Source of the DNA: an uncultured Planctomycetia bacterium
GTDB lineage: Bacteria > Omnitrophota > Gorgyraeia > B26-G9
Reading direction: 5' to 3'
Length of the DNA stretch: 64,000 nt
Assembly: GCA_964437495.1 (NCBI GenBank)
Contig: CAYTGV010000001.1
Location: forward strand, 28,552 to 92,551
This document shows positions 1-64,000 of the stretch, one piece after another. The notes under the pieces were generated by a model. It searched no databases and had not been told where the DNA came from. It worked only from the letters and a program-made list of their open reading frames with translations. Every line of letters begins with the position of its first letter. Positions within the stretch are counted from its first letter, which is position 1. A program made the position numbers and the translations under genes.

Positions 1-413
1 TCCCCAAGTAAAAACCTGCCTCCCTGCCCTTAAATCCAACCAGCTGACCGGAGCTAAAGACAAATTCAATAAACGCCATTGGGCATTGGTTCTTCCGTTA
101 AAATATTCATCAACGGTAAAGTCGGCCTTAGCATCTATTGCCGTCCCCCAGTCTTCAAAAATAGAATTCCAGGATGGATAAAGTTTAGTTTTAAGCTGCA
201 GTCTCTGTTCAAACAAATTAAATTCATCCCGTTTCGTACTGTCATATCCAAGTTTAATGCCAAAATCATTTTCAACAAACCCGTTTATACGCGGTCCGTT
301 TTCCCCCAACTTAAAACCAGCATAAACAGGAGTCTGCGCAGTACATAAAATAGCAATCCCTATCAAGACACTCCAGGAGAAGACTCTGTCGAAAAATGTA
401 CAAATGTAAGGCA
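1..413 (-). CDS. Putative exported beta-barrel/porin-like protein; only the N-terminal ~137 aa are in the window, the gene continues past position 1
   Basis: Minus-strand frame reads MPYICTFFDRVFSWSVLIGIAILCTAQTPVYA|GFKLGENGPRINGFVENDFGIKLGYD... The start of this run looks like a signal peptide, followed by alternating hydrophobic/polar stretches and normal composition. The + strand ORF 79..348 in the track is K/F/I-rich and looks like an antisense artefact. Confidence 0.35.
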
Positions 414-503
414 TTCGCAAACAAGTGCGAAGGCGTACTTGCTGTACGCCGCACAAGTGAGTGAATGAATAACGCCACAGATGTGCGTTTTGCAACAGTG
501 TCT

Positions 504-1307
504 TTAATCTAACCATTTTCTCGGCGGCCTCCTTAAGTAACGCTCCGTAAACACCCCATCATCAATACCCAGGTCATACTCTATATTTGAAAAATCTATT
601 ACGGTTTTTGAGTTCGTCAACAAATCTTTTGCCTGAGATTTTACTACTGTAGGATGCCCCTGTATATCTTTTACCTCTAAAGCCGTTATAACCTTATATA
701 GTTTGCCTTTTTTATCATAGTACTCCGCCTTGACCGGCAGATAACTTTCTTTATTAATATAAATTTCAAAATAAGAAAATTCTACCTCATCTGCTTTCTT
801 CGGAGTATTCTTTATCTTATACATATCCCCTTCGCTTGAAACAAGCTCATGAGTATCCAATGTCAGGCCTCTGCCTGAGATATCCTCATAAACAAAATTG
901 CTTCCTACAAAACTTGACCGCTTATCACTTGCGGCAATTCTCCTTACAAGATCAAGCGCCGGCAAATACATCCATCGATCATCGTCTTTATCTATATACT
1001 TCCAAACCATGTACACCATATCTTGCACATCCACCGGTTTATTAAAATAAACATAATATTTCTGTTCCTTGCCGTCTTCAATATCAAAACGTAATATTGT
1101 AAACTCTCGAACCCTCTTTCTACCCTGATTATCTGTAATCGTCATCTTAACTTTTGCCCGTCCGTCATTACCTCCATAATAAGCAGTATTATTAGCCTTA
1201 GTTATTATCTCTTCAAGGGATTCCTCCGCAGATACTGTCCTCGTCAACCCAAGAAAAATAATCAAGCTAAAACAAATCAGCATTCCTAAAAAAATATTTT
1301 TTTTCAT
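504..1307 (-). CDS. LolA-like / outer-membrane lipoprotein-sorting-domain protein, partner of the adjacent MMPL exporter
   Basis: 267 aa with an N-terminal signal peptide (MKKNIFLGMLICFSLIIFLGLTRTVSA). Directly abuts the RND/MMPL exporter gene; this pairing is known from hopanoid-type (HpnN) MMPL loci. Confidence 0.5.
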   Translation of the reverse strand: MKKNIFLGMLICFSLIIFLGLTRTVSAEESLEEIITKANNTAYYGGNDGRAKVKMTITDNQGRKRVREFTILRFDIEDGKEQKYYVYFNKPVDVQDMVYMVWKYIDKDDDRWMYLPALDLVRRIAASDKRSSFVGSNFVYEDISGRGLTLDTHELVSSEGDMYKIKNTPKKADEVEFSYFEIYINKESYLPVKAEYYDKKGKLYKVITALEVKDIQGHPTVVKSQAKDLLTNSKTVIDFSNIEYDLGIDDGVFTERYLRRPPRKWLD

Positions 1308-3836
1308 TTACTCCTCCTTTTTATTTTCTATGAAACAGCCTGGGTATTCCGAAGCTTTAGAACAAACACCAGCCATTATACCTACAACTACAATACTTGC
1401 TATCAACGTTATACTCCATGAGATGTTTGTATAGCCACGTAGTATATATATAAGAGCCACTGATACAGCAACAGCAATAACCTGACAATATTGACAATTG
1501 CAAAGCATCTTTACCCCTTCTTTTTTTAAGATAACCTCAGGCAGCATAATCATGAGTGCCGGCAGAATAAATAATGTGGCAATACTTGAAACAAACATGA
1601 TCGTAAACATAAAAAAACCTACTGTTCGGTAAGGAATAAGCGGTGCCAGCAAAAGCGGCAGAAATCCAATAGCAATAACAAAAGCATTCCTGCTAATTGC
1701 CCGCGCAGGACCTTTAAACATCTTCTGCACAGTCTCTTGCAAGTTATTATTCTTTCCGTAAAGCACCCTTGCCCGTTCAATAAAATGGATAGCAAAATCT
1801 ATAGACAGCCCTAAGGTCAACGCGGAAAGAACAACAACCGGCATATCATAATCCTTGCCTATAAATCCCAGTAAACTGTAAATAAAAACTATAGTCAAAG
1901 TCAAGGGGATCATTGAGATCAGTCCCCGCAAAGGAGAACGGAACAAGAAAGTCATCATAAAAAACACGATAATAAAACTGCCGATAAAATTCATAAGCAT
2001 ACCAAAAACCATCTTGTTCTGCCAAACCACATTTATAAAAGTCAGCCCGGCCCAGTTATAACTAAGCTCAAAAGGCGGCTTATTTGCCTTTATAAAATCA
2101 TCTACCTGTTTAATAACCCTGCCCATATCCTTATTATCGCCGCTTTTAAGCTGAACCCAGATATTAATCTTTCCATAATCCGGAGTAGCCATATGCCAAA
2201 GATCATCCGGTTTATGAGAATTTTCATAAGATATAAGACATTGCGCAATAGCACGCTTTGTCTTAGGCATAACATTATTGGTTTTGTCTCCTCCCAGCAG
2301 CTCATAATAGACCTTCTTTACAATATCTGTCAGCGCTGTTGTTTTCCCTACATCGCCTTTCGCAAGAAGACTAGCCTGTAATTTTTCAACATACTTAAGC
2401 ATTTTGGGTTCAAGAAAAACCTCAGCCTTTTTATCTTTAGCCTCCAGAACAAGATAAGCCATATACGTACCAGCAAAATGTTTATTTAATATCCTGTCCG
2501 CTATCCTGATTGGATGATTTTTTTTGAACCAGCGCACCGGATTATCGTTAACATTAATTTTAGAAATTCCGTAGAATGAGATTATTGCCAATAAAATACT
2601 GCTTATAATTATGCCTTTATACCTTTTCAGAACAAATCTATGTATATTTTCAAGAACCTTATTCATTAAACCCTGCTGCGTGACACCATCTTTATTTTCA
2701 ATCTTGCAATTTTTAAATGATCTTTCTCTCATCAGCGCGATATAAGCCGGAATGAATGTTAAAGTCAGAAACCAGGCAATCATCACCCCAATAGAAACAA
2801 ATACTCCAAATGTCTGCACCGGAGGAATAGGTGAAAAAGACAAGGAAAAAAATCCCACTGCTGTCGTCAATGAGGTATAAAGCATGGGCGTAAACAGTTC
2901 ATTCATAACAGCGAAAATAGTGCTGCCCTTTTCTCCCGTAACCCTGTATTTATCCGAAAACTCGCTTAAAATATGGACAGAATTAAGTACGGCTATGGGC
3001 ATTAAGAAAATAGGGATCATCGAACTCATGATATGCACAGGAAACCCCAGGCCTATCAATAGTCCCATTGTCATAACAACTGTTGAAATAGCAAGAAGCA
3101 TGGGAGAGATTATTAAGGTAATACTCCGAAAGAAAAGAAACATAAGCAGAAAAATTATCAAACCAGCTAGGGGAGCGGACATGGCCATCTGTTTAAACAT
3201 TTCAACCCCAAATGTATCCTCAGCCACCGGTAAACCCGTAATATAATACTTTTCTTCCCCCTTGAACTGTTTTACAATATTATAGATATTCTGCGAAACC
3301 CTGTAGCTTATATTTTTTCGCTCTATAGGCACATAAACACATAAGGCCTTTCCATCTTCTGACACCATCGTTCCGTTGAACATAGGATTATCCAGAGCCT
3401 CATCCCTAAGAAGAAAGGCTTCTTTTTGTGTGCTCAATGGCCCTTTCATTAGCCATTCAAAGACTACCGAACCGACCATTCCCTGGCGAATATTATCCTT
3501 TGTCGACGGAGCAATTATTTCCCGCGCAATCACACCATCAATACTCTTTATGGCTTCGGTAAGTTCATATATTTTATTTAATGTCTCAACATTAAAGACC
3601 CCGTTATCGTCATGCTCATTAACTATCCCAACAACAATAAAATCATAAATAGCAAATTCTTTTTTTACTTTGTGATGAAAAACCCTGGCAAATTCAGTTT
3701 CAGAAAGCATGTTTTCCGGGTCAGTATCGACTTTTATCTTCGAAAACTGGAACAAAGCAATACCAATTAGAAATATAGTAATCGCCATGATAGTCTTCGG
3801 ACGGTTAAAAGAAAACTTAATTATATTCTTGAACAT
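1308..3836 (-). CDS. MMPL/RND-superfamily exporter (COG1033-type)
   Basis: 842 aa with two bundles of about 6 TM helices separated by large soluble loops, typical of MMPL/RND predicted exporters. Start ATG at 3836 is preceded by a G9 run in the ribosome-binding site. Confidence 0.8.
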   Translation of the reverse strand: MFKNIIKFSFNRPKTIMAITIFLIGIALFQFSKIKVDTDPENMLSETEFARVFHHKVKKEFAIYDFIVVGIVNEHDDNGVFNVETLNKIYELTEAIKSIDGVIAREIIAPSTKDNIRQGMVGSVVFEWLMKGPLSTQKEAFLLRDEALDNPMFNGTMVSEDGKALCVYVPIERKNISYRVSQNIYNIVKQFKGEEKYYITGLPVAEDTFGVEMFKQMAMSAPLAGLIIFLLMFLFFRSITLIISPMLLAISTVVMTMGLLIGLGFPVHIMSSMIPIFLMPIAVLNSVHILSEFSDKYRVTGEKGSTIFAVMNELFTPMLYTSLTTAVGFFSLSFSPIPPVQTFGVFVSIGVMIAWFLTLTFIPAYIALMRERSFKNCKIENKDGVTQQGLMNKVLENIHRFVLKRYKGIIISSILLAIISFYGISKINVNDNPVRWFKKNHPIRIADRILNKHFAGTYMAYLVLEAKDKKAEVFLEPKMLKYVEKLQASLLAKGDVGKTTALTDIVKKVYYELLGGDKTNNVMPKTKRAIAQCLISYENSHKPDDLWHMATPDYGKINIWVQLKSGDNKDMGRVIKQVDDFIKANKPPFELSYNWAGLTFINVVWQNKMVFGMLMNFIGSFIIVFFMMTFLFRSPLRGLISMIPLTLTIVFIYSLLGFIGKDYDMPVVVLSALTLGLSIDFAIHFIERARVLYGKNNNLQETVQKMFKGPARAISRNAFVIAIGFLPLLLAPLIPYRTVGFFMFTIMFVSSIATLFILPALMIMLPEVILKKEGVKMLCNCQYCQVIAVAVSVALIYILRGYTNISWSITLIASIVVVGIMAGVCSKASEYPGCFIENKKEE

Positions 3837-3841
3837 TCCTA

Positions 3842-3850
3842 CCCCCCCCC
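3842..3850 (-). repeat. Homopolymeric C9 (G9 on the coding strand) tract inside the ribosome-binding site of the MMPL exporter
   Basis: Minus strand reads AAGGGGGGGGGTAGGA-ATG. This is the only G/C homopolymer of 8 or more in a roughly 35% GC window. Confidence 0.7.
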
Positions 3851-4012
3851 TTAAAGGATTAGATGAATTTAAAAAAATGCACTGCTTTTAAACATACAAA
3901 TATATATTTATATTAATGATTTGTTTTTAAAGTAAACATACCGCTTTAACATTAAAATATTGTTTATTATTATATTATTGCGCTTCTTATTGTCAATACA
4001 ATATTATCTTGA

Positions 4013-4246
4013 TCATACCGCGATTAAACAGCTATCAATCTTCGGCTGATCAAATCCAATAATAACAGTACCATCTATATCAATTACAGACACCCCCATC
4101 TGACCAGAAAGTTTAATCATTTCCTCTGCTTTAGTTTTATCGATGGAAACATCAATTGATTAATATGCTATGCCTTTTGAAGAAAAATACTTTTTAGCCA
4201 TTGTACAGTAAAGACAAGTTGGCATTGAATAAATTTTCACCTCCAT
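4013..4246 (-). pseudogene. Glutaredoxin-like (NrdH/Grx thioredoxin-fold) gene with an in-frame TAA at 4160..4162
   Basis: A single frame reads MEVKIYSMPTCLYCTMAKKYFSSKGIAY-*-SIDVSIDKTKAEEMIKLSGQMGVSVIDIDGTVIIGFDQPKIDSCLIAV. It has the CxxC redox motif and Grx-family hallmarks (a C-terminal ...VIDIDG...GFD... block), and GGAG lies about 8 nt upstream of the ATG. Homologues usually have E or K where the stop falls. Confidence 0.55.
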
Positions 4247-4281
4247 ATATCACTCCTCTTCTAAAAGACATAAAACGAATA

Positions 4282-4764
4282 TTAATTTGTTATTTTTTTT
4301 CTAAACTCTGTCAATACTATGACATGCCTTTTTTCTTCTCTTATAATACTATCCAGCAACTCTTTCTTATCATCTAACACATATTCCTTTAATGCTGTGT
4401 AGACAAGTATTGATTCTTTTTCTATCTGTAATCCAAAATCCAAAGCCTCCAGAGTACTCGCAAACAATTCCTCTGTTTTTCTCTTTATTAACTCAGGGGT
4501 GAATATATAAGTCACAGCTATTGCTTCTAAATAAGCATCATAATCTCCCACACCAAATTCTTTAATGAAATAATCTCCAGAGCTCTCAAGCATCTTTTTA
4601 AATCTGCTTTGATGGCCTATTTCCTGCTCTTTTAAAAACTTCCAAACAGACTTTATTTTTTTGTCCTCTGCCTTTTCTTCAAGCTTAGCGTAAAGCTACT
4701 CGCCATTTTCCTCTACCTTCAAAGCAATATCAAGAATTTCCTGCGGACTCCAATTATTATTCAT
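4282..4764 (-). pseudogene. Ferritin-like / rubrerythrin-family diiron protein with an in-frame TAG at 4696..4698
   Basis: A single frame reads MNNNWSPQEILDIALKVEENGE-*-LYAKLEEKAEDKKIKSVWKFLKEQEIGHQSRFKKMLESSGDYF...EKRHVIVLTEF. It has two E..H diiron-type motifs. The track ORF 4282..4593 is only the part after the stop; same frame, no frameshift. Confidence 0.55.
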
Positions 4765-4774
4765 CTTTGCTCCT

Positions 4775-5953
4775 TTATCCGGATATTAACTGTTTTATTT
4801 TACTGACCACACCCTTTAGGCCCTCAAGATCACTCTCATCCGGAACAAACTGCATATAAATCCCATCTTCTATAATCTGCATACCTGCCTCTTTTAATCC
4901 CTCTTCAAGCTCTTTAAATCCTATCTTTGCCCAGCCATATGAACCAAAGCTAAGCGCAAACCTGTTTTTAGGCTTTAATCCCTTTAAGTAAGTCAGGAAT
5001 CCACCCATGCTCGGCAATATCTGATTATTAAGGATAGCACTTCCCAAAAGGACAACCTTTGATCTCATAACTTCTGTTATCGCATCTGAGAAATCCGATG
5101 TTTTTAAACTAAGCTTTACAACAGGAATACCTTCCCTGTCAAGCAAATCACCTAATTCAAAAGCAATCTTTTCCGTAGAATGCCACATAGTATCATAAAT
5201 AATGACCGCTCTGTTATCAGACTCGTAGTTTGCCCATTTTTTGTAAAGTTGTAATATTTTTTTTATATTTTCTTGTTTTTTCCAAATCAGTCCGTGAGAC
5301 GGACATATCATTTTAATATCCAGGGATTTTAAAGCCTCAAGCACCTTAAGAACCTGCGCTCCGTAAGGCATCACAATATTAGCATAATACTTTGCTGCTG
5401 CCTCAAAAACTATATCCGCTCCAACCTCATGGACATAACGCTCAGAGCTTGCATGATGCTGACCGAAAGCATCGTTAGGGAACAAGATCGAATCATCCGG
5501 CGAATAGGTTGCCATTGAATCAGGCCAATGCACCATGGGCATCAGAAAAAACTTCAATATCCTTCTGCCTATTTTTAGCTCATCGCCAGTATTGACAACT
5601 TTAAACTTCCAATCTTTCTTAAAATGCCTCTTTAGCCCCTTTTCCCCAGCCAGAGAACACACGACCTCTGCCTTAGGACAAAGCTCAAGCATCTTTTCAA
5701 TGCATCCAGAATGGTCCATTTCAGTATGATTTGAGATTATATACTCTATCTTCGAGGGATCAATAACCGCTTTGATCCTAGAGGCCATCTCATCAAAACC
5801 ATAATGCTTTACAGTATCTATCAATGTCGGCTTTTCATCAACAATAAGATAGGCATTATAAGTGGATCCAGTAGGAGTGGAATACCCGTGAAAATTACGC
5901 AGTTCCCAATCAATATCCCCAACCCAATAGATATCTTTTTTTATCTCTGTCAT
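4775..5953 (-). CDS. Flavodiiron protein (rubredoxin:oxygen oxidoreductase / FprA family)
   Basis: 392 aa with an N-terminal metallo-beta-lactamase-like diiron domain (HWPDSMATYSPDDSILFPNDAFGQHHAS) and a C-terminal flavodoxin-like domain. Confidence 0.9.
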   Translation of the reverse strand: MTEIKKDIYWVGDIDWELRNFHGYSTPTGSTYNAYLIVDEKPTLIDTVKHYGFDEMASRIKAVIDPSKIEYIISNHTEMDHSGCIEKMLELCPKAEVVCSLAGEKGLKRHFKKDWKFKVVNTGDELKIGRRILKFFLMPMVHWPDSMATYSPDDSILFPNDAFGQHHASSERYVHEVGADIVFEAAAKYYANIVMPYGAQVLKVLEALKSLDIKMICPSHGLIWKKQENIKKILQLYKKWANYESDNRAVIIYDTMWHSTEKIAFELGDLLDREGIPVVKLSLKTSDFSDAITEVMRSKVVLLGSAILNNQILPSMGGFLTYLKGLKPKNRFALSFGSYGWAKIGFKELEEGLKEAGMQIIEDGIYMQFVPDESDLEGLKGVVSKIKQLISG

Positions 5954-5981
5954 TTGAATTCCTCTTAAAAGTTTCTTTGGT

Positions 5982-6122
5982 TTATTTTACTTCCTTAAAC
6001 TGATCTTTGCCTACCCCGCAATCAGGACAAACCCAGTCGTCCGCAAGCGCCTCAAAAGCCACATTATTATTCTCTGCCGGGTCATAAATATATCCGCAAA
6101 CTATACATTCAAATTTTTTCAT
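5982..6122 (-). CDS. rub: Rubredoxin
   Basis: [19 protein letters not shown]...[19 protein letters not shown] has two CxxCG knuckles. Internal start of track ORF 5982..6206, with GGAGG upstream. Confidence 0.9.
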
Positions 6123-6136
6123 ATTTCCTCCTTTAA

Positions 6137-6457
6137 TTATTTTATCAAACCGCTTAACATGCTCACCAGCTTTTCCTTTGGGACCACCCCCACTGACTCT
6201 CCGCAAACCTGTCCCTTATTAAAAATCAAAACCGTGGGAATACTCATCACTCCATATCGAGTTGCTACATCAGGAGCATCATCAACATTCAATTTACAGA
6301 TCTTTACTTTTCCATTATATTCATTAGCCATTTCATCTATAAGCGGTGTTAATATACGACAGGGACTGCACCATTGGGCCCAAAAATCTATAAGCACCGG
6401 AATGTCTGATTTAATAACTTCTTGTTCAAAATTTTCTGTACTTAGCGCTAAAGCCAT
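6137..6457 (-). CDS. trxA: Thioredoxin (variant WCSPC active site)
   Basis: 106 aa with thioredoxin-fold signature ...[13 protein letters not shown]... and ...[14 protein letters not shown]... Confidence 0.85.
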
Positions 6458-6619
6458 TCTTTTGCTTCCTCCTTATTTTTAAGATTTTAGAACAAATTAA
6501 TATCCTATTTTGCCAGCTCATATATTTTATCTTCTATTAATTCAGCATCTTTTTCTTCTTCAATCAGCAAATTTAAAAACATTTCACGCGCAACAAGCTG
6601 TTCCTAATCCAGGCGCTGA

Positions 6620-6650
6620 TAAAGATCATGCGCCTGCCTATCCTTATGAG
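6620..6650 (-). terminator. Putative stem-loop terminator downstream of the SOR gene
   Basis: Inverted repeat caggcgc...gcgcctg with a T-run nearby on the minus strand, lying between the sor stop (6662) and the trx start (6457). Confidence 0.3.
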
Positions 6651-6661
6651 AATAGCCTTAT

Positions 6662-7057
6662 TTATACAACTGTTATTTTTTTTGTGCTTTCCCACAAACC
6701 GTGTATATTACAATAACTGATTGCAATCAAGCTACCTGATTTTTCTGTTTTTATAGTCAAATTTACTGATGGCTGTGTATATATACCGCTTGTATTAGCT
6801 CCCTGCGCCGATGCCCCATGTGAAGCTAGCTCTGTACGCGCGATTTGATATGGAAATTTCTCTCCATCTGCCAGAAAATATACTGAAATCCAAGCGATAT
6901 GATGCTCTGAAGTATTGGGATGCGCTATTTCTTTACCAACCGTTATATTAAAATCCAAAGCATCTCCCTTTTTGATATTATCTGCTGATTCTATTGCCGG
7001 CACATGCTTTTCTGTTTTCCAATCTGCACTTTGAACCAGATCTTTTGCAATGGTCAT
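6662..7057 (-). CDS. sor: Superoxide reductase, 1Fe neelaredoxin/desulfoferrodoxin class
   Basis: 131 aa with EKHVPAIE, HPNTSEHHIAWISVYF and CNIHGLWES motifs (the His4-Cys iron ligand pattern of SORs). Confidence 0.85.
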   Translation of the reverse strand: MTIAKDLVQSADWKTEKHVPAIESADNIKKGDALDFNITVGKEIAHPNTSEHHIAWISVYFLADGEKFPYQIARTELASHGASAQGANTSGIYTQPSVNLTIKTEKSGSLIAISYCNIHGLWESTKKITVV

Positions 7058-7073
7058 TTAATACCTCCTTTTG

Positions 7074-7577
7074 TTAGAACTTTTTGAACATTTCCTTTTT
7101 AACGCCGCAAATAGGGCAAAAATCCGGATATTCGTTTTCTGCTGTAAATCCGCAAACAGGACACACATAGAAATCTACTGAATCGATATCCTTATTCGCA
7201 TCTACAGCAACTTTTGTTTTCTTATACATAGTCTCATGGATTTTTTCAGCCTCAAGCGCATAATGAGCTGACCTTGCTGCATTTTTTTCCCCCTGCTTTT
7301 CAGCCTCAGCCAAATAGGCAGGATACATTTCCTCTACCTCAAAATGTTCTCCGCTTATAGCCACCGGCAGATTATCCACACTTGTTCCAATGCCGCCAAA
7401 AACTTTTAGATGATTGCCAGCGTGAACTCGCTCTGCATAGGCTATGGCCCGGAAAAGCCTGGCCACATTCAGTTTACCTTCTTTTTCTGCTATATCAGCG
7501 AATATAAGATATTTCATATGCGCCTGCGATTCTCCAGAAAAAGCATTTTGCAAATTTTGTTTCGTCATTTCATGCAT
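7074..7577 (-). CDS. rbr: Rubrerythrin
   Basis: 167 aa with an N-terminal ferritin-like diiron domain (E..H pairs) and a C-terminal rubredoxin-like CPVCG...CPICG. Confidence 0.9.
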   Translation of the reverse strand: MHEMTKQNLQNAFSGESQAHMKYLIFADIAEKEGKLNVARLFRAIAYAERVHAGNHLKVFGGIGTSVDNLPVAISGEHFEVEEMYPAYLAEAEKQGEKNAARSAHYALEAEKIHETMYKKTKVAVDANKDIDSVDFYVCPVCGFTAENEYPDFCPICGVKKEMFKKF

Positions 7578-7642
7578 AATTTTCTCCCTTCAATGAGCAT
7601 ATCACTTAAGGAACAAAGTAACTTAAGCGATATATGCGAATT

Positions 7643-7697
7643 AACCCCGCCATGGCGGGGTTGATCCCCCCGCCTGTTTTGCCCTTGCAAAACAGGC
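7643..7697 (-). terminator. Two tandem GC-rich hairpins between the regulator-reductase operon and rbr
   Basis: aaccccgccatggcggggtt is a perfect 20-nt palindrome at 7643..7662. gcctgttttgc-cctt-gcaaaacaggc is an 11-bp stem at 7672..7697. Both lie just 3' of the stop of gene 7716..8426. Confidence 0.5.
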
Positions 7698-7715
7698 AGA
7701 TATTATCACTACATT

Positions 7716-8426
7716 CTAATAACCTATGAAATTTTCCGCCATTATCCAATTTTTATCACAGCCTGATTCAACACATAAGTCTTTCATGGCCTTGACCATA
7801 ACCGGTGGACCGTAAATAAAAAATCGCCTTGCCGTTAAATCCTGCAACCGGCCGCTTAACAATTCGCCAGATATATGCCCATGCACGCATATATCATCTT
7901 TAGGCTCGCAATCAGTAACCGTATATACAACCTGCATATTTTCATTAAGCCTGTTCCAGGAATCAAGTTCCCGCCTAAAGGCAATCTCCTCCTTATTTCG
8001 ATTCGAATAAAAAAGAATTATGTCTATACCCAGTTTTTTTTCCATAATATATTCCAGAATAGAAATAACCGGGGTAATGCCAATGCCTCCGATAAGAAAT
8101 CCTATCTTTTTATAATCTTCTTTAAATATACAGTTTCCCATCGGCCCCTGCATTAAAAGACTATCTCCTAGCTTTAATCCTTTCAGTCTTGCCGAAAAAG
8201 AACTCTCGCTCAAGCGCTTTGTAACCTCAACATAGTCCTTCTCAGGTGAGACTGAAAAAGAAAGATATTTATTAAGATCTTTATTCTGCAGAGCTTTATC
8301 ATCAAAAACAACTTTCACAAACTGCCCGGGCGCAAAAGTAATCTTTTCACTGGTTTTAAAACAAAAACTCTCCACGCTCGGAGTCCTTTTAATCCTTTGA
8401 ATTAGTTCTGCGGAAAATGTATTCAA
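7716..8426 (-). CDS. FNR-like FAD/NAD(P)-binding oxidoreductase (ferredoxin-NADP reductase family), candidate NAD(P)H:rubredoxin-side reductase
   Basis: 236 aa with an FAD-binding barrel (QFVKVVF...YLSFSVSP) and an NAD-binding Rossmann domain (GFLIGGIGITPV). Overlaps the upstream regulator gene by 4 bp. Confidence 0.7.
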   Translation of the reverse strand: MNTFSAELIQRIKRTPSVESFCFKTSEKITFAPGQFVKVVFDDKALQNKDLNKYLSFSVSPEKDYVEVTKRLSESSFSARLKGLKLGDSLLMQGPMGNCIFKEDYKKIGFLIGGIGITPVISILEYIMEKKLGIDIILFYSNRNKEEIAFRRELDSWNRLNENMQVVYTVTDCEPKDDICVHGHISGELLSGRLQDLTARRFFIYGPPVMVKAMKDLCVESGCDKNWIMAENFIGY

Positions 8427-8866
8427 CTCTCAGCTCTTCCTTTATTTTCACTATTAACAGCCCCAACCCGGCACTCACGGCAAATACCGTAAAAATATCC
8501 CTGAAGTTCCTGGATCACATGCCCGTCTACCTCGGATCTCTGCAGAGTCAGACAGAGAGGTATATCAACATCAAAAACTTTTTTGCATTTTTTACAATAG
8601 AAATGATGGTGAGCATCCATTCTGCTATCATAGCATGATTTATCAAAATTAATTCTTATCTCTCTCGCCAAATTTTTCTTACCGTAAAGCTCTAAAATAG
8701 TATAAATTGTAGCCAAAGAAATAGCCGGAAATTTATCTTTCATTTTCCTGTAAATCTCATCAACAGTCAAGTGCTTATTTGTATTGCACAATAGATCATA
8801 AACTCCCAGCCTTTGAGGAGTAATACGAATGCCTTTTTCTTTAAGTATTGCGATTTTATCTTTCAT
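8423..8866 (-). CDS. Fur-family transcriptional regulator (PerR-like peroxide sensor)
   Basis: 147 aa with an N-terminal winged helix and C-terminal HHHFYCKKC...CRECR metal sites. First gene of the oxidative-stress island, with a Fur/Per box upstream. Confidence 0.8.
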   Translation of the reverse strand: MKDKIAILKEKGIRITPQRLGVYDLLCNTNKHLTVDEIYRKMKDKFPAISLATIYTILELYGKKNLAREIRINFDKSCYDSRMDAHHHFYCKKCKKVFDVDIPLCLTLQRSEVDGHVIQELQGYFYGICRECRVGAVNSENKGRAES

Positions 8867-8915
8867 AGAAATATAATGTAATATATTGCTTAGGGCTTGT
8901 CAATAATTATTTTTA

Positions 8916-8934
8916 TATAATAATCATTATTATA
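8916..8934. promoter_or_regulatory. Fur/PerR-box-like 9-1-9 inverted repeat upstream of the Fur-family gene
   Basis: TATAATAAT-C-ATTATTATA sits about 32-50 nt upstream of ATG 8866. It matches the Fur box core (GATAATGATAATCATTATC) and the Per box (TTATAATNATTATAA). Confidence 0.6.
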
Positions 8935-9043
8935 AGAAGAACTTCCATGTAGCTTGCCCCCTAGACATAACGATCTGAAAAAAAAGAAGTTATGTATTTA
9001 AGATTTTATTTCAATTTAAATAAATATTTATTTTGCTTGTTCA

Positions 9044-9072
9044 TTGATATTCTCTTTAACGTATGGTATACT
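9044..9072 (+). promoter_or_regulatory. Sigma70-like promoter for the 9144 gene
   Basis: TTGATA-17 nt-TATACT, followed by a leader of about 70 nt. Confidence 0.45.
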
Positions 9073-9143
9073 TTATTACTCATTTTTCATATCCTTTTCT
9101 CAGGGGATTAAAGGGCAAAATTAAACATTAAAAACGGGGACAT

Positions 9144-12100
9144 ATGAAATACAAAAAAAACACATACAAAAAACTGCTTCTAATTATACTAGTCAACTCT
9201 TTGATTTTTTCTCATTATTTTATTGGGCAAGTTTTGGCTGAGCAGGCCTCCGACACTTATATAAAAAAATACACTAGGATAGATAGTAATGACCTTCTTT
9301 CCCCCCAAAGCAATATTGAAAAGTTAAGGGCAGGCAGCTTTTTCGAAAAAAGCCTCACTTCTGAGTTTACCGGTTCAAGACTGTCAAATAAAAAGCCAAG
9401 AAAATTAGCTGATTTAAAACTGGCCAATAAAAACCTTTTTCCAATCCCGTTCCCATTCCCTTCCGCACAATTTGATCGAGGACAATCAACTCCGGAATGG
9501 CTTGAGTCATATATTATGTCAAGAGTACTTCTAGAGCTAAGTTTCAAGCACAACAACTTGATACCTTTAAAAGCAGCCTTAGAAATTGCCCCGGAAGTTT
9601 TCGAAAATTACGGGCTAAAAGCAAATATAAAAAAAATAATCAAGCTTATTAATGGATTACAAAAAAGAGCTTTAATCTCAAATGCTGACGGTCTTGATTT
9701 CAGCTATAACCACCAGCAGATTATTCAGATTAATGTTCCTTTAAGAACTTTGGCCGTCTGGTCTGATGCCTTTAATTTTATCCGCAGTGATATTAAAAAC
9801 GCTCTTGCTTCTAGCCACTATGATTTCCTTACCATAATTGAGGAATATGCCCTCACTAGTGAATTGTGGCCTGCTCATCCAATTGAATCCCGGTATCCGG
9901 TACTAAGAGCCATTGCCAGTTTAACAGCAGAGGAACAAAAGAAACTCATAGCTATATTACTAAATAATGAACGGCTAAGAACCTATCCGCTCATAGATTC
10001 CACAATACTCATGCTGGACTTCGAGGAAGGAAAAAAAGAGTGGCTGCAAAAATATGCTCCTCAATTAGTAAATCGAAACCTTTATCTTATTGCCGCGGAA
10101 ATATCATTACTTGCCGGCGGCTTAGGAAGAGTGATGCAGTATCACGGAACAAATATGCATAAACTCGGAGCCAATGTGCTTTATGTAGAACCGTATTATC
10201 CCCTAACCAGAGATAAAACTGGATCCGTACAGCCTTTGGACTACTCAGGCTTGGCTATACCCGTTAAAGATTTGAAAAAAATCGACTACGATTTTACCAC
10301 AATAGTTCAAAATGGAAATATTTCTTTTGAAGTCTTTGTCGGGAAAAACACACTCGGCATAACCGTTTATCTGATCAGAGATAAAAAATCCGAATATGTT
10401 AATATCCTGTATGAATACGGCACTCAGGAATCTCCTGCCTCAAATTATGAATTTACCGAGTTTTTCACCAAAGCAACTCTGGAACTTATTAAATATTTGG
10501 AAGTAAAAGAACGAAAAAAATTAGGCAACAGATATAAACCTCCGCTTGTAGATGCAAACGACGGACAGGCTCTGCCCTTAAATGCTTTTAGAAGAATTTT
10601 TTATTTAGATAAGGAAAAAATAATCACAGAAGGCACAAACAAAAGAGATATAGATTTAGCACATGAGGTGTTAACTCAGGCAATTTTTAACGGTACAACT
10701 CATACTTACCGAAACCGCGGTATCATCAATGACTTTAATTACGGCCGTCATTTTTTAAGTAATGCAGGGATCCCAGAAGAATATCTATGGCTGTTTCTTC
10801 GCAAAGAAATCGATGGAACCCTTCTTTGGGATATGACTAGCGGCGGGCTTAGAAGTTCTGATACAAGCAAAGCTGTTTCCGCAATTCATGCCCATGAAAT
10901 GAATGCCCTTGATCCGATGATAAAACTTATCGGCATTACCAACGGCGATGACCGCGTGTATTCTTCCGCTTATTTCAGAGAGGCACTAAAAATTCTGGGA
11001 GTATCCGACTTTGAACATCCCACTGCACAGCAGGTTGCAAAAGCAAAAGCTATCTGCAAAAAAAATATCGGGCTTGACCCTAATCAAATGGTCATCTCCT
11101 ATTCCGGCAGGCTGGTGCAGGAAAAGGCAGGCCGAAACCGTGCTTTGACAGATGAAAACATCGAAGCTCTTGTAAAAGAAGGAATACAGGTACTTATCTA
11201 CGGCAATGTGCAGCCTTATGAAGAAAGCATTGCTATCAAAGAATCTCTTGAAAGACTACAGGAACGCTTATCAAACTCCGGATATAAAGGCAGGCTTATT
11301 TTTAAGCCAAAATTCAATATTGATGAACAAAGACAGCTTTTAGCTGCTACAGATATTCAGATCCAGGATTCTGACCGTTATACCGGAGCTGCCGAATATA
11401 CTGAAGCAGATGTTACCGCTAACGGCGGAATTCAAATGGGCGCTCCATTCTGGGAAGGAATAATTCAAAAACAAGGTGCTGTGATAAATTCAAAAACAAT
11501 GACCGGCAATACCCTTGTACCGGCCGATACAAACAGTAGCTCTTTTTTAAACTCTTTTAACTGGGCACATAAGAAATTCCTAGCTCCAAACAATGAACTT
11601 AGCGTTTATCAGGCCTCTTCTATCGAATTAAGCAGAGTTCTGGAGGCCTCTTTGACAGCTGCCGAATACTTACGCTTCTGGAATAATGCCTTCTGGGAGC
11701 AAAAAAATAAAATGCCAGCTCCGAAACCACGCGTTGCCGGAGAAGTCAACATCCTTGATTTATCCCTTATTTGCCATAGCAACTCAAAATCAGCCTCGAT
11801 TTTACGGCAAGTAAACAACTTCAGCTTGGATTATTCTCCCCAAAAAGGTGACGAATTGGAATTTACCGTTACTATAGACCGCCAGGCTTTTGATTCTCTG
11901 CATTATGGGCAAAAACATCTTGTCTCCTTTGACTTGGTTAGCGCTCAGCTTGTAAATGACTATGGACTCAGAGTACCTTTAAGCATCAAAAAAGTAGCCG
12001 AAATAACTGTAACCTTTAATGCTTTTTTACCTAAAAACCTGCCTCTGCCTTTTAATGGAATTATCGAAATAACTTCCGGATTATGGAAAAGCGCACGCAG

Positions 12101-12182
12101 TATAAGTATCACAACAAATACTATTGTAAAAAGAAAATCACCCATGGTAAATTCCACAAGTCAAGTATCGACTTCAATTTAG
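9144..12182 (+). CDS. Large exported protein (signal peptide) with a central divergent glycogen-synthase-like (GT5/GT-B) region; function unknown
   Basis: 1012 aa with signal peptide MKYKKNTYKKLLLIILVNSLIFSHYFIGQVLA|EQ. Motifs align with GlgA: NLYLIAAEISLLAGGLGRVMQ (KTGGLGDV-like), YSGRLVQEKAG (GRLxxQKG), SDRYTGAAEYTEADVTANGG (SRFEPCGL...TGGL-like). Catalytic K and E positions appear substituted. Confidence 0.5.
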   Translation: MKYKKNTYKKLLLIILVNSLIFSHYFIGQVLAEQASDTYIKKYTRIDSNDLLSPQSNIEKLRAGSFFEKSLTSEFTGSRLSNKKPRKLADLKLANKNLFPIPFPFPSAQFDRGQSTPEWLESYIMSRVLLELSFKHNNLIPLKAALEIAPEVFENYGLKANIKKIIKLINGLQKRALISNADGLDFSYNHQQIIQINVPLRTLAVWSDAFNFIRSDIKNALASSHYDFLTIIEEYALTSELWPAHPIESRYPVLRAIASLTAEEQKKLIAILLNNERLRTYPLIDSTILMLDFEEGKKEWLQKYAPQLVNRNLYLIAAEISLLAGGLGRVMQYHGTNMHKLGANVLYVEPYYPLTRDKTGSVQPLDYSGLAIPVKDLKKIDYDFTTIVQNGNISFEVFVGKNTLGITVYLIRDKKSEYVNILYEYGTQESPASNYEFTEFFTKATLELIKYLEVKERKKLGNRYKPPLVDANDGQALPLNAFRRIFYLDKEKIITEGTNKRDIDLAHEVLTQAIFNGTTHTYRNRGIINDFNYGRHFLSNAGIPEEYLWLFLRKEIDGTLLWDMTSGGLRSSDTSKAVSAIHAHEMNALDPMIKLIGITNGDDRVYSSAYFREALKILGVSDFEHPTAQQVAKAKAICKKNIGLDPNQMVISYSGRLVQEKAGRNRALTDENIEALVKEGIQVLIYGNVQPYEESIAIKESLERLQERLSNSGYKGRLIFKPKFNIDEQRQLLAATDIQIQDSDRYTGAAEYTEADVTANGGIQMGAPFWEGIIQKQGAVINSKTMTGNTLVPADTNSSSFLNSFNWAHKKFLAPNNELSVYQASSIELSRVLEASLTAAEYLRFWNNAFWEQKNKMPAPKPRVAGEVNILDLSLICHSNSKSASILRQVNNFSLDYSPQKGDELEFTVTIDRQAFDSLHYGQKHLVSFDLVSAQLVNDYGLRVPLSIKKVAEITVTFNAFLPKNLPLPFNGIIEITSGLWKSARSISITTNTIVKRKSPMVNSTSQVSTSI

Positions 12183-12224
12183 ATAGTTTTATATTGTTTC
12201 TCAACCCATGCTTTCAATAAACCA

Positions 12225-12253
12225 TTGACAATAATTTTTTTTTATGTTATAGT
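12225..12253 (+). promoter_or_regulatory. Sigma70 consensus promoter of rpmB
   Basis: TTGACA-17 nt-TATAGT; GGAGG at 12293 sits 8 nt before the GTG start. Confidence 0.55.
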
Positions 12254-12305
12254 TTTTACCTATTATTAGAAGATATTTAAATATTGATTACTGGAGGAAT
12301 AAAAA

Positions 12306-12560
12306 GTGTCTAAAGTATGTGCAATCTGTGGCAAGGGCCCGGTAGCCGGGCGATCTATCAGCGAACGCGGTAAGGCTATAAAACATGGTGGAGTTGGATT
12401 AAAAACAACCGGCATAACAAAACGAACATTTAAACCGAATCTTCAGAACATAAAAATATATATTAACGGTTCAAACAAAACAACCAAGGTCTGCACTGCA
12501 TGTATAAGATCCGGAAAAATCGTAAAAGCATCTGCCGCTAAAAAATCACAATCCGAGTAA
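12306..12560 (+). CDS. rpmB: 50S ribosomal protein L28 (zinc-ribbon type)
   Basis: MSKVCAICGKGPVAG...KRTFKPNLQNIKIYINGSNKTTKVCTACIRSGK matches the L28 signature, with CxxC...CxxC. Confidence 0.7.
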   Translation: MSKVCAICGKGPVAGRSISERGKAIKHGGVGLKTTGITKRTFKPNLQNIKIYINGSNKTTKVCTACIRSGKIVKASAAKKSQSE

Positions 12561-12872
12561 ATCTCGCGCCTTTGACTTTCCGAAGGCGCGTTTTATATGT
12601 TCACAGTCCACAACAATCAAATCAGGTCTCTTTTCTTTGATCCTATTGATCGCAAAAAGCTCTTCAGCCTTATTGTTCTTCTTGCGAAAACCTATATATT
12701 TAAAAGTTGTGCCGCATCCCGGACATTGCGCCTCTTTGAAAAAATCAATGCCCAGATGCTGACAGTTTTCACAGTTAGCCGTAAGTTCACCAGCTAAAAG
12801 TAAATGCTTCTTAACTTCCTCATTTTCAAGCTTTTGCCAAACCCTTATTAGAAACTCTTTCATAATAGGCAT
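12546..12872 (-). CDS. Hypothetical zinc-ribbon protein
   Basis: 108 aa with CENCQH...CPGCG. I recognise no family; its C-terminus overlaps the rpmB terminator. Confidence 0.35.
   Translation of the reverse strand: MPIMKEFLIRVWQKLENEEVKKHLLLAGELTANCENCQHLGIDFFKEAQCPGCGTTFKYIGFRKKNNKAEELFAINRIKEKRPDLIVVDCEHIKRAFGKSKARDLLGL
12565..12596 (+). terminator. Rho-independent terminator after rpmB
   Basis: cgcgcctt-tgactttccg-aaggcgcg followed by TTTTAT. It overlaps the 3' end of the convergent ORF 12546..12872. Confidence 0.6.
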
Positions 12873-12931
12873 CCTGGTATAACCCTCAGCCCTAGACTGA
12901 ATTATACCCTATTAAAACGATTAACGATAGA

Positions 12932-12961
12932 TTTGGAAGATTAAACTATTAATCTTCCAAA
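12932..12961. repeat. Perfect 13-bp inverted repeat (tttggaagattaa-acta-ttaatcttccaaa)
   Basis: Lies in the intergenic region between the 3' end of gene 13115..13717 and the start of ORF 12872. Candidate operator or bidirectional terminator. Confidence 0.5.
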
Positions 12962-13114
12962 TTGACAGCTTTTATTATCTTACAAAATTTTTTCATTCTT
13001 AAAAAAAATGCTGCATTATTTTCTCAATTTAAAAATCATTATCCTTAATCACTGTAATCTCTTTTTTATCTATGCAATCAAGACATCCTCTCATTTTATC
13101 ATTACAGGATGTCT

Positions 13115-13717
13115 TTAACCGACAAACCAGAAACTTCTTCTTTTTTGCTGAGTCATATCTTTGATCATTAAACCGGTATTTGTAACATAAACATAAAATT
13201 TTTTCCCGCGCTCATAGCGGACAAATGCGCTATTACCATAAACCGCTTCTATGAAAGGGATTGCTCTTTGATATTTATAAAGAAATTCCCATATTTTATC
13301 CCCAGAACTGTATAAGCTGTAAACAATCCGGGGCTTTGCCTTTTCCTTTTCAATGTCCAGGTATCGCCCGCTTAGACGCTCAAGTCGAAAATAACTCCTG
13401 GCACCGGTAATGCCCAAAAAGGATTTCCACTGCACGATTCTGCTTTCGATAACCCATTCATCCGCATTAAACAAAAATGTTCTTACTTTGGATTCTTCCG
13501 TACCCGGGAAAAACTCGATATCAAGAACAGGGCTGGACAGGTTTTCAGAAGACTTACATTCAACAACAGCAACCAAACGCCGCTCACTAAAAAATTTGTA
13601 AGAAGATAAATAAAATCTGCCTATAAGCAAAAAACTTCCAATTAAAAATAAAAACAATAATAATAATAAATTTATAGAGAATCTAGGTGTAAAAATTTTT
13701 AATATCCCTTTTTTCAT
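13115..13717 (-). CDS. Hypothetical membrane-anchored protein downstream of feoB
   Basis: Internal start MKKGILKIFTPRFSINLLLLLFLFLIGSFLLIG (signal anchor) within track ORF 13115..13879. The longer track ORF would overlap feoB. No recognisable domain. Confidence 0.45.
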   Translation of the reverse strand: MKKGILKIFTPRFSINLLLLLFLFLIGSFLLIGRFYLSSYKFFSERRLVAVVECKSSENLSSPVLDIEFFPGTEESKVRTFLFNADEWVIESRIVQWKSFLGITGARSYFRLERLSGRYLDIEKEKAKPRIVYSLYSSGDKIWEFLYKYQRAIPFIEAVYGNSAFVRYERGKKFYVYVTNTGLMIKDMTQQKRRSFWFVG

Positions 13718-13731
13718 GCCTTTACCTTTTT

Positions 13732-15462
13732 TTACAGAATCATATTCAGTACGCCGCCGACAAGCGTTGTGATTGTCAACATGATAATTGTTGCCTGAAT
13801 CAAACGTTTCATCCCAAGCTCTTTTAGAAAAATCACAAAAGTAGCAATACACGGGAAGGACATGGAAAGAACCACACATGCAATAACCAACTGCTTAACA
13901 GTTAAATCCAGAGGTATCAGCATCCCAGCGGCAATATCCTTTCGCAGTATTCCTACGATCAGCACCCAGATTGCTTCTTTGGGTAGACCGAAAACAAAAC
14001 TTAAAACCGGGCCAAATATACCGGAGATAGCTTCAAATATATGCAGCAACTGAAGTACATTAATAATTAAAACACTGGCTAAGACCACAGGCATTGCTTC
14101 TATGATAAAGCCTTTTATCCGGAAAAAAACCTTCTTTAACAGTAATCTTAACGAAGGCATTCGATACGGCGGGATTTCCAGAAATAATTCAGGGCTGTAC
14201 CCTTTTAAAAAATAATTCATTATTGCCCCCAGAAAAAGCCAAACAATAAAAAGCACAGCATATACAAGTGCTACATATCCCCCGCCAAAAGCGCCTAGAA
14301 TACCCACAATCATTGCCTGCAATGCTGCACATGGGACGCCTATTGATATAAGGGTGGAAGCAATGAACCGTTCTCTTTCGCTCTCAAGAATTCTTGTCCC
14401 CAGAATACCGGGCACATTGCAGCCGAACCCAAGCAGTATTGGAATAATCGCAAATCCGTGCAGACCTAATTTATGCATAATATTATCAAGTAAAAGCGCA
14501 AGCCTTGGGATATAGCCGCTATCTTCAAGAAAGCTCAAAAGCAGATAAAATGCTAGCAAATACGGCAGCACCATTACAATTTCCACATAAGGCGCTGTTG
14601 TCAATACGCCCATTGACTGTTGAAAATCAATTTTGCCCTCTATTAAATGTCCAATCAAGATATTATGTAAAAAACTTCCCGGCGAAAGAAATCCGCTTAA
14701 ACGCTCAAGAACCGGCAAATATACAGAATTGAAAAAAGGACCCAATACATAATTAATCAATCCTTCACCGATAAAACGCACTACTTGAAAACTCACAAAG
14801 ACAGCGCCAACCGCTATAACAGCTCCCCACCAGTGATTAACAGATGCGTCTTCAAGAATTTCCAAAAAAGTATGATGTCTGTAACTAAGATGTTGAATTT
14901 CAGCAATTATTTTTCCAATTTCCACCCAGCGCTGCTGATGTGTACGAGTTTTAATATTAGACGGCTTTGCCTGAACAATATTTTCTTTTAATTGTTTAAT
15001 TCCCACACCGGTTATACCGCTGGTAAGCGTAACTTTGACACCCAGCAGCTTTTCAAGTTCCCTGTCTTTTATCGATATTCCCCGGTGTTTGAGTTCGTCT
15101 GACATATTCAAAGCAATAATCATCGGATGATTTGTTTCTAAGAGTTCCATTGTCAGATAAAGATTGCGTTCAAGATTTGTCGCATCAAGAACATTGATGA
15201 TCAGATCAACATCATTAAGCATTTTCACCGCGACCTCTTCAGCCGGAGCACTTGGCTCAAGACTATATGTGCCGGGAAGATCAACTATCTCTACTTCATC
15301 GCCCTCTAGAGTAATTTTACTCTTTAAAAACTCAACTGTTGTGCCCGGGTAATTGGAGACAAGAACCCGCACTCCTGTAAGTCGTGAGAATAAAACACTT
15401 TTACCTACATTCGGATTTCCAATAAGAGCTATTTTTTTTATTTTTTGTTTATGGTTATCCAT
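13732..15462 (-). CDS. feoB: Ferrous iron transporter FeoB
   Basis: N-terminal G-protein domain (IALIGNPNVGKSVLFSRLTG...DLPGTYSL) followed by a polytopic membrane domain. Confidence 0.9.
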   Translation of the reverse strand: MDNHKQKIKKIALIGNPNVGKSVLFSRLTGVRVLVSNYPGTTVEFLKSKITLEGDEVEIVDLPGTYSLEPSAPAEEVAVKMLNDVDLIINVLDATNLERNLYLTMELLETNHPMIIALNMSDELKHRGISIKDRELEKLLGVKVTLTSGITGVGIKQLKENIVQAKPSNIKTRTHQQRWVEIGKIIAEIQHLSYRHHTFLEILEDASVNHWWGAVIAVGAVFVSFQVVRFIGEGLINYVLGPFFNSVYLPVLERLSGFLSPGSFLHNILIGHLIEGKIDFQQSMGVLTTAPYVEIVMVLPYLLAFYLLLSFLEDSGYIPRLALLLDNIMHKLGLHGFAIIPILLGFGCNVPGILGTRILESERERFIASTLISIGVPCAALQAMIVGILGAFGGGYVALVYAVLFIVWLFLGAIMNYFLKGYSPELFLEIPPYRMPSLRLLLKKVFFRIKGFIIEAMPVVLASVLIINVLQLLHIFEAISGIFGPVLSFVFGLPKEAIWVLIVGILRKDIAAGMLIPLDLTVKQLVIACVVLSMSFPCIATFVIFLKELGMKRLIQATIIMLTITTLVGGVLNMIL

Positions 15463-15677
15463 ATTTTTGAAGCCATTCCATATCCGAGGGCTACCACAGT
15501 TCGCCCTACTTTGATCGCCACCGGTCCGCGCATAACAAAAGCGCTCAGCTTAGTAATATGCTTACCGACATTGATCCCCATCGCACCCAGGCGCTTTTCA
15601 AACATACTGCCGCCTTCAATCTCAAAAATAGTTCCTGTTTCCCTGGCTTTCATCTTAATTAGACTTGTCTTTTTCAT
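15438..15677 (-). CDS. feoA: FeoA
   Basis: MKKTSLIKMKARETGTIFEIEGG...GAMGINVGKHI... is a small SH3-like FeoA and overlaps the feoB start. The start could instead be 15710 as in the track ORF. Confidence 0.7.
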   Translation of the reverse strand: MKKTSLIKMKARETGTIFEIEGGSMFEKRLGAMGINVGKHITKLSAFVMRGPVAIKVGRTVVALGYGMASKIWITINKK

Positions 15678-15737
15678 AGTGCACCTATTATATTGTATTG
15701 CCTCTTCCATTGCAATAAAATCAACCTACTCTTAGAT

Positions 15738-17801
15738 TCAGTATATTTTCTCTATTGAGATATCTGTATAATAAAATTTGAGGATCTCTTCGAAATTAAA
15801 TCCCCTCTCAGCCATTGTCGCCGCGCCTACCTGGCACATGCCCACGCCATGCCCCCAACCGCCTCCATAGAATAAAAAGGATTCAGCTTTTCCCTGTTTA
15901 TCAAGTTTCACATCTATATTAAACATCGAGCTACGCAGATCTCCCAGCAATCGCCTGATATTAAGCTCTTTTTCAATAATAAACTCCCCTTTACTACCTT
16001 TTATCTTAATGCTATGCACATGTGAAGAGGGATGGCGTTCCTTAATATCAATTGAATAGAGCCTTCCAATATCCTTTTTTTTGTTTATTAAGTCCTCTAA
16101 CTGAACACGCGTATATAATCTTTGCCAGCGAAAATTACTTTTACGCGAAAATGCCGCATTATTACAAAATACATCAATCTTATCCGATCCCAGCCAATCT
16201 TCAAGCTCCAGAGCCGATAAGGGGAAAAAAAACCCTAACGGCATTAATGAATCCTGTTTATGCTGTAGATAAGGCACATCCTCCCGCTGAGAAAATATAT
16301 TTCCCTGCGTATGTCCTCCGCAGCTATTGCTGTATACAGCATCAATAGGCTGTCCATTATGCACAGCAACCAAACCAGAGGTAGAATCTATAGCAGCATT
16401 AGTTACCGCTGTTTCTACTTTAGCGCCATTATATGCCTGGCAATGGACACCAGAACAAAAATTATATCCATCCGCTTTATGCCTGTTTATTTTTCTGTAT
16501 GCCTCAGAACGCGCAGCAACTGCCTGGGCCTTCAAAGCTTCCTGCGGCCAGGAACTCGGCATCTCACTAGGAAGGACTCCGTAAAGATATTCCTCCATAT
16601 TAAGAACATTCACAATGCGGATATACCCCCCATCACTTATTTCGATCTTAAGCTTTCCTCTATATAACCTGTCACTTTTGCTTGCCCAGTATTGCCCCTT
16701 GCCTGCTTCAATATCAAAAATTAATATTGTAGAACTATCATCATGTTGATCTATGAAAACACCTTTTTTGAAATACAGAATCTCATTGTCTTCTTCGGCT
16801 AAAGCAATCCCCTCTTTTTGCTGCAAAAGAGCATAAAGCTTATTCTTTTTCCCCTCATATAGAACAGCCTCTGAGTCGATATCCTTAATAAAAAAATCTG
16901 CGCCTGTTTTAAAACGAAGCCTTTTAACATCACCTATATGCACCCCCACAACCGGAGCATTGGGTACTTTTTTCAAGGATACTTTTTTAGCAAAAGAGTC
17001 CTTCATCCTGGAATATTCTCTTTGCTCTAATTTTTTGCCCAATTCTTTTCCTAATATCTCATGAATTTGACTGATATATTCCTTTGCTAAGATATTATCA
17101 GAATCCACCGCCTGAACCTTTCTTGCCGCCTTCAAAGACTCTTCATAACGGCTTTGATTAAAATATACGCTCATTAATGATGGATACACCTCTTTTATGC
17201 TTGGGTCAAGCGCCTGGGTTTTTTCAAGTTCCTGCTGCGCCTGTTTCCACATTTTATTTCTTATATAAATATTGGAAACAGCAAGATGAGCTATGGCAAA
17301 TTCTGCGTCTTGCCTTATTGCCTGACGGTAAGCATCAACTGCTTTCTGCATCTGAGCTTTTTCCTCAAAACAACGCCCCAGCCAAAAATAAATACCCGCA
17401 TCTGAGAATCCCATTTCCAGGGCTTTATTAAATGATTCAATCGCTTTATCCGCCATAGAATCAAGATAGTAAACCTCTCCAAGATTTTTTAATAGAATTG
17501 CACTTTGCCCATATTTAAGCAGTTTTTTGTAAATTCCCGCTGCCTTTTTATAAAGGCGCATATTTTTATAAACAAAAGCCTTATTCAATTGAACAATCTT
17601 TGTCTCGGGTTTTATTTTCGCGGCTTTATCATATTCAGACAGCGCTTGTTCATACTCACCCAGGTTGAAGAAGACCCTTGCTCTGTATAAGTAATTATGA
17701 AAAATATCTGCTTCTTGAGCCCCACTCTTAGAAGACAGCAAACAAGTAAAACATAAGAAAATAAAACCGGCGATTATTTGTTTTTTATTTAATTTTATCA
17801 T
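15738..17801 (-). CDS. Exported TPR-repeat protein with C-terminal SpoIID/LytB domain
   Basis: 687 aa with a signal peptide and multiple TPRs. C-terminal ...SNSCGGHTQ...GGGWGHGVGMCQVGA... is the SpoIID/LytB signature. Confidence 0.75.
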   Translation of the reverse strand: MIKLNKKQIIAGFIFLCFTCLLSSKSGAQEADIFHNYLYRARVFFNLGEYEQALSEYDKAAKIKPETKIVQLNKAFVYKNMRLYKKAAGIYKKLLKYGQSAILLKNLGEVYYLDSMADKAIESFNKALEMGFSDAGIYFWLGRCFEEKAQMQKAVDAYRQAIRQDAEFAIAHLAVSNIYIRNKMWKQAQQELEKTQALDPSIKEVYPSLMSVYFNQSRYEESLKAARKVQAVDSDNILAKEYISQIHEILGKELGKKLEQREYSRMKDSFAKKVSLKKVPNAPVVGVHIGDVKRLRFKTGADFFIKDIDSEAVLYEGKKNKLYALLQQKEGIALAEEDNEILYFKKGVFIDQHDDSSTILIFDIEAGKGQYWASKSDRLYRGKLKIEISDGGYIRIVNVLNMEEYLYGVLPSEMPSSWPQEALKAQAVAARSEAYRKINRHKADGYNFCSGVHCQAYNGAKVETAVTNAAIDSTSGLVAVHNGQPIDAVYSNSCGGHTQGNIFSQREDVPYLQHKQDSLMPLGFFFPLSALELEDWLGSDKIDVFCNNAAFSRKSNFRWQRLYTRVQLEDLINKKKDIGRLYSIDIKERHPSSHVHSIKIKGSKGEFIIEKELNIRRLLGDLRSSMFNIDVKLDKQGKAESFLFYGGGWGHGVGMCQVGAATMAERGFNFEEILKFYYTDISIEKIY

Positions 17802-17888
17802 TTTAATTGGCCAATAATTGGATTGAACAGCACGAAAAAGAGAAGTTTAACTCCTGTTTTACGCAAAACACCCGCTAAATTAAAAAAA

Positions 17889-18563
17889 TCATGCATTGCG
17901 GAAAATACACAGGATTGAATTCAGTTTTTCATCTTTGTTTTTTATCGCAAACATTTTCAGGCTCACAATCGCTTTTGCTTTCAATATAGGCAGGAATAAC
18001 TCCAAGTCAGCAGAAATAGTATTCGCGCGTCTTTCAACAATGTCATAATACATCTTCCTGAATTCCACATTTGATTCCAGTTTTATCACCGAATCAACGC
18101 TGAGTTCATCTTGAGAAATACTAAAAATATCCTGAGCTGCCTTATTTATCTTAATACGTGAAGATGTAATATCCAAAAGCATTATACCGTTTTGAATATT
18201 ACGGCTTATCGTTAAAAGCAGCCGGTTTATCATATCTACCCTATTTTCCCTTAAAACATCGAATTCATTGATTCGGTCTATAACCTTATTGAATTTTTCC
18301 GCCATATTCGAGAACTCATCTTTACCATGCATAGAAATACCTGTTTGAAAGTTATTCTCCATTATATGTTTCAAGGCAAGTTCAAATTTCTTTCTGAAAA
18401 TTATAAACCGGTCTAAGATAACAAGAGTTATAACTACACCAATGCCAACTAAAAACACAAGGCTATCCTTATAAAAATTCGGCAGATGTTCATTACCTAC
18501 AAACCATATAGACAAAAATATCACGATCAAAATTCCAAACAGTATATTTATCTCTCTTTTCAT
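17889..18563 (-). CDS. Membrane protein with 2 TM helices, a HAMP-like and a PAS-like segment, and no output domain
   Basis: 224 aa. FRKKFELALKHIMENNFQ...DEFSNMAEKFNKVIDRINE is HAMP-like; GIMLLDITSSRIKINKAAQDIF is PAS-like. Confidence 0.45.
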   Translation of the reverse strand: MKREINILFGILIVIFLSIWFVGNEHLPNFYKDSLVFLVGIGVVITLVILDRFIIFRKKFELALKHIMENNFQTGISMHGKDEFSNMAEKFNKVIDRINEFDVLRENRVDMINRLLLTISRNIQNGIMLLDITSSRIKINKAAQDIFSISQDELSVDSVIKLESNVEFRKMYYDIVERRANTISADLELFLPILKAKAIVSLKMFAIKNKDEKLNSILCIFRNA

Positions 18564-18573
18564 TTTTATTCCC

Positions 18574-19263
18574 TTAATTATGTTTGATTAATAAATTTAT
18601 GCTTTCCTGCTTACCAACCACAATCAGACAATCACCTTCTTCAAGCATATCCTCAGCTTGCGGCAGATCATTGATCTCTTCGTTTAATATTCGCTGTCCT
18701 CTTTCATCTATAGCCGCAATCTGTTTTTTTATCGCCACAACATTAACATCATAGCGTTTTCTAAGATTAAGCTCTTTAAGGGAACGTCCATAAAAATCCG
18801 CAGGAATTCTTATCTCAGCCATAGTATGTCCGGAAGACAGCTTCATGCTTACCTGTATATTGGGGCTGGTAAGACTTTTACCCACCGATTCCCCCATTTC
18901 CTTTTCCAAATTCAGGATCTTTGTAATATCAAGCGCTTTAAGGATCTCTTCCTGCAGAGGATTAACCGAGCGTCCATAAATATTTTTTATGCCCATTTTC
19001 TTCAGCAAAGTAGTTGTCAGAAGATTAGCCTCAACATTTTCCCCAATACAAACAATTGCCGCATCTACCTGCTCGAGCCCAATAGAGCGCAATGCCTTTT
19101 CATCCGTAGCATTCAAAGCAACAGCCACAGCCACATAATCCTTAATATCCTCAACTTTTTCTTTATCAGAATCAACAGCAATAACCTCTACGCCCTGATC
19201 AGTTAAAGTCTTAGCTACTGTTGACCCAAAGCTACCTAATCCAAAAACAGCAATTTGACGCAT
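18574..19263 (-). CDS. TrkA/KtrA-type K+ transport regulatory protein (TrkA-N plus TrkA-C)
   Basis: MRQIAVFGLGSFGSTVAKTL...VIAVDSD Rossmann domain plus a C-terminal TrkA-C domain. No KtrB/TrkH gene is adjacent. Confidence 0.8.
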   Translation of the reverse strand: MRQIAVFGLGSFGSTVAKTLTDQGVEVIAVDSDKEKVEDIKDYVAVAVALNATDEKALRSIGLEQVDAAIVCIGENVEANLLTTTLLKKMGIKNIYGRSVNPLQEEILKALDITKILNLEKEMGESVGKSLTSPNIQVSMKLSSGHTMAEIRIPADFYGRSLKELNLRKRYDVNVVAIKKQIAAIDERGQRILNEEINDLPQAEDMLEEGDCLIVVGKQESINLLIKHN

Positions 19264-19295
19264 CTTTTTCCTCCTAAGATAAAGCTACAGTTAGT

Positions 19296-20465
19296 CTAAG
19301 TAATCTCATTTTCCGTTAAATAACAGCAGGGATCTTCCTCCCATAGATCATTATGAACAACAAGCGCTCTGATTCGGCATCCGCCGCAATATGACTTATA
19401 CTGGCAGCGACCACATTTACCCTTCAAATGACTTGCTTTAGAGCGCAGCTGACAAAGAGACTCATCGCTTTTATTAAGCCATATCTTGCTAAACTCAGTC
19501 TTTTTTATATTTCCCATCGACTCCTGCTGCCAAAATTGACAGGCAAAAACATCACCGGTTGGTGACACATCCACAATTTTACTGCCCGCAGAACAACCTC
19601 CGTGAAACTCTAATAATTTCAAAACCTCCGCGGCAATCTGCGGCTTTATTTTTTTCAGATAATTATATATATACACACCGTCAGCATGATTATCTACAGT
19701 AAGTATCTCAAAATCAAACTTCTGCTTATTATATTCTAAGGCACGATGTACTAAAAAATCAACAACTTTACGTCGGCCCTTATTATCAATATCAATATTT
19801 GCTATATTCTTGCCGCGTCCTGAATAGACTAAATGATACATACAAAAACGCGGAATTTTTTCTTTTATACATAAATCCAGCACAAACGGCAAATCCGCTG
19901 CATTAGCCTTGCTTATGGTAAACCTTAATCCCGTCTTGAGTCCAGCCTCCTGAGCATTAATAATGCCCTTCATTGCCATGTCATATGCACCTTTTACTTT
20001 GCGAAATTTATCATGCAGATCTTTTCGCCCGTCAATGCTGACCCCGACATAGTCCAGACCTGATTTTGCTAGTTTTTTAGCAAGCCCCTTTGTTAGCAGT
20101 GTACCATTAGTAGACAACCCCACCCTGATTTTTTTTCCTTTGGCATACTCGATCAACGGCAGAATATCCTTATGCATCAAGGGTTCTCCTCCGGAAAAAA
20201 GCAAGATAGGAATATCTATTCTAGCTAAAGAATCTATAACATTCTTGATTTGCAACGTGGTAAGCTCATTTTTATAATTTATATTCTTTGATTCAAGATA
20301 ACAATGCTGGCAATCCAGATTACAACGTCGCGTTAAGTTAAAAACCACCAAAGGACTTGATGTATTACAGCTTATAAATAAAGGATCTTTCCTTTTTTTA
20401 CTCACAGCCCTTAAGGCATCGGATATTGTCGGTTTGCCGCCTAGAAGTTTTGTGAAATTAATCAT
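19296..20465 (-). CDS. Radical SAM/SPASM enzyme, AhbC/AhbD/NirJ family (alternative heme biosynthesis)
   Basis: CNLDCQHCY is a CxxxCxxC motif; a C-terminal Cys-rich SPASM-like segment (GKCGRCQYKSYCGGCRIRA) follows. Sits inside the hem cluster. Confidence 0.65.
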   Translation of the reverse strand: MINFTKLLGGKPTISDALRAVSKKRKDPLFISCNTSSPLVVFNLTRRCNLDCQHCYLESKNINYKNELTTLQIKNVIDSLARIDIPILLFSGGEPLMHKDILPLIEYAKGKKIRVGLSTNGTLLTKGLAKKLAKSGLDYVGVSIDGRKDLHDKFRKVKGAYDMAMKGIINAQEAGLKTGLRFTISKANAADLPFVLDLCIKEKIPRFCMYHLVYSGRGKNIANIDIDNKGRRKVVDFLVHRALEYNKQKFDFEILTVDNHADGVYIYNYLKKIKPQIAAEVLKLLEFHGGCSAGSKIVDVSPTGDVFACQFWQQESMGNIKKTEFSKIWLNKSDESLCQLRSKASHLKGKCGRCQYKSYCGGCRIRALVVHNDLWEEDPCCYLTENEIT

Positions 20466-21987
20466 TTTTTGTCCTTTTATTTAATATTGCCTTAATCAGA
20501 CCTTCAATCGTAAACACCTTTGCTACCGCAGCAGCTTTTAATCCATAACTTTGCAGTGTATTGGCAGTAACCGGCCCAATACAGGCAAATCTCTGCCTGC
20601 TTAATAATTCCTTATCTTTTTGTAAAAATTTCACAAACTGATGCACACAGCTTGAGCTGGTAAAGGTAATAAAATCAAATTGTTCAGCCTTAACAATCTT
20701 TCTCAATGTGAGGGCATTGGCTTGCTTTGGACGACAAATACTGTAAATAAACATTTCTTTGATAATCGCACCCTGCTTAGACAATTCATCTACCAGTAGC
20801 TTTCTGCCCTGTCTTGAATGAGGAATAAATATCTGCTTTTGGCAAATATCAATTTTTTTAAATTCCGCCACCAGGCTTTCCATAAAAAATTTTTCAGGCA
20901 TAATATCCGCGCTTATCCCCTTGCCCTTAAGCTCTCTTTGGGTTTCTATGCCAAGCACCGCAACTTTTGTATGAGCAAACAATCTGGCATCAAGATTATT
21001 GTTAGCTAGCTCACAAAAACAAATATCCACAACACTCCTGCTTGTAAATATTACCCAATCACTCTGTTTTATGGCATCTATCAAGTGCTTGGTATTAAAC
21101 TTGTTTGTTTTTACAACCTCAATCATAGGATAAATATAGGTTTGCGCACCAAAAGATTGCAGTTTCGAACTAAAAATTCCGGCCATTGCTTTAGGCCGGG
21201 TTATTAATATTTTCTTAGCAAACAGCGGCTTTGATTCATACCAGTTAAGTTTTTTTCTTAAATTAACCACTTTACCAATAATCACTATCGCCGGATTATC
21301 TAATTTATGCCTTTTAATAATATTTGTAATATTACAGAGCGTACCTGTCAGGGATCTTTGTTTGGGCAGTGTTCCCCATTGACTTACACACACAGGCATG
21401 TCTTTTTTCATGCCAAAATGCATTAGCTGGCTTATGATCTTTTTCAATCTGGCCATGCCCATAAAAACCACAAGCGTCCCTTTAATCTGAGCCAGTGCAG
21501 CCCAATCGATACCGCTATCCAGCTTACCAGGATCCTCATGTCCGGTGACAAAGGTTACCTGCGAAGATAGGCCCCTTTGAGTTAAAGGAATACCCGAATA
21601 AGAGGCCACAGCTATACCAGAACTAATCCCTGGGATGATTTCAAATGCCAACTTTGCTTTTTTAAGTGCAAGCGCTTCTTCACCACCGCGTCCGAATAAA
21701 AAAGGATCCCCTCCTTTAAGGCGGACTACAATCTGATATTTTTTTGCTTCCTTTATAAGAATCCTGTTTATTTCTTCCTGTTTCAAACTATGTCTGCCTG
21801 GCTTTTTTCCAGCATAGATCAGCTTTGCATGATTTGGCGCATTAACTAAAAACTCTGGAGACATTAAATAATCATAAATTATCACATCCGCGGACTTTAT
21901 ACACTCAAGCGCCGCAAGTGTTATCAAGCCCTCATTACCAGGGCCTACCCCAACCAGAAACACCTTGCCTTTAATTTTTCTTTTCAT
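20458..21987 (-). CDS. Uroporphyrinogen-III C-methyltransferase / uroporphyrinogen-III synthase fusion (CobA-HemD)
   Basis: N-terminal SUMT motifs (VFLVGVGPGNEGLITLAALE...) with a C-terminal HemD-like half; 509 aa. Confidence 0.85.
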   Translation of the reverse strand: MKRKIKGKVFLVGVGPGNEGLITLAALECIKSADVIIYDYLMSPEFLVNAPNHAKLIYAGKKPGRHSLKQEEINRILIKEAKKYQIVVRLKGGDPFLFGRGGEEALALKKAKLAFEIIPGISSGIAVASYSGIPLTQRGLSSQVTFVTGHEDPGKLDSGIDWAALAQIKGTLVVFMGMARLKKIISQLMHFGMKKDMPVCVSQWGTLPKQRSLTGTLCNITNIIKRHKLDNPAIVIIGKVVNLRKKLNWYESKPLFAKKILITRPKAMAGIFSSKLQSFGAQTYIYPMIEVVKTNKFNTKHLIDAIKQSDWVIFTSRSVVDICFCELANNNLDARLFAHTKVAVLGIETQRELKGKGISADIMPEKFFMESLVAEFKKIDICQKQIFIPHSRQGRKLLVDELSKQGAIIKEMFIYSICRPKQANALTLRKIVKAEQFDFITFTSSSCVHQFVKFLQKDKELLSRQRFACIGPVTANTLQSYGLKAAAVAKVFTIEGLIKAILNKRTKND

Positions 21988-21997
21988 AAATTATCAA

Positions 21998-23455
21998 TCA
22001 AATAATATTATCAGCAACAATATTAACAAACACATCCACTATCTCAGGATCAAACTGACTTCCGGCACATCTTTTTAACTCTTCAACTGCATCTTTTTGT
22101 TTTAGGCTTTTACGATATGGCCGAACTGATACCATTGCTTTATACGCGTCGCATACAGCCAAAATACGCGCTCCCAAAGGAATAGCGTATGCACGCAGAC
22201 CTTCGGGGTAACCAGTGCCGTCATAACGTTCATGATGATAGAGCACCATAGGCAATATTTGCTTATTTATATCCATTTTGCGCAGTATAGTTGTAGACGC
22301 TATACTATGCATTTTAAGCTTCACTAATTCATCAACCGTCAATTCCTGCTTTTTTAAGAAAATGTTTTCGCTAATGGATATCTTTCCTATATCATGCATC
22401 AGCCCCGCAATCCGAAGAAGCTCTATCTGCTCAGATGGTAGATTCATTTTCTTGGCAACTTTTACTGCAAGTTGAGCAACTGCCGCTGAATACCCCTTAT
22501 GATATTCATCCTTATCCTCTACCGCGCCGACCAATGCCGTAATTGACCCTAGATAATCGTGCTTAAGTTTTAAATACCGGTTAGCATTTTCTATGCATAT
22601 TGCAGCTTGAGTAGTTACAGTCTTGACTGTTTCCAGAGTATCTTGTTGCATTGTTACCAAACTGCTGCCGACAAACAAAGCAAGCCCCATAGACTTGTCT
22701 CGAGCAATCAGAGGAAAAATAAATAATGCTTTCGGATTATTTGCCGGTATATATTTCAAGATATCCGGCCTTGTCTTAAGTTCTGGGATTAATACTGCTA
22801 AGTGTTCCTCCATTAACCTCTGGTACATCTTTTTATCCAGCCTAAACCGCCTTTGGGCTATTTCCTCTATGTTATATTCAACACCGCTCAGGGCACCAAA
22901 GAAAAATTCCTTTGACTGTTCTTCAAAAAGCAGTAAAGCACAGATCTCAATTTTTGTTATCTCAATCAAATAACGCGCTGTTAAACTGGCAATACTTTGA
23001 AGCTCAACCATCCCCTCCATTTCCCTGTTCACCTGATGCAGCAAAGAAAGATTATTTAAAAGTCTATGCTTATTGCTTTCCTCCGCCTGGACCTTTAACC
23101 CCCGCTCTATAAGATCGCTGAGCTCCTGGACTTCAAAAGGCTTGCTCATATAAGAATACGCCCCTTGATTCATTAGATTTACAGCTGTTTCAACAGAAGC
23201 AAATGCAGTAATTATAATAACAACAGTATTTGGATAGGTTATTTTTATTTTTTTCAAAATCTGCGCACCGTCCATGTCCGGCAATTTCAGGTCCAAAAGA
23301 ACAACGTCAAAACCCTCCGCAAGCCACTCAATTCCCTGCTTACCAAAAGCAGTAGTTTTAACATCATATCCCTGCTGCTGCAATATTGCCGAAAGGCTTT
23401 TTGTTAAAAGCTGTTCATCATCAATAATAAGAACCGATATCTTATTGTCCCGCAT
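21998..23455 (-). CDS. Response regulator with receiver, GAF-like and HD-GYP domains (c-di-GMP phosphodiesterase type)
   Basis: N-terminal receiver (VLIIDDE...DVVLLDLKLPDMDG) and C-terminal HD-GYP (HDIGKISI...YHHERYDGTGYPEGL). Confidence 0.8.
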   Translation of the reverse strand: MRDNKISVLIIDDEQLLTKSLSAILQQQGYDVKTTAFGKQGIEWLAEGFDVVLLDLKLPDMDGAQILKKIKITYPNTVVIIITAFASVETAVNLMNQGAYSYMSKPFEVQELSDLIERGLKVQAEESNKHRLLNNLSLLHQVNREMEGMVELQSIASLTARYLIEITKIEICALLLFEEQSKEFFFGALSGVEYNIEEIAQRRFRLDKKMYQRLMEEHLAVLIPELKTRPDILKYIPANNPKALFIFPLIARDKSMGLALFVGSSLVTMQQDTLETVKTVTTQAAICIENANRYLKLKHDYLGSITALVGAVEDKDEYHKGYSAAVAQLAVKVAKKMNLPSEQIELLRIAGLMHDIGKISISENIFLKKQELTVDELVKLKMHSIASTTILRKMDINKQILPMVLYHHERYDGTGYPEGLRAYAIPLGARILAVCDAYKAMVSVRPYRKSLKQKDAVEELKRCAGSQFDPEIVDVFVNIVADNII

Positions 23456-24408
23456 TATTTTAATCCCCTTTTCTCTGAGTTTTTTTTCGCTAAACCAAAT
23501 TTTATCTTTTTAGCCAGCCTTTGAGCGGCTATTTGAGGAAAGCCTTTACTGCCCTTAACTTGAGCTCTATAAAAATTATTTTTATTTCTTATCACAATCG
23601 CTTCGAGATACAAACCATCTGCTTTTACCCTGGCCAGAGCCCCTATCGGCACTCTACAGCCTCCCCCCATAGCCCGAAGGAATTCACGTTCAGCAATAAC
23701 CTCTATTTCCGTTTTTTTAAAATTTAACTTCTTTATTAGAGGCTTAATTTTTTTATCGCCCTTTCTGATCTGTATACCCAATGCTCCCTGAGCAGGCGCA
23801 GGCAGCATTATATCATCACTTAAATATTCTGTGATGCGCTCTGAACATCCAAGCCTTATAATTCCTGCCGCAGCAACAATTATGGCATCATAATCCCCTG
23901 TTTCAAGCTTTTTAAGACGCGTGTCCAAATTTCCCTTTATATCTATTATTTTCAGATCCGGCCTAAAAAGCAAAAGCTGCATTTTCCTTCTGGGGCTGGA
24001 TGTACCCACACAGCTGCCAATTTCCAAATCAGACAACTTTTTAGCATGTCGGGAAATCAAAACATCGCTGTATTTTTCTCTTTTTGTAATCGCAGCGATC
24101 TCAAGCCCTGGAGGCATGTCAACCGGCATATCCTTCATGCTATGCACGGCAAAATCAATTCCCCCACACATAAGCGCCTCTTCAATTTCCTTAACAAACA
24201 TTCCCTTCGCCTGATCCCCCGCCCAGGTTTCAAGATGGTCTCCGCTGGTCACGATCCCTTTGATTGCAAAATCATTATACGGAAATAATGCCTCAAGCTT
24301 TTCTACCACTAATTTTGACTGTTTCATAGCCAAAAGACTTTTGCGGCTTCCGACAATTATTTTTTCTCTCTCATTAATCATTAACCAACCCCTGAAGTTT
24401 AGATGCAA
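23455..24408 (-). CDS. hemC: Porphobilinogen deaminase (hydroxymethylbilane synthase)
   Basis: 317 aa, KIIVGSRKSLLAMKQSKLV..., conserved HemC fold, overlapping hemA. Confidence 0.85.
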   Translation of the reverse strand: MHLNFRGWLMINEREKIIVGSRKSLLAMKQSKLVVEKLEALFPYNDFAIKGIVTSGDHLETWAGDQAKGMFVKEIEEALMCGGIDFAVHSMKDMPVDMPPGLEIAAITKREKYSDVLISRHAKKLSDLEIGSCVGTSSPRRKMQLLLFRPDLKIIDIKGNLDTRLKKLETGDYDAIIVAAAGIIRLGCSERITEYLSDDIMLPAPAQGALGIQIRKGDKKIKPLIKKLNFKKTEIEVIAEREFLRAMGGGCRVPIGALARVKADGLYLEAIVIRNKNNFYRAQVKGSKGFPQIAAQRLAKKIKFGLAKKNSEKRGLK

Positions 24409-25402
24409 TTTTCTTTAAATGAATATCAATAATACCTTCAATCTTATGGGCTTCTTTCAGCCTATCTTCCAGATTTGCATCCTTAATTTTTTTTAAATCA
24501 TCAAGGTTATATACATAAACATTATCAAGCGTATTTACATCCGGAGCGATATTTCGCGGCAGACCCAAGTCAATGATAAACACCGGACGGCCATTACGAC
24601 CTGAGATAACCTTCCTCAACATATCCTTGTCAAGCAAGATATGCGGCGAATTTACCGAACTGATAATAATATCCGCCTTAATTATAGCCTGCGGGAATTC
24701 ATCAAAAGCTATTGCCTGGCCTTTAAACTTTTTTGCCAGATGCTGCGCCCGTAAAAAAGTTCTATTGGCAACCAATACCATCTTTGCGCCTCTTGAATAA
24801 AGGTATTCTGCTGTTAGTTCTCCTATTTTACCGGCTCCTATTATCAATATCTTCTTTTGGGATAACCCCCCAAATATCTTACGGGCCATTTCTACGGCAG
24901 CCGTACTTATAGAAACCGCTCCATAGCCTATCTGAGTTTGAGAGCGCGCGCGTTTTCCTATCTTTATAGCCTGCTCAAAAACAAAGGGAAATACACGTGT
25001 TGCCGTGCCGGTTTGCCTGGCCTTAAAATAAGCATCCTTTACCTGCCCCAGTATCTGGGTTTCTCCTAAAATTTGCGAATCAAGGGAACTGCTTACCCTA
25101 AACAAATGTTTTACAGCATCTATGCCATTAAAATAATACAGATATTTTGCATAGGTTTTGTTTGTTATTTTATGAAATGAATTTAGAAATTCAGTTACTG
25201 CGCCATTTAATTTTTTACCGGGAAGTCCAAGCGCATAAATCTCCACCCTATTACAGGTAGAAAGGATTACTGCCTCTTGTATCTGCCTATTAGTTTTTAA
25301 CCGCGTTAAAGCCTCAGATAAAGAGGCCTTGCCAAAAGCAAACTTCTCTCTTGCCTCAATAGGCGCGGTACGATGATTAAGTCCTACTATTGTAATATTC
25401 AT
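24374..25402 (-). CDS. hemA: Glutamyl-tRNA reductase
   Basis: MNITIVGLNHRTAPIEAREKFAF... matches the canonical HemA N-terminus plus the NADPH-binding region. Confidence 0.9.
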   Translation of the reverse strand: MNITIVGLNHRTAPIEAREKFAFGKASLSEALTRLKTNRQIQEAVILSTCNRVEIYALGLPGKKLNGAVTEFLNSFHKITNKTYAKYLYYFNGIDAVKHLFRVSSSLDSQILGETQILGQVKDAYFKARQTGTATRVFPFVFEQAIKIGKRARSQTQIGYGAVSISTAAVEMARKIFGGLSQKKILIIGAGKIGELTAEYLYSRGAKMVLVANRTFLRAQHLAKKFKGQAIAFDEFPQAIIKADIIISSVNSPHILLDKDMLRKVISGRNGRPVFIIDLGLPRNIAPDVNTLDNVYVYNLDDLKKIKDANLEDRLKEAHKIEGIIDIHLKKIASKLQGLVND

Positions 25403-25410
25403 AATTTAAT

Positions 25411-26226
25411 TTATAGATAAGAATGTAATCCCGGAAGCAGATAACTTACTCCCAAGTAAGTAAACATTACACAGACAAATCCGATTATTGACAATATTGC
25501 CGCTCTTTTACCTCTTGAACCGTACATCAAACGTGCATGAAGATACCCTGCATATATCAACCATGTAATAAATGACCATGTTTCCTTTGGGTCCCAACTC
25601 CACCAGCTCCCCCATGCCTGTTGAGCCCAGATTGACCCGGTAATAATTCCCACGCTTAATAAAATAAATCCAAAAAGTACCATATTGTAATTTATCGAAT
25701 CCATAACTTCCAGCAAAGGCAGCATCTCCAGCAATTTTCCTGTATGTTTAAGCTTTAACTGCCTCCCCCGCATAAGATACATAACCCCTAAACAGAAGGC
25801 ACAGGCAAAACAGGCATAACTCAAAAAACAACTCACAACATGGATACTCAGCCAATAGCTCTGTAAAGCAGGCATAAGCGGAGTAACTGTATCATCAAGC
25901 AAAGCGGAATATCCTGTAATCAAAAAAGCAAGCGGCATAATAAAAGCCCCTATTATGCTAACCCGGAATCTATATTCAATAATCAGAAAAACCAAGACAA
26001 CACACCAGGCAAACAATGCCATGGATTCATACAGGTTAGACATAGGCGGGAACCCGGAAATCTGCCATCGGACGATCAATGCCAGGCATTGCGTTAGAAA
26101 GCCCAAAATTGCCGCCCATAAAGCAATCTTGGCAAGAAAACCTTTTTTACTAATAGCATAAGCAATAAACACAACAGCGCTAATTAAATATGCAATAAGC
26201 ACCCCGACAAATAATAGTGTGTACAT
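25411..26226 (-). CDS. CcsA/ResC-family cytochrome c assembly membrane protein (HemX-like position next to hemA)
   Basis: 271 aa polytopic protein with the W-rich heme-handling WWD-domain motif WGSWWSWDPKETWSFITW. Confidence 0.75.
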   Translation of the reverse strand: MYTLLFVGVLIAYLISAVVFIAYAISKKGFLAKIALWAAILGFLTQCLALIVRWQISGFPPMSNLYESMALFAWCVVLVFLIIEYRFRVSIIGAFIMPLAFLITGYSALLDDTVTPLMPALQSYWLSIHVVSCFLSYACFACAFCLGVMYLMRGRQLKLKHTGKLLEMLPLLEVMDSINYNMVLFGFILLSVGIITGSIWAQQAWGSWWSWDPKETWSFITWLIYAGYLHARLMYGSRGKRAAILSIIGFVCVMFTYLGVSYLLPGLHSYL

Positions 26227-26243
26227 ACAAATTCTCCAATAAG

Positions 26244-26873
26244 TCAGTATAATTTTAAATATGCTTTAAGGCCATCAACATTACAAATTTTTTTATTTTC
26301 GATCATTTCCAAAATATCAGGCCGCATCAATCTTTTTGCAAGCATCACCTTATGCTTATATGTGCCTTGCCCGCTATAGATATCTTTTCTTAATCCTGTA
26401 AGCTTTTTAAAATACTTTGCGTATTTTTTAAAAATAGGGCTGCAGTCTTCTTTAATCCTTTTAGACATTCCCGGAAACTTCCCTTGAGTTGAAATTGCCA
26501 TTGATAACCCCTTTCTGGACAATAAAGACGGGACATAAAAGCTGCACTCCAGAGGACTATCCACAACATTGACCAATATCCTTAAATCATTAGCATCCGC
26601 TGATATTATTTTATTTACCCACTCATCATTTGTTGCCGCAATAACAAGCATCTGCTCTTTAAGAAAAGTTTTTTTATATTTATTTTCCTTATATTGAAAA
26701 AGTTTTTTCTTCTCCATCCGCTTAAGTCCTAAGCATAATGCAGGACTCACAACAGTTACTAGAGCATTGCTTTTAAGCAAGGATCTTACTTTTCGCAAGG
26801 CTACCGCCCCTCCTCCTATTACGCAGCAAGGCAGGTTTTCAAGCTTTATAAATATCGGATAAAGTCTCATCAT
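26244..26873 (-). CDS. Precorrin-2 dehydrogenase / sirohydrochlorin ferrochelatase (siroheme synthase N-domain, SirC/Met8-like)
   Basis: 209 aa with a Rossmann GGG motif (CVIGGGAVALRKVRSLL) as in the CysG N-terminal domain. Confidence 0.7.
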   Translation of the reverse strand: MMRLYPIFIKLENLPCCVIGGGAVALRKVRSLLKSNALVTVVSPALCLGLKRMEKKKLFQYKENKYKKTFLKEQMLVIAATNDEWVNKIISADANDLRILVNVVDSPLECSFYVPSLLSRKGLSMAISTQGKFPGMSKRIKEDCSPIFKKYAKYFKKLTGLRKDIYSGQGTYKHKVMLAKRLMRPDILEMIENKKICNVDGLKAYLKLY

Positions 26874-27421
26874 GGCTCTATTTTTTTTACTTTAAAAAAT
26901 TCCTCAATACCCCTGTGCACTTCGTCAACAACTGCACGCGATGAAACCGTAGCACCGGTAATCGCCTGGATATTACCTTTAGTTTCACCTTTTACCAATA
27001 CAATGTCCTTGAAAACCTTACCCTTGAACTGGCTCAAAAAAGCTGCCTCCTCCTGCCCATATTTCACCTCATTTATCTGAGAACCAAGGCCAGGAGTTTC
27101 CATATGTTCAAGCACCTTTACTCCGGTTATATTTTTACTGCTGTCTAATCCGACCAGAAGATTGATATCTCCTCCGTATCCTTTGCCTTTTAGAGAAAGA
27201 CACCAGCCAACAACTATTCCCTCCTTGTCATATGCCTCAAAATAAACCATCCCATTCTCATACCTTTCATATCTATGGGCACTTAAAACTGAATTCAGGG
27301 AACGAACAAGTAGCATCTTTTTCTGCTCTTCAATCCTGGGGGCTGTATTATAATAAATAACTGCCAGTGTTAATGCGCAACAAAGCGCCACAATCAATAA
27401 AGCAGAACTCAAACGCAACAT
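26870..27421 (-). CDS. Membrane-anchored FMN-binding domain protein (RnfG/NqrC-like)
   Basis: N-terminal TM helix; ITGATVSSRAV is the FMN covalent-attachment signature. Confidence 0.55.
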   Translation of the reverse strand: MLRLSSALLIVALCCALTLAVIYYNTAPRIEEQKKMLLVRSLNSVLSAHRYERYENGMVYFEAYDKEGIVVGWCLSLKGKGYGGDINLLVGLDSSKNITGVKVLEHMETPGLGSQINEVKYGQEEAAFLSQFKGKVFKDIVLVKGETKGNIQAITGATVSSRAVVDEVHRGIEEFFKVKKIEP

Positions 27422-27468
27422 ATTTTTCTCCCTGTGTTTTTTTAAAAATCATATCTGACATGATCAAA

Positions 27469-28431
27469 TTAAGCCTTTTTCTTTACCCCCAGCATTATCA
27501 ATCCCCAAAACATCAAGGCAAACCCGCTCATCACAAAACCTAATCCCGGGTCCCTGATCGACTGAATTACTGTCTCATAAACAGGCGTAATTTTTTTTAC
27601 CTTAAAATCAAAAATCCCTGTTTGGCCCTCCGTTTGCGTCATATCTGTATTAAACGGAAACACCCATTGCTCATGAACCATTACTTCTTTTCTATATACA
27701 CTTATCAGCATTGCCACATTACCCAGTTTATATGAGCGCAGTTCTATGATTCCCTGCTTATTCACTGACACATCAGGCAGGAAATGAGTCATTTTTATAT
27801 TTAAAGCATTTTCGCCTTTTAATTGCAAAGGCTTTGCATGCGCCCACAATCCTTTCCACAACAGCTTATTGTGATGGAATATTTCAATTTCAACATCAGC
27901 CAGAACATTAAAGCTCGATTGATAAAAACTAAATCCTTTATATTTAAGCGGATGATTTACCCGCAGAGAATACTCTTTTTTAAAATCTCCCCCATCGAAT
28001 AAATCAATCTGACTTCTGTATTCTTTAGCTATTTGGCCTCCCGGATAATATTCAATACTTAACTTTTTAAAAACAATTTCTACTCCCTGATCAAGCAGAA
28101 CTATCTTCTCATTAGGCAGTAAAGTATATCGCTGCTCTTGTTTTGTATATCGACTAATCAAAGCTCCCGCAAAAACGACCAAAACGCCGCAATGCAAAAG
28201 GAAAATTGCCATTTTTCGCCAATCTTTTAAAAGAACAAATTTAAAACTATTCACAGTACATACAAGAAGATTTAAACCCAGACAAAAAAGAAGCAAATTA
28301 TAATAAGAGCTGTTAAAAAAATCATCCGCCTCATGCTGCGCAATCACTGTCCCAAACATTGAACTAAGGGCAAGAATAAACAATAAAATTAAAGTTATTC
28401 TCAAAGAACCAATTTTTTTAAACATTATCAT
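27469..28431 (-). CDS. ResB/CcsB-like cytochrome c biogenesis protein (short form)
   Basis: N-terminal TM segment (KIGSLRITLILLFILALSSMFGTVIAQ), a large periplasmic domain, and a C-terminal TM with a ...RDPGLGFVMSGFALMFWGL motif. Confidence 0.6.
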   Translation of the reverse strand: MIMFKKIGSLRITLILLFILALSSMFGTVIAQHEADDFFNSSYYNLLLFCLGLNLLVCTVNSFKFVLLKDWRKMAIFLLHCGVLVVFAGALISRYTKQEQRYTLLPNEKIVLLDQGVEIVFKKLSIEYYPGGQIAKEYRSQIDLFDGGDFKKEYSLRVNHPLKYKGFSFYQSSFNVLADVEIEIFHHNKLLWKGLWAHAKPLQLKGENALNIKMTHFLPDVSVNKQGIIELRSYKLGNVAMLISVYRKEVMVHEQWVFPFNTDMTQTEGQTGIFDFKVKKITPVYETVIQSIRDPGLGFVMSGFALMFWGLIMLGVKKKA

Positions 28432-29305
28432 CCCTGCTGCTTTTATTGGCTTTCTTCTGAATAATCCTTTCGCCTAAATCTACTTTATTAAAAAACTCCT
28501 CTTTAACCTCCATTAAGCTTTCTGTTTTTCCGACAACGATAAATCCCAAGGCAACAAGAGATTTATAAAAATTGGCAAAAACTTTTTCCTGTAACGCTTT
28601 ATTAAAATAAATAAGAACATTACGACATAATATTAAATCTATAACTGAAGGCGGCTCATCACTGATCATATTATGAATCATAAATTTAACCCTCGCTTTT
28701 ATCTTGGTCTTAATAGAATACTTATCTTTATCTTTTTCTTTATCAAAATAATCATCTATTTGAGAACTCGTGAGTTCTCTTAAGGACTTTTTCTCAAAAA
28801 CACCTAGTTTTGCTTTTCTTAATGCTTCCCTATCAATATCTGTGGCAATAATATTAATTTTAAACTTTTTATTAAGCTCTTGTAGAGCTTCTTGGAATAA
28901 AATAGCCAGCGAATAAGGCTCTTCTCCCGTTGCACAGCCAGAGCTCCATATCCTTATATTATAACTTCCCATTTGCTCCTTACGCTCAATAAGCACCGGA
29001 ATAACTTTTTCGCGTATTGCCTTAAATGCCTTGGGATTGCGAAAAAACTCAGAAACATTAATCGTTATTTTATCCAGCAATCTATCGTATTGCTGCGGAT
29101 TCTTGTTCAAAAAATCCAAGAAAGCGCAGAAACTCTCAACCTCCGCATCATGCATTCCTACCACAATCCGCCTTCTGAGACATTTTGGCCGGTATTGACG
29201 AAAGTCAATGCCTCTTTTTTGATAAATATTCTGCAAAATCATATTAAAAGCACGCAATTCCTCCGGGCGCATATCCTTAAAATCTATAAAATTATCAGAA
29301 CTCAT
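28418..29305 (-). CDS. cheR: Chemotaxis protein methyltransferase CheR
   Basis: Contains the CheR motifs FFRNPKAF and the SAM-binding IWSSGCATGEEPYSLAIL. Confidence 0.8.
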   Translation of the reverse strand: MSSDNFIDFKDMRPEELRAFNMILQNIYQKRGIDFRQYRPKCLRRRIVVGMHDAEVESFCAFLDFLNKNPQQYDRLLDKITINVSEFFRNPKAFKAIREKVIPVLIERKEQMGSYNIRIWSSGCATGEEPYSLAILFQEALQELNKKFKINIIATDIDREALRKAKLGVFEKKSLRELTSSQIDDYFDKEKDKDKYSIKTKIKARVKFMIHNMISDEPPSVIDLILCRNVLIYFNKALQEKVFANFYKSLVALGFIVVGKTESLMEVKEEFFNKVDLGERIIQKKANKSSRDDNV

Positions 29306-29349
29306 AATTATTCATCTTTTCTGGCAATAATAATTCTTCCGAATTATCG

Positions 29350-29613
29350 TTAACGAGGATTATCCTCAACAATTTTAATTGCTCTTACCATTTCCCGCAA
29401 TATATCCGCCTGAAACTGAACCTCTGTCTCCTTAATCTTGGTCATGATCCAGCCTTTCTCGGTTACCACATATCTGGCTGGCAGACGATTAAGTATAAGC
29501 GCCATGATATCAAGCTTACGCCTTGCGTCATTTATCCATTTTTTATCGATTTTTTTCAATTCCAGCTCTACAACATCTTTTACTACAACTTCCATATAAT
29601 TTGTAATTTCCAT
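29350..29613 (-). CDS. ComFB-like small protein
   Basis: 87 aa; ...ALILNRLPARYV... resembles the ComFB domain. Sits immediately upstream of dprA. Confidence 0.4.
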   Translation of the reverse strand: MEITNYMEVVVKDVVELELKKIDKKWINDARRKLDIMALILNRLPARYVVTEKGWIMTKIKETEVQFQADILREMVRAIKIVEDNPR

Positions 29614-29615
29614 TT

Positions 29616-30731
29616 CTATCCCTCCTTTTTTATAAATCTTTTTCCATCAACTTCTCTGACCATTCCTTTTAGCTGAAGATCAAGCAAGTTTTTATAAACA
29701 CAAGCAGCGCTCAAAAAACTAGTTTTTATAAGCAGATCAATATGCATTGGCTCACTGCTTAGAAATTGAAGCAGCTTTATTTCTTCTGGATTTAGATCCT
29801 CCCTCAAGGCAGACAGCTGTTCATTCGCCTGAGACTTTCCCCCGTAAATATAAGCGCTGATATTGAGTTCTGATATAATATCCTCTACATTTTCCACAAG
29901 TTTCGCCCCTTCTTTGATCAGCTTATTTGTCCCTTTAGCATTCACTGAATTCGCCGCTCCCGGCATAGCAAAAACTTCTCTGTTTTGTGATAATGCCAGA
30001 TTCGCGGTGATCAATGACCCGCTTCTTTGCGCCGCTTCGACAACAACAACTCCAAGGCTCAGGCCGCTTATAATTCGATTGCGTCTGGGAAAATTTCCTC
30101 TATGCGGAGCAGTATTCAAGGGAAATTCAGACATCACAATGCCTTTGCTGCTGATTGAATCAAATAGATCTTTATTTTCCTGCGGGTATATACATTTCAG
30201 TCCGCTACCCAACACCGCGATTGTACTACCGGACTGCTTTAGTGCACCCCTATGCGCAGCAGTATCTATTCCACGCGCAAGGCCAGAAACAACACAGATA
30301 TCCAGTTTTGAAAGAGCTTCTGCAATACTGGCTGATAGGCATACACCGTTAAAGCTCGCTCTGCGACATCCTACGACAGATACAGTTGCTTTATCCAATA
30401 AAGACATATCGCCTTTGACATACAGGCAGATCGGAGGGTCATATATCTCCTTTAATAGTGCCGGGTATGAAGCATCCTCTGGGCATAAAACCTGAACCCG
30501 ACCATCATTGATCTGCCGGATTTCATTATTAAAGATATCCGAAGTCAGTATATTTTTAATATCCCCAGCAATTCGCTCGTTTATACCCTGCACCTTTATC
30601 AAATTCTCTGCTGAGGCTTCAAATATTGCTTTTACACTGCCAAATCCATCCAACAATCGTTTTGTTAACAGCGGGCCTAAACGATTTACCATATTAAGAG
30701 CAATATAATATTTATTTTGTTCCTGATTCAT
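29616..30731 (-). CDS. dprA: DNA processing protein DprA (Smf)
   Basis: 371 aa with a Rossmann-like DprA core (...VVSGLARGIDTAAHRGAL...VVVVEAAQRSGSLITANLA...). Confidence 0.85.
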   Translation of the reverse strand: MNQEQNKYYIALNMVNRLGPLLTKRLLDGFGSVKAIFEASAENLIKVQGINERIAGDIKNILTSDIFNNEIRQINDGRVQVLCPEDASYPALLKEIYDPPICLYVKGDMSLLDKATVSVVGCRRASFNGVCLSASIAEALSKLDICVVSGLARGIDTAAHRGALKQSGSTIAVLGSGLKCIYPQENKDLFDSISSKGIVMSEFPLNTAPHRGNFPRRNRIISGLSLGVVVVEAAQRSGSLITANLALSQNREVFAMPGAANSVNAKGTNKLIKEGAKLVENVEDIISELNISAYIYGGKSQANEQLSALREDLNPEEIKLLQFLSSEPMHIDLLIKTSFLSAACVYKNLLDLQLKGMVREVDGKRFIKKEG

Positions 30732-31242
30732 TTGACATCTGCCCTTCTACCCAGTTCAATATCTGGACTATAACCTCCTGAGTGCTCAACTCAGACGTAT
30801 CTATACTATAATCTGCTTTTGCGTAATAGAGCTTGCGTTTTTCTAAAAGGTCCTTTATCTTTGACTTGGGATCTGCTATATTAAGCAAAGGTCTATGCAT
30901 ATAATTTTTCGTTCTGTTTAAAATAACTTCCGGCGTCGCCTCAAGGCCGATTATAAATCCGTTTTTTTTAAGATTCTTTATATTTTCCTCATCCAGAACC
31001 ACTCCTCCTCCGCAAGCAATGATCAACCCAGTCCCCGATGCGATTTCCGCAACAATATCTTTTTCCACTTTGCGGAAATACGATTCACCTTTATGCAAAA
31101 AGATATCCACGATCACCATGCCTTCTTTTGCTTCAATTTTTTCATCAAGATCGACATAAATCCCATGCAGTTTACTTGCTAAAAGTTCAGCTATGGTTGT
31201 TTTGCCTGTACCCATAAACCCGACTAGCGCAATATTTTTCAT
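30712..31242 (-). CDS. aroK: Shikimate kinase
   Basis: MKNIALVGFMGTGKTTIAELLASKL (P-loop), using the internal start of track ORF 30712..31305. Confidence 0.8.
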   Translation of the reverse strand: MKNIALVGFMGTGKTTIAELLASKLHGIYVDLDEKIEAKEGMVIVDIFLHKGESYFRKVEKDIVAEIASGTGLIIACGGGVVLDEENIKNLKKNGFIIGLEATPEVILNRTKNYMHRPLLNIADPKSKIKDLLEKRKLYYAKADYSIDTSELSTQEVIVQILNWVEGQMSNESGTK

Positions 31243-31255
31243 TTTCTCTGCCTTA

Positions 31256-32662
31256 CTATTTTCCAATACAAAAACGGTTGAAGATATTATCCAGGATATC
31301 TTCATTAATATTATCGCCTACTAATGACCCAAGTGCATTTAAGGCCTGTCTTATTTCAAAAACAAGGCATTCGTCGAATCCTTTATTTTTAATCAGCAAA
31401 ATCGCATTATTGATGAACGACAGACATTCAACAAGTGATTTTTTCTGGCGCAAATTACTAATGGCTAATTCCTCCGGCGCAGTAGCCCCCTCCTTAAAAA
31501 ATTGCGCAATTATCTGCTTCTCAAGCTGCGCCATCCCCTGCTTGCGCAGTGCAGAAATTTTAACCTTTGACGCGCCGGGAAATATTTTTGCAATATCTGC
31601 AGGGTTGATTCTGTTTTTTAAATCAATTTTATTGATAACAATAACAACCCTTTTATCCTTTAGTTTTCCCGCCACTTCAATGTCTGTTTTATTGATCGCC
31701 CGCGATGAGTCCAAAACAAAAAGAACAAGATCTGCTTTTTGAAAAAAAGCCAGACTTCGCGCAACACTCTTTCGTGTTATAACACAAGAGCTGTCCATTA
31801 TCCCAGCAGTATCCGCAATCCTCACAGGGATCCCGTTAATATTGATAAGCTCCTGGACAACGTCGCGTGTAGTGCCTGATATATTTGTAACAATAACTCT
31901 TTCATACTCAACTAATGCATTCATGATGCTTGATTTACCTACATTGGCAGCACCGGCCAGCGCAATACTTATTCCATTCTGCAGCATAATCCCCTTATCG
32001 GCGCTAGCAATAAATTGCTGAAGATCATTTACTGTTTTTCTCAGAACTTTGTTCAGCCTTGCCCCTGACGCCGAAGATATTGACTCCTCCGGAAAATCAA
32101 TTGCTGCTTCAAGCGAAGAAATAAATTCAATAAGCCCTGAGCGTATTTTATTAATAATAGACGAAAGCCTGCCTTCAAGCTGATAAACCGCTGGCTTGAG
32201 CGCTGCTTCTGTTTTAGCATTAATAATATTTAATACTGCCTCTGCCTGTAACAGATCAATGCGTCCATTTAAAAAAGCCCTTTGGGTAAATTCACCCGGA
32301 GCTGCAAGGCGTGCCCCATTACCTATTACCAATTCCAACACTTTCCTTGAAGTAACAATGCCGCCATGACAATTTATTTCCAAAACATCTTCTCTGGTAT
32401 ATGTATGAGGCGCACGCATTACAGTAAAAAGCGCCTCATCAAGTATTCGTAGCTTGGTTATTGATTTATTATTTCCCTCAATAATATGTCCATAGTGTAC
32501 CGTAAAACCCAAGGCCTTTGAAAGCTTTTTGCCGTTTTTTGAGCGGCAAATTTTATCGCCGATTTTTAAAGCCTTTTTACCGCTAAGGCGAACTATCCCA
32601 ATACCTCCTACTCCAGGAGGGGTCGAGATAGCCGCTATTGTATCATCTGGATTTATCTGCAT
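31256..32662 (-). CDS. mnmE: tRNA modification GTPase MnmE
   Basis: 468 aa with an N-terminal THF-binding domain, G-domain (GAANVGKSS...) and C-terminal CIGK. Confidence 0.9.
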   Translation of the reverse strand: MQINPDDTIAAISTPPGVGGIGIVRLSGKKALKIGDKICRSKNGKKLSKALGFTVHYGHIIEGNNKSITKLRILDEALFTVMRAPHTYTREDVLEINCHGGIVTSRKVLELVIGNGARLAAPGEFTQRAFLNGRIDLLQAEAVLNIINAKTEAALKPAVYQLEGRLSSIINKIRSGLIEFISSLEAAIDFPEESISSASGARLNKVLRKTVNDLQQFIASADKGIMLQNGISIALAGAANVGKSSIMNALVEYERVIVTNISGTTRDVVQELININGIPVRIADTAGIMDSSCVITRKSVARSLAFFQKADLVLFVLDSSRAINKTDIEVAGKLKDKRVVIVINKIDLKNRINPADIAKIFPGASKVKISALRKQGMAQLEKQIIAQFFKEGATAPEELAISNLRQKKSLVECLSFINNAILLIKNKGFDECLVFEIRQALNALGSLVGDNINEDILDNIFNRFCIGK

Positions 32663-32673
32663 CTATAAACTTT

Positions 32674-34017
32674 CTAGTAATTCGGAATTTTTAACTCTTT
32701 TAAAGCAATATAAGCTTCTCCAATAAGATACAAACTGCCAGCAACCAAAATAAGGTCATCTTTATTAGAAGTATTTTTAACAGCCAGGCACAATGCCTCC
32801 TGTACTGTTTTAGTTTTTTTTATTATCCGCTTAAACTGAAACATTTTTTGCTCAAGCGTATCAACATCCATTGCTCTGGGATTATCAGCCTGAGTAAGTA
32901 TAATAAGATTTTGACTGCGGGCAATATGGGGGATCATTCCCCGGACATCCTTATCCTTAGAAACACCGAATATCAAAATAGATTTCTTAGGAATAAACAG
33001 CATATTTATCGCTGCCCTTAGGGCATGCGCAGATGCAGGATTCTGCGCGCCGTCAAAAACAAGAAACGGATTACGGTGAACAATATGCATCCGGCCAGGC
33101 CATTGCGCGTTTTCTAAACCCTTTTTAACCGCCAGTGAGGAAATAACGACTTCATGCTGACTTAATAATTGAATTACACTCAGAGCTAATGCGGCATTAA
33201 GGGTTTGGAAATGACCGACAAGTCTTATATGCAGATTCTGATATGAATCCATAATCCCTTTAAAATCAAGGATACTTCCATCCAGATTTTGGCCAATAAC
33301 ATCATAGATAAAATCTTTTCCTATTCTATAATATCGAACATTTTTTTCTTTGCAGATCTTTTCAATTTCACGCCAAGCCTGCAGAGGCTGCGCAACGCTC
33401 ACAACCAAACTATTTTCCTTTATAATTCCCGCTTTTTCACATGCGATCTTTTCCAGAGAATTTCCGAGTATTGCCATATGATCAAAACTTATGCTCGAAA
33501 GTGCGCAGACAAGAGAATCAACAACATTAGTCGCATCAAGCCTACCCCCCATTCCAGTCTCAATAACAGCAAATTCAATTTTTTGATGGGCAAAAAACAA
33601 AAAAGCTAATACCGTATATACTTCGAAGAAGGTCAATCCCTTGATTTCATCTGCATAGGGCTTAATTTCCTCGACCAGAGCAATAACCTCATTTTCTTCA
33701 ATAAGCCGCTCTCTAATCTCAGCCATATCATCTTCGTAGCTTATCTTTATCCGCTCTTTGAAATCAATCAGATGCGGCGAAGTATATAAGCCCACTTTAT
33801 ACCCAGCCTCCATTAAAATAGAAAAAATAAACGCACAGGTAGACCCCTTGCCCTTAGTGCCGGCTATCTGAACTGATCTGAATTGTTCATGCGGATTATC
33901 CAGCTTCTTTAATAAAGCCTTGACCCTTTCCAGAGTAATATTCTTATATTCATAATCAGTGATTTTTTCATAATCAGTAAATGAGTTTAAATAGTTTATT
34001 GCCTCCTGGTAATTCAT
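32674..34017 (-). CDS. folC: Folylpolyglutamate synthase / dihydrofolate synthase
   Basis: Mur-ligase P-loop IAGTKGKGSTCAFIFSIL; 447 aa. Confidence 0.8.
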   Translation of the reverse strand: MNYQEAINYLNSFTDYEKITDYEYKNITLERVKALLKKLDNPHEQFRSVQIAGTKGKGSTCAFIFSILMEAGYKVGLYTSPHLIDFKERIKISYEDDMAEIRERLIEENEVIALVEEIKPYADEIKGLTFFEVYTVLAFLFFAHQKIEFAVIETGMGGRLDATNVVDSLVCALSSISFDHMAILGNSLEKIACEKAGIIKENSLVVSVAQPLQAWREIEKICKEKNVRYYRIGKDFIYDVIGQNLDGSILDFKGIMDSYQNLHIRLVGHFQTLNAALALSVIQLLSQHEVVISSLAVKKGLENAQWPGRMHIVHRNPFLVFDGAQNPASAHALRAAINMLFIPKKSILIFGVSKDKDVRGMIPHIARSQNLIILTQADNPRAMDVDTLEQKMFQFKRIIKKTKTVQEALCLAVKNTSNKDDLILVAGSLYLIGEAYIALKELKIPNY

Positions 34018-34031
34018 AAAGCTTCCTCTTT

Positions 34032-35603
34032 TTAATGCTTAAAATGTCTAACTCCGGTTACAACCATTGCAATACCGGCTTCTTCTGCGGCCTGAACAAC
34101 CTCCCCATCCCTTATAGACCCGCCGGGTTGAATAATAGCACAAATTCCGACCTTTGCCGCGACTTCTATTGAATCTGCTTTTGGAAAAAAGGCATCACTT
34201 GCCAATACCGTCCCTTGTGTCTTGCCCTGTGCTTTTCTTATAGCAATTATCACACTATCCACTCGACTCATCTGCCCTGCGCCTATACCAACTGTCTTTG
34301 TATCAGATGCTAAGACAATAGCATTTGACCTAACGTGTTTTGCCACTGTCTGCGCAAATAAAAGCGACTTAATCTGCTCCTTTGTTGGTTGGTTGCTGGT
34401 CACAACCTTCAGGCTTTCATCATAGATACTCACATTGTCTTTAGTCTCAACAAGTAAACCTCCGGCTACACGTTTAAAATCCAATTCTCTGCTGAACTCG
34501 TTTGGCTTGATAATTTCATCCGTTTCCATGATCCGCAGGTTTTTCTTTTTTCTGAGTATCTCAAGCGCCGCAGCGGAAAAACCCGGGGCAATAACGCATT
34601 CCACAAAACCGCCGGAAAAAATCGCCTCAGCTGTCATCTGATCGACCTGCCGGTTTAACCCGACAATACTCCCGAATGCAGAAAGGGCATCACAGGCGAG
34701 GGCATCCTTATAGGCCAAAGATAAATTTTCTCCCGCAGAAACCCCGCAGGGATTATTATGTTTGATTATGCTTACAGCCGGCATATTGAAATCTTTAACA
34801 ATATTTAAGGCCGCATCCAGATCCATGATATTATTAAATGACAATTCCTTGCCATGCAGCTGACGGGCTTTAACAATCCCCTGTAAGGCTACTGCTTTTT
34901 CTTTATAAAAAGCAGCCTTTTGATGCGGATTTTCACCATAACGCAATTCCTGCACTTTTTCAAAATCAAGGCTTAGATTTTGCGCTAAGGCCTGTTTTTG
35001 CTGCCCCGGTGATCTTCGGCTACTGAGATAAGCTGCAATGCTTCTATCATATGCGCAGGTTCGATCAAAAACCTCAACTGCAAGTTCCAAGCAGGTTGAT
35101 TTTGAAATCTCTCCCTTATTCTCCTTCATTTCATTCATTACCTGATCATAACGCTGCGGATTACATATAACAGCAACGCTTCTGGAATTTTTAGCAGCAG
35201 AGCGCAGCATTGAGGGACCGCCTATATCAATATTTTCTATTGCCTCATCAACAGTTGTCTTAGGATCAGCAATCGTCTTTTCAAATGGATACAGATTTAC
35301 GATCACCAAATCAATAAGCTCTAGCCCAAACGTTTTAACCTGCTCACAATGCTCTTTATTATCACGCAATGCCAACAATGCACCATGAATTTTGGGATGT
35401 AATGTTTTCACTCGACCATTAAGCATTTCATCGCTATTGGTTAACTCACTGACCAGTCTAACCGGCACTCCAAGCTCACGAATAAATTTCGCCGTGCCGC
35501 CAGTTGAAACAATCTCAATCCCATACTCATGTAAAAATTTTACAATTTTCTCCAAACCGCTCTTATCTGATACGCTAATTAAAGCCCTTCTAATCTTAAC
35601 CAC
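34032..35603 (-). CDS. purH: Bifunctional AICAR transformylase / IMP cyclohydrolase
   Basis: MVKIRRALISVSDKSGLEKIVKFLHEYGIEIVSTGGTAKFI (MGS-like N-terminus); 523 aa. Confidence 0.9.
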   Translation of the reverse strand: MVKIRRALISVSDKSGLEKIVKFLHEYGIEIVSTGGTAKFIRELGVPVRLVSELTNSDEMLNGRVKTLHPKIHGALLALRDNKEHCEQVKTFGLELIDLVIVNLYPFEKTIADPKTTVDEAIENIDIGGPSMLRSAAKNSRSVAVICNPQRYDQVMNEMKENKGEISKSTCLELAVEVFDRTCAYDRSIAAYLSSRRSPGQQKQALAQNLSLDFEKVQELRYGENPHQKAAFYKEKAVALQGIVKARQLHGKELSFNNIMDLDAALNIVKDFNMPAVSIIKHNNPCGVSAGENLSLAYKDALACDALSAFGSIVGLNRQVDQMTAEAIFSGGFVECVIAPGFSAAALEILRKKKNLRIMETDEIIKPNEFSRELDFKRVAGGLLVETKDNVSIYDESLKVVTSNQPTKEQIKSLLFAQTVAKHVRSNAIVLASDTKTVGIGAGQMSRVDSVIIAIRKAQGKTQGTVLASDAFFPKADSIEVAAKVGICAIIQPGGSIRDGEVVQAAEEAGIAMVVTGVRHFKH

Positions 35604-35623
35604 TTTTTTCTCCTTAAAGTTTA

Positions 35624-36622
35624 CTACTTAACAAAAACCTTCTTTGATTGAAAATCAGGCATATAGGCATCACTGCTTTTTAACGCTTGTATCCAGCACT
35701 GTTCAAAACCGATTTTTTCTACATACTCAACTAACTCATTATAAAAAACACTATCAATTCTCTTATTTAACTCATCTATTTCACTCGCCTGATAACAGGG
35801 AGCATACTGACTCATCAGGCTAAGACCAATATTGCTTCCAATATCATTCTTTAAAAAATCAAGCACTTCAAAACTGCCGGACAAATTCCCCGGCAATACT
35901 AAATGTCTTATAAGCAGCCCTCTATAAGCACAACCATCAGAATCTTGAGCAAAATCACCCACCTGATTATACATGATCTTAATTGTCCGCTTTGCCGTAC
36001 TCACATAATTCGTGATACCCGAATATCGCAAAGCTATAGAATCATCAAAATATTTCAAATCAGGCATATAGATATCAACGATTCCATCCAATAATTCCAA
36101 GGCTGTTTTGCTCTCATAAGCATTTGTATTATATAAAATCGGCAGGCAAAGTCCCTGCTGCTTAGCCAAATAAATCGCCTCGATAATCTGCGGCAGAAAG
36201 TGTGTCGGCGACACCAGATCAATATTCTGCGCTCCCTGTTTCTGCAATTTTAGCATTATCGAGGCTAACTGCCCAGGACTAAATTCATCTTTTATCTGCT
36301 TTTGCCTGGAGATCTGAAAATTCTGGCAATAAACGCATTTAAAGTTGCAATGGCTAAAAAAAATAGCACCAGCCCCGCCTTTATCAGCAAACGGAGGTTC
36401 TTCACCTTTATGAATCCCCCAATAAGCCACTTCGACATTTTCCCCTGCCTGGCAAAAACCCAGTTCTGCTATGCTTCTGTTAACCGAACATATATGTTCA
36501 CATAAGCAACAATCATTGAGTACCGTCTTCGCCTGTTCTATCTTTTGCAAAAAAACATTCTTATCAAGACCTATATAACTTGCCTGAATGCCCATATTTA
36601 ATTCTTTTTTTGAGCTCCGCAT
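35624..36622 (-). CDS. Radical SAM enzyme, PFL-activase-like; AmmeMemoRadiSam-type N-terminal Cys cluster
   Basis: CLCEHICSVNRSIAELGFC followed by CNFKCVYCQN (a CxxxCxxC motif). No AMMECR1 or Memo gene in the window. Confidence 0.65.
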   Translation of the reverse strand: MRSSKKELNMGIQASYIGLDKNVFLQKIEQAKTVLNDCCLCEHICSVNRSIAELGFCQAGENVEVAYWGIHKGEEPPFADKGGAGAIFFSHCNFKCVYCQNFQISRQKQIKDEFSPGQLASIMLKLQKQGAQNIDLVSPTHFLPQIIEAIYLAKQQGLCLPILYNTNAYESKTALELLDGIVDIYMPDLKYFDDSIALRYSGITNYVSTAKRTIKIMYNQVGDFAQDSDGCAYRGLLIRHLVLPGNLSGSFEVLDFLKNDIGSNIGLSLMSQYAPCYQASEIDELNKRIDSVFYNELVEYVEKIGFEQCWIQALKSSDAYMPDFQSKKVFVK

Positions 36623-38097
36623 ATATCCTTAACCAGTTGTTTCGCTTCTTTCTTATTTTGAATTATCTTAAGCGCCTGCGCCTCTTCTACTTCTTTCAGG
36701 AGCTTCCCGATTAAAGGTGAAGGCTTTAAGTCCAGTAATTTTATTATTTCATTTCCATCTAGCAATCGTGGCCTTGCTTGATTCTTAGCCGCATTTTTAA
36801 ATAATGCAATTATCATGTTAACTAGTTCATCTTCTAAAAAAATAAAACTCTTTTTACGGCTCAAAACACCCTGCATCGCATTGCGGTCGGCAATAGTCAA
36901 GAGCAAGATCATTATAGCATTATCAGCCGTATCCCGGAAAAATCTAAATTTCGCTTTATTGCTGGGAACATAGTTTACAATCTGCCCTGCACGTAAATGA
37001 TACCGCACAAGACTTTTAAGTACACCAACCTCTTTAGCTGAAAGTTTCAGTCTTTGGCCAATATCCTTGACTATATTCGCACCCTCTTTTTCATGTCCAT
37101 AAAAATGTATTTTCCCATCAACCCCCGTAAATCTTGTTGCCGGTTTTCCAATATCATGTAAAATACAAGCTAGTTTCAACAGCCATAAACGCGAATGTGC
37201 CCCGGATATCTTTTCATTTAAGTAAATATGTGTAAGACGCGAATATTTTTTATAGATCTTCTTATCCAATATCCTTAAAAGTTTCTCCAGCTCAGCCAAG
37301 GTCTGAAGTGAATGATCCCATGCATCCAAATGGTGAAAGCCGCCCTGGTCAAGCCCGATCAGACTTATTGTCTCGGGGAGAATCACCGCTAAAACCCCAA
37401 GCCTGTTCATCTCAACAATATATTTAAAAGAGTTCTCACTGGAAAAAATTTTCACCAGCTCTTCACAAATCCGTTCTGGTGAAGTCATTTTTAACCGGTA
37501 AACACTCTTTTTAGCAAGCTCCTTTGATCTTTCATCAAAATCGAAACCAAACGTAGCACAGAAAGTGAATCCTCTTAATATTCGCAAAGGATCACTGATA
37601 AAGTTACGCTCATATGTCAATCGAACACATTTATTTTTAATATCCCGTAATGCCGAAAAATGATCTAAAAAAGCCTTTTTCACAGGATTTCTCATCAGCG
37701 CATGAAGATCAAGGCAAAGTGTATTTATAGTAAAATCTCGCCGCCTAAGGTCTTCTTTAATATTTATTCCTTTAAAATTACTAAAGTCAAGTTCACAGGG
37801 ATTGCCTTTGCTTTTACAAATCACTCTCGCCGTTGAACCAGAGCGATCAAAAATAAAGAATGAAGCTCCCAGCTTTTTTGCTACCCGTTTGCCAAGTAAC
37901 AAAGCTTTGTGACTTACAGCAAAATCCCAATCAAATTTTTTATATAATCTTTTGCTTAAAAACAGATTGCGTAAAGCCCCGCCGACAAGATAAACATTTA
38001 CATTAAGCTCTAAAGCAATAGACTCTATGAGCTTCAGTATCATGTTTTGCTTTAACGCTTTTAATCTAGATGCTGTGATCCTTGTAGTTTTAGCCAT
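36598..38097 (-). CDS. cca: CCA-adding tRNA nucleotidyltransferase / poly(A) polymerase family with HD domain
   Basis: Polymerase-beta head (LVGGALRNLFL...) and an HD motif (ACILHDIGK). Confidence 0.75.
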   Translation of the reverse strand: MAKTTRITASRLKALKQNMILKLIESIALELNVNVYLVGGALRNLFLSKRLYKKFDWDFAVSHKALLLGKRVAKKLGASFFIFDRSGSTARVICKSKGNPCELDFSNFKGINIKEDLRRRDFTINTLCLDLHALMRNPVKKAFLDHFSALRDIKNKCVRLTYERNFISDPLRILRGFTFCATFGFDFDERSKELAKKSVYRLKMTSPERICEELVKIFSSENSFKYIVEMNRLGVLAVILPETISLIGLDQGGFHHLDAWDHSLQTLAELEKLLRILDKKIYKKYSRLTHIYLNEKISGAHSRLWLLKLACILHDIGKPATRFTGVDGKIHFYGHEKEGANIVKDIGQRLKLSAKEVGVLKSLVRYHLRAGQIVNYVPSNKAKFRFFRDTADNAIMILLLTIADRNAMQGVLSRKKSFIFLEDELVNMIIALFKNAAKNQARPRLLDGNEIIKLLDLKPSPLIGKLLKEVEEAQALKIIQNKKEAKQLVKDICGAQKKN

Positions 38098-38494
38098 TTA
38101 AGAATTGTAGTTTTTTAAACACTTCTTCTTCAACAAAAATCGGCGCTTGTGTACGCAAAGCAAGCGCAATACTATCACTTGGACGCGCATCGATATTTAT
38201 AACCCTTTTATCAGCAGTGCGCAAAAATAGCTGTGCATAAAAAGTGTTTCCCTCCAGTTTATTTATAATAACACTTTGAATCTGTGCTCCCATCTGATCA
38301 AGAATATTTTTTAGTAAATCATGCGTTAGCGGACGAGGCGGCCTAATATTACTTACTTTCATTTTAATTGCCGCCGCCTCTGCCACTCCAATAATTATCG
38401 GTATCTGCCTCTGGCCATCCTTCTCTTTTAGAATAATTATTTGATCATGCTTATTCTCATGCATAATAATTTTATAAAGGCTTACGCTTACCAT
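38090..38494 (-). CDS. Bifunctional-nuclease-domain (DUF151) protein
   Basis: 134 aa; ...[23 protein letters not shown]...RPLTHDL... is the DUF151/BFN pattern. Confidence 0.6.
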
Positions 38495-38922
38495 TGGGGC
38501 TCCTTCCCGATTTTAGAACAAAAATAGTCTTTAAGTATTTTTTTGTGATCAAAAGCTATATCCACCGGCAGATTTTCCAGACTGAAAACTACGGCATTTT
38601 TTGCGTCACTACCAGCACACAGATCCCCCCTGCCAACAGCAGTGAAAACAACTGATATTGTATGCCCTCTCGGGTCACGCTCTGGATCAGAATAAGCATG
38701 AAATTGCTTCAGATCGTAAACAGCCAAATTAGTTTCTTCCTTTGCTTCTCGGATTGCTGCTGTTTCCAGACTTTCCTTATAATCGACAAATCCTCCGGGG
38801 ATCGCCCATCCATAGGGAGAATTCTTTCTTTCAACAAGAATAACTCCGTTTCCGCATTCAATAATAATATCTACAGTCGGCAATGGATTTCTATTTTTCA
38901 ACATAAAACACTCTAGCCTCAA
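38488..38922 (-). CDS. NUDIX hydrolase
   Basis: Nudix box [24 protein letters not shown]. Confidence 0.8.
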
Positions 38923-38925
38923 ACA

Positions 38926-39570
38926 TCAAGTCACCAGGCCAATTGCCCGGAAAAATATATCCACACTATTCGGATCAGGTATAAGCATAAAATTTCCGTT
39001 AAGCTGCTGATTATCTGTAGCAAAAGAAGTATTAATGCTTATGCCCTCATTTGATTTCATGGTATTCTTAATAAAATCAGCAAACTCATCATCCCCAAAA
39101 CTTACCGCGGGAATACCGCAATTAGTCTGCAAATTAAACATAGAATCAACCGCAGAAAAATAAGTATTTGCAATAATACTTACAATCTCACCGAAAATAC
39201 ACTTTTGGTCCTCCATGGACAGACAGTTAACATCAGTAGAGTCTAGTCCCTCACCATTAACAAATTTATTCATCAGATCCAAGGCATCATTTTTTGAGAA
39301 TATGATCAAAGTTTCCGTGAAATCAGATATCCCCTCAACAGTAAGATATGCTACTACCATCATACTTGTGTCATTTGAGACTAGACGTGATTTATAAAAA
39401 TCACTCATATCAGGCAAAGAAATATCAATTTTTTCTCCGGATATTTCTCCGATAGCTTTTGCTACATGACTAATGCCGATATTGGCAAGTTCCTTCAGCG
39501 CAGAGCTCTTTAATTCATCAAACTGGCTAACACACTCCATTTCATCTAACCCCTTTTTCTCTTCATCCAT
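38926..39570 (-). CDS. CheC/CheX-family chemotaxis phosphatase-like protein
   Basis: ELANIGISHVAKAIGEISG matches the CheC E..N-IG..-AA-ALS motif. Confidence 0.55.
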   Translation of the reverse strand: MDEEKKGLDEMECVSQFDELKSSALKELANIGISHVAKAIGEISGEKIDISLPDMSDFYKSRLVSNDTSMMVVAYLTVEGISDFTETLIIFSKNDALDLMNKFVNGEGLDSTDVNCLSMEDQKCIFGEIVSIIANTYFSAVDSMFNLQTNCGIPAVSFGDDEFADFIKNTMKSNEGISINTSFATDNQQLNGNFMLIPDPNSVDIFFRAIGLVT

Positions 39571-39935
39571 CTGGTAAACATCCCCTTAGATCTAATATCA
39601 TTTCTTACATTCAGAAGATCCTGATCAATGTTCATATAATCAAAATCATCATACCCTAGATTAACCGCTTTTTTAAGCGCCTCAATCGCTTCGTTTATAT
39701 TTGCCGTTAAAGAATAACTGCAAGCAAGGTTATAATATACAATAGCATCATCCGGCCTAAGCGTGCTAAGACGCTTATCAATAACCAGTCCTCTATCGTA
39801 ATCTCCGGCTTTCGTATAGGCCTCAGCCAGAGGAATAAGCACATCTACAAAATCAACATTTTCTTTGATAAGCTTTTCGAAAAATTCTATTTCAAAATCC
39901 ATTATATTTTTATCGCTTTCGCTATTTTTCTTCAA
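39546..39935 (-). CDS. TPR-repeat protein
   Basis: 129 aa with TPR-like A..Y..LA..Y repeats. Confidence 0.5.
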   Translation of the reverse strand: MKKNSESDKNIMDFEIEFFEKLIKENVDFVDVLIPLAEAYTKAGDYDRGLVIDKRLSTLRPDDAIVYYNLACSYSLTANINEAIEALKKAVNLGYDDFDYMNIDQDLLNVRNDIRSKGMFTRWMKRKRG

Positions 39936-39947
39936 TTTCTTGCTCCC

Positions 39948-41309
39948 TTAAAAATCCGTTTCTTTAACTTTAAGTTTTCTACTCAGTTCTCTTGTCAGTT
40001 TTTTTAGACCGGGGCTTCGAATTACCGGGTAAACTTTTTCTGCCTTTAATTTCTTATAAGCTGCAGGCAGATCGTCGATCTGTCTTTTTACAAAGCTTCT
40101 GACCTGTGCCATCTTCGGCTGCGGCCTTAATAATCTGCCCTTTTCAATCATTTTCAACAAAAGCGGTTCACCTTTTTGCCGCTCAGTTTCTAAAGCCAGA
40201 ATATCTTTCATGAAATTACCCTTCCTATCCCTTAGGCGATAGATCTTTTTTCTACCCGGATAAGTAGCCTTATTTGAACTTAATTTCATTGTTGGGCAAA
40301 ATTTAGCTTTCCCATTATTAATCTCGCTTAGCTTATAGACAATATCACAATATGGCGCATCTGATGAAACCCCCATATTTGTTCCTACACCAAAACTGTC
40401 AATCGAAGCTTTAGCCCTTACTAGTTTTTCAATCTTATGCTCATCTAAATTACCGCTTGCCAGTATCTTTACATAGGCAAAACCATGCTTATTCAGCAAT
40501 GCCCTGATCTTTTTACTCTCTTTTACCAGATCTCCGCTATCTAAACGTACTCCAAGCAATTGAAACCCTTTTTTTTCAAGTTCTCTCGCAACTATTAATG
40601 CATTATTTATCCCCTGGCGATAACTATATGTATCCAGCAACAGCACTGACTCTTTAGGAAAAGTCTCTGTATATGCACGAAAACTCTCAAGTTCACTGTC
40701 AAAAGACATTACAAAAGAATGCGCCATTGTTCCTGCTAACTTAATGCCCAAAATCTTTCCAGCCAAAACATTTGAGGTTCCGCTACAACCTGCGATATAA
40801 CTGGCTTTGGCGACCTGCAGACTTGCAGCCGGCCCCTGAATTCTTCGCAGCGAAAAATCAAAAACAGGCCGCCCTCCTGCTGCAATAACAACCCTTGCCG
40901 CTTTAGAAGCAATTGCAGTCTGAATATTAATTGTGTTGAGAAGATACGCTTCAACGAGCTGTGCCTGAGCTAAAGGAGCAGTGATTCTCATTATAGGCTC
41001 TTGCGGAAAAATCAAAGTCCCCTCTCTGAGAGCCCAAACATCCCCGCTAAATTTAAGCCGGCTTAAAAATCTAAAGAAATCACTTTCAAAATTGTATTGT
41101 TTTAAATAAGCAATATCATCTTTTGTGAACTGGAAATTTTTCAAATATAAAAGAGCATCATTAATTCCGCAAGCAACCAAAAAAGACCTGTCTTTCGGAA
41201 GATTACGGATAAACAAATCAAATGTTGCCTCTGCCTGCGGCAAGAACCGCTTATATCCATTAGCCATTGTCAGAGCATAAAAATCCAGGATTAGGGCAGT
41301 TTTTCTCAT
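39948..41309 (-). CDS. pncB: Nicotinate phosphoribosyltransferase
   Basis: 453 aa; N-terminal LDFYALTMANGY motif and overall NAPRTase layout. Confidence 0.7.
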   Translation of the reverse strand: MRKTALILDFYALTMANGYKRFLPQAEATFDLFIRNLPKDRSFLVACGINDALLYLKNFQFTKDDIAYLKQYNFESDFFRFLSRLKFSGDVWALREGTLIFPQEPIMRITAPLAQAQLVEAYLLNTINIQTAIASKAARVVIAAGGRPVFDFSLRRIQGPAASLQVAKASYIAGCSGTSNVLAGKILGIKLAGTMAHSFVMSFDSELESFRAYTETFPKESVLLLDTYSYRQGINNALIVARELEKKGFQLLGVRLDSGDLVKESKKIRALLNKHGFAYVKILASGNLDEHKIEKLVRAKASIDSFGVGTNMGVSSDAPYCDIVYKLSEINNGKAKFCPTMKLSSNKATYPGRKKIYRLRDRKGNFMKDILALETERQKGEPLLLKMIEKGRLLRPQPKMAQVRSFVKRQIDDLPAAYKKLKAEKVYPVIRSPGLKKLTRELSRKLKVKETDF

Positions 41310-41310
41310 A

Positions 41311-41985
41311 TTACCTCAATCCGAGCAAGAAATACTCTCCTGCCCCGATTAATAAAAGGCCGAATATTTTCTTTATGCGAATCATCCACATGCCTGATTT
41401 TGGCATCTTTTTAAGCAATCCGACAAATGCACCGAGTATTAATAAAGGCAGACCTAATCCCAGTGCATATGTAAACAACAATGTTGTTCCTAAAAACAAA
41501 TCCCCCTGCGAAGCTACATAAGTAAGTATTCCGCCTAAAACCGGTGTTGTACATGGCCCGAGAACTAAACCGGAAACTGCACCTAATAAAAAGGCACCTC
41601 CTATACTTGTTGTAGCTTTCGCTTTATTTGGCTTAAAGAAAGTGATCTGAGGGAAATGAAAAACATCAAGCATGAACAGCCCCATAAAAATAAATACATT
41701 TCCCACAAATACACTAAGCCAAAAATTATTCTGAAAGGCACCAAACAAAGAGCCGCTAAGGGCAGCCACTGCGCCCAAGACAGAGTAAACAAGAGCAAGA
41801 CCTAAAACATAGCTTAAAGAGCGGATAAAACCCTCTTTTTTAGTTTTTATCTCCGCACCACCCATATAACCAACAATAACCGGCAGTATCGGATAGATGC
41901 ATGGGGTAAAACAAATCACAATCCCTGATACAAATACAATGAAATATGTTAAAAAAGAAATATTCTCTAAAGAAATCTGCTGCAT
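41311..41985 (-). CDS. ccdA: Cytochrome c biogenesis thiol-disulfide transporter CcdA (DsbD core)
   Basis: 224 aa, 6 TM, with CFTPCIYPILP in TM1. Confidence 0.85.
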   Translation of the reverse strand: MQQISLENISFLTYFIVFVSGIVICFTPCIYPILPVIVGYMGGAEIKTKKEGFIRSLSYVLGLALVYSVLGAVAALSGSLFGAFQNNFWLSVFVGNVFIFMGLFMLDVFHFPQITFFKPNKAKATTSIGGAFLLGAVSGLVLGPCTTPVLGGILTYVASQGDLFLGTTLLFTYALGLGLPLLILGAFVGLLKKMPKSGMWMIRIKKIFGLLLIGAGEYFLLGLR

Positions 41986-42009
41986 CTGTCCTCCTTTTCA
42001 GGATTCGAT

Positions 42010-42690
42010 TTATCGCTTCCTATTGCGTAAAAAAGAAGCAAACACAAATCCCCCTGTGAAACCACCTATATACGCCCACCAGGCTACCTTAACCAGGCCT
42101 TGCCTTGAACCCGGCAAAGTAAAAAATCCATTTAAGAACTGGATAAGAAACCATATACCTAAAAAGAAATATACCGGCATCTCCGCCACAGTCCAAAAAA
42201 TAAACACCGAAAACAAAATTATTATTTTTGCCCCAGAAAAAACAACAAATACGCTCCAGGGACACCAGAAATACATCCGCTTGCCCCCAAAGCAGGCACA
42301 TTAGAATGAATATTTAAATATATGCGTAAAATTTCCAACAAGACCACACAAAATATAAAAGATTAAAAATTTAAAGTGCCCTAATTTATCTTCGGCATTA
42401 TCTCCCAATATCCACAAATACCACATATTCCTCAGTCAATGAAGCCAGCCGGCATGCAGAAAAAGTGAACTTATCAAAGATATTATTCCGGCAATAGCCT
42501 GCGATAATGTCCAGGCCCGCATATTTAAAAAAGCCTCAGGAACTACCGCAAATCTAGAAATCACTTCTTTAAGTTACGATCCAAGCAAAATTTCCTTTAA
42601 AAATATATATATATGCGATTATCAGCAAAATAGTTACCAGCGCCAACCTTCTTGCCTTAGCCTTATCGCGCAAAGGTATCAATATGAAAC
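42010..42690 (-). pseudogene. Decayed rhomboid-family intramembrane protease gene (frameshift plus in-frame TGA and TAA)
   Basis: One frame from 42573 to 42010 reads ...SLFLHAGWLH-*(TGA 42436..42438)-LRNMWYLWILGDNAEDKLGHFKFLIFYILCGLVGNF...-*(TAA 42301..42303)-...VFSGAKIII...VAWWAYIGGFTGGFVF. It carries the rhomboid H..N, GxSG-like and AHxxG motifs. The TM1-like piece RRLALVTILLIIAYIYIF sits upstream in another frame. Track ORF 42010..42276 is the C-terminal fragment. Confidence 0.55.
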
Positions 42691-43348
42691 TCCTTACTAA
42701 TATTTAGCTTAGAATAATATTTTAACAAATTGCTAGATATTCTGCAACACAATTAACTTTTTATAATTAATCTGTTTTTTTAAAGACCCGTCAAAATAGA
42801 AAAATGCTGTAACCTATTAATAATAAAATTGTTATGAATTCAAAAAAGCCTTTATTTTTAAACCCTGGCTTTACTTATTTAATAAAACTCTATTTCTACA
42901 TAAAAAAAAGGAGCTTTTAATACTTACTCTTAAACAAATCCTTGTATGCCTACAAGATCTATGGATCACGACATTAAAACTGTTGATTTTAGAAAATCCA
43001 CATTCAAAAACACAAAAATAAGCTTAAATTAAGAGATCATAAAGCTGCTTGGACAAAAATTCAGCATCAAAAGAGTTCTAACCGCAATTTTTTCAGCCAT
43101 GGGCAAAAGTGTACAATATATAAATAAAGTTCCCCGCGCATTAAAATTAATGAAAAACAGAAATATAAATCGCCAAGGAAATGGGATATTATAGAATCTT
43201 CACTGTATCACCTCAATATAGAGAATAAGGTCTATGCCTTATTAATGGCAAGAAATGCAGGCCATTTACAAAAAGCATCAGTATTAAAGCCCCATAACTA
43301 TGTTTTTAACATAATATACAACAAGACATCTGCCGCCAGAAACTTAGT

Positions 43349-44845
43349 CTAGTTTGCATTCCCCGCACCATAATCGTGAAAATACTCCATTATTATTGCC
43401 GCAATATTTTCGGCTATTATCCGATATCCATGCTTTGTACAATGCCTGTCTTCTTCTGAGACAAAGTAATATTTATAAGGCCGATGCCTTAAGAGCTGAA
43501 CAAATCTCTCTTCATGCCGAATAATCTCAATCTTATACCTGAAAGCCACTTCCATTATTTCAGATGAAACCCCATCAGGATATCCCGAAAAGAAAAGCCT
43601 TATATTGTTACGCTCACAAGACTCTACCATTTCTTTTAAATTAGCAGACAAAATTTCAGAAACATTGCTTTCTTTCATAAGAACATTCGCGAAATATAAA
43701 TTTGCTATTTTAAAAATACTGTTCCTGCCTCGAAGTTTATCCTGAAAGTAATCACGCCTTAATTTTGCGTTCTTGTCTACCATTTCTATAGCTAACTCAA
43801 TACAATCTCTACTTTTCGGATCCAGCTTCAAGGCCTTCAGATAATAAGCCCTGGATTCTATAAAAAAATTATCCATATAAAGGTCACCTGCCATACGAAT
43901 ATACGCCTGAGATAAAAATTTTTTAGCCATATTATTTTTTGGAAATTTTAATAAGAATTTTTCGTAAAATAAAACAGTTTTTTCAATAATATCCATTCTC
44001 ATAAAGACATCCTCCAGTTCTTGATGCCAGATTCGAGCCTCAGGATTCTTATTCAAAGCAACCGTTAAACGATTTAACGCTTTAGCATATTCTCTGTTAA
44101 GCTTATAACAACGAATTAATTCAAGTACGCTCAGATCATCATTGCCATCGATCATTATTGCTTTATAATAAAATCGTTTTGCCAATCCATAATAACCAAA
44201 GTCTCTATATATATTTGCGTAACGTATTAAGATAGGAACAGTTTGGACTTGGGCCAGCTTTAACCGGGCGAAATGATTATATTTTTCTTTCGAATTGATT
44301 TGTGCACTCTTCAATTTTAAGTTTTGCAAAATCACAGAAAAAAACTTAGAGATTCTAAGCCTTCCCATAAGAAACTGAAACAGTTTTCTATCTAATCTGA
44401 TATTACTATCATCAAAATTCCAGGTATCATTTCCGCCGCACATAATAATCACTGCCTCGGGCTTAAGATCAGAGACCGCTTTTTTAAGCTTTTTAAGAAC
44501 CTGGGTAGAATTGCTGCCGGGAACTCCCAAATTAATAATATTGAACTTTTTCCCATTTTTTTGTTGATTTAATATCTCCTGCATCTGCACAGGATAGCTA
44601 AATTTGGCTTTTGCTCCAATTCCGTAAGTAAACGAATCGCCAAAACAAAGAATTTTTATTGCTTGATATTGGGCTTCCTGGCCTTTTGCTCTATAAATGT
44701 GCTGCATAAAATAACTGCACACAGACAGAACCGTTTCCATGCTCAGAAGCGCAATACTGATTCCAAGAACGATGAGCAATATTTTTAAACGCAATTTTAT
44801 TGATTTTTTCTTATTCTTCATTTCGGGAATTTTTCCAGTATTCAC
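43349..44845 (-). CDS. Membrane-anchored SGNH/GDSL-hydrolase-like protein with TPR repeats
   Basis: FGDSFTYG (GDS block) and IIMCGGNDTWNF (GGND block) with TPRs in the middle; 498 aa. Confidence 0.6.
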   Translation of the reverse strand: MNTGKIPEMKNKKKSIKLRLKILLIVLGISIALLSMETVLSVCSYFMQHIYRAKGQEAQYQAIKILCFGDSFTYGIGAKAKFSYPVQMQEILNQQKNGKKFNIINLGVPGSNSTQVLKKLKKAVSDLKPEAVIIMCGGNDTWNFDDSNIRLDRKLFQFLMGRLRISKFFSVILQNLKLKSAQINSKEKYNHFARLKLAQVQTVPILIRYANIYRDFGYYGLAKRFYYKAIMIDGNDDLSVLELIRCYKLNREYAKALNRLTVALNKNPEARIWHQELEDVFMRMDIIEKTVLFYEKFLLKFPKNNMAKKFLSQAYIRMAGDLYMDNFFIESRAYYLKALKLDPKSRDCIELAIEMVDKNAKLRRDYFQDKLRGRNSIFKIANLYFANVLMKESNVSEILSANLKEMVESCERNNIRLFFSGYPDGVSSEIMEVAFRYKIEIIRHEERFVQLLRHRPYKYYFVSEEDRHCTKHGYRIIAENIAAIIMEYFHDYGAGNAN

Positions 44846-45455
44846 AGTATTTATTTATAACACATTCTTTGCATCTGGGTTTTCGCGAAATACAAATTTC
44901 ACGGCCATGAGCAATGAGTAAATGATTTATTGCCCCCCAATCCCTGCGCACAAAAAGATCCATAAGATCTTTCTCTATCTTCACCGGATTGTTATTTTGC
45001 GTTAAGCCTAGCCTTTGAGCAAGACGCCGCACATGTGTATCCACAGCAATTCCTTCATTTTTCGAAAAAGCATTATATAAAATAACATTTGCGGATTTTC
45101 TGGCAATACCCGGAAGGCTAACTAAATCAGCCATATTCTCCGGAATATGTCCTTTAAACTTGTCTCTTAACATAATAGCTACTGCAATAATATTTTTTGC
45201 TTTATTGCGAAAGAATCCTACAGAACGGATATCCTGTTCTAATATTTCAACTTTAGCATTTGCCCAATCAGATAGAAAGCGATATTTTTGAAACAAAGAG
45301 TCTGTGACAATATTAACGCGCCTGTCAGTACACTGTGCAGAAAGCATCGTGGCGACAAGAAGCTCAAAATTATTTGAAAACCTTAAAGCAATTTTAGCCT
45401 CAGGGTATTTTTTTTTAAGTACTTTGATCAATTTTGCTTTTTTACTTCGATACAC
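44811..45455 (-). CDS. nth: Endonuclease III
   Basis: HhH-GPD motif and a C-terminal 4Fe-4S Cys cluster CISRKPRCKECVINKYC. Confidence 0.9.
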   Translation of the reverse strand: MYRSKKAKLIKVLKKKYPEAKIALRFSNNFELLVATMLSAQCTDRRVNIVTDSLFQKYRFLSDWANAKVEILEQDIRSVGFFRNKAKNIIAVAIMLRDKFKGHIPENMADLVSLPGIARKSANVILYNAFSKNEGIAVDTHVRRLAQRLGLTQNNNPVKIEKDLMDLFVRRDWGAINHLLIAHGREICISRKPRCKECVINKYCEYWKNSRNEE

Positions 45456-45521
45456 GTAGAATCACCTTTTTTAAAAATTATTCAATATTATTGATATTGT
45501 ACCAAAATTTACAAAAAATAT

Positions 45522-45550
45522 TTGCATTAATTTATTTTTGTGCTTATAAT
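45522..45550 (+). promoter_or_regulatory. Sigma70-like promoter of the ferredoxin gene
   Basis: TTGCAT-17 nt-TATAAT; AAGGAGGA lies 4 nt before the ATG at 45581. Confidence 0.45.
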
Positions 45551-45580
45551 AAAATTAATCATGAACTTAAGGAGGATAGC

Positions 45581-45769
45581 ATGAAAGCAATTATAGACAC
45601 AGAAGCTTGTGTAGGATGTGGATTATGCGCTAATATGTGCGCAGAGGTATACCAGATGGAAGACGACAAAGCAATTGTTATCGGCAATTCCATTCCAGAG
45701 GAACTCTTGGATTCAGCAAAAGAAGCAGCCACAAGCTGCCCTGTAGAAGCAATAAAAATAGAGGGTTAA
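45581..45769 (+). CDS. 4Fe-4S ferredoxin (small monocluster type)
   Basis: MKAIIDTEACVGCGLCANMCAEVYQ...ATSCPVEAIKIEG, 62 aa; internal start within track ORF 45434..45769. Confidence 0.8.
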   Translation: MKAIIDTEACVGCGLCANMCAEVYQMEDDKAIVIGNSIPEELLDSAKEAATSCPVEAIKIEG

Positions 45770-45790
45770 TTTTTTTAACCCTCTATTTTA
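45761..45790 (+). terminator. Hairpin plus T-run after the ferredoxin gene
   Basis: gagggttaa-ttttt-ttaaccctc followed by tatttta. Confidence 0.5.
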
Positions 45791-45830
45791 TAAATACCCT
45801 GATCTCTTGATTTATAATAACTCTTTAAAT

Positions 45831-46637
45831 CTAATATTTTAGGCCAATTAAATATTCCAAATCATCCCATGGTTTACGACTCCCTTGGATAGCCACGATA
45901 AATTCCTTATTCCCCTTGCTGAATGCACCAAGAAAACAGTGTTTTGCCGCTTGAGTATAGCCTGTCTTTCCAATAAGATTATTGGTTGTACGCCAAAGAA
46001 ACTTATTATGATTGCGTAATTTAATTACTTTACCGTCACTGCCGGATATACTGGCATACTTCTTCCCCAATATTTTAGTCAATGCCGGATATTCAAGACA
46101 TTTCTTCATAAATAAAGCCAGGTCATAAGCAGTAGAATACTGTCGTTTTTTATGTTCAGGCAATCCTGTGGCATTGAGGAAAAAGCTGTTTTTCGCTCCC
46201 CATGATTTTGCCTGTTTATTCATTAATAATGAGAACTTAAACTCAGTTTCCGCCATAGCCTCAGCCAAAACAACCCCGGCATCATTAGCCGAACTCATCA
46301 AAAAACACAGAAGCAGATCCTTAACCTTATATTTTTTCTTTTCGCTTAAATACACCTTACTCGGAGCTATCCCCGCAGCCCTTTTACTGATAATTAAACT
46401 CCTTTTAAAATCCAGATTATCAGCGGCCATAACTGCAGTCAGCACTTTTACCGTACTTGCCGCAGGCATCCTTAAAGAGGAGTTTTTTTCAAACAGAACA
46501 GCTCCGCTATGTGCATCCATAATAATAGCAGATCTTGCCGTAAGTCCTGCACTTTGCTTAGAAAGCCCTACCCTTGCAAAAAACTGGCCCATAATAATTA
46601 CGGCTAAAAAGCATATTATATATTTAGTGAATTTCAT
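45831..46637 (-). CDS. D-alanyl-D-alanine carboxypeptidase (S11 penicillin-binding protein)
   Basis: Signal peptide, SxxK motif (ASTVK) and SxN-like motif; 268 aa. Confidence 0.8.
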   Translation of the reverse strand: MKFTKYIICFLAVIIMGQFFARVGLSKQSAGLTARSAIIMDAHSGAVLFEKNSSLRMPAASTVKVLTAVMAADNLDFKRSLIISKRAAGIAPSKVYLSEKKKYKVKDLLLCFLMSSANDAGVVLAEAMAETEFKFSLLMNKQAKSWGAKNSFFLNATGLPEHKKRQYSTAYDLALFMKKCLEYPALTKILGKKYASISGSDGKVIKLRNHNKFLWRTTNNLIGKTGYTQAAKHCFLGAFSKGNKEFIVAIQGSRKPWDDLEYLIGLKY

Positions 46638-46638
46638 T

Positions 46639-47058
46639 TCATTTTCCTAAAAAAGTTAGGACAATCTTTCTGTCTCTTACTCGAGTATCGAATTCTGCCA
46701 AAACAACCTGCTGCCAGGTTCCCAAAAGCAGTTTCCCGTCATTAAAAGGTACAATCATCCCGGATCCCTGAAGCGCTGCCCGAACATGGCTAAAGCCATT
46801 GGCATCATTCCAGGTCTCATTATGCAAATAGTGTTTTTCACTTGGCGCAATCCGTTCATACAAATCCCTCATGTCTGAGATCATGCCTGATTCATACTCA
46901 AAAGATGTTATTGCCGCAGTTGATCCGACAACAAACACATTCATCAAGCCTTCGCTAAGAAATGACTGCTGCAAAGCCTCCTGAAGATCACTGGTAATAT
47001 CAATTAAATCTCCGGCACCCTTTGTTTTATGCTTTAGAATCTGCGTTATAATTTCCAT
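46639..47058 (-). CDS. YjbQ/UPF0047 family protein
   Basis: 139 aa; ...GLMNVFVVGSTAAITS...NGFSHVRAAL...LLLGTWQQVVLAEFD... is conserved UPF0047 sequence. Confidence 0.7.
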   Translation of the reverse strand: MEIITQILKHKTKGAGDLIDITSDLQEALQQSFLSEGLMNVFVVGSTAAITSFEYESGMISDMRDLYERIAPSEKHYLHNETWNDANGFSHVRAALQGSGMIVPFNDGKLLLGTWQQVVLAEFDTRVRDRKIVLTFLGK

Positions 47059-47121
47059 AGTACAATTCTATCCCCAACAACTTGATCATGAAATTTTATG
47101 TTTTGTCATTAATAATATTCA

Positions 47122-47150
47122 TTGACGAAAATTGTTTATCAAGTTATAAT
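47122..47150 (+). promoter_or_regulatory. Sigma70 promoter of the pyrE-kdsB operon
   Basis: TTGACG-17 nt-TATAAT. Confidence 0.5.
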
Positions 47151-47196
47151 TTTTATAAATATTTTAACATAGATTTATCTTAACTAGGAGAAAAAA

Positions 47197-47754
47197 GTGA
47201 ACAAGAAAATATCTAAGCAAAAAAAGCAACTTTTTACCATTCTCAAAAAAAATTCATTTAAACGCAAACGCGTCATTCTCTCCAGCGGGAAAGCCAGTAA
47301 TTTTTACTTTGACGGAAGAATAAGCTCTCTTATAAGCTCAGGCGCTTATCTTATTGCAGAGATACTTCTGGATATGATAAAATATGATAAAATTGACGCG
47401 ATTGGTGGACTTACACTCGGAGCTGATCCTATAATCGGAGCAACAGTTGCCATAAGTTTTGGGAAAAGCAGGCCGATTAATGGTTTCATTGTAAGAAAAG
47501 ATGAAAAAAAACACGGCATGAAAAGAAAAATTGAAGGGCCGGCGCTGAAGAAATCAAGCAGAGTTGTAATTATCGATGATGTAGTTACAACCGGTTCATC
47601 AACGATTCAAGCTATTAAATCCGTGCAGGAAATCGGATGCAAAATTGTCCGCGTAATCGCAGTAGTTGACAGAAACGAAGGCGCAAAAGAGAATATTGAA
47701 AAATGCAAATGTAAGCTTGAATCGATTTTTACAAAAGCTGACTTCGGAGTTTAA
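47197..47754 (+). CDS. pyrE: Orotate phosphoribosyltransferase
   Basis: PRPP-binding motif VVIIDDVVTTGSS; 185 aa; GTG start. Confidence 0.8.
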   Translation: MNKKISKQKKQLFTILKKNSFKRKRVILSSGKASNFYFDGRISSLISSGAYLIAEILLDMIKYDKIDAIGGLTLGADPIIGATVAISFGKSRPINGFIVRKDEKKHGMKRKIEGPALKKSSRVVIIDDVVTTGSSTIQAIKSVQEIGCKIVRVIAVVDRNEGAKENIEKCKCKLESIFTKADFGV

Positions 47755-47768
47755 CTTAAGGATCTATT

Positions 47769-48512
47769 ATGGATGTTATTGGTATAATACCCGCGCGTTA
47801 TGGTTCAACCAGGCTTGCTGCAAAAGCACTTGCTAACATATTGGGCAAGCCTATGATACAGCATATATATGAAAGAGCCAAGGAAGCTTCTGTCTTAGAT
47901 GAAGTTATTGTGGCTACAGATGATGAAAGGATAAAAAAGGCCGTAGACTCTTTTGGAGGAAAAGCTTTACTTACATCTAAAGAGCACACATCGGGAACAG
48001 AACGGCTTACTGAAGTAGTTTTCGACATGGATGTGAAGGTTATTGTTAATATCCAAGGCGATGAGCCTCTTATTCACCCATCCATGATTAATGATGTTGC
48101 TTATGCCATACTCGAAAATCAAAATATCGTCATGGCAACCCTAAAACAACTTATCACTGATATAAATGAGTTTAATAATCCAAATGTAGTAAAGGTAATC
48201 ACGGATAAAAATAACTTTGCTATTTATTTTTCCAGGTCTCCTCTGCCAAACATATTAAGGAAAAAAGAAGGATTAGATATACCGATTTACAAGCATGTCG
48301 GGATTTATGCTTACACAAAAGACTTTTTACTTACTTTCAAAGGATTGAGATCCTCAAAGCTAGAGCTTGCAGAATCACTGGAGCAGCTAAGAGCAATAGA
48401 GAACGGCTATAAAATAAAAGTGCTGGAAACCAGACACGAAACTATCAGCATAGATACGCAGGAAGATCTCGATAAGGTCATAGACTATCTTAAGAATTCA
48501 ATTAATAGCTAA
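47769..48512 (+). CDS. kdsB: 3-deoxy-manno-octulosonate cytidylyltransferase (CMP-KDO synthetase)
   Basis: MDVIGIIPARYGSTRLAAKALANILGKPMIQHIYERA... is the canonical KdsB N-terminus; its presence implies LPS/KDO. Confidence 0.9.
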   Translation: MDVIGIIPARYGSTRLAAKALANILGKPMIQHIYERAKEASVLDEVIVATDDERIKKAVDSFGGKALLTSKEHTSGTERLTEVVFDMDVKVIVNIQGDEPLIHPSMINDVAYAILENQNIVMATLKQLITDINEFNNPNVVKVITDKNNFAIYFSRSPLPNILRKKEGLDIPIYKHVGIYAYTKDFLLTFKGLRSSKLELAESLEQLRAIENGYKIKVLETRHETISIDTQEDLDKVIDYLKNSINS

Positions 48513-49945
48513 ATAGACTGATTTAGCCACTCTTGCTGTGTCTGCTCAAGAAGCTGTTCTGCTTTCACCTTATCTTCAAGCGGAACATACAGATAATAAC
48601 CGGACGCAATGGTTCGAATCGGCAAGCCCCAGCTAAAATGGGACGGTTTAATCTCATTCATAATGCTTCTGCTTCTAAGACATGCCTTCTTCACCTCTGC
48701 CTCAGTTTCATCAATGGCAATATCTAAAAGGGTCCATTGTTTTGAAGGAAGGCTGCAGATTTTACGGAAAAATTTCAGTTGTCTTTTTATGTCATGGTAT
48801 ACTCCGACCAGAACTATCAAACCAAAAGCACCAAAAATACCTGCACTCATAAAGGAAATCTTAAGGATCAACGGTAAAGCAACTGGAAGGTAATAAATCG
48901 CTACAAATAATATCACGCTTAATGTTATCGTTTTAGTAATGGAAGCATTCAAATAATCTATTATCTTTTTATTTTGGCTTTCCTTTATTTTGCACTTATG
49001 CGCCAAAATGAGCTCATAAAATCTTCTGGGCCGATAGATTACTTTTGCGTAAACAAGCGTAAAGAAAATTATAGCAATTAAAACCATTGCAAAAGAAGCA
49101 AGATCAAACGAAACCTCAAAATAAGAGAATACTGTCTCTGTAATAATCAAAGGCCATACCCCCATCCATACCGGCCTTATTGAAATATGAAAATGCTCAT
49201 TATTTTCAGTACACATATCTATTCTATTTACAATTCTAGTAACTTTTCTGGCAAAATAAATAAAAGCTATTGTTATAACACTGAAAATAAACAAATGTTT
49301 CAAGCCTATCAGATTCCTGCCCCAGAATACAACCAATTGATCCCCGGCAAAAATAAATCTTAATATCACTTCTACGGCAAAAATCATACCCACTCCATTA
49401 CCAAAACCATATTTATTTATAACCTGCGTAAGCATTATAAAAATAAGCGTCATTACACAAAGAGAAAGAATGGTAGTTATCTGAAAAGGAAGTCCGGCAA
49501 ATTTCAGCAGGTTAATATCCGGGAATTGATTCAAAAGCTGCAAATCCATACTTGCCTGATATCCGGAAAACACACTTAAAATCAGGGCAATAATTACAGT
49601 CCCATACATCATTTTAGAACGCCCATGTTGTTCATGAAAAAACTTTCTATTTAACCCAGGCACAAGAAAAGCTATTATTTGAAGCATTACACAGGCATTA
49701 ATAAAAGGCATTATCCCTAAGGAACTTACCGATACATTACGCAGTTTTCCAATATGCACAAGAGCCATCAAATCCATTAAGCCCCCGCCTTGCGTCCTAA
49801 TATGCTGCTTATAGAGCTCAGCCAATGCGCTTAAATCAACCCCTGGCAGAGGCAAAAAATAAAGCACACGTACAAGCACAAGAACAGCTATGGTAACTAA
49901 AATCCTCTTCCATATGCCACATTCATCACTTTTTTTTATCGTCAT
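48509..49945 (-). CDS. Divergent SecY-family translocon protein with a C-terminal cytoplasmic DUF2007-like domain
   Basis: Aligns with the SecY N-terminal half: ...LPLPGVDLSALAELYKQ...SLGIMPFINACVMLQIIAFLVPGL...GRSKMMYGT... and ...GFGNGVGMIFA.... The last ~90 aa (WTLLDIAIDETEAEVKKACLRS...YYLYVPLEDKVKAEQLLEQ) match the DUF2007 pattern. Not in a ribosomal-protein (spc) operon context. Confidence 0.6.
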   Translation of the reverse strand: MTIKKSDECGIWKRILVTIAVLVLVRVLYFLPLPGVDLSALAELYKQHIRTQGGGLMDLMALVHIGKLRNVSVSSLGIMPFINACVMLQIIAFLVPGLNRKFFHEQHGRSKMMYGTVIIALILSVFSGYQASMDLQLLNQFPDINLLKFAGLPFQITTILSLCVMTLIFIMLTQVINKYGFGNGVGMIFAVEVILRFIFAGDQLVVFWGRNLIGLKHLFIFSVITIAFIYFARKVTRIVNRIDMCTENNEHFHISIRPVWMGVWPLIITETVFSYFEVSFDLASFAMVLIAIIFFTLVYAKVIYRPRRFYELILAHKCKIKESQNKKIIDYLNASITKTITLSVILFVAIYYLPVALPLILKISFMSAGIFGAFGLIVLVGVYHDIKRQLKFFRKICSLPSKQWTLLDIAIDETEAEVKKACLRSRSIMNEIKPSHFSWGLPIRTIASGYYLYVPLEDKVKAEQLLEQTQQEWLNQSI

Positions 49946-49969
49946 CTTATCCCACCCTTCAAAAGAAGA

Positions 49970-50815
49970 TTAAAATTCTCCGTTTACTATCTGGGCATCG
50001 CCCGCTAATTTCTTCACCCCTTGAATCCTGCGTTTTAACTTATTGTCTCTGGGATAAAGTTCTAAAATTTTCTTATAATAATGAATGCTTTGTTCATAAT
50101 CCTTTATCCTTTCAAAAGAAGCCGCGAGTAGTGTCAGAACATGCCTTTTTTCGATATTATTGACCTCCCTTGGCAGAAAAAGATAAGCCTGTCTGAAATA
50201 GGCTATGGACTTGACATAATCATTATTCATAATAAAGTAAATATCACCTATTTGCGAATAAATTTCCCAGGCTTTGGGGTTATATCTCAATCCATTCTTC
50301 AAGAATCTAATTGCCTTATCAGACTTACCCAGGCGTATGCCCAGCCAATAACCACCCACAATATATGCCTTAATATAATATGGATCCGCTAATACAGCAA
50401 GTTCAAACCAAGGCATTATCTCGGCACTTTTGGCATTATTAAGATGTTGAACCGGCTTGTAAGAAATAGCCTTGTTTAAGCGTGAAAAAATATCCTGATC
50501 ATCATTCACAGGCTGCCAAATTTCATTATTCTGCTTAGAGACATGCTCGTGGGGTACTTCACCTTCTAGACAAGAATGTCCTGCATTGTGCTTTGGATGC
50601 GAAGTCCCGCCGTGAAAATATCTATCTGCTTTTAAATACAAAATTGCCGCTATACTGCTGCGCAGCTGTCCAAACATCTTATAGAAAATATCGTTTTGAC
50701 AAATAAGGGAATTATTATTTGCCATAAAAAAAACATCAAGGTGTGCTGAACTACAAACTAAAATCAATACCACGATGATAACAATTAAGCTAGAATGGAA
50801 TTTGCCTAAAGCCAT
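49970..50815 (-). CDS. Membrane-anchored TPR-repeat protein
   Basis: 281 aa with an N-terminal hydrophobic anchor and TPR repeats; last gene of the ABC transporter operon. Confidence 0.5.
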   Translation of the reverse strand: MALGKFHSSLIVIIVVLILVCSSAHLDVFFMANNNSLICQNDIFYKMFGQLRSSIAAILYLKADRYFHGGTSHPKHNAGHSCLEGEVPHEHVSKQNNEIWQPVNDDQDIFSRLNKAISYKPVQHLNNAKSAEIMPWFELAVLADPYYIKAYIVGGYWLGIRLGKSDKAIRFLKNGLRYNPKAWEIYSQIGDIYFIMNNDYVKSIAYFRQAYLFLPREVNNIEKRHVLTLLAASFERIKDYEQSIHYYKKILELYPRDNKLKRRIQGVKKLAGDAQIVNGEF

Positions 50816-51564
50816 CTCTTTTGAAACCTCTTAAAAACAAAAAAAAGCAAGCAAGCCACATAAAGAGTCGCATACCCAAATATAGACAACATAACCCACA
50901 GCGGTAATGGACTCCATTCATATATAAGTCGATGGCGCAAATCAAAAAATTCAAAATGAGGCAAGAGATAATAAGCAATTTCCCCCAGAATAGGCAGGCG
51001 GTAAAATGCTTCTCGCATATTAGCGCCAAACCAACTCATTAAAAAGAAAATAGTATATGACAAAGTAACTGTAGTGGAAAATGTACAAAATACGGAAAGG
51101 CATATAGTCATTGCATTCAAAACAGCAAGCATAATAATACCACCCATAAATACCTGTGTATAAAGCAGCCAATCTCCTTGTCCTTGTTTAAGTAAGCTTA
51201 TAACCGTAAACAGCAAAAAAAATAAACCGAAACTAATCCAGCTTATAAACAAACTTCCCAAAAATTTACCGGCAATCACATGAACTCTCTTTATCGGTTT
51301 TGCCAAAAGAGGATATATTGTCTTTCCGCTTATCTCTTCTAACATAAGTCTTGCCGCATTAGGTACTGCAATAATTATGGAAAATAAAAATACAAGCCCC
51401 AGTCCTATTTCATTCATATATCTATAAATATGCTTAATTTCAAAAAAAGCGGCATTTGCTAGATAGACCATTAAAATAAGCAGCATTGTAATAAACACAT
51501 ATATATCTTTTTTACGGAATATTTCACGCATTATATTTATTGCGATCAGTTTAACTATCAACAT
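50806..51564 (-). CDS. ABC-2-type transporter permease
   Basis: 252 aa, about 6 TM; translationally coupled to the ATPase. Confidence 0.55.
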   Translation of the reverse strand: MLIVKLIAINIMREIFRKKDIYVFITMLLILMVYLANAAFFEIKHIYRYMNEIGLGLVFLFSIIIAVPNAARLMLEEISGKTIYPLLAKPIKRVHVIAGKFLGSLFISWISFGLFFLLFTVISLLKQGQGDWLLYTQVFMGGIIMLAVLNAMTICLSVFCTFSTTVTLSYTIFFLMSWFGANMREAFYRLPILGEIAYYLLPHFEFFDLRHRLIYEWSPLPLWVMLSIFGYATLYVACLLFFVFKRFQKRWL

Positions 51565-52304
51565 AGGTCACCTTTTATTATAATGTCTATAAAATACCTT
51601 TCTAGACTCATATCATCTCCCTTTTGCTTAAAAATATCCTCTACCTTATCTGTTTTTACCAGGACACCTTTATTTATAATTCCAATCCTGTCACAGACAA
51701 GCTCAACTTCTGAAAGCTCATGAGAGGAGAAAAAAATTGTTTTCCCTTTTGCCTTTAACCCTTTAATTATCTCACGTACGCTGCTTCTCGCCAGAGGATC
51801 AAGTCCGCTTGTAGGTTCATCAAAAATTAGCAAGTCAGGATCATTTATTAGGGATTGGGCCAGGCTTATCTTTTGCATCATTCCTTTAGAAAAATTTTTC
51901 ATCAATACATTTGCTTCTGCCTCCATACCAACAAGACTTAGCAAGTTGTCAATTTTTTTATCCGCAGTCTTTTTTCTAAAGCCAAAAAATCCGGCATACA
52001 TTCTAAGCAGTTCCCGTGGGGTTAAATACCAGTAATAATTAGCAATCTCCGGCATATAGCCCATACGTGAACGCACAGAGTAATCAGAAGAATCTTGTCC
52101 AAAAATGCTTATTTGACCCGCGGCTACAGGAAGAAAGTTAAAGATTGATTTTATGGTAGTAGTTTTGCCAGCACCATTAGGGCCAAGAAAGCCAAACACT
52201 TCTCCAGAGACAATCTTAAGCGTAAGATGAGCAATTGCCTTTTTCAGGAAATTGCTTCCTTTATAAGTAACAGATAAATCATTCAATTCCAACGCATATT
52301 TCAT
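51558..52304 (-). CDS. ABC transporter ATP-binding protein
   Basis: Walker A GPNGAGKTT, a signature-like FSKGMMQK, and Walker B LLIFDEPTSGLD. Confidence 0.85.
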   Translation of the reverse strand: MKYALELNDLSVTYKGSNFLKKAIAHLTLKIVSGEVFGFLGPNGAGKTTTIKSIFNFLPVAAGQISIFGQDSSDYSVRSRMGYMPEIANYYWYLTPRELLRMYAGFFGFRKKTADKKIDNLLSLVGMEAEANVLMKNFSKGMMQKISLAQSLINDPDLLIFDEPTSGLDPLARSSVREIIKGLKAKGKTIFFSSHELSEVELVCDRIGIINKGVLVKTDKVEDIFKQKGDDMSLERYFIDIIIKGDLC

Positions 52305-52334
52305 GAGCTTATTATACCAAAAAAAAATTGATTA

Positions 52335-53705
52335 TTAAAGCTGCTTGAAAAACTTATCCTCAAATATCGTCCCTTGATTAAGAACAAGATCAGGATCTAT
52401 TGTCTTTTTAATAATAGCCATTTCACGCAACCCTTTAACGCCAAGCATAATTTTAAGATATTTCCGTTTTAATTTACCGATTCCATGTTCTGCTGAAACA
52501 GTTCCTCCCAATCTAAGGCCTTCCTTGACAAACTCAAGGTAAAGATTTTTAGCCCTTTGAAAATCGTTTTTAGTTTTCGGCATTAAATTAACGTAAAGAT
52601 GATTTTCCCCGATATGGTCGAATACGCAATATTGCATACTGCTGTTTTCAAGTGCGCGTTCATAGAAATCAAACATCCCCGGAAAATGCCTATCTGAAAC
52701 CGCAATATCAGTATTAATCTTCGAAAACCCGTTTTCTTTAACTCTTTCATTTATAAAAACCGGCAAATCGTAGCGCATTGCATTAATAGGAATCTAGCGG
52801 TATTTCGGCCTGAGCATATCAAGAGAGAAGACGTCAAAATATTCAATACAACTAGCATCAATATCGTTATTTTTAGCAGATTTTCGGCTGGTATATGTTA
52901 GTTTTTTAGATTAAAAACAAATTCCAGTGCCTGCATTTTGGTTTTAAAAAAGACTACTCCGTTAAACTCCTGTTCCGGCAATTCACAGAGGATTACTTTG
53001 ATCTTACTTATCATACCTAAAATACCCTCACAACCAATAAACAAGTCAATCAGATCACTACCGGAAAAGATATAATAATCGACAGAATTTTTAACTTTAG
53101 GCAGGCGGTAGCCGGGCAAAGCACAGAATAATGGCTTGTTTTTAATAGGAATATAGAGCCTGTTTTTAACAAAACAATTACCTCTTTGGATATCAAGTAA
53201 TTGCCCTGTGGACAGGATAATATACAGGCCAAGGATATGCTTTCTTGTTGAACCGTATTTAAAACCTTTAGCCCCGGAGGCATTGGTAGCTACGGTTCCC
53301 CCCAAGATATGCATTTTTTTCTGTAGGATCAAGTAAATAGGTGAGTCCGTATTTAGCAGCCTCCAGGCATAACTGCTCAATGCTCACGCCAGGCTCTATA
53401 ACTGCAAATCCCCCAGGCTTGTCCGGAAATTTTTTAATATCAACTATTTTGTTTAGTTTTTCAGTTGAAATTATTGAACCACTCAAGGAAATTCTACCTC
53501 CCACAATACCGGTTTATGCTTCGAATATAGTCAGGGGCATTTTTCCAGAAGCAGCTTCTTTAAAATAAGCAATTGCCTCATATTCAGTTTTAGGAAAAAC
53601 TATTTCCCGGGCATTTCCACAACTCAACCCAGAACTATCCTGTAAATAATCTTTGAATGTATCTATATTCTTTTTTCGTAACATAATTAACCTAATTACC
53701 TTCAT
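52335..53705 (-). pseudogene. FAD-linked oxidase (GlcD / D-lactate dehydrogenase family) gene broken into at least 4 pieces
   Basis: Track ORFs 53514..53705, 53268..53504, 52898..53380 and 52335..52778 together span an FAD_binding_4 domain (...GGNxxTNASGAKGFKYG...) and the C-terminal ...SAEHGIGKLK...DPDLVLNQG. Lesions: an in-frame TAA at 53514..53516 (...LTIFEA*TGIVGGRISL), a frame change inside a G6 homopolymer at about 53299..53304, and a stop/frame break in 52779..52897. Confidence 0.6.
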
Positions 53706-53745
53706 TATAGAATAAAATAGTCATTAACCGCTACAAATAAAAGAC

Positions 53746-53774
53746 TTGACATAAAGTGGCACTTGTGATATTAT
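53746..53774 (+). promoter_or_regulatory. Near-consensus sigma70 promoter of small ORF 53823..54059
   Basis: TTGACA-17 nt-TATTAT; AAGGAGGT lies 9 nt before the ATG. Confidence 0.5.
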
Positions 53775-53822
53775 TTTAATATTGAACGGAGTCATCTGAC
53801 ATTTACAAGGAGGTAAAAAAAG

Positions 53823-54059
53823 ATGCCTAGCAAGAAAAGCCATCCAGAATCATCTGACCAATCAAAGAAAAACGAAATATTGCGTAATTCTACGAGTAAA
53901 AAATTCAATGCAAATAATACCCAATTAAAGCTGGTATGCTTTGAGAATTCAATTGCCTCAAAGATGCGCGAAGAAGACATTATCCGTGCTTGTTCTATCT
54001 ACAACAAGACTCAGGAAAAAATCATTAAACTCAAGATATCACAGATCTATTTTAATTAG
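53823..54059 (+). CDS. Small basic hydrophilic protein of unknown function (78 aa)
   Basis: Strong SD and promoter. Sequence MPSKKSHPESSDQSKKNEILRNSTSKKFNANNTQLKLVCFENSIASKMREEDIIRACSIYNKTQEKIIKLKISQIYFN. Divergent from csrA. Confidence 0.45.
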   Translation: MPSKKSHPESSDQSKKNEILRNSTSKKFNANNTQLKLVCFENSIASKMREEDIIRACSIYNKTQEKIIKLKISQIYFN

Positions 54060-54186
54060 AAACTGTTTGTCCTCTTTTAAAATCCCAAAATTTACCTTAT
54101 ACAATCATATATTGAAAATAATGAACTGAACCGACATCACGCCATACAGATATTAGCGTTTAAAGGCAGCATTTAGAATACTATCT

Positions 54187-54432
54187 CTATTGGGAAGGAT
54201 CTTTTTTCTTCTTAAATATATTAGAAAGCTTTTCTAAATTAGTATGTTTTTTTTGTACTGCGCTTAGATTTTGTTTATGAATAGAATCATATATTTCTTT
54301 TCTATGAACAGGGATATCTCGCGGAGCAGTTATCCCCAGCTTAACTTGCTCACCGCGGACTTCCACAACCTTCACTTCAACATTGTCCCCGATAATTATA
54401 CTTTCATTTGGCTTGCGCGAAAGAACTAACAT
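54187..54432 (-). CDS. csrA: Carbon storage regulator CsrA
   Basis: [48 protein letters not shown]. Confidence 0.9.
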
Positions 54433-54880
54433 TTTTATCCTCTATTTTTTTAAGCATTTCATCCAAAACTAAATGTTGTATCGAATAATCCTGTTCTTGT
54501 AAGACTACCTGTCTACATATATTTTTCTCTTTATTAATCATCAGCGGTGCCAGTAAATTAGCGCTGATTTGATCTGAGCCTTGAGGCACACACACAATAA
54601 CATAACACATGCATTCCTCAATATCGCTGATCTGCAATGCTGTTTTATCCAGTAATGATACTACGGGTTTATAATCCAGTTTAACTTCCAGAGGATCCAT
54701 AATGATAAAATTTATTCCAGAGTCGCTTTGCGACTGCATCCAAAAGAAAGGCTCCTTTGATTTCTCACTCACAATTCTATACTCTTTATGTGTTTCAAAC
54801 CCGATAATCCCTTCCGGAAAAAACATTTTGCTCCCATTGAGCGATGAAGCCCGCTCTTCATGTTTAATAGTTGTTTTCAT
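54404..54880 (-). CDS. fliW: Flagellar assembly factor FliW
   Basis: [43 protein letters not shown] matches the FliW pattern; overlaps csrA as in the Bacillus-type fliW-csrA pair. Confidence 0.85.
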
Positions 54881-55209
54881 ATAACTACTTACCCCCTTTC
54901 TTCATAAACGAACTCATCCATTTATGATCATCATTTTTTGTTTATTAAAAATTTAAACTCCCCAGCATATTGATTGTCATTTGGTTATCCGGCTCAATTA
55001 ATAAAACCTCTTCTAATTCGTACTTTGCGCGCGCATAATTCTTTTTTAATATCGCGCTCATTGCCCTAGCAAAATAAGCATCCGCTTACCCTCCTGCTCC
55101 TTTTTAAAACCGCTGAAACCTTCTGCATTATCTTTGCCTTACTTAAAAGCATTTCCGCTAAAAGCACCATCTGATTTTCCTTAACAACGCTTAAGTTATT
55201 TCTTATTTA

Positions 55210-56847
55210 TTAGTCTCTATCCATCTTTTCACGTAATTGCTCAGAAACATTTTCCATCTTTCTTTCATAATAACTTTTGAGCTTTTCATTTTCTTTTTCA
55301 AGAATGCGAATCTGTTTTATATATTTAGCCTCTTCAATGCGCAGCTTCTTTTCCCATTCAAAAGAATTATGCAGAATCTCTGCTTCAGCGTCTCCTTGGA
55401 GGTTCAGTATCGTTTTTTTCTGTTTAGCCAGTTTTGTCTCTAATGTGCTCTTCTGGTCGGCAATTTTATCTTGCAGTTCTGCTAACTCGCGTTTTTGTCT
55501 TTTATTCTCCTTCTTTACATTTCTAAGCTCATCCTTTACGATTTTAGAAATTTTGTATGCCTCTCTTGTCTCTTCTCCGGAATAAAGCGCTAATTTCTGA
55601 TTCAATATTTGGATCTGATTGTTTTTTTCAGAGACGACTATCGCCTTTGTTTTTATCTCCTCTTTGAGCTTTAGAATATACATCCTCAACTGTTCAGATG
55701 ATTTTTTTAAAACCTCATTTTCTTCTAAATATTTATTTTTTTCCTTCTCTATACTTTGCCCATACTCAAGCTCTTTTTCCGCTGTCAACTGCCTCAGAAT
55801 CTTTTCCTTTTGCTGAGCCTGCTGCTTTGTTTTTTCGATCTCTTGCTCTCTCTTAAAAATTTCCTCAGCATACTTATTTTCTTTACTGCGAATTATTTCA
55901 TCCAGTTTTTCGTATTTTTGATTCAATTTATATTCTAATACTTTTACTTCCTGCTCTGTTTTAATCCTGTATCTCTCTTCAAGCTGGAGATGTTTCTGTT
56001 TATATTCTTCTTCTTTTATTTCCAGTTCTTGATTAAATACGCTTCTTTGTTTTTCTATTTTTTCATTAAAGTCTTTAACCCGCTGCGCCAAAACTCTTAT
56101 CTGAGAGTCTCTCTGAACAATCGAAGTCCCAGCGTCTCCTATTTCCTGTTCCCGGACCATACCCTCTACGCCTTTAGATTCATCCATAATCTGCTGCAGA
56201 CGGGCATCATATTCCTTTTCCTTGCGTTTTAGAACCTCTTTATGCAAATTATCCTTTATTTTTAATTGTTCGCTCAAGCTGTCAACCTTTGCTGTAAGCT
56301 CAATTATCTTTTTCTCACCCCTGTTATCCAGTACGGATTTATCCTTTTGCTTTGCCTGCGCCATAACTTTCTCAAACTGCCCTGATAAGCTTTTCACTTT
56401 CATGTTGAACTCAAGCTCTTTTTGGATAAACGCTTCTTCGCTGGCTTTCTTCTGCTGAACAAAGTCATCCTCAGCCTTAAGTAATTTCTTTTCAAGGCTT
56501 TCAATTACCGGATAAGAAGACTCTTCTACGGCTTTTTGAAATATCAACTGCTGCTTTTTAAGCAGCTGTTCATATTTCACTTTCTGCTTACTGAGTGCCT
56601 CTTCCTGTGCCTGTTTCTGCTTATTCAATTCTTCCTTCAAAAAAGCTATTTCATTATCAAGTATCTTTTTCCAATAATAGCTTTTATTATCCCCAGCATT
56701 TTCATTAACACGATTTGATTGATAGATAACAGTCGGTTCATTAGATTTGACTGTCGCAACTGCCAAGCTAGGGATAAAAACCATCAACGCAATAATTGCA
56801 AGAATCATCTTTAACAAAATATCCGCAGATTTAATATCTCTTTTCAT
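55210..56847 (-). CDS. Membrane-anchored, E/K/Q-rich long coiled-coil protein, co-oriented upstream of fliW-csrA
   Basis: 545 aa with an N-terminal hydrophobic anchor (ILLKMILAIIALMVFIPSLAVA) followed by about 480 aa of heptad-like charged repeats. The many + strand ORFs across 55237..56941 are antisense low-complexity artefacts. Confidence 0.55.
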   Translation of the reverse strand: MKRDIKSADILLKMILAIIALMVFIPSLAVATVKSNEPTVIYQSNRVNENAGDNKSYYWKKILDNEIAFLKEELNKQKQAQEEALSKQKVKYEQLLKKQQLIFQKAVEESSYPVIESLEKKLLKAEDDFVQQKKASEEAFIQKELEFNMKVKSLSGQFEKVMAQAKQKDKSVLDNRGEKKIIELTAKVDSLSEQLKIKDNLHKEVLKRKEKEYDARLQQIMDESKGVEGMVREQEIGDAGTSIVQRDSQIRVLAQRVKDFNEKIEKQRSVFNQELEIKEEEYKQKHLQLEERYRIKTEQEVKVLEYKLNQKYEKLDEIIRSKENKYAEEIFKREQEIEKTKQQAQQKEKILRQLTAEKELEYGQSIEKEKNKYLEENEVLKKSSEQLRMYILKLKEEIKTKAIVVSEKNNQIQILNQKLALYSGEETREAYKISKIVKDELRNVKKENKRQKRELAELQDKIADQKSTLETKLAKQKKTILNLQGDAEAEILHNSFEWEKKLRIEEAKYIKQIRILEKENEKLKSYYERKMENVSEQLREKMDRD

Positions 56848-57341
56848 ATTCGTAATTTTCCCTTATTTAATTCGCCTGCAAATAAAGAAAAAACCGAACG
56901 TCATCTTTATGTTTAAAAGACAACTTTCGGTTTTACTTTAAATCTTCCTAATTTTACAAGTATAGATTTTGAAGCCAATTTTATATTACCCCTTAATCCT
57001 GGAACTTTTTGCCATAAAAAACAGTCTGGTATCTTAGAGAAATAAGCCCTACTTCCCCCTACACTACGCCACCCCTATTAACATAAAAAAATATTAATTA
57101 GTAGACATTTTCAGCTTAGTGCTATCTATTTACTAATTATGACTTTAAAGAAGGGAAAAGTCAAGTAAAAATTAGCTTTTTTAAAGGATTTTACACAATA
57201 TTTTGAACAATTTGGTATGCTTGATACAAGATATAGATATTGGGAAATTTGAGAGATTAAAAAAATGCGGTTATTCATTGTAGAAGAGATGTAAATCAAA
57301 CACTATATCTAGTGCCTATTTTTAGGCAATATCAACTGAAA

Positions 57342-58091
57342 TCACTTGAGTTTTAGCCCCAAATCAAGCCCTAATCGAACAATCTCCAAAGCCTTGCCTT
57401 TCATGGCCGATCTCTCTGTCTTGGAAAATTCTCCCCAAAAAGGCCTGGATATTATATTGTCACTGACAAAGCAAAAAGCAATAGCTTTAATCTTTTGCCG
57501 GGATGTCGCTGCATAAAAAAACGCACACTCAAGATCTACACTCTGTACTCCGTTTTTAGCCAATTCCTCGACTCTTGGCTTTTCCTGATCCCAAAACGTA
57601 TGAATGCTCAAAACATTAGCTTGTTTTAGATCATATCCTTTCTCAATTGCTGTGGCTAAACTATTTTTGAGCATTTGCGGATCGGGATAGAAAACATTTT
57701 TGCTATCTGATTTAAAATTTATTCCAAACTTCTTATGATATTGCGTATCAAAAACAGCCTCCTTTAAAACAACAGCATCGGAGATTTTCAAATTCTGAAC
57801 AGCTCCAATAGCTCCGAGGAAAATCACTGCTTTTAATTTTTGCGGGTCTTGGGCCAGAATACAATCCACTACCATAGTCTGTCCCATGCCTGTATTGACA
57901 AATGTTATTTGTTTATTTTTATAAACCCCGCTCACCCCATGAAAAATAAGCCCTTTAAAGAATTTCTGCCTCTTGAGCTCAGAGGCGATGATCTTTGCAT
58001 GGAAAAAAGGGCTAATTATAAGCACTTTGCCTATATCATGACGACTTATTCCGAATATTTTTTCAAACTTCTTTTCTTCTATATCCTTCAT
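57342..58091 (-). CDS. PNP/UDP/MTA-nucleosidase-family nucleoside phosphorylase or hydrolase
   Basis: 249 aa; ...VNTGMGQT...FLGAIGAV...DLECAFFYAA... matches PNP_UDP_1 fold motifs. Confidence 0.55.
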   Translation of the reverse strand: MKDIEEKKFEKIFGISRHDIGKVLIISPFFHAKIIASELKRQKFFKGLIFHGVSGVYKNKQITFVNTGMGQTMVVDCILAQDPQKLKAVIFLGAIGAVQNLKISDAVVLKEAVFDTQYHKKFGINFKSDSKNVFYPDPQMLKNSLATAIEKGYDLKQANVLSIHTFWDQEKPRVEELAKNGVQSVDLECAFFYAATSRQKIKAIAFCFVSDNIISRPFWGEFSKTERSAMKGKALEIVRLGLDLGLKLK

Positions 58092-59167
58092 CTTGCCCTC
58101 ACAAGTTCATAATCCATTTTACCCAGTCCAATGCTTTGAGCATATATCAATTGATCCATATAAAAAGCCGCCTGCGGGTATCCCTTTTTAAAAATATCCT
58201 CATTGGCATTTTTTACAACCATATCTGCCGCTGCCTTATCACATGCTACGGGATCATCCGACGCAAAGATCCCAATATCATCTACGATAAACGGCTCATC
58301 CTTGGCCATACAATCGCAGTTCTTCGTAACATTTACAGCAAAATTAAAGAAAACCTTTTTCTTTATATTAAGCAAAACCCCGTAAGCATATTCGGCTATC
58401 TTTTCACTGAGCACTTTTGCATCTTCTCCATAATCATCGGCAATAGCTCCAAATTTACAGGCCGCAATACATTCGGCGCAACCAATACACAAATCCTGTT
58501 TTATGAACGCCTTTTCCTGGTATTCTATTATCGCATTCGCTGGACAATTTTTTATACAGCGCTTACAGAATGTACAATTTTCTGGCTTTACCCGCGGTTT
58601 TATATTTGAATGCTGTCTTAATTTCCCTGACCTGGAGGCAAAGCCCATTCCCATATTTTTCAAAGATGCCGCAAACCCGCTTAAAAGATGTCCGGTAACA
58701 TGAGCTATACTCACTACGGAATCAAAATACATTACCGGCTTTGCAATGCTCACTGATTCAAAATGTTTTTTTTTGATCTGGACCTCCATAGCATTTTCCC
58801 CCCAAAGTCCATCAGCGATAATAACCGGTGCCCCCAAAGAAACCGGATCAAACCCATGCACTGCCCCAAGCATAAGATGATCCACGGCATTAACCCGGCT
58901 GCCCTGATACAGAACATTCGTTTCAGCTATGAAAGGCTTTGCTGCCATTGACTTTATCTTATCAATGGCCACCTTAGCTGTTTTTGCTCCAACATGCCCG
59001 GTATTGCCTTTTTCCCCCATATGTATTTTTATAGGAACGATCTCCCCTTTTTTAAAACCATTTAAAAGCCCGCTCAGCTTTATCAGGTTTTTAAACAAAT
59101 ACGCAACCTGGACTTTATCCTTGGAATTTGCAACTGGTTGAAAATAAACAATACTTTTTGACATCAT
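58088..59167 (-). CDS. DUF362-domain protein with a 2x[4Fe-4S] ferredoxin insert
   Basis: CTFCKRCIKNCP and CIGCAECIAAC cluster motifs within a DUF362-like scaffold; 359 aa. Confidence 0.7.
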   Translation of the reverse strand: MMSKSIVYFQPVANSKDKVQVAYLFKNLIKLSGLLNGFKKGEIVPIKIHMGEKGNTGHVGAKTAKVAIDKIKSMAAKPFIAETNVLYQGSRVNAVDHLMLGAVHGFDPVSLGAPVIIADGLWGENAMEVQIKKKHFESVSIAKPVMYFDSVVSIAHVTGHLLSGFAASLKNMGMGFASRSGKLRQHSNIKPRVKPENCTFCKRCIKNCPANAIIEYQEKAFIKQDLCIGCAECIAACKFGAIADDYGEDAKVLSEKIAEYAYGVLLNIKKKVFFNFAVNVTKNCDCMAKDEPFIVDDIGIFASDDPVACDKAAADMVVKNANEDIFKKGYPQAAFYMDQLIYAQSIGLGKMDYELVRAR

Positions 59168-59448
59168 CTACCTCTTTCTTATTTTAACTCTAAATAATTA
59201 GTTTCTATGATAGCTAAGTACGCCTAAAAATACAATCAATTTATCATCGCCTGCTTCTTTTACACTCGACATTTCATTTTTTGTGTATTAGTATGTAATT
59301 TGATGGTGTTCAACTATATATATGCAGGGCTCACTTAACGATCCAGACTTTTTGATGAATTTTACTTTCAATAAAAAAATACTGCCCTGATCAACAACTG
59401 TTACAAAAAAATCATTCCCGAAAAATACACTTTACAGAAAAATTTAAA

Positions 59449-61044
59449 ATGAAAAACAAAACAAGGACACAAGTCATAATATTTTTATCTGCTTTAATTT
59501 TATTTCATTTGGCAGTAAATTGCTTGTGGCATAGCAGCAATAAAATGCCTCAAGGCAAAGGTGCTTTTGAGCATTTAAATAAAACAGCTAATATGCTCCG
59601 CATATTTGAGGGAGATTTGAAGCCACATTTCTACAGTCAAAACCATTCCTATGTATATAATATAATATTCCTCACAAAAAAATGGCCCCCTTTTTATTAT
59701 TTTAGCGGATTATTGTTTTACATATTATTATTTCCTCTAGTAGGAATGGCCTCGATATATGCAGCTTCTAGTTTTTTCTTCGCACTTCTAATAATATTTT
59801 CTTACAAAACAAGCAGGCAAAACTACAATCACAAAATTGGCTTGTTTTCAGCTTTCTTTTGTTCCTTCATCCCTTATATCTCCTATGCAAGCAGACAGTA
59901 TAATTTGGAGATAGCCTCAACAGCTTTTATTTTTATAAGCTACTATTGCTTATTAAAATCAAATAAATTTACAAATAAAAAATTCTCCATTATTGCCGGC
60001 TTATTCGCTGGGATTAGCCTGCTATTCAAATACACCTCGCTGGTTTTCATTTTAAGTTACTTACTACTTACAATACGTCAACTGCTTCAAGATTCCAAAA
60101 AATATGATTTAAAAATCTGGGCGAGAAATTTAGCATTGTTCTCGACGATTACAACCATTATCAGTATGCTCTATTACAGCAACCCTATGGTCATAAAATC
60201 GCTATTTAAACGCGCCCTGCATCCTGACTTTATAAGCACTCAGATAAGCAGAGTTTATTTTTATCTCAATGGAATGGTCTTTGACTTGTTAGGAACAATT
60301 ATAACATCCATATTCCTGGTTTCTTCTGTTATATTTTTAAAAAGAAAAAAGGAAAGAAACATCTTTATTTTTCTTATAGGTATTCCTCTGCTCGTAATCT
60401 CGTCTGTTCCAAAAAGCGACCTGCAAAATCATCTAGACTATCTGATCCCTGTTCTGCCGATAATAGCCATGTTATGTTCTGCGACTTTATTAGGCATAAG
60501 GAAAAAAATAGTTAGGCTGGCCCTCTTAACATTTACTATTACAGTTTTAGTATTTCAATTCTTCGCAGTTTCATTTATTATTCCTGAAGGCAGACCGATT
60601 TTTGCGCATCATGGGTTCAATGATATATCTACCTTCTTCGCTTTTTCACGGCCTCCTATAAAAAAATCACCTTATACAGATGTTGCCGAATACATTTCCA
60701 AGAGCAGCGCAGGAAAAAATATTAAGATCGGCCTTATCTCTGATAGTAGCGATATTTTTGCAGTAATCTTTGAATCTCATATTTTCTTCAGACAAGATAC
60801 CTGGAAAATGATAAATTTTGCTTTAGACAAAAATCGTTTTTATAGACATTTAGATACATATGATTACTTGATCTACTCTTCAGACACCTTGCAGGATTTT
60901 TTAAATAAAGATAAACGGCTGACCACCATAAAAGACCGCTTTAAGTTGAAAAAAGCATATTTTTTCCGATCAACAATCCCCTTTTTCAATTTTGAAGAAA
61001 AAGTATTCCTATTTAAAAATACCTATGATCATAAAATTGATTAA
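59449..61044 (+). CDS. Polytopic membrane protein, GT-C-fold glycosyltransferase-like (ArnT/PMT-like)
   Basis: 531 aa, more than 10 TM helices with aromatic/loop-rich spacing typical of GT-C (GT39/GT83-like) enzymes; the only long + strand gene nearby. Confidence 0.45.
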   Translation: MKNKTRTQVIIFLSALILFHLAVNCLWHSSNKMPQGKGAFEHLNKTANMLRIFEGDLKPHFYSQNHSYVYNIIFLTKKWPPFYYFSGLLFYILLFPLVGMASIYAASSFFFALLIIFSYKTSRQNYNHKIGLFSAFFCSFIPYISYASRQYNLEIASTAFIFISYYCLLKSNKFTNKKFSIIAGLFAGISLLFKYTSLVFILSYLLLTIRQLLQDSKKYDLKIWARNLALFSTITTIISMLYYSNPMVIKSLFKRALHPDFISTQISRVYFYLNGMVFDLLGTIITSIFLVSSVIFLKRKKERNIFIFLIGIPLLVISSVPKSDLQNHLDYLIPVLPIIAMLCSATLLGIRKKIVRLALLTFTITVLVFQFFAVSFIIPEGRPIFAHHGFNDISTFFAFSRPPIKKSPYTDVAEYISKSSAGKNIKIGLISDSSDIFAVIFESHIFFRQDTWKMINFALDKNRFYRHLDTYDYLIYSSDTLQDFLNKDKRLTTIKDRFKLKKAYFFRSTIPFFNFEEKVFLFKNTYDHKID

Positions 61045-61345
61045 AGATCTCCCCCTACAAATTAGCATTGCTGCAGCAGTTTACTAACAGAGAGTTATCT
61101 CCCTTATATGTACAAGACCAATTTTACTATATTTATCCATTAGATAATTCGAAAAATTGGATTAGTCCGCAAAAAGTTTATCAGGGCATAGACAAGGATT
61201 TACTTAAGAAGATGAATATCCCCTGAGATTTTTCCTTGAGAGAAAAGGAAGAGGCTCTTTTAATACATAAATCATTGCTAAGCTCAGGGCAATATTATTA
61301 TTTATACAAGAAATTGTGATAAAAAAAGCTGCGCTTGAAATAAAT

Positions 61346-61373
61346 AAAACCTCACAAAAAATTGTGAGGTTTT
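61346..61373 (-). terminator. Rho-independent terminator after tRNA-Gly
   Basis: Minus strand reads aaaacctcac-aatttttt-gtgaggtttt followed by a T-rich tract. Confidence 0.6.
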
Positions 61374-61378
61374 GAATT

Positions 61379-61452
61379 TGGAGCGGGAGAAGGGAATCGA
61401 ACCCTCGTAACCAGCTTGGAAGGCTAGTGTTCTACCACTGAACTACTCCCGC
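61379..61452 (-). tRNA. tRNA-Gly (anticodon UCC), CCA encoded
   Basis: Reverse complement is GCGGGAGTAGTTCAGTGGTAGAACACTAGCCTTCCAAGCTGGTTACGAGGGTTCGATTCCCTTCTCCCGCTCCA. It folds as a cloverleaf with anticodon loop CTTCCAA. Confidence 0.85.
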
Positions 61453-61719
61453 GTAATCTTTACATATCAAAAAATTCGATATTTCACAGCTTGACAAATG
61501 AGACCACAATTTACGGAGTGAAACGAACGAAAATTGTCTGGTCGAATTTGATCCCACCTACGCTTTCTTCTGTACCTTTATGGAGCTCAGCTACGGCGGG
61601 CACGCCCGCCATTTAACTGTTCATTCTTAAGGATAGCCTGCCATCTGCCACTTTGTTTCTACAAAGCAATTTTTATAGATGGCCTGCCATCCATAGCTTT
61701 GGTTTACCAAAGCGAAGGA

Positions 61720-61803
61720 TGGTGGGCAGGATAGGATTTGAACCTATGTAGGCGTCGCCGGCAGATTTACAGTCTGCTGCCATTTCCACTCGGCCACCTG
61801 CCC
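61720..61803 (-). tRNA. tRNA-Tyr (anticodon GUA), class II long variable arm, CCA encoded
   Basis: Reverse complement is GGGCAGGTGGCCGAGTGGAAATGGCAGCAGACTGTAAATCTGCCGGCGACGCCTACATAGGTTCAAATCCTATCCTGCCCACCA. Confidence 0.85.
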
Positions 61804-61891
61804 AATAAAAGTATAAAGTAAAAAGGTAAAAGTAAAAGGTTAACAATTTTGCCGCTTTTGCCTTTTTCCTTTTGCCTTTTTACTTACAAAA

Positions 61892-61966
61892 TGGAGCTGG
61901 CGAGAGGAATCGAACCCCCAACCAGCTGATTACAAATCAGCTGCTCTACCGTTGAGCCACGCCAGC
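61892..61966 (-). tRNA. tRNA-Thr (anticodon UGU), CCA encoded
   Basis: Reverse complement is GCTGGCGTGGCTCAACGGTAGAGCAGCTGATTTGTAATCAGCTGGTTGGGGGTTCGATTCCTCTCGCCAGCTCCA. Confidence 0.85.
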
Positions 61967-61973
61967 AAAATCT

Positions 61974-62846
61974 CTATTTATTACCGCTTATTTTCTTTAA
62001 AACAAACGGTAGTATATTTAATATATCAGTGGCCAGTAAACTTAATTGGCCTGTATGTTTTACTGCCTCATCCCCAGCCATTCCATGTACATATACAGCT
62101 AATTTTACCGCATCAAATACATTTGGTGATTGACCTAAAAAAGCAGCTGTAATCCCTGTAAGCACATCCCCGCTGCCTCCCTTAGCCATACCGGGATTTC
62201 CTGTATTGTTTTCAAAGACTTCACCACTTGAATCTGCCACTACTGTTCTGTGGCCTTTTAATACAGTTACAATATTATACATACCTGAAAACTCTTTTGC
62301 AAGCATTCTTCGATTTTTCTGCACATAGCTTGTTTTTCTGTCTAAAATACGGCCCATTTCACCTGGATGGGGGGTGATCACTGTCAAGGCCCTGCGATTT
62401 TTTAAAATGTCCATATAACCCACAAGAGCATTCAATGCGTCTGCATCTATGACCATGGGAATATTTATACTACTTATGATCTTTCTTATAAGAGCCTGCG
62501 TTGACTTATTCCTTGATAGGCCAGGGCCGATAGCCAATACATCCTTATCTTTAGCAAATCTCCTTATTTGCGAAAAAGACTTTAAGGCCAGGCTACCTTG
62601 GCTTGTTTCCGGTAATGGCAAGGTCATTGCTTCTGTAAGTTTTCGGCTTACTATTGAATACTGGCTTTGAGCAATGCCAAGCGTCACCAACCCTGCCCCG
62701 CTAAGCAATGCACCTTTTGCGCATAAGACAGCTGCACCGGTCAATCCCTTTGATCCGGCTATAATAAAAATATGCCCAAAATTACCTTTATGGACATCTT
62801 TTTTTCTTTTTAAAAATTCCGTATTAAGACCCTTTTTACTTTTCAT
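61974..62846 (-). CDS. nnrD: ADP-dependent NAD(P)H-hydrate dehydratase (YjeF C-terminal domain)
   Basis: GNFGHIFIIAGSKGLTGAAVLCAKGALLSGAGLV... and ...GGSGDVLTGITAAFL. Confidence 0.8.
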   Translation of the reverse strand: MKSKKGLNTEFLKRKKDVHKGNFGHIFIIAGSKGLTGAAVLCAKGALLSGAGLVTLGIAQSQYSIVSRKLTEAMTLPLPETSQGSLALKSFSQIRRFAKDKDVLAIGPGLSRNKSTQALIRKIISSINIPMVIDADALNALVGYMDILKNRRALTVITPHPGEMGRILDRKTSYVQKNRRMLAKEFSGMYNIVTVLKGHRTVVADSSGEVFENNTGNPGMAKGGSGDVLTGITAAFLGQSPNVFDAVKLAVYVHGMAGDEAVKHTGQLSLLATDILNILPFVLKKISGNK

Positions 62847-63222
62847 TTTTCCCGACTAAAATAGCCATTGCCTGTGCATAATTACGGGTATGCGACATGC
62901 TTACACAGATTTCACTGATATTCTTCTTTTTTCTTAATTTCTCCATTGCCCGTTTTAATGTTACAACCGGCCGGCCATGCTTATTGTTTATAATCTCTAC
63001 ATCCCTAAGGTTAACAATTGAAAAACCATCACCAAATGCTTTTAATACCGCTTCTTTCGCGGCAAATCTCGCAGCCAGATGCTCACAATAGAATTTCCGG
63101 CTCATAGAATAATTTATTTCCTGCTCTGTGAATATTCTTTTAAGAAATGAATCCTTCCATTTTTTAATAGCATTCTTCATTCTTTTTGTTTCGATGATAT
63201 CAGTCCCACAACTTATAAACAT
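62836..63222 (-). CDS. acpS: Holo-[acyl-carrier-protein] synthase
   Basis: 128 aa; ...GTDIIE...FAAKEAVLKAFG... matches AcpS motifs. Confidence 0.85.
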   Translation of the reverse strand: MFISCGTDIIETKRMKNAIKKWKDSFLKRIFTEQEINYSMSRKFYCEHLAARFAAKEAVLKAFGDGFSIVNLRDVEIINNKHGRPVVTLKRAMEKLRKKKNISEICVSMSHTRNYAQAMAILVGKNEK

Positions 63223-63237
63223 CTTAATTCCTTTGAT

Positions 63238-63969
63238 TTACCCGATTTGAGCACTAGCTATAATTACTTTCATTTCAGATACCGCCTGATATAATCCCAC
63301 CAGCACCGCTCTTGATATTATTGAATGTCCAATATTAAGTTCTTCTATCTCTGGAATAGCCTCGATTATAGACCTTGTATTTAAATATGTTAAACCGTGT
63401 CCGGCATTAACTCCCAACCCAATCTCTTTTGCAAAAGATGCTGCCTTGGCCAGTCTGTCCAACTGTTTTTTAACCGCTTTTGAAGCCACTGCATTGGCAA
63501 AGGCACCTGTATGCAATTCAATAAAATCCGCTCCGATATTTTTTGCAGCTTCTATCTGCTTCTTCTCAGGTTCGATAAATAAGCTTACAATAATATTTTT
63601 TTCTTTTAGGCGTTCTATAACACTTTTTATCCTGCCCTGTTTGCCTGATACGTCCAAGCCCCCTTCAGTAGTAACTTCCTGCCGCTTTTCCGGGACTAAA
63701 GTTGCCTGTTCAGGCTTAATTTTTCTTGCAATAGTTACAATTTCAGGAGCAATAGACATTTCCAGATTTAGCCGTGTACGCAAACTCTTACGCAATAAAC
63801 GAACATCCCGATCATTAACATGACGCCTGTCCTCCCGGAGATGAACTGTTATCCCATCTGCCCCGGCATTCTCTACAATAGCTGCTGCCTCTAAAGGGTC
63901 AGGCTCTATTGTCTGCCTTGCCTGTCTAAGGGTAGCCACATGGTCAATGTTTACGCTAAGCTTTATCAT
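63238..63969 (-). CDS. pdxJ: Pyridoxine 5'-phosphate synthase
   Basis: [51 protein letters not shown] matches PdxJ; pdxJ-acpS order as in many bacteria. Confidence 0.9.
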
Positions 63970-64000
63970 TTTGGGACTCCTAGCTCATTCTCTATAACCT

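Follow-up and report, generated by a model that had tools for sequence, protein, structure and literature searches.

The interrupted ferritin-like gene

On its minus strand, the window (the whole 64-kb stretch of DNA analyzed here, which belongs to an uncultivated Omnitrophota bacterium) carries a PerR/Fur-headed operon of oxidative-stress genes, in which a ferritin-like gene is the second-to-last and a glutaredoxin gene the last member. The features of the ferritin-like gene are as follows.

4282..4764, minus strand: ferritin-like gene (PF02915, TM1526-like) of 160 codons, broken at codon 23; probable young pseudogene
4696-4698, minus strand: in-frame TAG, codon 23 of the ferritin-like frame
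4770..4775, minus strand: Shine-Dalgarno motif AAGGAG, located 5 nt before the start codon (ATG at 4764) of the ferritin-like gene
4282..4593, minus strand: residual 103-aa open reading frame (ORF), which begins at an internal ATG (codon 58) and does not contain E18 and E48/H51

The frame starts with ATG at 4762-4764 and ends with TAA at 4282-4284 (minus strand), and its translation from 4764 to 4282 reads MNNNWSPQEILDIALKVEENGE, the internal stop, LYAKLEEKAEDKK...EQEIGHQSRF...KKITN and the terminal stop. A previous sequence-only reading had described an in-frame TAG at 4696..4698 within a gene of the ferritin-like/rubrerythrin family and had proposed a profile search across the stop. Both the translation and this search bore the description out, as the alignment of the read-through product with PF02915 (Rubrerythrin) was continuous over the stop and covered residues 9-148 with 38.2 bits, compared to a Pfam cut-off of 22.8 bits. 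The 103-aa ORF by itself reached 17.6 bits and thus remained below this cut-off. It accounts for 64% of the protein, in agreement with the earlier view that the ORF 4282..4593 is only the C-terminal two thirds of the gene.

The first 22 residues of the frame are nearly identical to the N-termini of the intact 160-aa orthologues, and the AAGGAG motif shares bases with the TAA that ends the flavodiiron (FprA) gene upstream. Together, the Pfam alignment across the stop, the orthologue N-termini and the AAGGAG motif indicate that the 22 codons preceding the TAG are genuine coding sequence. The sequence-only reading was imprecise about the exact position of the break, which it had placed between the first E..H helix pair and the second. 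The TAG is actually part of helix A, where it separates the Glu of the first E-x6-Y motif (E18...Y25) from the Tyr, and consequently cuts off all ligands but one. The base immediately 3' of this TAG is a C.

Protein family, predicted fold and diiron ligands

In a 25-sequence alignment of the ferritin-like family, all eight motif residues of E18-x6-Y25, E48xxH51, E115-x6-Y122 and E144xxH147 were invariant or nearly so. The window sequence retains these four motifs together with every other residue that is invariant in the family. The occurrence of the E-x6-Y/ExxH motif set in both helix pairs is a feature of the archaeoferritin/PF1190 branch of the ferritin-like superfamily (PMC3401498). A profile of the Omnitrophota family matched the structure 1vjx over its full length (E = 8e-18), and NCBIfam contained no model for this family.

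An AlphaFold2 model of the hypothetical read-through product (pLDDT 82, pTM 0.80) showed a four-helix bundle with helices at residues 7-31, 35-60, 104-126 and 131-159. The first match of this model in a Foldseek search of the PDB was again 1vjx (TM 0.72, 26% identity). The 160-aa sequence has zero cysteines and hence no CxxC pairs, and the rubredoxin-like domain PF21349 was absent from the gene, matching the 167-aa rubrerythrin gene only. Based on the missing rubredoxin domain, the protein is, as judged from its sequence, a stand-alone domain of the 'erythrin' type rather than a rubrerythrin proper.

Homologues and the ancestral codon

A search of 5.8 billion clustered proteins with the ferritin-like protein retrieved 54 matches, the sole short entry among them being the 103-aa ORF of the same organism (P0012). 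The other 53 homologues were uninterrupted throughout and 155-170 aa in length (~160 aa). Those with a named source all derived from metagenome-assembled genomes (MAGs) of Candidatus Omnitrophota, and the closest ones shared 84%, 82% and 78% identity with the window sequence. The sequence-only reading had considered that a shorter protein with its own ribosome-binding site might be the normal form in relatives; the uniform length of the 53 homologues and an ATG at 4593 that is not preceded by such a site speak against this. None of the homologues, and no sequence found in scans of genome and metagenome contigs, had a stop at codon 23.

The alignment column of codon 23 is variable, with H, Q, R, L, N, K, S and G represented among the 25 aligned sequences. 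For comparisons at the DNA level we used two relatives on long contigs, namely GCA_054039915.1 (referred to as L004) and the Logan assembly of SRR33089659 (referred to as L005). Codon 23 is TAG in the window, CAG (Gln) in L005 and CGT in L004; in the second-closest homologue (82% identity), which is the nearest one whose DNA was read, it is CAG. A single C-to-T transition suffices to convert the CAG of the relative into TAG, and the sequence comparison suggests CAG (Gln) as the most likely ancestral codon.

Contig scans were also used to search for closer relatives. A degenerate DNA pattern around the stop had no match in the metagenome contigs, and in the genome contigs the same pattern recovered two more distant Omnitrophota MAGs only. 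A protein-based scan of the metagenome contigs yielded relatives at 38% identity only. Near-identical strains, whether TAG-bearing or TAG-free, were not found in the contig scans, and there was no relative with >90% identity.

Reproducibility of the stop codon across assemblies

The TAG is identical in three separately assembled contigs (ENA ERZ27316756, ENA ERZ27317826 and JGI 3300031645), and over 1.9-12 kb the ferritin-like region shows 100% identity among these two ENA and one JGI assembly contigs, which may stem from related samples of one site and therefore demonstrate the reproducibility of the sequence rather than its presence in independent populations. The concern attached to the sequence-only reading that the stop could be missing from the raw reads is countered by the assemblies, since at least three datasets that were assembled separately contain the TAG without a single base difference. 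At the assembly level, the complete identity across separately built assemblies makes an assembly or sequencing error very unlikely.

An artefact of this kind, or a minor allele that entered the consensus while the gene is intact in the population, deserves mention insofar as the data consist of metagenome assemblies throughout. Besides the agreement among the independently built ENA and JGI assemblies, this explanation is opposed by the record of the 103-aa product also from NCBI and Logan sources, by the type of change, a substitution rather than an indel in a homopolymer, and by the lack of any intact variant with >84% identity among the 5.8 billion clustered proteins. Hence, we regard it as highly improbable.

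Losses in the oxidative-stress operon

Several other features of the operon and of the adjoining region differ from those of the relatives or are shared with them.

4775..8866, minus strand: intact upstream part of the operon, with genes assigned by Pfam (Fur/PerR-like regulator, FAD/NAD-binding reductase, rubrerythrin, desulfoferrodoxin, thioredoxin, rubredoxin and flavodiiron protein)
6505-6657, minus strand: remnant of a 58-aa half-ferritin-like gene (tblastn 6645-6508, E = 5e-16)
4013..4246, minus strand: glutaredoxin (YruB-like) pseudogene; the Pfam Glutaredoxin match spans its stop
3837..4012, minus strand: AT-rich spacer; in relatives the place of an ArsR-type (HTH_5) regulator gene, which is deleted in the window
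3996..3969, minus strand: sigma-70-like promoter TTGACA-16-TATAAT with perfect consensus, conserved with L004

The genes that remain in the upstream part of the operon are arranged in the same order as in L004 and L005. In these relatives, the gene order is Fur, reductase, rubrerythrin, desulfoferrodoxin, ferritin, 58-aa protein and thioredoxin, followed by rubredoxin, FprA, ferritin-like protein, glutaredoxin, HTH_5 regulator and MMPL transporter. The dN/dS values of this intact upstream part are 0.05-0.19, and the core genes for the detoxification of O2 and reactive oxygen species (rubrerythrin, desulfoferrodoxin, rubredoxin, FprA and thioredoxin) are all intact and under strong constraint (dN/dS 0.04-0.12).

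The ferritin gene, which encodes 161 aa and is located between desulfoferrodoxin and thioredoxin in the relatives, is deleted in the window (region 6458-6661), and tblastn detected no remnant of it in the window. Along with this whole upstream gene, the neighboring 58-aa gene lost its start and its first ~10 codons. An in-frame TAG (6604-6606) interrupts what is left of it, and Asp has taken the place of the His in its ExxH motif. For the intact 58-aa protein, no Pfam match is on record for the copies of the relatives and no NCBIfam family exists; judging by its sequence, it resembles a two-helix E...ExxH unit, for which dimerization would be necessary.

The glutaredoxin gene is interrupted at codon 29 by an in-frame TAA (4160-4162), which corresponds to GAA in both L004 and L005. 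As the sequence-only reading had stated, the ferritin-like gene is thus the second gene with an in-frame stop in this operon, about 500 bp from the glutaredoxin case (measured distance to the TAA, 536 bp). Including the 58-aa remnant, three reading frames of the operon are interrupted by stops (two TAG and one TAA) within 2.5 kb. The glutaredoxin frame has additional damage: its CPYC motif is changed to CLYC, the cis-Pro53, an invariant Pro in 13/13 homologues, is replaced by Ser, and a 1-nt indel is located close to the 3' end. Its leave-one-out score against the profile of intact orthologues was 138 bits, and all of the intact orthologues scored higher (150-165 bits). These changes point to a relaxation of selection on glutaredoxin after its inactivation. 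No gene was called at 4013-4246 in the public assemblies.

The promoter at 3996..3969 lies upstream of the MMPL transporter gene and is now ~130 nt from the start of this gene. A run of nine G (3842-3850, minus strand) occurs in the ribosome-binding region of the MMPL gene, where the window reads TAAGGGGGGGGGTAGGAATG and the relatives read AAAGGAGGAATAA; by its sequence, this run could be a slipped-strand (phase-variation) tract. The MMPL transporter (1308-3836, minus strand) has 120 lineage-specific amino-acid changes versus 39 and 29 in the relatives, and its TP_0789-like partner (504-1307, minus strand) shows a milder excess (29 versus 18 and 11). The excess of changes in both proteins may be linked to the loss of the upstream regulator.

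Other disrupted genes in the window

Outside the operon, two more genes of the window are broken.

52335-53705, minus strand: FAD-linked oxidase (GlcD-like) pseudogene (Pfam FAD_binding_4 and FAD-oxidase_C)
42010-42682, minus strand: rhomboid-family protease pseudogene, ~5 short ORFs in different frames

The FAD-linked oxidase gene is split into at least four pieces by a TAA at 53514-53516, at least one frameshift, a TAA at 52898-52900 and a TAG at 52794-52796, and its fragments are identical in the ENA, JGI and Logan SRR8862235 assemblies. Separate pieces of the rhomboid gene match positions 24-59, 59-87 and 81-141 of the Pfam Rhomboid profile. In total, at least five reading frames are disrupted within the 64 kb. 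When five further intergenic gaps were inspected visually in all six frames, no more gene remnants were seen; a small intact L28-like gene was noticed at ~12.27-12.5 kb.

Genetic code, recoding and the residual open reading frame

The accumulation of three in-frame stops in one operon would also be expected if TAG, and perhaps TAA, were sense codons in this organism, owing to pyrrolysine, a suppressor tRNA or an altered code, and the gene were normal. The use of stop codons in the window is at odds with this idea. Among 59 long ORFs, 33 end in TAA, 13 (22%) in TAG and 13 in TGA, and these ends fit the lengths of the orthologues: the FAD/NAD-binding reductase of the same operon, for example, has 236 aa and ends in TAG, and its orthologue in L004 also has 236 aa. 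This standard use of TAG, including that in the operon reductase, indicates that the genetic code is not reassigned. Neither a suppressor tRNA nor a Pyl or CUA tRNA was detected in the 64-kb window, whose three tRNAs are the ordinary Gly, Tyr and Thr types. Furthermore, one of the three frames with a stop is a remnant that has no start and borders a deletion, other broken genes have frameshifts, and at the sites of the stops the relatives show ordinary codons for Gln, Arg, His or Glu. A sense-codon function of these triplets is thus hardly credible, even less so than an artefact.

Programmed recoding at the TAG is poorly supported, since no stop is conserved at this site among the 53 homologues, no RNA element was detected and TAG is not depleted as a terminator in the window. 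The Rfam search revealed no further element in the window, and the predicted RNA structure around and after the TAG (121 nt) was no better than that of shuffled sequences (z = -0.12).

Gene callers annotated the 103-aa ORF in every assembly, and this ORF keeps the helix C/D half-site (E115, E144 and H147), which could suggest that the C-terminal piece, or a split protein made of two pieces, is functional. Yet the internal ATG58 (4593) has no Shine-Dalgarno motif, compared to the AAGGAG or GGAGG found at the true starts of the operon. Its score against PF02915 falls short of the Pfam threshold as described above, and none of the 53 relatives has a protein of this length. The N-terminal piece comprises 22 aa only, and no start codon is located between the TAG and codon 58. 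On these sequence grounds, the 103-aa ORF does not appear plausible as a functional product, and we give very little credence to a working short or split protein.

Age of the lesion and selection on the reading frame

The ferritin-like frame was scored by the leave-one-out approach against a profile of the intact orthologues and reached 300 bits, which is within the range of the intact orthologues themselves (282-315 bits). Ten amino-acid changes are unique to the window lineage, compared to 12 and 16 in the two relatives, and the pairwise dN/dS of the gene is 0.13-0.16; these dN/dS and relative-rate tests have low power, as the nearest relatives are at dS ~0.9-1.6. Apart from the stop, the frame shows no secondary damage and no sign of relaxed selection, and in this respect it differs from glutaredoxin.

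An otherwise undegraded frame is expected if the mutation is recent, and equally well if the frame is still selected by means of leaky readthrough. In the latter case, a near-cognate tRNA-Gln would read the TAG and restore Gln, yielding a reduced amount of full-length protein, and the ORF would remain under purifying selection. Consistent with such leakiness, the ORF past the stop is intact, the ligands are all kept and the branch is not accelerated; the position of the stop tolerates H, Q, R, L, N, K, S or G, CAG and TAG differ at the first base only, and the TAG is followed by C. In E. coli, a C after the stop is a comparatively weak termination context. Against leakiness, 0 of 53 homologues have a stop at this site and no stimulatory RNA structure was found, and a recent mutation likewise predicts an intact ORF. 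The adjoining glutaredoxin gene, whose TAA is followed by T, a context of strong termination, is plainly decaying. The other lesions of the locus and of the window are deletions and frameshifts, which are beyond rescue by readthrough. Relatives at dS ~0.9-1.6 are too distant for the two possibilities to be separated by the substitution data, and it is the decaying genomic context that favors a recent mutation. We therefore consider leaky readthrough unlikely, albeit less so than any of the alternatives discussed above.

Origin and consequences of the stop codon

From the compared sequences, we conclude that the ferritin-like gene is most likely a young nonsense pseudogene, which arose by one recent C-to-T change in an eroding locus, rather than a case of recoding. 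According to this scenario, a CAG (Gln) in helix A, at a position that is variable and does not supply a ligand, would have become TAG by a single C-to-T transition. Ribosomes would still start at the normal Shine-Dalgarno motif and ATG, and would stop translation once 22 residues have been made. The 137 codons beyond the stop, which include five of the six diiron ligands, would not be translated into a working protein, so that presumably no useful ferritin-like protein is made. As the ferritin-like and glutaredoxin genes stand at the end of the operon and MMPL has its own promoter, the stop probably has no polar cost.

The stop in the ferritin-like gene would then belong to a broader erosion of the operon locus that is specific to this lineage, the other events being the deletion of ferritin, the truncation of the 58-aa gene and its stop, the stop and subsequent decay in glutaredoxin, and the deletion of the ArsR-type regulator. 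The losses concern ferritin, two ferritin-like proteins and glutaredoxin, a pattern which suggests that selection on functions in iron storage and thiol redox has been relaxed. Such a relaxation, as might occur in a stably anoxic niche or in the course of genome reduction, may be the common cause of the lesions. It is doubtful, although slightly less so than leaky readthrough taken by itself, that the stop merely turns the gene down through readthrough at TAG-C, or that the lesions mark an Omnitrophota lineage which is dismantling its iron-storage and thiol-redox module due to genome reduction or a shift of lifestyle. A search of the literature on Omnitrophota and pseudogenes retrieved nothing relevant.

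As a probable ordinary nonsense pseudogene, the ferritin-like gene has no bearing on an open mechanistic question. Its recognition mainly affects annotation: the 103-aa 'hypothetical protein' of every public assembly is best labelled as the tail of a ferritin-like pseudogene, and a pseudogene label is likewise appropriate for the glutaredoxin gene, which lacks an annotation, and for the remnant of the 58-aa gene. Moreover, the 64 kb contain at least five disrupted genes, and the operon has two lineage-specific deletions, which together suggest a noticeable and possibly genome-wide loss of genes in this Omnitrophota population. Such gene loss, notably in iron storage and thiol redox, is a possible marker of niche specialization or host dependence.

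Comparison with known systems

The best match of the ferritin-like family by both sequence and fold is TM1526 of Thermotoga maritima (PDB 1vjx, a 'putative ferritin-like diiron-carboxylate protein'). Both are single-domain four-helix bundles of ~155 aa without a rubredoxin domain, and the window copy differs from TM1526 by the stop at codon 23. Since TM1526 has no established biochemical function, this comparison informs on fold and family and not on activity.

The next-closest structure is that of PF1190 from Pyrococcus furiosus (PDB 2fzf), for which the match is weaker than for TM1526 (E = 7e-9, confined to the N-terminal half; fold E = 0.015). The likeness to PF1190 and to the 'archaeoferritin' PF1196 (PMC3401498) extends to the missing rubredoxin domain and to a setting of iron and oxidative-stress genes that include Fur, whereas the window gene is interrupted. 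Iron-storage behavior has been shown for PF1196 (PMC3401498).

With the rubrerythrin proper of the window (the 167-aa gene at 7074..7577), the ferritin-like gene shares PF02915 and the oxidative-stress operon, but it does not have the C-terminal CxxC...CxxC rubredoxin-like FeCys4 domain. The gene as it stands also resembles the ordinary nonsense pseudogenes of bacteria that are losing genes, which have the same kind of single-base premature stop in a gene that is otherwise conserved, fixed in the sampled population and accompanied by neighboring deletions, frameshifts and stops. The sole difference from these is that the window copy appears to be young and has not undergone secondary decay.

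Follow-up and report, generated by a model that had tools for sequence, protein, structure and literature searches.

Within the window, the whole 64,000-nucleotide stretch of DNA from an uncultured Omnitrophota bacterium analysed here, the minus strand from 42682 to 42010 holds five short open reading frames (ORFs) distributed over three frames, the longest of 88 aa. The genes on either side are long and unbroken, with neighbours of up to 1012 aa. In a three-frame translation of the minus strand, the N-terminal block that begins MIPLRD and includes TM1 lies in frame 2, the LFLHAGWLH*LRNMWYLWILGDNAEDKLGH block in frame 0, the ALGASGCISGVPGAYLL block in frame 1 and the VAWWAYIGGFTGG block again in frame 0. 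Immediately downstream is an intact ccdA gene of the DsbD_TM family (41311..41985, minus strand; PF02683, E = 2e-46), which retains its own Shine-Dalgarno sequence. Upstream, 666 bp (42683..43348) contain no ORFs.

The interrupted region had been interpreted, in a sequence-only reading, as a decaying rhomboid protease gene, and this identification holds. After frame correction, the reconstructed protein matches the rhomboid family PF01694 with 94.4 bits (cut-off 22.6; E = 1e-26) over profile positions 5-141 of 143, and frame 0 by itself reaches E = 2e-19. The absence of a significant rhomboid match for the reconstruction, which had been named as the outcome that would count against the identification, did not occur. 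A database search with the reconstruction returned 4725 homologues (best E = 3e-93, 69% identity, 225 aa), the top ones being annotated as 'rhomboid family intramembrane serine protease' and originating from Candidatus Omnitrophota MAGs. Identity to the nearest intact orthologues ranges over 69-74%. Based on the Pfam profile, the homologues and DNA alignment, the remnant of this rhomboid intramembrane serine protease gene occupies 42010..42682 on the minus strand. Its two ends are the TTG codon at which the ancestral gene started (42680-42682) and the place of its stop codon (42010-42012), and it measures 673 nt compared with 678 nt in intact orthologues. As had also been noted from the sequence, the TM1 segment (42569..42682) lies in a frame other than that of the remaining rhomboid blocks. 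No second rhomboid paralogue was found within the 64-kb window.

The sequence-only reading had proposed a comparison with relatives, and in each of the four related Omnitrophota lineages examined an intact rhomboid gene of 224-225 aa lies at the syntenic position. These orthologues are P0001 (L004/L012; isolate RS_8_62 and GCA_030627865.1), P0002 (GCA_054039915.1), P0008 (GCA_054040495.1) and P0006 (bin S2.42). Like the window copy, all of them lie upstream of ccdA and have the same TTG start and Shine-Dalgarno sequence, and they are 74-79% identical to it in nucleotides and 68-74% identical in amino acids after frame correction. Unlike the window copy, they are unbroken and keep every invariant residue. 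The rhomboid DNA of the window aligns with the orthologues end to end, and the distance from the rhomboid stop to the ccdA start is 24 nt in the window and 23-25 nt in the relatives (L004-L013). The shared gene order is GDSL, an ARMT1-like gene in some of the lineages, rhomboid, ccdA, NAPRTase, TPR, CheC and NUDIX. At L008 and L010 it reads endonuclease III, GDSL lipase, ARMT1-like/DUF89, rhomboid, ccdA (DsbD_TM), NAPRTase, TPR, CheC-like and NUDIX, and the window matches this order except that the 666 bp without ORFs take the place of the ARMT1-like gene. Both the profile match and the syntenic orthology assign the remnant to PF01694 by descent. When genome contigs were searched with CcdA, two Omnitrophota loci were recovered, both with an intact rhomboid gene. 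The same search of metagenome contigs yielded distant relatives only (≤48% identity), none of them informative, and an exact DNA pattern across the pseudogene/ccdA junction had 0 hits in metagenome contigs.

The DNA upstream of the rhomboid remnant had been described from the sequence as a gap of about 650 bp of AT-rich non-coding DNA. Its length, its lack of ORFs and its base composition (GC 0.287, compared with 0.376 for the window) agree with that description, but the stretch also holds the remnant of a second gene. Based on tblastn, nucleotide alignments and synteny, this is an ARMT1-like/DUF89 gene (PF01937, a label that rests on the precomputed Pfam hit of the intact relatives at L008 and L010) located at 42920..43330 on the plus strand, divergent from the rhomboid gene. 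With the intact L008 and L010 proteins (286 and 284 aa) as tblastn queries, aa 232-274 match 43154-43285 (E = 1e-8 when the gap is searched, E = 9e-6 when the whole window is), and aa 1-79 match approximately 42920-43155, on the expected plus strand. In the nucleotide alignments the start codon is changed from ATG to ATA, the gene is recognisable in the 5' ~175 nt and again in ~115 nt close to the 3' end, and in the middle ~75 nt stand in place of ~530 nt; several stops interrupt the translation. Orientation and place are those of the gene at L008 and L010, the two relatives in which it is intact, and no intact ORF is left in the window. The 666-bp AT-rich gap is explained by this decay, in which the start codon was lost and a large internal segment was deleted. 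Judged by these alignments, the gap is a second, more degraded pseudogene and not plain intergenic DNA. Rfam searches recovered three tRNAs only in the whole window at the gathering threshold, and nothing over 41900-43400 at E ≤ 1, so the gap contains no known RNA; repeats over 41900-43400 are short and at chance level, with no mobile-element ends. A functional coupling of the rhomboid and ARMT1-like losses was considered and rejected, because L004/L012 and L013 are without a detectable ARMT1-like gene and yet have an intact rhomboid gene.

The lesions of the rhomboid remnant were called from a DNA alignment to the three best intact orthologues, read codon by codon. Five of them are disabling, three being deletions (-2, -2 and -1) and two nonsense substitutions, all given here on the minus strand. 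The first is a 2-bp deletion (AA) between 42615 and 42614, at codons 23/24 in TM1 and at the edge of an (AT)n run, which shifts the frame and removes the codon of Asn24, a residue conserved at 99% among 120 homologues. It is followed by a GAA>TAA nonsense substitution at 42574-42576 (codon 37, GAA or GAT in the orthologues) and by a TTA>TGA substitution at 42436-42438 (codon 83, where the orthologues have TTA or TTG for Leu83). A second 2-bp deletion (AC), between 42316 and 42315, shifts the frame at codon 124, and a 1-bp deletion (C) lies between 42243 and 42242, at codon 149. With these three frameshifting deletions and two in-frame stops, no uninterrupted ORF extends from TM1 to TM6. The TTG start codon, the Shine-Dalgarno sequence and the stop position of the remnant coincide with those of the orthologues.

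This inventory revises the damage that the sequence-only reading had listed, namely one frameshift and two in-frame stops, a TGA at 42436..42438 and a TAA at 42301..42303. The TGA is a true nonsense mutation relative to the three orthologues. The TAA at 42301-42303 is out of frame: the ancestral codons here are CAT TCT AAT (H S N), and the stop came to be exposed only through the 2-bp deletion at 42316|42315. The real second nonsense codon is the TAA at 42574..42576, which had been overlooked, and the single frameshift has to be replaced by three.

Changes also affect the catalytic motifs. In TM6, the catalytic His has been replaced by Tyr (CAT>TAT, 42070-42072, minus strand; local reading AWWAYIGG), in a column that is His in 120 of 120 homologues, and the block previously taken for an intact AHxxGxxxG signature actually reads AYIGGFTGG. 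The H-x-x-x-N motif of TM2 reads H*LRN in the remnant: the His and the Asn are kept, the stop at codon 83 falls inside the motif, and a Gly conserved at 90% has become Arg. The GASG motif of TM4 (42276..42287, minus strand), with the catalytic Ser codon AGC at 42279-42281, is still there in frame 1, isolated in its own frame between the deletions at codons 124 and 149. The proposal that all of the motifs share one frame is thus correct for HxxxN and the TM6 block and incorrect for GASG. Since no frame joins the catalytic Ser to the TM6 position, and since the catalytic His is a Tyr, the reading frames show that a functional protease could not be made from the remnant. They show likewise that translation from the TTG start, which is retained together with its Shine-Dalgarno sequence, could yield no more than a TM1 peptide of 37 residues.

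The pattern of substitution shows relaxed constraint in branch length, at codon positions 1 and 2, at invariant residues and in dN/dS, which is approximately doubled. The reconstruction deviates at three columns that are 100% invariant in the 120 homologues (F93L, P151S and H206Y) and at three more that are conserved at 90% or more. In 12 close intact homologues there are none at columns of the ≥98% level and between 0 and 3 at those of the 90% level. From three-taxon branch lengths derived from pairwise identities, the rhomboid branch of the window measures 18.1 amino-acid differences per 100 and that of L004 7.5 (~2.4-fold), and the CcdA branches of the same two are equal (7.35 and 6.95). 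Unique changes, counted at sites identical in the three intact orthologues, number 21, 14 and 23 at codon positions 1, 2 and 3 in the window and 6, 7 and 16 in L004. Based on a rough branch split of pairwise Nei-Gojobori dN and dS values, the window branch has a dN/dS of ~0.25, and the branches of L004 and L008 have ~0.13-0.14; dS between the lineages is 0.55-0.86, near saturation, so both the ratios and any timing are rough. Under a simple two-phase assumption, and with the same near-saturated dS, the gene would have evolved under constraint along most of the branch and neutrally along roughly its last tenth. In our view purifying selection acted on it during the greater part of the time that has passed since the split from the nearest sequenced relative; constraint was then lost, and the three small deletions, the two nonsense mutations and the substitutions at invariant positions accumulated.

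The region directly upstream of the remnant is more conserved than the coding sequence. The 82 nt before the rhomboid start (42683..42764, minus strand), which include the Shine-Dalgarno sequence AAGGAG at 42690-42695, are 87-89% identical to L008 and L010, compared with 74-79% for the coding sequence and 54-56% for the remaining DNA of this intergenic stretch, and they are probably a retained promoter or 5' leader. Downstream, the CcdA protein of the window is 80-86% identical to its orthologues. The 82-nt region is conserved probably because it still serves the intact ccdA-NAPRTase genes, and the intact ccdA downstream is the likely reason for its retention. The remnant would then still be transcribed as the 5' part of a ccdA-NAPRTase transcription unit, and it may not yet have been deleted because the upstream region presumably still drives transcription through it into ccdA-NAPRTase. 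Scans for consensus promoters and terminators gave counts not above those of shuffled sequences, and because the promoter scan is at chance level no specific promoter is named.

The conservation of these 82 nt, of the Shine-Dalgarno sequence and of the TTG start could also be taken to mean that selection maintains the remnant in a new role, either as a small membrane peptide, encoded by the 37-aa TM1 ORF (42569..42682, minus strand) or by the 88-aa C-terminal ORF (42010..42276, minus strand), or as a regulatory leader of ccdA. The 88-aa ORF is annotated by gene callers and called as a gene in three assemblies, and the remnant is near full length (673 of 678 nt) at a locus where its ARMT1-like neighbour is down by ~450 bp net. 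We nevertheless consider re-use improbable. The first 11 codons of the 88-aa ORF lie outside the ancestral frame, inspection by eye found no Shine-Dalgarno-like sequence before its start, its product has no Pfam hit and no homologous short-ORF family was found. In addition, substitutions are distributed across the whole remnant and over all codon positions, and the upstream conservation is explained more simply as service to the intact downstream genes.

To a still smaller degree do we credit the view that the gene is intact in the organism and that its interruptions are sequencing or assembly errors of the contig. Two of the deletions do lie in or beside low-complexity sequence, one at the (AT)n run of 42603-42615 and one at the T-run of 42236-42242, and indel errors can arise at such sites. 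However, the ccdA protein just downstream was found on at least eight public contigs, and three of these (L001-L003: ENA ERZ27317826, JGI 3300031645 and Logan SRR8862235), assembled independently and coming from different archives, carry every lesion. They are 99.99-100% identical to the window over 1.7-12.7 kb, and the sole difference in the 12,675 bases compared between the window and L001, at position 42790, is outside the rhomboid remnant. The three assemblies represent essentially the same population, and as such they exclude assembly error and are not evidence of fixation across divergent strains. Lesions that are identical in three independent assemblies are not sequencing errors, and this explanation was rejected accordingly. 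Further against it, two of the lesions are substitutions that create stops, the catalytic His is also substituted, non-synonymous changes are in excess at invariant positions, and the neighbouring genes are unbroken at lengths of up to 1012 aa. The disabling lesions are thus reproducible and stand against intact orthologues. As a separate observation, the contigs L002 (JGI) and L003 (Logan) of this population end at window positions 42793 and 42789; together with the sole SNP at 42790, these ends hint at strain-level structural variation upstream of the rhomboid leader, in the region of the ARMT1-like remnant.

Synthesis of a full-length protein by recoding, whether through programmed frameshifts with stop read-through or through an alternative genetic code, can be set aside: nothing specific favours it beyond the retained Shine-Dalgarno sequence and start codon, it requires three separate frameshifts of two sizes plus read-through of TAA and TGA, its product would still be without the catalytic His and with invariant residues changed, none of these features occurs in any orthologue, and stop-codon reassignment is rejected because TAA, TAG and TGA are all ordinary terminators of long ORFs in the window (23, 12 and 9, respectively, of the 44 ORFs of at least 200 codons).

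We conclude, with high confidence, that the bacterial rhomboid protease gene found upstream of ccdA in related Omnitrophota, whose product has a single domain with six TMs, is represented in the window by a pseudogene at 42010..42682 (minus strand) that is fixed and non-functional. This Omnitrophota species thus does without a rhomboid protease retained by its relatives. Annotations should label the locus as a pseudogene, remove the 88-aa 'hypothetical protein' and enter the neighbouring 'intergenic' stretch as an ARMT1-like remnant. The rhomboid remnant and the adjoining second dead gene are real but ordinary gene loss, and the rhomboid remnant reveals no new mechanism or system.

Gene decay is also apparent elsewhere in the same block of genes. 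In a sister lineage (L004-L007 and L012), in which the rhomboid gene is intact, NAPRTase consists of a 46-aa and a 123-aa fragment, with the N-terminal ~176 aa left, and endonuclease III is cut to a 94-aa fragment; the decayed regions are at 344-628 and 7378-7914 of L004 and are the same in L005, L006, L007 and L012. Both genes are intact in the window. With rhomboid dead in the window and NAPRTase and endonuclease III dead in the sister lineage, different genes of one block have decayed in each lineage. L004 additionally carries three tandem GDSL-lipase/TPR paralogues (474, 405 and 481 aa; 989..5072), a gene that is present as a single copy in the window (43349..44845) and at L008. No ARMT1-like remnant was detectable by tblastn in this region of L004.

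Other features of the window were recorded alongside. A GlcD-like FAD-linked oxidase gene (52335..53705, minus strand) is broken into at least four ORFs in different frames, fragments of which match FAD_binding_4 profile positions 43-103 (53268..53504, minus strand) and 100-138 (52898..53380, minus strand) and FAD-oxidase_C profile positions 114-246 (52335..52778, minus strand). Counting rhomboid, ARMT1-like and GlcD-like, the window has three pseudogenes among ~60 genes. Regulators of flagella and chemotaxis are present in this Omnitrophota genome, namely the overlapping genes fliW (54404..54880, minus strand) and csrA (54187..54432, minus strand) and a CheC-like gene (38926..39570), and the 480 bp from csrA to the broken oxidase (53706..54186) contain no long ORF. 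Of the 64 consecutive 1-kb bins of the window (1..64000), all except one have a negative GC skew, and almost every gene is encoded by the minus strand, which places the window within a single replichore with a strong gene-strand bias.

Omnitrophota are described as a phylum with host-dependent traits whose genomes are reduced, at 0.86-3.2 Mb (PMC10066038), and our literature searches found no description of pseudogenes in this phylum. The loss of rhomboid and the nearby pseudogenes suggest ongoing gene loss in a reduced-genome phylum, to which the rhomboid remnant contributes a small data point. A more far-reaching idea, which we put forward tentatively and regard as possible rather than probable, is that the clade is in active lineage-specific gene loss. 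One ~12-kb syntenic block has lost rhomboid and the ARMT1-like gene in the window lineage and NAPRTase and endonuclease III in the sister lineage, and the window contains the broken GlcD-like oxidase as well. On this view the rhomboid remnant would persist only as a transcribed, promoter-bearing leader of the ccdA operon. If this is true, reductive evolution could be followed and dated stage by stage in these genomes, in a phylum for which host dependence is suspected.

GlpG of Escherichia coli and of Haemophilus influenzae (PDB 2NR9) are bacterial rhomboid intramembrane serine proteases of PF01694 (MEROPS S54). Like the GlpG-type rhomboids, the ancestral gene had six-TM length (225 aa) and a PF01694 match, and its orthologues share the rhomboid blocks, that is H..H-x-x-x-N in TM2, GASG in TM4 and A-H-x-G-G in TM6; among short bacterial rhomboids the ancestral gene is an ordinary one. 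Unlike GlpG, the window copy has no continuous ORF and its catalytic His is a Tyr. The similarity to solved GlpG structures is remote: phmmer with the single reconstructed protein found no match in the PDB, and GlpG was reached only with the orthologue profile, which aligns with TM2-TM4 of the H. influenzae structure, GASG against GLSG (E = 3e-5).

The same profile weakly matches iRhom1 structures. The iRhoms and Derlins are rhomboid pseudoproteases without catalytic dyad residues, which have an intact, conserved ORF under purifying selection. The window copy resembles them in its missing dyad residue. A pseudoprotease of the iRhom/Derlin type was rejected, because without an intact ORF the locus falls outside that class.

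A precedent for the dead gene is MUL_3926 of Mycobacterium ulcerans, a rhomboid pseudogene that has kept its synteny in a lineage undergoing reductive evolution (Kateete et al. 2010, PMC2989971). It differs by a 42-bp insertion and eight SNPs from the intact gene of M. marinum, to which it is still ~96% similar. Like MUL_3926, the window copy is a bacterial rhomboid pseudogene that holds its syntenic position. The window copy differs in being older, with five disabling lesions plus an active-site substitution, and its nearest known intact orthologue is only ~79% identical in DNA.

Follow-up and report, generated by a model that had tools for sequence, protein, structure and literature searches.

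Does this locus encode a second SecY with an extra domain fused to its C-terminus and, if so, what might such a channel be for? The original prediction, made on the window (the whole 64-kb stretch of DNA that was analysed), described a divergent SecY paralog with a DUF2007-like tail, lying next to kdsB and outside a ribosomal-protein/adk operon. The gene and the parts of its product are as follows.

48509..49945, minus strand: the SecY-DUF2007 fusion gene, an ORF with an ATG start (478 aa plus stop)
48761..49945, minus strand: SecY-like core of 10 transmembrane helices (TM1-TM10), residues 1-395, with a plug-like helix at about 56-71, TM2b 'LGIMPFINAC' and TM5 'GFGNG' (from AF2 secondary structure and pLDDT, Foldseek, and alignment with the SecYs of E. 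coli and Omnitrophota)
49178..49228, minus strand: shortened C4 (TM6/7) beta-hairpin, residues 240-256 (from alignment)
48965..49000, minus strand: degenerate C5 (TM8/9) loop, residues about 316-327 (from alignment)
48509..48760, minus strand: C-terminal cytoplasmic DUF2007-type domain, residues 396-478 (start about 394), beta-alpha-beta-beta-alpha
48611..48631, minus strand: family signature loop W439-G-L-P-I-R-T445 between beta2 and beta3 of the tail (from conservation and pLDDT)

The open reading frame is exactly the one predicted. Upstream of its ATG, at 7-14 nt, is a G-rich stretch resembling a Shine-Dalgarno sequence, and a protein 100% identical to the window fusion (P0001) is found on 8-9 public contigs, one of them 217 kb long. 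Compared with its orthologs, the gene has a dN/dS of 0.06-0.12, with 0.09-0.12 for the SecY core and 0.06-0.08 for the tail. The fusion gene is genuine and conserved, relatives in its clade align with it over the full length, and it is under purifying selection. NCBI annotates one ortholog, P0003, as 'preprotein translocase subunit SecY'.

The claim that the protein aligns with the SecY core was confirmed. Pfam SecY (PF00344) matched residues 72-385 at 94.8 bits (cutoff 32.2, E 8.4e-27), where a missing SecY match would have spoken against the prediction, and the top PDB sequence match was T. maritima SecY (3DIN_C, E 1e-19, residues 13-391). The full-length AF2 model had a pLDDT of 89 and a pTM of 0.87, and Foldseek aligned it to solved SecY chains with TM-scores of up to 0.76. 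All of the expected motifs were present (LGIMPFI, GRSKMMYGT and GFGNGVGMIFA). With a score above the HMM cutoff and a 10-TM hourglass fold that has a plug and a hydrophobic ring, the protein belongs to the SecY/Sec61alpha superfamily.

The pore itself is largely kept. The fused family retains the hydrophobic pore ring (I, I, V, F, I, I at the aligned positions in the window subclade), the plug-like helix, the TM5 GNG motif and the TM2b/TM7 gate helices. The plug region in the window subclade reads 'HIGKLRN' where 'FSGGA' is expected, and in the wider family G, S or A often occupies the ring position that corresponds to I278, so the properties of the channel may differ or transport may even have been lost. 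Canonical SecY (TIGR00967; E. coli, T. maritima 3DIN, T. thermophilus 5AWW) thus shares superfamily and fold with the fused family, including the 10 TM helices, 'LGIMP(F/Y)I', 'G-x-G-N-G', the hydrophobic ring, the plug-like helix and the C4 beta-hairpin. The differences are at the cytoplasmic side, where the fused family has a deleted C4 tip, has lost C5 PGIRPG/R357, and has a DUF2007 domain in place of the C-terminal segment.

In canonical SecY, the C4 tip and the C5 'PGIRPG/R357' are the docking sites for the ribosome, SecA and FtsY. About nine residues of the C4 tip, the equivalents of E. coli R255/R256 among them, are gone from the fused protein, and this gap occurs in 27/27 members of the window subclade and 57/61 members of the wider family, whereas R/K is conserved at these positions in 12/12 canonical Omnitrophota SecYs. 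The C5 loop reads 'KCKIKESQNKKI' where the universal counterpart is 'GGFVPGIRPGKQT'. The positions of R357, P353, G354, P358 and G359 are deleted or unconserved in the fused family but invariant in canonical Omnitrophota SecY, and the C5 loop has the lowest pLDDT (76) of the core's cytoplasmic loops in the AF2 model. Taken together, both loops are degenerate or deleted in every one of the 27 proteins of the window subclade and in about 57 of the 61 from the wider family. This family-wide loss of docking loops is a more telling feature than those the original prediction had pointed to.

The tail was predicted as an extra C-terminal stretch of about 90 residues; we found about 85, strongly conserved among relatives, with a predicted beta-alpha-beta-beta-alpha fold. 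A low-complexity or chance tail, which had been named as a way for the prediction to fail, is ruled out by this conservation and by the tail's low dN/dS. We place it on the cytoplasmic side from the topology of SecY and a basic linker. The window tail did not match PF09413 even at E<=10 (gathering cutoff 25.7 bits), and plain Pfam and NCBIfam scans of the whole protein or the tail alone gave no DUF2007 match, so the DUF2007 assignment is invisible to a plain HMM scan. Among 21 family tails, 9 matched PF09413, all at E>=6e-4. A profile built from the tails does retrieve standalone proteins, and 7 of the 8 that we scanned matched PF09413, 6 of them above the gathering cutoff. In hhalign, the tail profile aligned to DUF2007 members, picked by their similarity to the tail itself, with a probability of 99.1% (E 8e-19, 76 columns). 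The beta-alpha-beta-beta-alpha arrangement is also that of 2HFV, although only chance matches came up when the tail profile was searched against PDB sequences. Homology at the family and profile level therefore supports a DUF2007-type tail. PF09413 is the 'putative prokaryotic signal transducing protein' family, and 2HFV is the structure of its member RPA1041; the literature mentions DUF2007 only in passing.

Standalone DUF2007 proteins (2HFV, RPA1041) are thus homologous to the fused tail at the profile level and share its fold, but the fused tail is sub-threshold in Pfam, is tethered to a membrane channel and carries a WG(M/L)PIRT loop. This loop is inserted in the fused tails and absent from standalone DUF2007, and its W, G, P and T are invariant across 43 diverse tails. 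The original prediction had also proposed modelling the tail's structure, and in the AF2 run the pLDDT of the WGxPIRT loop rose from about 62 in the isolated tail to 86-90 in the full-length model. Judged by pLDDT, then, the loop may pack against the core.

The fold of the tail also resembles the ring-building motif in domain 1 of SctJ (PrgK/EscJ/MxiJ), so one could picture the tail as an oligomerisation domain that arranges copies of the channel in a ring, as in the inner-ring proteins of type III secretion. We think this improbable. The sequence evidence favours DUF2007 and not SctJ: SctJ-type Pfam families did not match any of the tails scanned, and no T3SS genes were found near the fused gene. 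The Foldseek E-values of the tail are all >0.06, the small alpha/beta sandwich being a very common fold, and SctJ domains are periplasmic lipoprotein domains while the fused tail comes after TM10, at the cytoplasmic face. The resemblance probably reflects how common this small fold is and not shared descent.

How widespread is the fusion? The fused family has at least 57 full-length clusters at 50% identity, mostly from Omnitrophota, and all 57 have the SecY core; the WG(M/L)PIRT tail signature is common to all members. With a strict sequence pattern, we found the fusion in 25 of 185,579 GTDB species genomes, again mainly Omnitrophota, which supplies the phyletic distribution that had been suggested as a check. 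Genomes that carry it include GCA_024231215.1, GCA_043826625.1, GCA_028718845.1, MHFR01 and JAGLLT01. SecY-DUF2007 is an undescribed SecY family found mainly in Omnitrophota. The closest canonical relatives of the fused cores were Omnitrophota SecYs in 46/63 queries, and the median score to canonical SecY was higher for Omnitrophota in 61 of the 63, with two ties. The family probably arose from an Omnitrophota housekeeping SecY.

We then have to ask whether the fused gene could simply be the only SecY in its genome, that is, a fast-evolving ortholog with a C-terminal extension. The NCBI label of P0003 would fit this, and so would the fact that we did not find a canonical SecY in the same assembly as the fusion. 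A tblastn search of the window gave no second SecY, and seven canonical proteins that we looked up (P0246, P0410, P0432, P0444, P0401, P0462 and P0398; assemblies JBDRBD01, ORJL01 plus a JGI sample, ERZ27253369, MHFL01, JAZDOS01, JBDRJN01 and JAQUSB01) were in none of the 28 known fusion-bearing assemblies. Nor was there any overlap between the GenBank accession blocks of four fused proteins and those of six canonical ones.

Against this, Omnitrophota have an ordinary SecY of about 448 aa in the usual place. Canonical secY was in the L15-SecY-Adk-Map-InfA (spc) context in 7/7 contexts seen (the spc-context loci are L031-L034, L038-L044 and L046). The fused gene is never there: probes for ribosomal proteins, Adk and InfA matched at none of 30 fused-gene loci, and the prediction that the gene lies outside such an operon was borne out, with no Adk, InfA, S13, L15 or L36 within +/-10 kb. 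The fusion protein is about 25% identical to canonical SecY and scores 100.6 bits against TIGR00967 (cutoff 253.6), compared with 412.5 for canonical P0410. Both R357/PGIRPG and the C4 tip are missing. The fused gene also evolves faster than kdsB (41-51% identity to loci L004/L005, compared with 73-76% for kdsB), while canonical Omnitrophota SecYs share 73-88% identity across the 120 best-matching clusters, a set reached from a seed that we obtained through the canonical-like fused protein of L017. The strict pattern also placed the fusion in no more than the 25 species genomes given above. The protein is not a TIGR00967 housekeeping SecY by score, by location or by docking loops, and a sole SecY is very unlikely. 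The ordinary SecY is an spc-operon gene and the fused one was never found in that setting; the latter is therefore almost certainly a second, specialised SecY. The paralogy that had been proposed is thus strongly indicated, and the canonical spc secY was located in the phylum, though not in the window or in a fusion-bearing assembly. The fused gene is probably an extra SecY alongside the canonical one, and the two would coexist in the same cell.

Our preferred reading, to which we give a probability of roughly 55%, is that SecY-DUF2007 is an accessory protein-conducting channel or insertase beside SecYEG with a remodelled cytosolic docking or gating face; that it transports is our inference. 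The membrane-embedded channel is kept, with its 10 TM helices, pore ring, plug-like helix, lateral-gate helices and GNG motif. The cytoplasmic face has been rebuilt by losing the C4 tip and C5 'PGIRPG' and gaining the DUF2007 domain, and substrates would no longer enter the channel by way of the usual docking loops for ribosome, SecA and FtsY. The tethered domain, which would lie at the cytoplasmic mouth, could then act as a receptor, a gate or both for another partner or for a limited range of substrates.

The same features could also describe a SecY-derived protein that does not transport at all, but regulates or scaffolds with DUF2007 as its sensor, either by modulating the genuine translocon, for instance through competition for SecE/SecG, or by anchoring a cytosolic factor to the membrane. 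In favour of this, the protein has lost all three of the canonical docking elements and has an altered plug region, the DUF2007 fold class also includes ACT and PII-like ligand-sensing domains, and there are no dedicated motor or substrate genes in the neighbourhoods examined. However, the hydrophobic ring, GNG and the TM2b/TM7 gate helices are kept at a dN/dS of about 0.1, and conserved pore features are expected of a working channel and unneeded for a mere anchor. We consider a pseudo-channel unlikely.

To our knowledge, the bacterial SecY paralogs described so far are essentially those of the Gram-positive SecA2/SecY2 system, and we know of no cytosolic domain fused to that SecY2. The accessory Sec system, SecA2-SecY2-Asp1-5, exports serine-rich glycoproteins (PMC5076819). 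Like SecY2, the fused family is a divergent second SecY thought to serve special substrates beside the housekeeping channel, but it is in another phylum, in hosts that encode kdsB. The SecY2 models TIGR02920/NF009082 did not match the fusion protein at E<=10 (they match canonical P0410 at 166 bits), neither the window nor the flanks of 30 loci contained SecA-family or Asp genes, and no glycosyltransferase genes were near the fused gene in the neighbourhoods examined. Without a model match or secA2/asp linkage, identity with Gram-positive-type SecY2 is ruled out. Plastid SCY2/SECA2 is likewise a duplicated SecY parallel to the main one, but it is eukaryotic-organellar, has its own SecA2 and is not known to have a DUF2007 fusion.

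The phylum Omnitrophota consists of bacteria that are ultra-small and reportedly predatory, and that have unusual giant proteins related to secretion. These giant proteins carry highly divergent SecA-like DEAD/preprotein-binding domains that are without the SecA scaffold and wing domains (bioRxiv 10.1101/2023.11.21.568195); none of the fusion-bearing genomes is named in that preprint. As a long shot, SecY-DUF2007 might be a dedicated channel for these domains as a non-canonical motor, in which case the WGxPIRT-bearing DUF2007 would serve as a new coupling interface after the loss of the C4/C5 docking loops. If so, diderm bacteria would have a second Sec pathway, orthogonal to the first, that exports or inserts giant predation-related proteins.

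SecY is among the most conserved and best-studied membrane machines. The fused family is a natural SecY that has dropped the loops used by every known partner and added a soluble domain at the same face. In it, evolution has run an experiment on ways of re-coupling or gating a translocon. DUF2007 would gain its first concrete molecular context, and Omnitrophota a candidate specialised export route.

The genes around the fusion in the window are the following.

47769..48512, plus strand: kdsB, context only (TIGR00466, 228.8 bits vs 155.2), convergent, 3' ends overlapping by 4 bp
49970..50815, minus strand: TPR protein (Pfam TPR), 24 bp upstream of the fused gene
50806..51564, minus strand: ABC-2 type permease (PF12679), overlapping the TPR gene by 10 bp
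51558..52304, minus strand: ABC transporter ATPase, DrrA/GldA-like (PF00005), first gene of an apparent 4-gene operon

The neighbour is a true kdsB, as predicted, and it is adjacent in 10/10 loci of the window subclade (L001-L009, L045). From this adjacency the original prediction had drawn a possible link to the envelope or LPS, with a translocon functionally tied to kdsB, but we reject that linkage and find the idea hardly credible. The genes are convergent and so are not co-transcribed, and synteny in this lineage extends over the entire region, which leaves the adjacency with little to tell. In other subclades the neighbours are unrelated and there is no kdsB near the fused gene. KdsB, moreover, is an enzyme of the cytosol and has no need of export.

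The other three genes could form one export system with the fused SecY, serving a specific envelope product. They are on the same strand and overlap or nearly abut, the TPR gene is probably co-transcribed with the fused gene, and the module is also in lineages at 41-50% identity (L005 and L045). In two distant subclades, L011 and L014, the fused gene likewise has TPR proteins at its flanks. Yet the module, whose TPR and permease genes are also present in L008, is absent in L004 and L006, where the gene immediately next to the SecY-like one is that of an FAD oxidase; in L007 there was no match to any of the three probes for the module; and in L009 the module is visibly decaying, its TPR gene included, while the SecY-like gene is intact. 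The module is absent from all wider subclades. The TPR protein is not an obligate partner of the fused SecY, and a single export system of this kind is doubtful at best. The top NCBIfam matches of the ABC ATPase were drrA/GldA, under their cutoffs.

All-vs-all clustering of the flank ORFs gave no universal neighbour, generic response-regulator receivers being the only widely recurring family, and the flanks examined held no conserved partner, motor or substrate gene next to the fused gene. A weak export flavour is seen at a few loci, with SecDF upstream of the fused gene in L018, L022 and L023 and signal peptidase I upstream in L013.

The original prediction described a divergent SecY-like protein next to kdsB, and this description was correct. 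By HMM match and by fold, the window protein belongs to the SecY/Sec61 superfamily. Its gene has a G-rich Shine-Dalgarno-like stretch 7–14 nt before the start codon:

48509–49945, minus strand, SecY-like ORF, intact, 478 codons, ATG start

Pfam SecY (PF00344) matches residues 72–385 with 94.8 bits (E 8.4e-27), and solved SecY chains align with residues 13–391, the top one being T. maritima 3DIN_C (E 1e-19). An AlphaFold2 full-length model from an alignment of 70 sequences has high confidence along the whole length (pLDDT 89.2, pTM 0.87), and its best TM-score on superposition with SecY structures is 0.76. The 3' neighbour is a true kdsB (TIGR00466, 228.8 bits vs 155.2). The remaining window carries housekeeping genes (haem biosynthesis, ResB, PurH, MnmE, DprA, FeoB, an MMPL transporter, PdxJ), and tblastn found no second SecY in the 64 kb.

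The protein is not a canonical SecY equivalog. It scores 100.6 bits against the NCBIfam equivalog model TIGR00967, for which the cutoff is 253.6. Nor is it a SecY2 of the Gram-positive type, as the two accessory-SecY2 models gave no match whatsoever and there was no secA2/asp linkage. To find the ordinary SecY of Omnitrophota we used the core, without its tail, of the most canonical-like Omnitrophota fused protein. The best canonical-length match was P0246, a protein annotated as SecY from an Omnitrophota MAG (37% identity). Among the best 120 clusters seeded with P0246, this ordinary SecY is about 448–450 aa long and 73–88% identical; it passes TIGR00967 with 412.5 bits, and in all contexts examined its gene lies in the order ...L6-L18-S5-L15-SecY-Adk-Map-InfA-S13-S11-S4. 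At the 30 fused-gene loci, E. coli InfA, Adk, S13, L15 and L36 probes had no match, and each locus had exactly one SecY homolog, the fused one. That the fused protein is the sole housekeeping SecY is highly improbable given its TIGR00967 score, its place outside the ribosomal-protein operon and its altered cytoplasmic loops. We did not find a canonical and a fused gene in one assembly (the six canonical look-ups were in other assemblies and the accession blocks did not match), so their coexistence in the same organisms is something we infer, and we consider it very likely. For 46 of 63 fused cores the top-scoring canonical SecY came from Omnitrophota; by median score, Omnitrophota stood above other phyla for 61 of the 63, and the other two were ties. 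Because of these higher scores, an origin by duplication of Omnitrophota's own SecY would fit.

The C-terminal tail (residues ~394–478) had been predicted to be DUF2007-like. This stood at the level of the family and the fold, but PF09413 did not match the window's own tail even at E<=10. The tail has no low-complexity character. Ten of its residues are invariant in 27 orthologs of 42–81% identity (W404, E413, A416, H436, W439, G440, P442, T445, S448 and A462), and in comparison with the four closest orthologs the tail has a dN/dS of 0.06–0.08, slightly below that of the core (0.09–0.12). The predicted fold is beta-alpha-beta-beta-alpha, with pLDDT 80 when modelled alone and 83–95 within the full-length model. 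DUF2007 was the sole recurrent Pfam family in the family's tails (9 of 21, best E 6e-4). A HMMER search with the tail profile, run exhaustively over 1.84 billion representative proteins, returned 89 proteins, and DUF2007 was present in seven of the eight standalone short matches (69–107 aa) scanned with Pfam, six of them above the gathering cutoff. With hhalign, 43 diverse tails matched the Pfam-positive standalone proteins, themselves picked by the tail profile, at 99.1% probability (E 8e-19, 76 columns). We conclude that the tail is a divergent DUF2007, below the Pfam threshold and recognizable by profile homology and fold. A ring-forming oligomer assembled through this tail as an RBM-like domain is, in our judgement, very unlikely.

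The predicted fusion is a family and not a one-off. A first homology search gave a tight, almost wholly Omnitrophota clade of ~478-aa proteins with full query coverage; beneath it was a gap and then canonical SecYs at ~25% identity, covering the core only. The tail-profile search gave 57 full-length representatives (>=440 aa, 50% clustering) with the domain at the extreme C-terminus, all 57 of which matched a SecY core probe, along with about 20 fragments. Many members lie much nearer to canonical SecY than do the window protein and its clade; one of them, P0213, reaches 210 bits against a canonical SecY. Common to all fused members is a near-invariant loop between beta2 and beta3, EP-x-R-[FY]-[ST]-W-G-[ML]-P-I-R-T, which standalone DUF2007 proteins do not have; the window version is PSHFSWGLPIRT (residues 434–445). 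Scanning 185,579 species-representative genomes for this motif gave 25 loci, a lower bound because the pattern misses the FNWG, FIWG and FYWG variants present in the window's wider clade. Omnitrophota is the label of about 15 of the 25, with Omnitrophica RIFCSPLOWO2_12_FULL_44_17 and 'Ca. Kappaea frigidicola' among them; the others carry the deposited MAG labels Planctomycetia/Planctomycetales, Deltaproteobacteria, Thermodesulfobacteriota, Pseudobdellovibrionaceae or unclassified. On a 515-kb contig labelled Planctomycetales (L026, 10001–10198) there is an orphan 66-codon DUF2007/WGMPIKT tail fragment, directly preceded by an in-frame stop, and no SecY core could be detected beside it. The fragment is probably what is left of a fused gene that was lost, or else part of a frameshifted gene.

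The alignment comprised E. coli SecY, 12 canonical SecYs of Omnitrophota, 27 members of the window's subclade and 61 fused proteins from the wider family. The canonical Omnitrophota proteins keep every hallmark: the pore ring (I, I, M, I, I, I), the plug (MNMFSGGA), the cytoplasmic loops C4 between TM6 and TM7 (YAKRVVGRKIYGGQST.LPLRVNQAGVIP) and C5 between TM8 and TM9 (GGFVPGIRPGKQT), and the basic C-terminal segment. The fused family keeps LG(I/L)MP(F/Y) in TM2b, the TM5 G-N-G (60, 54 and 61 of the 61 wider members) and a hydrophobic pore ring (I, I, V, F, I, I in the window's subclade), with the I278 position (E. coli numbering) frequently G, S or A in the wider family. A regulatory pseudo-channel that does not transport is unlikely. 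The C4 hairpin tip, about nine residues, is missing from the fused family, with gaps at R255/R256 in 57 of the 61 wider members and in all 27 of the subclade. The whole C5 motif is gone (Q, K, E or N stands in place of R357, and P358 is missing), and the DUF2007 domain stands in place of the lost C-terminal segment. To our knowledge, all known SecY partners dock on these three cytoplasmic elements. The docking role is known from the SecY–SecA (3DIN), SecY–ribosome and SecY–FtsY structures, and classical secY mutants in C5 and the C-terminus, such as R357H and Y429D, point to it as well.

The tail is joined straight to TM10 by the basic linker HDIKRQLKFFRKI, and this direct attachment, together with SecY topology, would place it at the cytoplasmic docking face. 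The WGLPIRT loop rises in pLDDT from ~62 in the tail alone to 86–90 in the full-length model, which suggests packing of the loop on the channel. The evidence best supports an accessory SecY-type channel with a replaced cytosolic coupling face. Such a protein would retain the parts needed to conduct or insert polypeptides and shed those needed to bind the ribosome, SecA and FtsY, and the tethered DUF2007 domain with its family-specific loop may act as a receptor, a gate or both.

Upstream of the SecY-like gene are three genes that abut or overlap with it and with each other, and the four look like one operon:

51558–52304, minus strand, ABC ATPase
50806–51564, minus strand, ABC-2 permease
49970–50815, minus strand, TPR protein

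At the loci of the orthologs, the state of this module varies:

L005 (41% identical ortholog) and L045 (50%), present
L008, present, only the TPR end visible at the contig edge
L004 and L006, absent, an FAD oxidase gene abutting the SecY-like gene directly
L007, ABC, ABC-2 and TPR probes unmatched, with no more than a short FAD-oxidase fragment upstream
L009, in fragments, with 55 residues of the permease matched and the TPR gene in two shards

At all of these loci the SecY-like gene is intact. The module is therefore no obligate partner, and it is quite unlikely that the channel is a component of this upstream ABC/TPR system. In L009, a close relative (5966–6324), the permease and TPR genes are short fragments beside an intact ABC ATPase and SecY-like gene, which looks like gene decay in progress. 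In the window, an FAD-linked oxidase upstream of the cluster (52335–53705, minus strand) is broken into 3–4 ORF pieces (147, 160/138, 78/72 and 63 aa); the L004 and L005 orthologs are intact at ~498–500 aa. An independent ENA assembly (L001) is fragmented in the same way, so the window's copy is probably a genuine pseudogene rather than an artefact of assembly.

A channel dedicated to LPS or the envelope, which the original prediction drew from kdsB, is scarcely credible. kdsB is convergent with the SecY-like gene (with a 4-bp overlap of the stop codons), the kdsB-pyrE-YjbQ-DacS11 side keeps its gene order throughout the subclade and carries no functional information, and other subclades have different neighbours. 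Export machinery adjoins the fused gene in two of them: signal peptidase I (Peptidase_S26) 15 bp upstream in L013 (7845–8699), and a SecDF fusion then RecJ upstream in L018, L022 (4683–7028) and L023. TPR or GDSL-TPR proteins lie beside it in L011 and L014, the remaining neighbours are metabolic genes, and no SecA-like gene adjoined it at any locus examined. Membrane-anchored GDSL-lipase/acylhydrolase-TPR fusions also occur within a few kb in the window's subclade, and it is possible that they are a functional associate or substrate class:

43349–44845 of the window, minus strand, GDSL-TPR fusion
L045 10274–13223 and L005 14241–16874, GDSL-TPR fusions
L014 10189–11730, in a distant subclade, GDSL-TPR fusion immediately downstream, overlapping the fused-gene stop codon by 4 bp

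Full-text literature searches (DUF2007; Omnitrophota/Omnitrophica with SecY; SecY paralogs) gave no description of the fusion, and in public databases the proteins are annotated as 'hypothetical protein' or just 'SecY'. We believe the family is of solid interest for the translocation field.

Elsewhere in the window, a 545-aa ORF with no Pfam domain (55210–56847, minus strand) lies upstream of FliW-CsrA; its position is conserved in L004 (489 aa) and L005 (461 aa), making it a conserved protein beside FliW/CsrA. One of the few plus-strand ORFs (9144–12182, 1012 aa) has a weak Glyco_transf_5 (starch-synthase-like) match at residues 316–487 as its sole match, the remainder being unannotated. The window also has a tRNA-Thr(TGT), tRNA-Tyr(GTA), tRNA-Gly(TCC) cluster (61379–61966, minus strand); in many bacteria this cluster leads into tuf-secE-nusG, but in the window the gene after it encodes a PMT_2-family glycosyltransferase on the opposite strand. 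All 2-kb bins of 1–64000 have negative GC skew (-0.03 to -0.30), a strong and uniform bias, and nearly all genes are on the minus strand, which places the window inside one replichore with its genes co-oriented with replication.

Follow-up and report, generated by a model that had tools for sequence, protein, structure and literature searches.

Remains of a FAD-linked oxidase gene in a probable Omnitrophota genome, very probably a recent unitary pseudogene

In the stretch of DNA analysed here, which is 64 kb long and is called the window in the following, four consecutive open reading frames on the minus strand together recall one FAD-linked oxidase, and the reading frame switches between the second and the third of them at a run of six G residues. 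The question arises whether this run is the point of interest of the locus, be it as a switch, a recoding site or a sequencing error, or whether it marks one lesion among others in a gene that has been lost. From our point of view, the locus is very probably a unitary pseudogene, the ancestor of which was a 500-aa VAO/PCMH FAD-linked oxidase of the D-2-hydroxyacid dehydrogenase branch and the inactivation of which is recent. The window copy is inactivated by at least seven lesions, and the frameshift in the G run is one among them (Table 1).

Gene identity and intact orthologs

The four pieces lie head to tail and are on record as proteins of 56, 72, 138 and 147 aa. Pieces 2 and 3 match PF01565 (FAD_binding_4) with 25.9 and 28.7 bits, and piece 4 matches PF02913 (FAD-oxidase_C) with 90.6 bits in Pfam. 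Once both frameshifts are mended, 449 codons are left, and the protein stitched together from them finds 500-aa homologs with E = 3e-205, which excludes a chance tiling; both Pfam domains are present in all full-length homologs found in this way. The initial annotation, in which the four frames had been read as parts of a single oxidase, is hence borne out by the domain matches and by this search alike.

An intact 500-aa oxidase, encoded by an uninterrupted ORF, lies between orf78 and an ABC ATPase gene in three other genomes, namely L001 (GCA_054039915.1, protein P0001), L008 (GCA_054040495.1, P0003) and L009 (Logan SRR33089659, P0002). The common gene order comprises DUF362, PNP_UDP, a 640-aa protein, FliW, CsrA, orf78 (a 78-aa ORF on the opposite strand, divergent from the oxidase), the oxidase, the ABC ATPase, an ABC2 permease, a TPR protein and SecY, the L009 contig stopping past the ABC genes. 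In the window and its identical copies, the oxidase slot of this order is occupied by the four fragments, and the shared arrangement makes the oxidases of L001, L008 and L009 positional orthologs of the window pseudogene. The stitched protein shows 60-64% identity to P0001, P0002 and P0003 in BLASTP and 67-71% over aligned columns, and in tblastn P0001 covers positions 53684..52338 in three frame segments. With syntenic intact orthologs in three genomes and several independent lesions in the window copy, the earlier reading of the locus as a pseudogene of a FAD-linked oxidase stands.

Among named proteins, the best matches of the stitched protein (about 49% identity) are annotated as 'FAD-binding oxidoreductase' of Candidatus Omnitrophota MAGs, and it is from these source names that the host is taken to be, probably, an Omnitrophota bacterium. 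A search of the repaired protein against the contigs of species-representative genomes returned only relatives of 36% identity from Brocadiaceae and Planctomycetota. A second FAD oxidase was not found by tblastn with P0001 in the 64-kb window.

To judge from sequence comparison, the gene family would be an uncharacterised subfamily of D-2-hydroxyacid-oxidising FAD-linked oxidases, and the branch to which the ancestor is assigned takes in LctD, LDHD, GlcD and D2HGDH. The solved structures closest to intact P0001 are those of LctD (7qh2), mouse LDHD (8jdc), glycolate oxidase (9qgz) and D2HGDH (6lpn), with phmmer E-values of 2.6e-37 for LctD (7qh2_C) and 2.1e-27 for mouse LDHD, in both cases over local stretches only. 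LctD, the FAD subunit of a lactate dehydrogenase/Etf complex, and LDHD have the two-domain FAD_binding_4 plus FAD-oxidase_C architecture in common with the ancestor, and the H-x6-H and EHG motifs, which serve Mn2+ and substrate binding in LDHD (PMC10589216), are present in the intact orthologs. The similarity is, however, distant, and the window copy is dead and carries Tyr in place of the second His. Etf or LctBC partner genes were found beside the oxidase neither in the window nor in the orthologous loci.

The earlier label GlcD-like holds at the level of the superfamily, as GlcD belongs to the same one, has a similar length (about 500 aa) and provides with TIGR00387 the best NCBIfam match of P0001. 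It does not hold in the stricter sense of an equivalog, since P0001 reaches only 194.6 bits on TIGR00387 (cut-off 567.9) and 88.3 bits on NF008408 (cut-off 897), and since no glcE or glcF gene lies within about 10 kb on each side in the window and the orthologous loci.

Table 1. Coordinates of the features of the oxidase pseudogene and its surroundings (window positions unless a genome is named).
Feature	Position	Strand	Description or basis
Whole pseudogene	52335..53684	minus	Degenerate gene of a 500-aa oxidoreductase with FAD_binding_4 and FAD-oxidase_C domains
ORF pieces 1-4	53514..53705, 53268..53504, 52898..53380, 52335..52778	minus	Head to tail, tile one protein
Orthologous ATG start (MLRKK...)	53682..53684	minus	A1 alignment with orthologs
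FAD-loop motif cluster	53514..53531	minus	ISGAGTG to IFEA(stop)TG; four substitutions within 10 nt
TAA stop replacing Gly of the GxGTG loop	53514..53516	minus	...PLTIFEA(stop)TGIVGG...
G6 run at +1 frameshift	53298..53303	minus	Six G on the coding strand; one base removed restores AYLGGTVATNASGAKGFKYG
One-codon deletion junction (KNK-PLF)	53134/53135	minus	Residue present in every A1 homolog
-1 frameshift at A6 run	52902..52907	minus	One added A (A7) restores FVFNLKKLTYTSRK
TAG replacing Gln (KYRQIP to KYR(stop)IP)	52794..52796	minus	Orthologs CAA, CAA, AAA
In-frame 150-nt (50-codon) deletion junction	52787/52788	minus	Inside FAD-oxidase_C: ...IP / INAMRYDLPV...
TAC (Tyr) for second His of H-x6-H	52593..52595	minus	GHIGENHLH to DHIGENHLY
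Intergenic region oxidase/orf78	53685..53822	none	138 nt vs 217-218 nt in orthologs
Ortholog promoter-like sites	L001 9959..9987; L009 5959..5987	oxidase strand	Consensus match and conservation
orf78-side promoter-like site, 11/12	53746..53774	plus	Consensus scan
Weak promoter-like match, 9/12	53802..53773	minus	Consensus scan
TTAATA-16-TATAAT promoter-like site with TG	52311..52338	minus	Overlaps 3' end (last codons) of pseudogene; consensus match only

Lesions in the coding and upstream regions

The lesions were mapped by the protein alignment A1 and by nucleotide alignment with the orthologs, and their coordinates were checked base by base. The start had previously been placed at the ATG at 53705; this upstream in-frame codon is without a counterpart in the orthologs, the start of which corresponds to a later ATG (Table 1). 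As had been claimed, pieces 1 and 2 share one frame and are split by a TAA (FEA(stop)TGIVGG), which falls into the GxGTG loop of the FAD-binding domain, where the codon changes TCC>TTC, GGA>GAA and GGA>TAA lie close together. The second of these exchanges Gly for Glu at residue 55, a column that is at least 97% conserved in 116 homologs.

Three-frame translation confirms an overlap of pieces 2 and 3, read in two frames, at a run of exactly six G, the one frame ending with AYLGGNRSYQCLRG at a stop and the other running on through HILGGTVATNASGAKG. The run itself had thus been recognised correctly, but the coordinates given for it (53299..53304) are one base off. At this site the orthologs read CTG GGC GGG ACC, CTG GGC GGT AGT and ATG GGA GGA ACC, and the window reads CTT GGG GGG AAC C. 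The window sequence GGGGGGAACC can be derived either from GGG GGA ACC by an additional G, with G5 becoming G6, or from GGG GGG ACC by an additional A. A slip inside the G run, as originally proposed, is therefore plausible but not the sole reading, because an extra A fits the ortholog codons too; slippage in a G5 run would be the likelier event a priori, and the assignment is not unique. An uninterrupted G tract is absent at this site from all three orthologs, so that a conserved slippery site is not at hand.

The second frameshift, of opposite sign, lies at a run of six A. Here a seventh A would restore NLKKLTYTSRK, and A7 is what is found in L009. Each of the two frameshifts is confined by frame constraints to about 9 nt, and each of these intervals contains one run of at least six, of which the oxidase pseudogene has only six in all; homopolymer slippage is hence a reasonable inference for both.

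A further break had been expected within 52779..52897. The TAG that replaces a Gln codon and the junction of a 150-nt deletion do fall into this interval, whereas a third lesion, the A6 run, lies just outside it. No convincing in-register repeat could be seen as microhomology at the deletion junction when the alignment was viewed by eye. All elements of the original list of lesions are real, but the list was incomplete, as the one-codon deletion and the deletion of about 80 nt upstream were not on it. Compared with the orthologs, about 233 nt were lost and 1 gained.

Besides truncation, residues at the presumed active site are affected. The intact orthologs carry the motifs GHIGENHLH and AEHGIG, the latter of which is kept in the window copy. 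In the former, the Gly directly before the first His of H-x6-H has become Asp and the second His has become Tyr. This second His aligns with that of GHVGDGNFH in mouse LDHD (8jdc) and is the equivalent of His405. In mouse LDHD, His398, His405 and Glu442 bind Mn2+ and the respective Ala mutants are inactive (PMC10589216). The set of metal and substrate residues formed by H-x6-H and E-H (His398, His405, Glu442 and His443 of mouse LDHD) was complete in the ancestor and is incomplete in the present sequence. From the nonsense codons, frameshifts, deletions and lost residues together we infer that no functional oxidase arises from the window copy.

Upstream of the gene, a four-way alignment places the junction of the deletion, with about 80 nt missing beside the oxidase start, at about 53688/53689. 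The segment lost from the window holds, in all three orthologs, a conserved TTGACA-17-TAACAT promoter-like site which ends 14 nt before the ortholog ATG, and a consensus scan of the window found no equivalent site for the oxidase. The assignment of these putative promoters relies on consensus match together with conservation in the three orthologs. At the other end of the pseudogene, the ABC ATPase starts at 52304, 30 nt downstream and just after the promoter-like site that overlaps the last oxidase codons; the TATAAT part of that site is conserved in L001 and L008. Owing to this TG-TATAAT-type site of its own, the ABC ATPase need not suffer from the lost oxidase site, and the downstream ABC-transporter genes probably use it and would hence be unaffected by the loss of the oxidase.

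Alternative readings of the interrupted frame

It could be argued that the oxidase is intact in the organism and that its two frameshifts were introduced when homopolymers were sequenced or assembled wrongly, as both lie at homopolymer runs (G6 and A6), have opposite signs, and the frame is regained after the second. The TAA, the TAG and the 150-nt, one-codon and 80-nt upstream deletions are, however, beyond the reach of such errors. The frameshift of the neighbouring 640-aa gene sits at an AAA>AA site and not in a long run, and the same window contains 205 homopolymer runs of at least six inside 40 intact ORFs, so that a systematic homopolymer error can be dismissed. Moreover, the same sequence is found in MEGAHIT-style contigs of two ENA assemblies, ERZ27316756 (100% identical over the 20.7 kb compared) and ERZ27317826 (3.2 kb), and in JGI assembly 3300031645 (6.3 kb), all three contigs covering the whole pseudogene at 100% identity. 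A Logan contig (SRR8862235) is likewise 100% identical over 2.2 kb and extends over the 3' part of the pseudogene only, up to 52909. Public assemblies may share a clonal population or overlapping read sets, and this agreement therefore speaks for independence of the assembler and not necessarily of the sample. The four fragments stand as proteins of their own in NCBI, JGI/IMG, Logan and ENA, and the 90% clusters of the four fragments, which represent assemblies and not reads, hold no tract-length variants. Scans of a metagenome collection with the nucleotide context of the G tract and with the protein gave no match; this collection evidently lacks the contigs in question, and the scans have no bearing on tract heterogeneity. 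Taken together, an artefact is highly improbable, and the earlier emphasis on tract heterogeneity and mis-assembly was misplaced: even with the tract mended, two stops, a second frameshift, the 150-nt deletion, the loss of the promoter-like site and the mutated His would be left.

Contingency genes with phase-variable poly-G tracts are known in Neisseria, Haemophilus and Campylobacter, and the location of the G6 run exactly where the frame switches is what the window locus shares with them. A phase-variable oxidase caught in its OFF state is nevertheless extremely improbable, since the tract is only six long, has no counterpart in the orthologs (GGCGGG, GGCGGT and GGAGGA), shows no length variants in the public clusters and, if restored to frame, would leave at least five other disabling lesions in a gene that is irreversibly broken elsewhere. 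It is next to inconceivable that programmed recoding, with +1 and -1 ribosomal frameshifting and stop readthrough, still yields a functional protein: beyond the slippery look of the homopolymers nothing speaks for it, each ortholog is one uninterrupted ORF that lacks these shift sites, four separate events would be required, and the product would still be without 51 residues and the metal-ligand His. In addition, TAA, TAG and TGA end ordinary ORFs of the window 34, 14 and 13 times (n=61). Finally, one or more of the fragments might still encode a small protein with a function; a candidate is the C-terminal ORF of 147 aa, which is open from its own ATG, retains its FAD-oxidase_C match and has gathered 12 window-specific changes, close to the 10 of L009. 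Similar singleton counts are, however, also expected under recent inactivation, and this ORF encodes half a domain without the FAD-binding domain, carries the G>D and H>Y exchanges in the metal-binding motif and is not preceded by a promoter-like site in the consensus scan; we regard its survival as very unlikely. As such, the locus is best understood as a unitary pseudogene, in which the slip at G6 is one plausible lesion without regulatory meaning.

Age of the inactivation, neighbouring genes and significance

If the window copy is repaired, its pairwise dN/dS values against the orthologs (0.124-0.132) equal those among the intact orthologs (0.128-0.138). Synonymous sites are close to saturation, with dS values of 1.4 or more; the window branch would hence have accrued almost all of its divergence under selection, and the equality with the intact copies points to an inactivation that is recent relative to the separation from the closest relatives sampled. 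A relative-rate test counts 41 window-specific amino-acid changes and 30 specific to L009, an excess of about 11 that is not significant (p = 0.24), and for seven flanking genes the corresponding numbers are 99 and 98. So small an acceleration fits recent inactivation and does not count against pseudogene status; being small and not significant, it leaves the case for loss of function to the disabling lesions.

The changes at conserved sites are more telling. Out of 79 columns that are at least 97% conserved in 116 full-length homologs, five are changed in the window copy (G55E, G202D, T221I, G356D and H364Y), all by GC-to-AT transitions; this is the highest value among 117 sequences, the others having at most 4, with a median of 0. 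Window-specific non-synonymous changes amount to 25 GC>AT against 11 AT>GC, compared with 42:43 in the seven flanking genes, a difference of marginal significance (Fisher p = 0.048).

Under a mutation spectrum that is biased towards AT, bacterial unitary pseudogenes come to carry deletions, nonsense codons and frameshifts at homopolymers. The window copy agrees with such ordinary cases in its syntenic intact orthologs, its multiple independent lesions, its homopolymer indels, its GC-to-AT changes at conserved sites and its net deletion, and can be called a textbook case without notable difference. In the course of events that we envisage, selection on the oxidase gene would have lapsed and ordinary mutation would then have disabled the gene at many points: slipped-strand mispairing at the A7 run, and probably at a G5 run, may have caused the frameshifts of opposite sign, and base changes, mostly GC-to-AT, together with deletions may have given rise to the stops, the lost residues and the lost segments. 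The order of the lesions is not recoverable from this sequence. One could speculate that the clustering of GC-to-AT changes, with four within 10 nt in the GxGTG loop and H>Y exchanges in two pseudogenes, reflects a mutation burst and not slow decay.

The oxidase is one of three disrupted genes among about 64 in the window, all of which lie at 42-55 kb and within 13 kb. A rhomboid protease gene at about 42010..42682 falls into four or more frame pieces, contains an in-frame stop and shows H>Y in its AHIGG motif; stitched together, it reaches 95 bits on Pfam Rhomboid. In the gene of the conserved 640-aa protein, which lies upstream of FliW, a TAATAA double stop leaves 545 aa and is followed by a frameshift at AAA>AA; the 46 C-terminal residues cut off in this way have nevertheless kept 85-89% identity to the orthologs. 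Two further candidates for split genes were rejected: 30712..31305 and 31256..32662 encode complete proteins of two different families, shikimate kinase and MnmE, and of 13115..13879 and 13732..15462 the longer encodes FeoB with all its domains, no Pfam match being obtained for the shorter.

Three broken genes may be a sign of continuing gene decay in the lineage, which a single window is insufficient to establish. That the population is actively losing genes at present, with three genes broken at several points each and otherwise still constrained in appearance, seems to us rather unlikely; if it were true, the loss could reflect a lifestyle that has changed recently, for instance towards growing host dependence, with D-2-hydroxyacid oxidation among the functions dropped. 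Growing host dependence has been proposed for some Omnitrophota, and a literature search on pseudogenes in Omnitrophota returned nothing relevant.

Overall, the finding has little significance past annotation, for which it does have consequences: the separately deposited fragments can mislead homology searches, and the oxidase should not be counted in metabolic reconstructions of the MAG. For the organism it means that the population has lost a FAD-dependent oxidoreductase, probably one acting on D-2-hydroxyacids, which its nearest sampled relatives have retained.

Broken genes in the window

In the window, the rhomboid-family protease gene is broken into at least four frame pieces, which when stitched together score 95 bits against Pfam Rhomboid. 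A stop codon lies in frame within ...FLHAGWLH*LRNMWYLW..., and the AHIGG motif carries an H to Y exchange and now reads AWWAYIGGF. The gene is a second pseudogene in the window. The approximately 660 nt upstream (42683..43348) are devoid of a long ORF and non-coding in all frames, and may represent further decayed sequence.

The conserved protein encoded upstream of FliW, for which no match was found in Pfam or NCBIfam, comprises 639-642 aa in the orthologs versus 545 aa in the window. The window copy ends at a double stop, TAATAA, at the position of which a relative's contig with the same gene order (L001, GCA_054039915.1) has GAA AAA; beyond it, 1 nt has additionally been lost from the gene (AAA>AA). 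Since the last 46 residues, although cut off from the protein, have retained 85-89% identity to the orthologs, the truncation is recent.

Features of the window and of relatives' contigs
Feature	Position	Strand	Remark
Rhomboid-family protease pseudogene	42010..42682	minus	Pfam Rhomboid, stitched pieces
Promoter-like site of ABC ATPase gene	52311..52338	minus	consensus match
78-aa ORF (orf78)	53823..54059	plus	divergent from the FAD-linked oxidase pseudogene
FliW and CsrA	54187..54880		adjacent
Severed C-terminal part of 640-aa conserved protein	54948..55209	minus	downstream of ORF 55210..56847
Promoter-like sites of orthologs' oxidase gene	L001, about 9959..9987; L009 (Logan SRR33089659), 5959..5987		consensus match

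Conserved neighbours and strand asymmetry

The genes for FliW and CsrA overlap by 29 nt, and CsrA shows 90-99% identity across the four genomes, namely the window and three relatives' contigs; the neighbours examined included no noticeable gene for flagellin or other flagellar components. In each of the four genomes, orf78, which has no match in Pfam or NCBIfam, has kept its length of 78 aa. Its coding sequence is less conserved than the ~120 nt upstream of its start (intergenic 53715..53822), a region that shares 86% identity with L001 over 86 nt and harbors a TTGACA-17-TATTAT site with TG, matching at 11 of 12 positions.

On the scale of the whole window, the strand asymmetry is strong: 54 of the 61 long ORFs lie on the minus strand, and the GC skew stays below zero throughout (about -0.1 to -0.3). 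This is consistent with the window belonging to one replichore whose genes run in the direction of replication.

Regions preceding start codons

The longest G/C homopolymer of the window, a C9 run on the plus strand at 3842..3850 (G9 on the coding strand), precedes the start of an 842-aa MMPL/RND-type transporter ORF (1308..3836, minus strand) by 6 nt, and could constitute a candidate variable tract in the 5' region.

At the ABC ATPase gene and the orthologs' oxidase gene, the promoter-like -10 elements precede the ATG by only about 7-14 nt and no Shine-Dalgarno sequence is evident, which suggests that 5' leaders may be very short or absent in this lineage.
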